Source: Candidatus Bipolaricaulia bacterium (lineage in GTDB: Bacteria > Bipolaricaulota > Bipolaricaulia > JBHIAT01). Taken from it: a DNA stretch of 16,248 nucleotides. Under the pieces are notes generated by a model. It ran no database searches. It saw nothing but the letters and a program-made list of their open reading frames with translations, and was not told the DNA's origin. A program made the position numbers and the translations under genes. Shown here piece by piece: positions 1 to 16,248 of this stretch (position 1 is the stretch's first letter; the number at the start of each line of letters is the position of its first letter). Location: NCBI GenBank assembly GCA_046758705.1, contig JBHIAT010000076.1, positions 1 to 16,248 on the forward strand. Reading direction: 5' to 3'.

Positions 1-303
1 CGCTGTCGAACCGGCGATTCTGATTTTTGCTATCTAGAATGAGCGAACGGTAAGAAGTGGATTGAAGCAGACCTAAAGCGTCTTAAGCTGTTAAAATAAA
101 TCACGTTGAGGGTACTCAGCTAGAAAGTGATTTCCTAACAGCTCTTGGATTTTTTAACACCCATATCATCCCCCTGCAACGGTGTGTTACTTAACCTCAA
201 ACCCAGCCCAAACCTGACGATTAGTTCCTGCAGAGTAAATTCGTGCCTCTAAGATTCCTGAGCCCATGTGCCCAAGAAGTGAATGATCGTTTCGATACCG
301 CTC
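1..303. mobile_element. Possible IS/MITE-like insertion (AT-richer, no long ORF of its own) truncating the M20 gene
   Basis: M20 homology stops at 301-306. The minus strand reads TTA|GAGCGGTATCGAAACGATCATT, a TTA target-like triplet followed by a GAG-starting end as in some IS5-family elements. Window start CGCTGTCGAACC matches the inverted end CGGTATCGAAAC at 9/12. No transposase is visible. Confidence 0.35.
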
Positions 304-1209
304 TAATGTAGGGCGAACACCGAGCCGCTCGACAACGGAATATCCTACCTCTCCCCACATCTGTGGAACCCCTATCTCCTGGCGGTATTGGGCCTCGTCG
401 AAGGGCAGGCGGGCAAGCTCGGTGCGCTCTTCTGCACTCAGGGGACGCACGTGGTCGTAGAAGCCAGGGATCGTCACACGGCCCTGCTCATCATGAAGTT
501 TAGCGATCATCTCACAGAGAGCTTGCAACGGATTATGCACCGCGCCTCCGTGCAGGCCGGAGTGAAGATCGTGCTTGGGGCCTCGAACCTCGACCTCCAT
601 ATAAACGAGACCGCGCAGGCCATAGATGATCGCCGGTTGATTTGGGCTGATCATTTGAGAATCGGAGATCAGGGCGACGTCTGCGTTAAGGAGGTCACGA
701 TGATCGGCTACGAACGCCTCTAAGTGGGCGCTGCCGATCTCCTCCTCCCCGTCAATGAGAAATTTCACATTGACGGGGAGTTCGCCGATGGTTTTTAGAT
801 AGGCCTCGGCCGCAGCCAAGTGGGCGAAGAATTGACCTTTGTCATCGGAGCTCCCGCGTGCGTAGATGTAGTCATCCTTGATCTCAGGCTCGAAGGGTTT
901 TGTCTGCCACTCCTCCAGCGGATCGACCGGCTGGACATCGTAATGGCCATAGACGAGCACGGTAGGTCGACCAGGTGCTGCTAACCACTCGCCGTAGATG
1001 ACCGGATGACCCTCGGTTTCTAAGACCTCTGCCCGCTGAAACCCAATTGTCCGCATGTAAGCCGCGATCCACTCGGCCGCCCGGCGGACCTCGTTTCGAT
1101 GCTCTGGAAGGGTGCTGATGCTCTCGATGCTCAGAAGCTCGATAAGCTTGTTTAGATACTGCTCCCGCTGTCCGTTCGCATAGTCTAAAGCCTGTTGGGT
1201 ATAAGCCAA
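187..1209 (-). pseudogene. C-terminally truncated M20 family dipeptidase/amidohydrolase
   Basis: Motifs YGHYDVQPV, RGSSDDKG, DGEEEIGS, DLHSG. Probable TTG start at 1209 with GAGGTG RBS 6 nt upstream. After RPTLE (codon 301-303) the frame runs into unrelated sequence and lacks the C-terminal third, including the last His ligand (HAPDE in the neighbouring paralog). Confidence 0.85.
282..307 (+). repeat. Imperfect direct repeat, copy A (AATGATCGTTTCGATACCGCTCTAAT); copy B at 15221-15247
   Basis: Direct comparison: AATGATCG(T/C)TTCGATAC(CG/TCT)CTCTAAT. Confidence 0.7.
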
Positions 1210-1225
1210 AACGATCACCTCACTG

Positions 1226-2587
1226 CTATAGGTCGGCAAAACCGTCAAGGATGCGGGCAATGTGTCGGGCGGCATTATGGAAATCTTTGATACGCATATG
1301 CTCGTCTGGCGCGTGGGTGCGATTGTCCCAGTAGCCCACCCCGGCGGTCACCACCGGGATGCCACCGAGTGGGTTGGCAAAAGCATAAGCTGGACTGCTG
1401 CCACCCGACAGCGGAGCGATGAGACTCGGATGGCCGTACACCTCCTCGCCGGTCCGAGCGGTCAGTTTGACCAGCGGGGCATCGCCGTCCGTCTTGGCTG
1501 GCCACATGGCGGCCAATCGCGTTACTTTTACGTCGGTGAAACCCTGGGCATCCAGGTGGGCGCGCAGTTTAGCGAGAATGTCATCCGGATCCTGGTTCGG
1601 CACCAGACGGAAATCCACCTTGGCCGTGGCCTTCGCCGGGATCACCGTCTTCATACCTTCGCCTTGGTAGCCAGCCATAAGCCCGGCAATGTTGCAGGTC
1701 GGTTCAAACACCGCTCGATTGAGGTCCTTATCGGTGAGACCACGCACAAACTCTTTCACTCCATAGGTTTCACGCAGCAACTTCTCATGCACAGGCAGCG
1801 CATCTAACAATTTCAGATCAACCTCTGATGGCGGTTTAGCGTGATCGTAAAAGCCGGAGATACGCACCCGTTCGTCAGGACCTTTCAAGCTATCCAGTGC
1901 CCAATGCAACCGCCAGGCCGCATTGGGCAACAAATGCGCGCCGCCAGAATGGGCATCCCTGCTCATCGCTTCGACGGAAAGTTCGATGTACAGGACGCCA
2001 CGGTAGCCCAGGTTTATATGGAGTTGACCATCGGGGTCGATGCCGCCCTCCTCCCAGATCGCCCCGTGGCAATTGAGGAGATCCTGATGCTCCTGGACGA
2101 ACTGGGCGATGTGAGGGCTGCCGATCTCTTCCTCGCCCTCGATCACGAAGGTCACCCCACAGGGCAGGGTTCCGCCGTGGGCGGCGTCTACGGCGTCTAC
2201 GACAGCCAGGCGAGCGATGATCTCACCCTTGTCATCCTTCGCCCCGCGGGCGTACAGGGCCCCATCCCGGATGGTCGGCTCAAACGGCGGGGAAGTCCAG
2301 AGTTCGAGCGGCTCCGGGGGTTGTACGTCGTAGTGGTTGTAGAAGAGCAGAGTACGTTCCGACTGCCCGTTGGCGTGTGCTACGATGATCGGGTTGCCGG
2401 ATGTCGCGAGCTTCTGGACGCGGAAGTCCCGCTGCTCCAGCAGTCCCATCACCAGGTCGGCGCATTCCTCCATGCCCTCTCCCTGCGTTGAGACGCTGGG
2501 TCGGGCGCAGAGCCGCTTCGTCTCTTCGATGTAGTCGTCGAGATTTTTCTCTAGAAACGTATCGATTCGCTGATCAATGTTTGTCAT
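1226..2587 (-). CDS. M20/M25/M40 family metallo-dipeptidase/amidohydrolase (453 aa)
   Basis: Complete motif set YNHYDVQPP, RGAKDDKG, EGEEEIGS, KTVIPAKA, HAPDEH. ATG overlaps the GH stop (ATGA at 2584-2587). Confidence 0.93.
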   Translation of the reverse strand: MTNIDQRIDTFLEKNLDDYIEETKRLCARPSVSTQGEGMEECADLVMGLLEQRDFRVQKLATSGNPIIVAHANGQSERTLLFYNHYDVQPPEPLELWTSPPFEPTIRDGALYARGAKDDKGEIIARLAVVDAVDAAHGGTLPCGVTFVIEGEEEIGSPHIAQFVQEHQDLLNCHGAIWEEGGIDPDGQLHINLGYRGVLYIELSVEAMSRDAHSGGAHLLPNAAWRLHWALDSLKGPDERVRISGFYDHAKPPSEVDLKLLDALPVHEKLLRETYGVKEFVRGLTDKDLNRAVFEPTCNIAGLMAGYQGEGMKTVIPAKATAKVDFRLVPNQDPDDILAKLRAHLDAQGFTDVKVTRLAAMWPAKTDGDAPLVKLTARTGEEVYGHPSLIAPLSGGSSPAYAFANPLGGIPVVTAGVGYWDNRTHAPDEHMRIKDFHNAARHIARILDGFADL

Positions 2588-3864
2588 CCTCCCCAGGGAA
2601 CATTGGACGGACGCACAGTGTTGCGACCCCAGTACTGCGTGATCACGTCCATCAGGTCGCTCGAAGCAACGTCAGCGCGGTTGTTGGGATCGGGACCGAG
2701 ACGAAAGTCGAAGTCATGGACTTCCTCGGCGAATGGCGGCCATGACGTTTGCCACTCCCACAGCGCATAATTTAGGCCCCGTTGTTCGAATAGGCCCATC
2801 AGATCGTTCATGTACTCAGCCCCGCCAGGCACCCAACGGATGACGCCAAACTCATTTACCGCGACCGGCACGCCATGCGTTACTGTAAAGGTATCGACCG
2901 TTGAGAGCAGGTTATTCAACCAGGTCCGGTTGAATCGATCGTTAACGCCGTCCCAGTCTGTATCGAACACGTCTGGGTAAGTAAATTCTATTTCCTCCCA
3001 CCATTGATGCGTGTATCGAAACGGCTCGTACTGATGTGCCATGTAGACAGTGTGGGGGTCCCCTGTCGGCTGCAGGTAGGGCAACCACGCGACGGCGCTG
3101 TAGGCCATCCCACCGATTAGAATCGGCGTGTCGAAATCCACCTCGCGGATAGCAGTGGTGATGCGTGGGTAAAGCTGGTTCCAATCGTACAAAGTACCCC
3201 CGTAGTTTGAGTAAAACTCTTCCGGTTCCCAGATGTCCAGCCGATCGTTGAGGACGTCGCTGCCTACGTCGTTGGAATTCGGCTCGACCATCAGGTCGTA
3301 GCCGACAACAATCGGGTTGTTACGGTAGCGTTCCGCTGTGTACCGCCACATTGCTACCCAGGCATCCTGCGCTACCTGATCTTGCCACACGGAATCATTG
3401 AAATAACCATCGAAATATGGATCGCCCTCACAGCACAGACCGAACTCACTGCGGCCTGGCCCGGTGCGGAACGAGATCACGGCGAACATGTCGGCCTTGG
3501 CAATCATACTAAGCAAGTTGTCCAGGTTGTCCTGGATGTCCTGATCCAAGGTGTAAGGCGGCGTTTCAGTGAACAGGCCGGGATGGGAGATATTGACGTA
3601 GTTGGTGCCCAGCACCGCCAGGCGGTTGAAGTCCTCCTGGGTGTAAGGTGGCCCGACGGGGCCGGGTCCCTTGAAGTCTGGCCCATCCAGCTCGGGAATG
3701 ACGACGGCCTGCCAGATGTTCGCGCCACGCAGGTAGGTGGTACCGCTTGCCCATAGGTCCCACTTGTCAGCCACGGTCTCCGCCTGTGCCCCAACCGTCA
3801 ACCATCCCACCAGGAATAGCACTCCTGCTAGGCTGAGGCTAAGCCATCTCATAGTCTTGCTCAT
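2584..3864 (-). CDS. Secreted glycoside hydrolase family 5 (cellulase-family) protein, 426 aa
   Basis: GH5-like motifs LRGANIW, VVGYDLMVEP (acid/base), HQYEPFRYTHQ, VNEFG (nucleophile), YALWEW. Start ATG 3864 with AAGGAGGG RBS. Sec signal peptide ends in AQA. Confidence 0.85.
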   Translation of the reverse strand: MSKTMRWLSLSLAGVLFLVGWLTVGAQAETVADKWDLWASGTTYLRGANIWQAVVIPELDGPDFKGPGPVGPPYTQEDFNRLAVLGTNYVNISHPGLFTETPPYTLDQDIQDNLDNLLSMIAKADMFAVISFRTGPGRSEFGLCCEGDPYFDGYFNDSVWQDQVAQDAWVAMWRYTAERYRNNPIVVGYDLMVEPNSNDVGSDVLNDRLDIWEPEEFYSNYGGTLYDWNQLYPRITTAIREVDFDTPILIGGMAYSAVAWLPYLQPTGDPHTVYMAHQYEPFRYTHQWWEEIEFTYPDVFDTDWDGVNDRFNRTWLNNLLSTVDTFTVTHGVPVAVNEFGVIRWVPGGAEYMNDLMGLFEQRGLNYALWEWQTSWPPFAEEVHDFDFRLGPDPNNRADVASSDLMDVITQYWGRNTVRPSNVPWGG

Positions 3865-4874
3865 TGAAGAACCCTCCTTTTTATAGTAGTTCTGTGGTAT
3901 CTTTACCCTGTCGTTCATCACCTCCCCAAGGTTTGTAATATGTTCATAGGACCGTACAAGTTGACGATCCGCTCAAACTCCTCCTCGTCGTAGAAGCGGC
4001 AGGAGCCTCGTCCAAACTCCTTGGCCACTTCCAGGCAAAACCGCGCAGTTGACTCCAATTCTAACGGGTAATTGGCTCCGGTCGCAACTCCCGGTATCAC
4101 CTGGCCGGAGGTGGGCGGCCACTCCGACGACAGGACTGTTCGTCACGGTAGCCGGCTGTAGGATGCTGTTGATATGATATAAACCGTTCCCATAGGGCGT
4201 GATATCCTGCATCGTGATCGGGAAGGTGACCGGTGGCCTGCCGAGCAGATCTTCATAATGCGCAACAGATCCCCGCTCACCCTCAAGATGTAGCCCTCCT
4301 TGACCGTAGGCGAGATGGCGAAGCCGTTGACATTAATAATCTCATTGCCTTTGGTGGCATCGACGCTTAGAACCGCATCCATTTGGGGATCGACCGCGAA
4401 AGGCAGCATTGCTGCTATGTCCACGGGGGATCCCATAAACGGCACGGGATCATGCGGAACGGTCGGTGCATCGGGGCATATATGAGTTGCGATGATCACA
4501 TCCCCGTTTAAGGCCTCTCCCTTCTTCATCATATCGACGAGCTTCAATCCACAAGCGATAGCGACGATCGCCCCATCGGCGTCGGAGACCGCTCCTATCT
4601 GATCCGGCCGGGCTCCGACCCCGCCCAGCCAGCCCATCAGGCCGAGCGTGGAGGCGTTCCCTCCGCTAAGCTTCCCTTCAGAACCTGCTATGACCAGTTT
4701 GATCAAATCGGTGGAGCCCCGATCCCCTTTGAGGGTCTCCAATTCGACCTGGATCCCTTTATTTTGTCCTTGGTTTTGATCGAACGCCGCTGTGACCTTC
4801 ACCCCCGACGCCTGGGGATTATCAATCAGCTCAAACGCTTGTATAATCTCCTTTAAGAGCATGTTACTAATTTT
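3772..4874 (-). repeat. ~1.1-kb imperfect direct repeat, copy 2 (DUF1177 + intergenic RBS + signal-peptide codons)
   Basis: Colinear with 14098-15189. Indels are a 12-nt in-frame insertion, a -1 and a +1 in the CDS, and a -1 in the intergenic T run. Confidence 0.95.
3918..4862 (-). pseudogene. DUF1177 family protein, second copy with two frameshifts
   Basis: ORF pieces 4143-4886, 3973-4212 and 3918-4100 together match the intact 14245-15177 protein. One C is missing between 4247 and 4248 and one extra G lies at 4117/4118. The shifted frame meets TGA at 4143-4145. Confidence 0.88.
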
Positions 4875-4894
4875 GGCTCTCTGCAAATGATTCT

Positions 4895-5212
4895 TTAGTC
4901 TGGCAGTATTTCAACAACATTTACAAGCCCAACAACGGACGGCGCTACAGCCGTCATTTTTTGCTTGTAGCTCCTAATCTTATCGTCGTTCTTGTAGCGG
5001 TTGCTATGGCTGTAGTCTCGCTGGGTCATGCACCAGTACATGCACCAGCACCCGCCATCTGCACCGGCTTTTCCGAACAATGTGGTGAGATCATCCCAAC
5101 GATCAGGAGTGAGTGGGTGGATCTCGACTGTGGTATCGAAGGCGTTGGAAAAGTCCTGGTTGCTTTGATTCGTACTCATACCTCTCTTATTTTTGCTCTT
5201 TTGGTTATCCAT
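4895..5212 (-). pseudogene. N-terminal fragment of a GNAT-family acetyltransferase
   Basis: EIHPLTPDRWDDLTTLFG...GGCWCMYW resembles the N-terminus of a common GNAT subfamily. Similarity is lost at about 4990 and no acetyl-CoA binding motif follows. Confidence 0.7.
4938..4962 (+). terminator. Intrinsic terminator-like hairpin oriented opposite to the operon
   Basis: GACGGC-gctaca-GCCGTC followed by ATTTTTT. An outer TACAAGC/GCTTGTA pairing (4922-4928/4963-4969) extends it. Confidence 0.5.
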
Positions 5213-5257
5213 TTGGGGGCTTGGGCTTCTTCTGTGTGTTAAAGACGTGAAATTCAG

Positions 5258-6208
5258 CTATAACAACAACCGGTCTCCGACGTCCTCCTGTAGAGCTCGC
5301 TCATATACTTTGGCAGCTACAGCGACATCCTCCAGAGCCACCCCCAGGGATTTGAACAGCGTGATCTCGTCCTGGCTCTTTCGTCCCAGCCCTCCGATGA
5401 CGACCTCCCCGAGCTCATGAATTTGATCCCAGCCCAGCGTTCCTTTCTGGATAGGAGCCAGAAAATCTCCGGCCTCGATCTTGGCTTGCTCCTTGGAATC
5501 CACGACGATCAGCCTGCTACGCTGGAGGGCCGTCTCGTCCAGCTCGCGGCGGATCAGGGCGTTCGAGCCAGCGGCATTGATATGTGCTCCTGCCTTCAAC
5601 CAGTTCCCCTTTAAGACCGGTGATGTAGCCGTTGTCATCGTGATGGCAATGTCTACACCCTGCACGGCGTCTTCTAGGGTATTTACCGGCGTGACCGGGG
5701 TTTCTAATGTGTCTGTCATCCACGTACAGAACGCTTCCCGGCGCTCCCGATTGCGACTGTAGGCATTAATCTGCTCGATGGAGCGTACTTTACAAACGGC
5801 CATGAGCTGAGCATCCGCCTGGAAGCCGGTGCCGATGATCCCGACGGTGCGCGCATCAGAGCGTGCCAGATACTTCGTGGCCACCCCGCTGGCAGCGCCG
5901 GTGCGTAGCCGGCCCAGATGATTCGCTTCTATAATTGCTAACAGCTCCCCCGCCTCAGCGCTATAGAGCAGAAAATGCCAGGCCACCCCGCCGCCGAAGA
6001 CCGAGTAAGCTTTGAATCCCAGAACACCCATCGAGGGGATCCCGGCCGCCATCACGTTCAACTGGCCCGTGGGCAGCAGCACGCGGATGCGGGGGTTATT
6101 GGCGGCCATCCCCAAGCCCTGCTGGCGGAACGCCTCTTCCACCGCCTCTAAAGCCAGCTCCATGCTGAGCAATCGCTGAACGTCCGCTTCCCGCAAGAAC
6201 AAGGCCAT
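5258..6208 (-). CDS. Ornithine cyclodeaminase / mu-crystallin family protein (316 aa)
   Basis: RLRTGAASG, Rossmann motif GIIGTGFQA, HINAAGS, C-terminal TLFKSLGVALEDVA. Confidence 0.92.
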   Translation of the reverse strand: MALFLREADVQRLLSMELALEAVEEAFRQQGLGMAANNPRIRVLLPTGQLNVMAAGIPSMGVLGFKAYSVFGGGVAWHFLLYSAEAGELLAIIEANHLGRLRTGAASGVATKYLARSDARTVGIIGTGFQADAQLMAVCKVRSIEQINAYSRNRERREAFCTWMTDTLETPVTPVNTLEDAVQGVDIAITMTTATSPVLKGNWLKAGAHINAAGSNALIRRELDETALQRSRLIVVDSKEQAKIEAGDFLAPIQKGTLGWDQIHELGEVVIGGLGRKSQDEITLFKSLGVALEDVAVAAKVYERALQEDVGDRLLL

Positions 6209-6225
6209 TTCACTATTTTTTTATG

Positions 6226-7908
6226 TCACTCTGCGCGAAAACCGTACTCCTTCTGGGCCTGCTCGGGTGTGATATAGCCGTTTCTTAAGTCTTCCAGGAT
6301 TTTTTCTTGCTCACGTTCATGAGGATCGCCGTGGCCTCCACCGGTGGCCGTCACCAACCGTGCGACATCCCCCCTTTCTAAACGGTAGCGTGCACACTTA
6401 CCGAAGACGACCTCACGTCCATCTTTGTGGAGAATTTTGACGTGGTTGTGTGAACCAGCTCGGCCCCCCGCCATGCCCCACGGGGGAAACTTATGTCGCC
6501 CAAACGTCGCTGTCAGAAAAGCTTCCTCACTAGTGATTCGATAGTCGCGAATCAGCCCTCGACCCCCCCGGTGTTTCCCAGCGCCGCCATCCTCTATAGC
6601 AAACGCATATTGATCGACGAGAACGCCATAGCGTGTCTCAGCGACTTCAGCAGGGGTCACGTAGGTCTCACCATCACCGACGCAAACAAGCCCATTCTCG
6701 CCATCCTTCGTGGCTCCACCCCCCCAACCCCCTGCCTGGGGTTCCACGAGTATGAACAGCTCGTCCGTATCCGGATGAATTCCAGACAGGATCGTCCCAC
6801 ATACCGACAGGAAATGTCCGGCAGTCAAGCGCTCCGGGATGTGTGGCGCTAAAGCTTTCCATATCAGATCCGTGGAGTAGAGGCGGGTTTCCCAGTTGGT
6901 CGAGACCGGAGCCGGACGCTGCGCGGAGAAGATCGCCCCCGGCGGACAGATGATCTTCAACGGCCGAAACGCACCTTGATTGGTTGGGATCGATGGATCC
7001 GTGATTGCCCGGAAGATTGCCCGTACGCCGGAGGTCAGGCCGGTGAAGGTACAGTTCACCGGGCCCGGCACTTGGGGGTGTGAGCCGGTAAAATCACAGA
7101 TGAATTCGTCATCGGTGATGGTTATCCTCACGCGCACGGGGAACGGGCCATGGCCGATCCCATCATCGTCAATGAAGTCTTCAGCTTCAAAAACGCCCTT
7201 AGGCAACTGCTTCAACTCCATGCGTACCAGCTGCTCTGTCTCATCTAAGCGCCTTTCGATGCTATGTAAGACGGCGTCTTTCCCGTACTTGGTAACCAGC
7301 TCCAGAAATCTTTTTTCCCCGACACGAACGGCAGCAATGCCAGCCCACATGTCTCCTAAGGTCATATCCGGGAGTCGCACGTTGACTGCGATCAAATCGA
7401 TGAGATCCTGAACAGGTTCTCCGCCCCTAAAGAGTCGAACACAGGGGAATTGGAGTCCTTCTTGATAGATCTCGGTGGAGTCGGTGGTCCAGCTGCCGGG
7501 GGCTTTGCCCCCGACCTCTGTCCAATGGGCTTTGTTGACCACATAGGCCACGAGTTTATTCTCGTGGAAGATGGGCATGGTCAGTGACACATCGGACAGA
7601 TGGGTCCCACCGCCGCCATAAGGGTCATTGGTGATGAAGATATCGCCGGGTCGAACCTGCCCGTGCTTCGCGAATTTCTCGATCACTTCGTGAACGGCGG
7701 CCGTGAGTGTGCCCAGGAAGCCGGTGACCCCGTTCCCTTGGGTGATCAACTGTCCGTTTGCATCGGTGAGCCCTACGGCGAAATCCAGCACCTCGTAAAT
7801 GATGGTGCTCTTGCTGGTCCGTTGCAGCGTGACGAACATCTCATCGCTGATCTCAACGAGCGAGCTCTTCACAATCTCGACTGTGAATGGATCGATAGCC
7901 ACTCTCAT
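6226..7908 (-). CDS. Hydantoinase B / oxoprolinase family protein (560 aa)
   Basis: DPFTVEIV, NDPYGGGGTHLSD, AHWTEVGGKAPGS, EIYQEGL, GGAGKHRGGRG, TGGGHGDP. Confidence 0.93.
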   Translation of the reverse strand: MRVAIDPFTVEIVKSSLVEISDEMFVTLQRTSKSTIIYEVLDFAVGLTDANGQLITQGNGVTGFLGTLTAAVHEVIEKFAKHGQVRPGDIFITNDPYGGGGTHLSDVSLTMPIFHENKLVAYVVNKAHWTEVGGKAPGSWTTDSTEIYQEGLQFPCVRLFRGGEPVQDLIDLIAVNVRLPDMTLGDMWAGIAAVRVGEKRFLELVTKYGKDAVLHSIERRLDETEQLVRMELKQLPKGVFEAEDFIDDDGIGHGPFPVRVRITITDDEFICDFTGSHPQVPGPVNCTFTGLTSGVRAIFRAITDPSIPTNQGAFRPLKIICPPGAIFSAQRPAPVSTNWETRLYSTDLIWKALAPHIPERLTAGHFLSVCGTILSGIHPDTDELFILVEPQAGGWGGGATKDGENGLVCVGDGETYVTPAEVAETRYGVLVDQYAFAIEDGGAGKHRGGRGLIRDYRITSEEAFLTATFGRHKFPPWGMAGGRAGSHNHVKILHKDGREVVFGKCARYRLERGDVARLVTATGGGHGDPHEREQEKILEDLRNGYITPEQAQKEYGFRAE

Positions 7909-7916
7909 GTGAAAAC

Positions 7917-8597
7917 TTAGTCAAGCAACTCGCTGATGCTTTTTGCTAAGATGGAGCGCACCAGCAGAACGGGTTTGTTTACAATCCCTTTGACCCTGTG
8001 TTTCATCGCCAGATCGTATCCAATGCAGTTCATGACGACGAGATCGACGCCTGCTTCCTTCAAGCTCTTGGCTGCCTGAGTGATAGCCGTCATCGTATCG
8101 TGTCCATAGGGTGAGGCTTCAACACCCGCGGCTTGGAATCCTCGTCTCTGGAAGTCCTGACCCAAACCCGCTATCTGTCTATGGGAAGGGACGATGAAGC
8201 CCAACTTACCCTCAAAAACGATCGAAGCCAAGAAACCGTAAACCAGGTTATCCAACATGATTAGCGGCCTCTTCGAGCGCAACCTCGGAAACGCACCGCT
8301 GCAGAGCATCGCAATGCCGTCCACACCTTCAGCGTTCAGCGCGTTGATCTGCTTCTGCAATTCCTCTAGAATGGCGCGCTTCCCGATCGTGACCTCCGTA
8401 CCATCGCGCATACGTGTGACCAAGACTTCGTCATCTTTTCTGGGCGCCAACCTTTTGACTGCTTCAAGCGAAAAACGATCGAGCGCTCCTTTTTCAACGA
8501 CTTCTATATCCTTTGATGTAATCAGGCCTTTCAGCTCACTCACGACATCGTCTCTAGGAGACTGTCCGATGGTGATTGCTCCTATCCTGCTAGTCAT
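7917..8597 (-). CDS. AroM family protein (226 aa)
   Basis: IGAITIGQSPRDDV, LVTRMRDG, MLCSG, ASPY and MNCIGY are typical AroM-family segments. GAGG RBS upstream. Confidence 0.88.
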   Translation of the reverse strand: MTSRIGAITIGQSPRDDVVSELKGLITSKDIEVVEKGALDRFSLEAVKRLAPRKDDEVLVTRMRDGTEVTIGKRAILEELQKQINALNAEGVDGIAMLCSGAFPRLRSKRPLIMLDNLVYGFLASIVFEGKLGFIVPSHRQIAGLGQDFQRRGFQAAGVEASPYGHDTMTAITQAAKSLKEAGVDLVVMNCIGYDLAMKHRVKGIVNKPVLLVRSILAKSISELLD

Positions 8598-8612
8598 GGG
8601 TCCACCTCAGCG

Positions 8613-9596
8613 TCAATATAAGTGGCAACGGACATAATGTCCCTCTTCGACCTGGATCATCGGCGTTACTTCCCTATCACAGACGGGCAGTTTTTTGGGG
8701 CAGCGTGACAGGAAAACGCAAACCGGTGGCACATCGACAGGGCTTGGAATTTCGCCTTCCAGCGTGATTTCCTCGGGGATAAGCTCCTGTTCGTCCTTTG
8801 ACACGACAGGAATGGCGGAGAGCAGCGCCCGGGTATAAGGATGCAACGGATTTTGGAACAGCTTGTCTGTAGGGGCGATTTCGACGATTCTGCCCAGATA
8901 CATCACCGCGGTTCTGTCAGCAATGTTTCGCACAACACTCAAATCATGACTGATGTAGATATAGGTGAGCTGGAACCGTTTCTGAAGTTCCATGAGCAGT
9001 TCCAGAATCTTCGCTTGCACGGACACATCGAGCGCCGAGGAGGGTTCGTCCAGGATGATAAGCTTGGGGTTCGTCGCCAGAGCTCGTGCAATGCCGACTC
9101 TCTGCTTTTGTCCGCCGCTTAAGGTGTGCGGGTATCGGTACATGAACTCCTGCGGGAGATCAACGGCCTCCAGGAGCTCCTCGACCCTGTGGCGGATCTG
9201 GGCACGCGTCAGGCGCTCATGGATCTTCAGCGGGAGTGAAATGGCATCAAAGATCGTTCGGCGGGGATTCAACGAGGAGGCCGTATCTTGAAATACCATC
9301 TGCATGTGCTTGCGCAAGTTCCTCAACTCGTTGCCATCGACCGAAGAGATCTCTTGGCCCTCAAACCAGATTTTTCCTTTAGTCGGCTTGTAAATTCTGA
9401 TCAGCGTCTTGCCCAGGGTCGTCTTGCCCGAACCCGATTCCCCCACGAGCGCCAGCGTTTCACCCCGGTTCACTTTCAAATCGTTATGATCGACGGCTTG
9501 AATGATTTTCGTATGATTACGGCGCCCCCACCAGCCATCGCCGCGATAGAAGTATTTGCACAACGCCTCAGCCTTCAACAGCACATCGGCCATCAT
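8613..9596 (-). CDS. dppF: Dipeptide/oligopeptide ABC transporter ATP-binding subunit (DppF/OppF-like)
   Basis: Walker A GESGSGKT, LSGGQKQR, ILDEP, HPYT and a Cys-rich C-terminal domain. ATGA overlap with the upstream ATPase. Confidence 0.92.
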   Translation of the reverse strand: MMADVLLKAEALCKYFYRGDGWWGRRNHTKIIQAVDHNDLKVNRGETLALVGESGSGKTTLGKTLIRIYKPTKGKIWFEGQEISSVDGNELRNLRKHMQMVFQDTASSLNPRRTIFDAISLPLKIHERLTRAQIRHRVEELLEAVDLPQEFMYRYPHTLSGGQKQRVGIARALATNPKLIILDEPSSALDVSVQAKILELLMELQKRFQLTYIYISHDLSVVRNIADRTAVMYLGRIVEIAPTDKLFQNPLHPYTRALLSAIPVVSKDEQELIPEEITLEGEIPSPVDVPPVCVFLSRCPKKLPVCDREVTPMIQVEEGHYVRCHLY

Positions 9597-10612
9597 GATC
9601 TACTCAGCCCCTTGCCTGGATACAGGTGACAGGCGGCCCAGTGAGAATCTCCCACTTGGACCAATTCGGGCTTGACTTGCGTGCAGACATCCATTGCGTG
9701 AGGGCAGCGGGGATGAAACCGGCAGCCAGATGGAGGATAGATATAATCGGGGATCCGGCCGCCTATCCCCATGAACTCCTCTTCGGTGAGCCTGGGGATG
9801 GCCTGGAGCAGGCCCGCAGTGTACGGATGTTTGGGGTTATCTAAAAGATCCTTCGCGTTCGCGGTCTCTGCGATCGTGCCTGCGTACATCACATAAATTC
9901 TCTCGCAAAGCTTCCTGGCAACCCCCAAGTTATGGGTGATATAGAGGACCGCCGCGTGCTCCTCTCGCACCTTCTCCATGATGAGCTCGAGGATCCCTTT
10001 TTGAATGGTCACATCCAACGCGGTCGTCGGTTCATCGGCAATGAGCAGTTTCGGGTGGCCGATCAGGGAGAGCGCAATCAGGACCCGCTGTCGCATGCCC
10101 CCACTGAGTTCCACCGGATACCTGTGGAGGATCTCTTCAGGAGACGGAATCTTCACTCGCTCTAACAGCTCGATCGCTTCGGCTTTCGAGCCGTTGGCGT
10201 TTCTGCCTGTCCCCAGGAACGCGAGCAGACCGGCTCGCTTCTTTCCTTTCCATCGGATGAGATCCACCATCTGCTGCCCGATGGTGAACGTGGGATTGAG
10301 CGAGGTCATGGGATCTTGGGGGATATAGGAGATCTGCTGGGTGGTGATCGGCCTGCGTTGATCCTCATCGAGCGTGAGCAAATCTTGCTGGCTAAACAGG
10401 ATCTGACCCTCGAGGATGCGTGCCGGAGGTATGGGCAAAGCACCTAACACCGTTTTGGCGGTGATGCTCTTGCCACAACCGGTCTCGCCCACGAGCCCGA
10501 CGGTCTCCCCCTCGTGGATGAACAGGTTGACCCCGTCTAACACGCGAGAGATGCCGTCGATCGTATGAAAGTGAATACTCAGATCCTTGGTCTCTAACAG
10601 CCTAGCGCTCAT
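9593..10612 (-). CDS. dppD: Dipeptide/oligopeptide ABC transporter ATP-binding subunit (DppD/OppD-like)
   Basis: GETGCGKS, QDPMTSLNP, LSGGMRQR, ADEPTTALD, GCRFHPRC. Start trimmed to ATG 10612 (ATGA overlap with the permease stop). Confidence 0.92.
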   Translation of the reverse strand: MSARLLETKDLSIHFHTIDGISRVLDGVNLFIHEGETVGLVGETGCGKSITAKTVLGALPIPPARILEGQILFSQQDLLTLDEDQRRPITTQQISYIPQDPMTSLNPTFTIGQQMVDLIRWKGKKRAGLLAFLGTGRNANGSKAEAIELLERVKIPSPEEILHRYPVELSGGMRQRVLIALSLIGHPKLLIADEPTTALDVTIQKGILELIMEKVREEHAAVLYITHNLGVARKLCERIYVMYAGTIAETANAKDLLDNPKHPYTAGLLQAIPRLTEEEFMGIGGRIPDYIYPPSGCRFHPRCPHAMDVCTQVKPELVQVGDSHWAACHLYPGKGLSRS

Positions 10613-11508
10613 CTTCCTTCGCTCTCCACGTCGAAGAAATCCCGCAAACCATCTCCGAGCAGATTGAATCCGAGCACGGTGATGAAGATCGCCAATCCAG
10701 AGAACGTCGAGATCCACCACATGTTCGGCAGATACTGCCGTCCGGAGCTCACGATCGTGCCCCATTCTGGGGTCGGAGACTGCGCTCCCAAGCCGAGAAA
10801 GCCCAAGATCGCACCCGTTAAAATGGCATACCCCATGTCCAGGCTGATCTTGACGAGCAATGGGGAGGTCATATTTGGAAGGATCTCTCGCAACATAATA
10901 TAAAAGCGTGAAGCGCCCTGTGACTCAGCTGCTTGTACGAAATCTTCCTGCTTGATCGACGACGCTTCTCCATAAGCCAGTCGAGCGTACCAAGGCCACC
11001 AGGCGATGGAGATCGCGATCATGCTGTTGATCAGCGAGCGTTCAAATGCGGCCGTGACGACCAAAGCCAGCACCACAGGGGGAAGGGCCAGGAAGACATC
11101 GGTCACCCTCATAATGACGGTTTCGGCAACGCCGCCGAAGTAACCAGCGATGAGCCCCAGCGGGACACCAACCACCACCGCCAGTGACAGGACCACGACG
11201 CCCAGCATGAGCGAGAGACGGGCGCCGAACAGAATTCGGCTCAGCAGATCCCGGCCGACTTCGTCGGTGCCTAGCAGGTGCTTTGAACTTGGAGCGCGAA
11301 ATGTCTGTCCGAAATGCACGGCGTCTCCCCGACCATCCTCGGGGGACGGGGCAATGAACGGCGCAAAGATGGCGGCCAACACGACCAAAAGGATGATGGA
11401 CAAACCTAACACCGAAAGTGGATTGCTTCCGAATCGAACCAGGGCACGCCACAGGTTCCCTTTTGGTTTTCGCTGAACGAGTTCTTGTTCTTGGGCTTGG
11501 GTCGTCAT
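10609..11508 (-). CDS. dppC: Dipeptide/oligopeptide ABC transporter permease (DppC/OppC-like)
   Basis: HLLGTDEVGRDLLSR, FVQAAESQGA, FLGLGAQSPTPEWG, FNLLGDGLRD. ATG 11508 with GAGGA RBS. Confidence 0.92.
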   Translation of the reverse strand: MTTQAQEQELVQRKPKGNLWRALVRFGSNPLSVLGLSIILLVVLAAIFAPFIAPSPEDGRGDAVHFGQTFRAPSSKHLLGTDEVGRDLLSRILFGARLSLMLGVVVLSLAVVVGVPLGLIAGYFGGVAETVIMRVTDVFLALPPVVLALVVTAAFERSLINSMIAISIAWWPWYARLAYGEASSIKQEDFVQAAESQGASRFYIMLREILPNMTSPLLVKISLDMGYAILTGAILGFLGLGAQSPTPEWGTIVSSGRQYLPNMWWISTFSGLAIFITVLGFNLLGDGLRDFFDVESEGR

Positions 11509-11515
11509 CGTATCC

Positions 11516-12523
11516 TCATCCCCTCCGCAGCCGGATTCTCGGGTCCAAATATCCATATAAAACGTCGACAATGGCGTTGACCAAGACATAAGTCAATCCA
11601 ATGATCAGCGTCACGGCAACCACCGCGTTGAAATCTTTAAAGAGCACCGCCTGCACCCCATAGCGAGCCATCCCCGGCCAGGCAAACACCGTCTCCACGA
11701 CGAACGCCCCGGCCAAAAAGAAACCGAACAGCAGGCCGATGACCGTCAATGTCGAGGTGAACGCGTTCTTCAACATGTATTTGTAGACGAGCAAGCCCCT
11801 TGGCATTCCCAGCACCCGACTGACCGTGGTGTAATCCTTCCACTGTTCGTCGATCATACTGGCCCGCGTGATGCGCATGATCTGGGCCATTGGAGAAAGG
11901 GCGAGTGCGATGGCCGGCAGCACGATATGTCGAAAGCTATCCCAAAAAGCGGACCCATTTCCGGTGATCAAACTGTCAAGCAGATAAAAGCCGGTGATGT
12001 GGGTTGGGGACTCTCCGCCGATCCGGCCGAGGAGCGGGAACCAGCCGAGCGAATAGGCGAAGGCGAGTTGAAACATGATACCAACCCAGAAGCGTGGCAA
12101 AGAGACACCCGCGAACGCGAACAGCCTGCTCGCATGATCGGGCCAGCGATCTTTGCGCAGTGCTGAAATGACCCCCAGGGGTACCCCTAATATCACCGCG
12201 AAGAACATCCCGACCAACACCAGCTCAAAGGTGGCCGGGATCCTGTCAGCCAGGTCCTCCGCGACATCACGTCGGGTGAAAAACGACAGGCCGAGCTTTC
12301 CCTGAAATAGTCCCTTTATATACAGCAGATATTGGATGTGTAACGGTCGGTCGAGACCGAGCTCATGGCGGACCCGTTGGATCTCGGAAGCGGGGGCCTC
12401 CACGGGAAGGAGGAGCCGAACCGGATCTCCAGGTGAGAACCGGGAAAGGAAGAAAATCAGAATGGAGAGACCAATCAAGACCAGAATACTCTGAACGAAC
12501 CGGTATACTAGATAACCAACCAT
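11516..12523 (-). CDS. dppB: Dipeptide/oligopeptide ABC transporter permease (DppB/OppB-like)
   Basis: PGDPV, LGLDRPLHIQY, PATFEL, VVETVFAWPG, YGYLDPRIR. Start trimmed to ATG 12523. Confidence 0.92.
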   Translation of the reverse strand: MVGYLVYRFVQSILVLIGLSILIFFLSRFSPGDPVRLLLPVEAPASEIQRVRHELGLDRPLHIQYLLYIKGLFQGKLGLSFFTRRDVAEDLADRIPATFELVLVGMFFAVILGVPLGVISALRKDRWPDHASRLFAFAGVSLPRFWVGIMFQLAFAYSLGWFPLLGRIGGESPTHITGFYLLDSLITGNGSAFWDSFRHIVLPAIALALSPMAQIMRITRASMIDEQWKDYTTVSRVLGMPRGLLVYKYMLKNAFTSTLTVIGLLFGFFLAGAFVVETVFAWPGMARYGVQAVLFKDFNAVVAVTLIIGLTYVLVNAIVDVLYGYLDPRIRLRRG

Positions 12524-12556
12524 AGATCTACGAATCCATGAAGAAGAGGAGGCCCC

Positions 12557-12587
12557 AGGTCCCACACGGACGCGGAACCCGGGACCT
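12557..12587 (-). other. Intercistronic stem-loop after the SBP gene (possible mRNA stabiliser or partial terminator)
   Basis: AGGTCCC (12557-12563) and GGGACCT (12581-12587) form an inverted repeat; pyrimidine-rich CCTCCTCTTCTT follows on the minus strand. Confidence 0.5.
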
Positions 12588-12600
12588 CATCCATACGACA

Positions 12601-14190
12601 CTACCTGTCAATTCTGATCTTCCAGAAGAACAAGTCGTAACCGAGGATCCCGTTGAAGGTGTACCCTTTCACGTAATCGCGAAACGCGATCCGATGCTCA
12701 GGATTGGCGATAAACAGCGAAGCGGCATCCTCGTTGACGATCTCCTGTGCCTGTGCATAGAGCTGGAGCTGTTCCGTCGAATCGACGGTGACCCTCGCCC
12801 GATCTAACAAGTCACTGGCTGTGGGTTTCTCGAAGTAGTTCACGTTGATGTAATTGCCTCCTGCGGCCCGCGTCCCAGGGTGAAACATCAGATAGGTGTG
12901 GCTGTCGGGGTGCGGGATCTTCAACGTATGGAAGATCGCCGTGAAGTGTCGAGCCGTCTCCGGGGACTCGGTTGTCTCCAGGACTTGAGCCCACAACATG
13001 GACTCCAGTTTGATGTTCAAGCCGATATCCTTCAGGTTATCCCGCATCAGGAGGCCCAACCGCTCCTCTATAGGGGCAGTAGATACCCAGAGGTAGGTCA
13101 GCTCCATATTTCGCAACTCCTGAGCCGAGTACTTGCACTGGGCCAGTTCTCTTCTGGCAGCTTCGAGGTCGCGCGTGTAAGGCTGAAGCGCAGCGTTCCA
13201 TCCCGGCGCCAACACCGGGACGGGTCCGACGGCCTGCGCCCCTCCCCTGAAGATGTCGTTGATGGCCGTCTCGTAGTCGAAGGCGTACAGGACGGCCCGG
13301 CGACAATGGACATCATCGAACGGGGGCTTTTTGTTGTTCATCTGGTGGAGATACAGCTGTAGCTGAGAATCTCGCTGCACCACGATCCCCGAGGTCCTCT
13401 CCAGGTCTTCGTAAACCTCGGGAGTCAGCCATTGATCGACCATGTCTATCGCGCCTGCCTTCAGAGCCGCGACCTGCGTAGCCGGCTCGGGGATGACCTG
13501 CCAGACGACCTTGTCAACCAGGGCTGGCCCCATGAAGTAATCGTCAAACTTCCGGAAGGTGATCTCACGACCGATCTCCACGCTCTCCACCTCGAACGGG
13601 CCGGAACCGACGTCATGGTTCACAAGGTAATTTTGACACAGGTCCCCTGCCTGCTCGTTGGCCAGACACAGATCCTTGTTGACGATGAAGAACTGGACCA
13701 GTGTCGGGACGAAGATCGCAAACGGCTGCCTCAGGTTAAAGACCACCGTGTAGCGGTCGGCCGCTACGGTGTCTCCTGGTCCGAGCAGCCCCCGCCACAG
13801 GCTCGCGTACCCTAAGCCGATTCGGGTCATCCGATCCATGGAGAAGGCAACGTCCTCGGCGGTCAGCTCCGTGCCGTCATGGAATTTGACTCCCTTGCGG
13901 AGGTTGAAGGTCCAAGTCTGCGCGTTGGGAGAAGCACTCCAGGACTCGGCTAACCAAGGCCTTATGACCAGCTGTCCTCCGATCCGAATCGGACGCACCA
14001 GGGGGTCGTACGTGTTGAAGACGTTGATCGACTGGGTCTCATCGACGTGCCTCCCAGGGTCGAACAGCATCGTCGCCTGCGTGGTGCCATAGGTGAACAC
14101 GGTCTCCGCCTGTACCCCGACCGTCACCCATCCCACCAGAAGCAGCACCCCTGCCAGACTGAAACTGAACCACTTGATCCTCTTACTCAT
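12601..14190 (-). CDS. ABC transporter substrate-binding protein, family 5 (DppA/OppA-like), 529 aa
   Basis: LAESWS...WTFNLRKGVKFHDGTELTAEDVAFS signature, GSGPF, PFDDVHCRRAV. Sec signal peptide ending VQA with no lipobox. AAGGAGGG RBS. Confidence 0.95.
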   Translation of the reverse strand: MSKRIKWFSFSLAGVLLLVGWVTVGVQAETVFTYGTTQATMLFDPGRHVDETQSINVFNTYDPLVRPIRIGGQLVIRPWLAESWSASPNAQTWTFNLRKGVKFHDGTELTAEDVAFSMDRMTRIGLGYASLWRGLLGPGDTVAADRYTVVFNLRQPFAIFVPTLVQFFIVNKDLCLANEQAGDLCQNYLVNHDVGSGPFEVESVEIGREITFRKFDDYFMGPALVDKVVWQVIPEPATQVAALKAGAIDMVDQWLTPEVYEDLERTSGIVVQRDSQLQLYLHQMNNKKPPFDDVHCRRAVLYAFDYETAINDIFRGGAQAVGPVPVLAPGWNAALQPYTRDLEAARRELAQCKYSAQELRNMELTYLWVSTAPIEERLGLLMRDNLKDIGLNIKLESMLWAQVLETTESPETARHFTAIFHTLKIPHPDSHTYLMFHPGTRAAGGNYINVNYFEKPTASDLLDRARVTVDSTEQLQLYAQAQEIVNEDAASLFIANPEHRIAFRDYVKGYTFNGILGYDLFFWKIRIDR

Positions 14191-15189
14191 TGAAGAACCC
14201 TCCTTTTTTGTAGTAGTTCTGTGGTATCTTTACCCTGCAGTTCATCACCTCCCCAAGGTTTGTAATATGTTCATAGGACCGTACAAGTCGACGATCCGCT
14301 CGAACTCCTCCTCGTCGTAGAAGCGGCAAGAGCCTCGTCCAAACTCCTTGGCCACTTCCAGGCAAAACCGCGCAGTTGACTCCAATTCTAACGGGTAATT
14401 GGCTCCGGTCGCAACTCCCGGTATCACCTGGCCGGAGGTAGGCGCCACCCCGACGACAGGACTGTTCGTCACGGTAGCCGGCTGTAGGATGCTGTTGATG
14501 TGATATAAACCGTTCCCATAGGGCGTGATATCCTGCATGCTGATAGGGAAGGTGACCGGTGGCCTGCTGAGCACGATCTTCATCATGCGCAACAGATCCC
14601 CACTCACCCTCAAGATGTAGCCCTCCTTGACCGTAGACGAGATGGCGAAGCCATTGAGGTTAATAATCTCGTTGCCTTTGGTGGCATCGACGCTGAGAAT
14701 TGCATCCATCTCTGGATCGACCGATGAATCCATCAAGGGTTTCAACTCCACAGGAGAGCCCATAAACGGCACGGGATCATGCGGGATGGTAGGCGAATTG
14801 GGACAGATATGGGTGGTGATGATTACATCCCCAGTTAGTAACTCTCCCTTATTCACCATGCTGGCAAGTTTCAAGGCACAAGCGATGGCGACGATCGCCC
14901 CGTCAGCGTCGGAGACGGCCCCGATCTGATCTGGTCGGGCACCGACCCCGCCCAGTTGACCTATCAGACCAAGTGTGGGCGCTTTGCCTCCATTGAGCTT
15001 TCCATCCAATCCGGCAACCGACAGTTTGATCAAATCGGTGGAGCCCCGATCGCCTTCGAGGGTTTCCAATTCGACCTTGACTCCTCTGTTTTGATCGAAC
15101 GCCGCTGTGACCTTCGCCCCCGACGCCTGGGGATTATCAATCAGCTCAAACGCTTGTATAATCTCCTTTAAGAGCATGTTACTAATTTT
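14098..15189 (-). repeat. ~1.1-kb imperfect direct repeat, copy 1
   Basis: Colinear with 3772-4874. Confidence 0.95.
14245..15177 (-). CDS. DUF1177 family protein (310 aa, intact)
   Basis: LGGVGARP, VSDADGA, THICP, PHDPVPFMGSP, SVDATKGN, VKEGYIL, QDITPYGNGLYHINSILQP are recognisable DUF1177 segments. The family commonly neighbours AroM and Dpp genes. Confidence 0.85.
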   Translation of the reverse strand: MLLKEIIQAFELIDNPQASGAKVTAAFDQNRGVKVELETLEGDRGSTDLIKLSVAGLDGKLNGGKAPTLGLIGQLGGVGARPDQIGAVSDADGAIVAIACALKLASMVNKGELLTGDVIITTHICPNSPTIPHDPVPFMGSPVELKPLMDSSVDPEMDAILSVDATKGNEIINLNGFAISSTVKEGYILRVSGDLLRMMKIVLSRPPVTFPISMQDITPYGNGLYHINSILQPATVTNSPVVGVAPTSGQVIPGVATGANYPLELESTARFCLEVAKEFGRGSCRFYDEEEFERIVDLYGPMNILQTLGR

Positions 15190-15208
15190 TTGAGAAAACG
15201 CATCTCAA
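15190..15208. promoter_or_regulatory. Palindrome TTGAGA-N7-TCTCAA in the operon leader (possible operator or RNA hairpin)
   Basis: Perfect 6-bp arms ending 12 nt upstream of the DUF1177 start. Confidence 0.4.
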
Positions 15209-15220
15209 GATTTTCTTCCC

Positions 15221-15247
15221 AATGATCGCTTCGATACTCTCTCTAAT
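15221..15247 (+). repeat. Imperfect direct repeat, copy B of 282-307
   Basis: AATGATCGCTTCGATACTCTCTCTAAT vs AATGATCGTTTCGATACCGCTCTAAT. Confidence 0.7.
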
Positions 15248-15266
15248 AGGAAAAATTCTCGCAAAC

Positions 15267-15295
15267 AGCATAACACAAAAGACATCCTTTGTCAC
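15267..15295 (-). promoter_or_regulatory. Putative sigma70-type promoter of the DUF1177-Dpp operon
   Basis: Minus strand GTGACA (-35, 15295-15290), 17-nt spacer ending TGT (extended -10), TATGCT (-10, 15272-15267). Confidence 0.65.
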
Positions 15296-15308
15296 TTACT
15301 GACCTTTT

Positions 15309-15324
15309 TGTAAGAAACCTTACA
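15309..15324. promoter_or_regulatory. Palindrome TGTAAG-AAAC-CTTACA, candidate transcription-factor site
   Basis: Perfect 6-4-6 inverted repeat (TGTAA-N6-TTACA, CRP/FNR-like spacing) just upstream of the -35, between divergent genes. Confidence 0.5.
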
Positions 15325-15398
15325 GTCATCCACCGCTCGATCTCCTAATATAAGCATGGGTGGATTTGAATCAAACGACATAAGGAGGTTTTTTTCAA

Positions 15399-15746
15399 AT
15401 GAAACCCGTAGCTGTCAACGATAGTAACTTTGAGTCCGAGGTGTTACAAACCCAGGTTCCCGTGCTGGTTGATTTCTGGGCCGAATGGTGCGGTCCGTGC
15501 CATGCACTCGCCCCGATCGTCGAGGAGATCGCCTCCGACTATGGTGACCAGCTCAAGGTGGTCAAGCTCAACGTCGATGAGAATCAACAGACGGCGATCC
15601 AGTATGGGATTATGAGCATACCCACTCTGCTGCTGTTCAAGGACGGGGAGATCATCGAGAAGCTCATCGGCTACATGCCGAAGGGAAATTTGATCAGGCG
15701 GCTGGCCCCGCACGTAAGCTTGGCTGGCACGGCTACAGAAGTGTAA
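15399..15746 (+). CDS. trxA: Thioredoxin
   Basis: VLVDFWAEWCGPC active site, IMSIPTLLLFKDG, TAAGGAGG RBS. Confidence 0.96.
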   Translation: MKPVAVNDSNFESEVLQTQVPVLVDFWAEWCGPCHALAPIVEEIASDYGDQLKVVKLNVDENQQTAIQYGIMSIPTLLLFKDGEIIEKLIGYMPKGNLIRRLAPHVSLAGTATEV

Positions 15747-15898
15747 GCTCACTCCCACTGAGAAAGGAGCGCCCGCTAGGCTTTCTTGCTGGATCGGTGG
15801 CATGGGATGTATATTACTTAATATGGTTCCGAAGCAGATTGGGATCTCGTCCCATTGCCTCTTATCAGTTACGATCTGTCAGAGCACGTTGCAACTCA

Positions 15899-15994
15899 CG
15901 AAGGCAGGGTGATCGAGCGAATAAGGGAGAGGCGGACTGGATGGGGTTTCGCTCGCTGCCCTTCGCGGAAAGACCCCCATCTACAGTCCGCCCC
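15899..15994. other. Highly structured intergenic element (long hairpin with a competing pairing); REP-like relic or ncRNA
   Basis: GGCGGACTG/CAGTCCGCC and GATGGGG/CCCCATC stems. The loop region 15948-15965 is also complementary to 15899-15921. Confidence 0.5.
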
Positions 15995-16050
15995 GTTAAG
16001 ATTATTCCTCGGTTTCTCATTGATATGCCATTTAGCTTACCGGAGGAGAA

Positions 16051-16248
16051 ATGAAAGATCGATGCTTTGTTTGTAAGGGCGATACCCACAACGCCAAGGC
16101 CATTGAACTCGACTTGAGCCTTGTGTCATTCAAGAAAGCGGCAGCCCAGGGGGCCAAGATTGAGGTGCCCCCCTACCCGGTGTTGGTCTACTTGTGCCAC
16201 GAGTGCATTAAAAAGATGTATCGCGAGATCAGTGACACCGAGACCGAG
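16051..16248 (+). CDS. Hypothetical CxxC...CxxC (zinc-ribbon-like) protein, partial at the window edge
   Basis: GGAGGAG RBS, then an open frame of 66 codons: MKDRCFVCKGDTHNAKAIELDLSLVSFKKAAAQGAKIEVPPYPVLVYLCHECIKKMYREISDTETE. It is absent from the ORF track because no stop is reached. Confidence 0.7.
   Translation, partial: MKDRCFVCKGDTHNAKAIELDLSLVSFKKAAAQGAKIEVPPYPVLVYLCHECIKKMYREISDTETE

Follow-up and report, generated by a model that had tools for sequence, protein, structure and literature searches.

Introduction

The literature on chimeric genes that arise from partial gene duplication is mostly eukaryotic. Such genes are reportedly the subject of a review (Katju 2012, PMC3449122).

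Excerpts of published reports describe the systems closest to the one presented here: (i) a survey of Enterobacterales, in which signal peptides are gained or lost through the acquisition or loss of an N-terminal region (Honigschmid et al. 2018, PMC5952966); (ii) the Ureaplasma MBA, with N-terminal paralogues and in-frame chimeras generated by short-homology recombination (Zimmerman et al. 2011, PMC3047005), and the spma family of M. agalactiae, whose members have a common signal peptide (PMC2824730); and (iii) a Schistosoma japonicum gene family with a common core promoter and signal sequence (Mbanefo et al. 2012, PMC3434034). The literature searched contained no case from a prokaryote in which the donor had been identified, and DUF1177 was mentioned there in one paper, on another subject.

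Here we describe a glycoside hydrolase (GH5) gene of a Candidatus Bipolaricaulia bacterium that is very likely a natural chimera, carrying in frame a leader of the type found on an ABC substrate-binding protein (SBP). The evidence for the chimera comes from one assembled 16-kb contig, JBHIAT010000076.1, the whole of which (16,248 nt, henceforth the window) was analysed.

Results

The repeated segment and its two contexts

The window holds two copies of one segment, copy A at the front of a peptide-transport operon and copy B directly before GH5. Every gene considered here lies on the minus strand. The features are the following:

2584-3771, minus strand: mature part of GH5, beginning A32-D33-K-W-D-L-W and ending at the stop (Pfam PF00150)
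3772-3864, minus strand: putative captured signal, GH5 codons 1-31, 23/31 identical to SBP residues 1-31
3865-3917, minus strand: spacer from the DUF1177B stop to the GH5 start, a duplicate of the spacer before the SBP
3873-3877, minus strand: Shine-Dalgarno sequence GGAGG of GH5, within that spacer
3918-4862, minus strand: DUF1177B, the broken second copy (PF06675, E = 1.9e-72 on the 5' ORF)
4895-5212, minus strand: orf105, bordering copy B on the left (matched by neither Pfam nor NCBIfam)
12601-14097, minus strand: mature SBP, family-5 peptide/nickel type ABC (Pfam PF00496, E = 6.6e-77)
14098-14190, minus strand: SBP signal, codons 1-31, paralogue of the captured signal as aligned to the GH5 signal
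14191-14244, minus strand: spacer before the SBP, with a Shine-Dalgarno sequence (read and aligned)
14245-15177, minus strand: DUF1177A, intact, 310 aa, first gene of the peptide-transport operon (PF06675, E = 4e-122)

The two copies are homologous. Copy B extends from 3772 to ~4874 and copy A from 14098 to ~15189, with 86.6% identity over 1105 aligned columns that span the entire DUF1177 gene, the spacer and 31 codons. A first-pass annotation of this DNA had rightly recognised the leader and the spacer as repeated but understated the extent of the repeat, which takes in the whole DUF1177 gene. Its statement that the upstream intergenic DNA is nearly identical is borne out by the spacers (3865-3917, 53 nt, against 14191-14244), which agree in 50/54 aligned columns, the remainder being three mismatches and one indel. 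A 25-mer of the spacer occurs twice in the window while none is expected (200 shuffles), and when the SBP was compared to the window by tblastn, its residues 1-31 matched at 3864-3772 (E = 7e-10), with no further match below E = 0.6. The 25-mer count and this E value together exclude a chance match. The whole window gave no match in Rfam, which leaves a structured RNA in the conserved spacer unsupported.

The signal peptides of GH5 and SBP

Translation of GH5 starts at the ATG at 3864-3862, and the reading frame runs on from the signal into the enzyme as one ORF of 426 aa (3864 to 2584). Alignment confirmed the 23/31 identity of the two N-termini that had been reported at the first pass, the DNA of the signals showing 19 differences in 93 nt; compared to the N-terminus of the SBP orthologue P0122, the GH5 signal is identical at 26/31 positions (counted by eye). 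The GH5 signal is built of charged residues (K3 and R6), a hydrophobic core (W7-G25), A-Q-A at 26-28 and then E-T-V. The net charge of residues 1-7 is +2 for the chimera and +3 for the SBP, the Kyte-Doolittle maximum (12-residue mean) is 2.50 for both, the predicted cleavage motif is A-Q-A in GH5 and V-Q-A in SBP, and residues 1-31 contain neither Cys nor R-R. Small residues at -3 and -1 are the rule for signal peptidase I sites. The charge, the h-region and the AxA motif of the GH5 signal are those of a predicted Sec-type peptide cleaved by signal peptidase I; GH5 would be exported via Sec and cleaved after A-Q-A (A28/E29).

The same segment might instead stay uncleaved and, as an N-terminal membrane anchor, tether GH5 to the cell surface. 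This would suit the length of the hydrophobic core (19 residues), the missing lipobox Cys in the SBP and its near orthologues, and the lipoprotein-type leaders (...Q-C-A-P...) of distant SBP homologues labelled Caldilineae/Anaerolineae; in monoderm bacteria free SBPs must stay cell-associated, and a non-lipid SBP would need an anchor. However, the A-Q-A / V-Q-A at -3 to -1, kept in the orthologues (AQAE, AQQE, LAQAE), suits signal peptidase I, and among the SBP orthologues the closest carries the label Methylomirabilales and another the label Deltaproteobacteria; both groups have two membranes, and cleaved SBPs in the periplasm are normal in them. We consider an anchor unlikely and prefer the reading as a cleaved Sec signal.

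The enzyme and the junction

PF00150 matches residues 77-373 of GH5 with 81.6 bits (cut-off 23.5). The PDB relatives are endoglucanases (best E = 6.5e-17), and the best homologue shows 79% identity across 91% of the query. E194 (in V-E-P-N) and E338 (in N-E-F-G) do not vary across an alignment of 40 sequences, and going by GH5 motifs they may be the acid/base and the nucleophile; the GH5 motif is usually N-E-P and here it is V-E-P. The stop codon of GH5 and the start codon of M20a, the gene that follows, overlap in the sequence ATGA. A recent foreign origin of GH5 is unsupported, GC and GC3 being within the range of the neighbour genes (GC3 of the mature part 0.70, other genes 0.60-0.76).

The similarity of the two copies ends after ...GAGACCGTG (E-T-V) at 3772/14098, three codons past A-Q-A / V-Q-A, a stop as sharp and as exactly in frame as the first reading of the sequence had it. 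Similarity of the SBP to solved structures opens at residue 32 (F32), and on the enzyme side the alignment of the GH5 homologues begins at DKWxLW, one residue beyond the junction, a pattern that matches 97/119 homologues (in P0109 internally). The junction lies in the unstructured signal-to-fold stretch of both parents, with the SBP fold beginning at F32 and the conserved GH5 part at D33. At the matching positions before DKW, E-T-V is found in 3/97 of the pattern-matching homologues (P0008, P0019 and P0075); P0008 and P0019, which carry A-E-T-V, fall outside the clade that contains the GH5 of the window, and the sister GH5, P0011, has T-V. Because P0011 has T-V there, the true junction may be one to three codons upstream of 3772.

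A hydrophobic N-terminal stretch is present in 84 of the 92 GH5 relatives that have a leader of at least 15 residues. Since the relatives already carry export leaders, the event is the replacement of a leader rather than the gain of export.

Age, selection and mosaic structure

Two parts of the repeat stand out by their near identity:

4003-4112, minus strand: longest run identical between the copies, 110 nt, inside a tract of 95-97% identity (3865-4377)
4773-4874, minus strand: second near-identical tract, 101/102 columns, covering the DUF1177 5' end plus 12 nt upstream; it is also the left limit of recognisable similarity

When the difference positions were shuffled, 0/10000 trials reached an identical run of 110 nt. 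The dS is 0 to 0.07 at either end of DUF1177, 0.80 in its codons 31-165 (dN/dS 0.20) and 0.73 in the 31 codons of the signal, where the dN/dS of 0.18 is based on ~19 substitutions. A Fisher test on rounded counts detects purifying selection on the signal (p = 0.002), in agreement with the earlier suggestion that both signals had been under selection. In a tree of the diverged DUF1177 middle (50 sequences, 135 columns), copies A and B cluster with P0242, the closest DUF1177 (support 99), and within this clade A and P0242 group together with B outside (support 95), which means that B did not arise recently from A. The duplicate is old and mosaic, and in the two tracts of near identity we infer gene conversion at a later time.

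An assembly artefact, either a DUF1177-SBP paralogue misjoined to an unrelated GH5 or paths swapped between the repeats, is conceivable in that the copies have exact runs of 110 and 73 nt in common, which could confuse a short-k assembler, that further genes on the contig are broken, and that the chimera is present on one contig only, as the single member of its 90% cluster. At the GH5 junction, however, the identity common to the copies is limited to 15 bases (codons 27-31), after which the similarity abruptly ends, and a k-mer path error is unlikely there because 15 bases are too short. Had paths been swapped at the 110-nt run, the upstream DUF1177 halves would have traded places, with signal B still on GH5. 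Moreover, signal B is a separate, selected sequence, as its 19/93 differing nucleotides and low dN/dS attest, and the join, besides being in frame, falls precisely where the signal gives way to the first conserved residues of either parent fold. We judge an artefact highly improbable and maintain that the gene is a natural chimera.

The neighbourhood of the two copies

Relative to copy A, DUF1177B has lost one base at ~4248 and gained one at 4118, with a stop (4143-4145) between them. The M20b gene is truncated in the window. As a lead only, orf105 is possibly an N-terminal fragment of a GNAT acetyltransferase gene: the Atlas structures matched by a low-confidence model (pLDDT 0.43) are labelled as GNAT families, with TM 0.51-0.57. 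The frameshifted DUF1177B, the truncated M20b and the possible fragment orf105 fit a decaying or rearranged region; the same untidy neighbourhood could stem from assembly or sequencing errors.

In 3/3 annotated plasmid loci the DUF1177 family is found beside peptide transporters, AroM and peptidases. A mobile-element origin of the segment was considered and rejected: six plasmid records match at 65-69% identity in the DUF1177 coding part only, and the window has no transposase. A domain scan of 16 ORFs detected no recombinase or transposase, and between 2400 and 5400 we found one 14-nt palindrome only, with no inverted repeats flanking the region. A scan for related loci with the HydB protein gave 77 loci at 53-71% identity, none of which has DUF1177, AroM or GH5 by tblastn at E <= 1e-10; this HydB-based scan of related genomes yielded no syntenic locus.

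The suggested portable leader and the direction of transfer

The first-pass annotation went further and proposed a reusable unit made of DUF1177, ribosome-binding site and signal peptide, behind which the cargo had been swapped. We find one donor-type copy and one recipient in the window, two copies where a shared-leader family would have at least three genes. DUF1177B, broken by its two indels, is for this reason no working part of such a unit, and the notion of a swapped cargo presumes an earlier SBP body in copy B, of which no remnant was found. The spacer 25-mer is absent from the 77 fetched HydB-scan loci. The proposed search for other carriers of the signal turned up no third user in the window or among representatives: a profile built from the two signals gave no credible additional carrier in 1.84 billion cluster representatives, a result that is weak evidence as it concerns representatives only. 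The sole match, P0361, was rejected: it is a repeat protein of 190 aa, and its repeat unit is similar to the hydrophobic core alone. A portable expression-and-export leader of this lineage, consisting of the DUF1177 3' half, the spacer and the signal, is very doubtful. If it existed, gene conversion or selection would keep the copies alike, varied cargoes would share the control of the peptide transporter, and more cargoes would be expected behind the leader elsewhere in the genome.

The GH5 signal scores 121 in local alignment with the resident SBP and 123, 62 and 49 with P0122 (87% identical to the resident SBP, the highest value among orthologues), P0123 and P0125, respectively. Compared to the first 120 residues of 119 GH5 homologues, it scores at most 41, and the shuffled signal at most 42. 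No SBP-type signal above the level of the shuffled control is present in any of the 119 (0/119), as was anticipated at the first pass, where the nearest homologues of GH5 were expected to have unrelated N-termini. Because SBP orthologues carry the signal and GH5 homologues do not, the direction of transfer, from SBP to GH5, is settled. That the signal was originally that of GH5 and was taken by the SBP, or that both inherited it independently, has nothing in its favour beyond the symmetry of the pairwise match and can be dismissed on account of the graded versions of the signal in SBP orthologues elsewhere, the lack of any GH5 homologue above control level, the inclusion of the SBP's upstream gene in the shared DNA, and the fact that the family of this upstream gene adjoins peptide transporters, AroM and peptidases in all three plasmid loci.

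Proposed history

We propose that a paralogous front of the peptide-transport operon, comprising DUF1177, the spacer that holds the ribosome-binding site, and SBP codons 1-31, came to precede the GH5 catalytic domain directly. The enzyme would be read from an SBP-type start and would have an SBP-type Sec signal instead of the leader of its family; GH5 would be transcribed with the operon or like it. Besides the long operon, a promoter-like site at 4914-4887 and another at 4087-4058, the latter present in both copies, are candidate sources of the GH5 transcript. The copy is old, with a synonymous divergence of ~0.75 in the signal and the DUF1177 middle, both signals remaining under purifying selection. 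Gene conversion would later have re-homogenised the DUF1177 5' end, and the 3' half together with the spacer up to the start codon, after which two 1-nt indels would have broken DUF1177B. The history may have had one step, a partial duplication that landed before GH5, or two steps, an old second DUF1177-SBP pair the SBP body of which was later lost or replaced.

Discussion

The locus amounts to a clean natural experiment in signal-peptide exchange, with the donor-type gene, the recipient, the junction and the history legible in 16 kb. A Sec signal of a periplasmic binding protein appears to have been kept under purifying selection on an unrelated enzyme, and the workable junction lies in the few unstructured residues between signal and fold, which matches the rule for signal swaps in protein engineering. 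For annotation, the lesson is that an N-terminal match between unrelated neighbour genes may be true paralogy. Since the GH5 family is exported anyway, the functional effect is probably small, consisting in a changed type of leader or changed regulation.

In respect of the described systems, the locus resembles the cases of the Enterobacterales survey (PMC5952966) in that an export signal is altered by the exchange of a whole N-terminal stretch and not by point mutations. The survey, in the excerpts cited, classifies by alignment and names no donors, while here the donor-type gene, its upstream gene and the spacer are visible 10 kb off, and an existing leader is replaced. With the MBA and spma systems, as excerpted, it has in common a shared 5' signal-coding region followed by differing downstream parts, and in-frame chimeras. 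Those are multigene families of surface antigens that switch by DNA inversion, whereas here there are two carriers only, no recombinase gene, no flanking inverted repeats, and a cargo that is an enzyme of an unrelated family. The Schistosoma family, according to the excerpts, is similar in placing a duplicated promoter-plus-signal segment before different coding sequences; it is eukaryotic, dispersed, mediated by repeat elements and present in many copies, whereas we describe one local event within a prokaryotic operon, where repeat elements were not detected.

Chimeras formed by partial duplication are alike in that the duplicate covers the 5' part of a gene only and recruits a new 3' sequence, and the present case differs from them in that the duplicate and its source would later have exchanged sequence by gene conversion. 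The locus reveals no new mechanism; it exemplifies an established route by which duplicated pieces are assembled into genes.

Extent and junction of the segment shared by GH5 and SBP

An ORF scan of the window, with naming by Pfam and NCBIfam, placed every long open reading frame except one thioredoxin gene on the minus strand.

Genes of the window, read 5' to 3' along the minus strand
15399-15746, plus: thioredoxin gene
14245-15177, minus: DUF1177A (intact copy A), first in order
12601-14190, minus: family-5 ABC substrate-binding protein (SBP)
11516-12565 and 10609-11511, minus: two permeases
9593-10615 and 8613-9596, minus: two ATPases
7917-8597, minus: AroM
6226-7908, minus: hydantoinase-B-like protein
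5258-6208, minus: ornithine-cyclodeaminase-family protein
4895-5212, minus: orf105, 105 codons, without Pfam or NCBIfam match
3918-4862, minus: DUF1177B, second DUF1177 gene (copy B)
2584-3864, minus: GH5 glycoside hydrolase
1226-2587 and 187-1275, minus: two M20 peptidases (M20a, M20b)

GH5 starts with an ATG at 3864, with GGAGG eight bases upstream. The first-pass annotation had placed this gene on the ribosome-binding site and export signal of SBP, and the alignment bears this out: 23 of the first 31 residues are identical (19 nucleotide differences in 93), the spacers ahead of the two genes differ in 4 of 54 aligned columns, and the likeness ends sharply past the E-T-V codons, at 3772/14098, from where the reading frame runs on into GH5. 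The interval then assigned to the match is present but far too short, the repeat taking in all of DUF1177 and ending 12 nt upstream of its ATG (1105 aligned columns, 86.6% identity). Chance is excluded, since a spacer 25-mer occurs twice in the window (0 expected) and tblastn of SBP against the window finds residues 1-31 at 3864-3772 (E = 7e-10), with no other match below E = 0.6.

The similarity of SBP to solved binding proteins begins at residue 32 (6ofq_A), therefore the captured piece is exactly the part of SBP ahead of its fold. The GH5 part opens one residue ahead of the first conserved GH5 motif, DKWxLW. E-T-V directly precedes this motif in 3 of the 97 pattern-matching GH5 homologues (P0008, P0019 and P0075); P0011, the sister of GH5, has T-V at the same positions, thus the true breakpoint may fall in a short sequence common to both parents, 1-3 codons upstream of 3772.

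Direction of transfer

Of 4428 candidates scored in the GH5 protein search, 1599 were relatives at E <= 0.001, and the comparisons use the 119 non-self sequences of the best 120. The closest of these shares 79% identity over 91% of the query, the N-terminus being the uncovered part. DKWxLW was matched in 97 of the 119 listed homologues (internally in P0109), the other 22 being mostly start-truncated or carrying variant motifs; the region ahead of it measures 1 to 319 residues (median 64), the sequences being unrelated. The check proposed earlier, whether the nearest GH5 homologues have N-termini unrelated to the signal, was run by local alignment and came out positive, the best of the 119 scoring no higher than a shuffled signal.

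Local alignment scores of the 31-residue GH5 signal
Resident SBP: 121
P0122 (SBP orthologue, 87% identical over full length): 123
P0123 (SBP orthologue): 62
P0125 (SBP orthologue): 49
Best of 119 listed GH5 homologues: 41
Shuffled signal, best: 42

Counted by eye, the GH5 signal agrees with P0122 in 26 of its 31 residues, as against 23 for the SBP of its own window. On these comparisons the signal belongs to the SBP lineage and moved to GH5, not the reverse. The closest SBP orthologue is labelled Methylomirabilales and the closest labelled GH5 homologues Anaerolineae or Chloroflexota, so that genes of one locus have best hits with different source labels.

Age of the duplication and state of DUF1177B

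Identity of copies A and B (copy B coordinates)
4773-4874, 5' end of DUF1177: 99.0%
4378-4772, middle of DUF1177: 74.2%
3918-4377, 3' half of DUF1177: 95.2%
3865-3917, spacer: 92.6%
3772-3864, signal: 79.6%

Nei-Gojobori estimates
Signal: dS 0.73, dN/dS 0.18
DUF1177 codons 31-165: dS 0.80, dN/dS 0.20
DUF1177 codons 246-310: dS 0.07
DUF1177 codons 1-30: dS 0

When the difference positions were shuffled 10000 times, no shuffle reached the length of the longest identical run (110 nt, 4003-4112). Both diverged segments agree in depth, as would be expected from a single old duplication on which gene conversion has recently laid two tracts. A recent copy followed by two later imports of foreign sequence, a possible alternative, would demand the same number of events. 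In a maximum-likelihood tree of the diverged DUF1177 middle (A, B and 48 homologues, P0242-P0289; 135 columns), A, B and P0242 form a clade (support 99) within which A pairs with P0242 and B stands outside the pair (support 95); A and B are identical at 100 of the 135 positions and P0242 at 108 to either. Copy B is thus not a fresh copy of A, and its branch length, about that of A, suggests that DUF1177B has been functional through most of its existence. Synonymous exceeds non-synonymous change in the signal (Fisher p = 0.002 on rounded counts; about 19 substitutions), in agreement with the earlier suggestion that both signals have probably been under selection.

Against copy A, DUF1177B shows a missing base at about 4248 and an additional one at 4118, compensating indels 130 nt apart; the shifted frame holds a stop at 4143-4145, and past the indels the frame is restored, the C-terminal 64 codons matching copy A near-perfectly. 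Both indels sit in a recently homogenised tract, hence they are recent or errors. In either case the DUF1177 part of the duplicate is unneeded as a protein for making GH5, and the proposal that DUF1177, ribosome-binding site and signal work as a unit fails in its DUF1177 protein part.

Predicted working of the chimera and what the event changed

In the GH5 preprotein, K3 and R6 precede a hydrophobic core (W7 to G25), with A-Q-A following at 26-28; neither a lipobox cysteine nor a twin arginine was found in its signal. GH5 would be exported by the Sec route and cleaved after A28, and the mature enzyme would begin E-T-V-A-D-K-W; that the captured segment serves as an uncleaved anchor is a live alternative. 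The catalytic-domain ORF is intact, with E194 and E338, presumably the catalytic residues from GH5 motifs, invariant in a 40-sequence alignment. By consensus match only, a set of promoter-like hexamers adjoins the repeat on its left (4914-4887), and a TTGCGA, 18 nt, TAGAAT pair lies in the DUF1177 3' half of both copies (4087-4058 and 14414-14385), about 195 nt ahead of the GH5 and SBP starts. The latter could be an internal promoter carried with the duplicate.

A hydrophobic N-terminal stretch is present in 84 of the 92 listed GH5 homologues whose leader measures 15 residues or more, with a lipobox-like motif (crude pattern) in 45 of the 84. In a FastTree of 97 mature GH5 domains, the window GH5 has P0011 as its sister (support 0.94) and groups with P0004, P0006, P0014 and P0116 (support 0.76), all with short plain leaders of 26-36 residues. 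Both observations point to leader-for-leader replacement: GH5 probably exchanged one ordinary short Sec-type leader for another. Any gain would concern regulation or the start of translation, not export itself.

The partial duplicate could have landed before the GH5 domain in one step, or the SBP body of an old second DUF1177-SBP pair could have disappeared later; the window holds no SBP fragment beyond the signal, nor was any trace of an original GH5 leader recognised. On the left, similarity stops at 4874 where a conversion tract stops, which makes this limit uninformative on the original breakpoint. An assembly path error at the GH5 junction is unlikely: although the chimeric protein is the sole member of its cluster, so that the junction is without independent support, the copies have only 15 bases in common there, an exchange of paths within the 110-nt run would leave signal B joined to GH5, and signal B is a distinct, selected sequence.

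Locus context

GH5 is the odd gene of the locus. To our knowledge, DUF1177 and AroM are without known function, and no relative of DUF1177 was found among solved structures (best E 0.23). In all three annotated plasmid loci that contain DUF1177 (L078, L079, L080), AroM comes directly after it, and a peptide transporter (OPT or ABC), an IclR regulator and a peptidase or deacylase accompany it; two of the three have a racemase. The DUF1177-AroM group looks like a recurrent peptide-utilisation cassette. Four SBP/DUF1177 homologue pairs come from equally long contigs (10466, 7231, 28287 and 10027), which hints at linkage in other sources, short of adjacency. The hydantoinase-B/oxoprolinase-type gene (6226-7908) lies between AroM and the ornithine-cyclodeaminase-family gene, with no hydantoinase-A partner in the window; none of 77 loci carrying its homologues (53-71% identity) has DUF1177 or AroM.

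The 3' end of GH5 is also tightly stitched to M20a, since the M20a start overlaps the GH5 stop (ATGA, 2584-2587) and the purine-rich GGGGAGGA before that start is made by the final GH5 codons, W-G-G. M20b resembles M20a residues 17-280 and stops after matching a dipeptidase model to position 301 of 458; no continuation was found in any frame of 1-350, GC falls to 0.48, and M20b is a truncated gene beside the contig end (window 1-360). For orf105, an Atlas structure search with a low-confidence model returned GNAT acetyltransferase families and "fragment" clusters (TM 0.51-0.57), and tblastn gave a weak match (E 0.04) ahead of copy A, at 15225-15371. Possibly orf105 is what remains of a gene that was severed where copy B begins on the left.

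Comparison with known systems

Gene families that share a leader and form in-frame chimeras are reported from Ureaplasma and mycoplasmas (PMC3047005, PMC2824730), and a promoter-plus-signal duplicon family from Schistosoma (PMC3434034). In the literature searched, we found no prokaryotic report naming the donor of a replaced Sec signal. Unlike the cassette-type families of Ureaplasma and mycoplasmas, the present case has two carriers only, no recombinase gene among the window ORFs and no inverted repeats flanking the region, which places it outside them. GH5 is best classed as a chimeric gene produced by partial duplication, after which duplicate and source evolved in concert.
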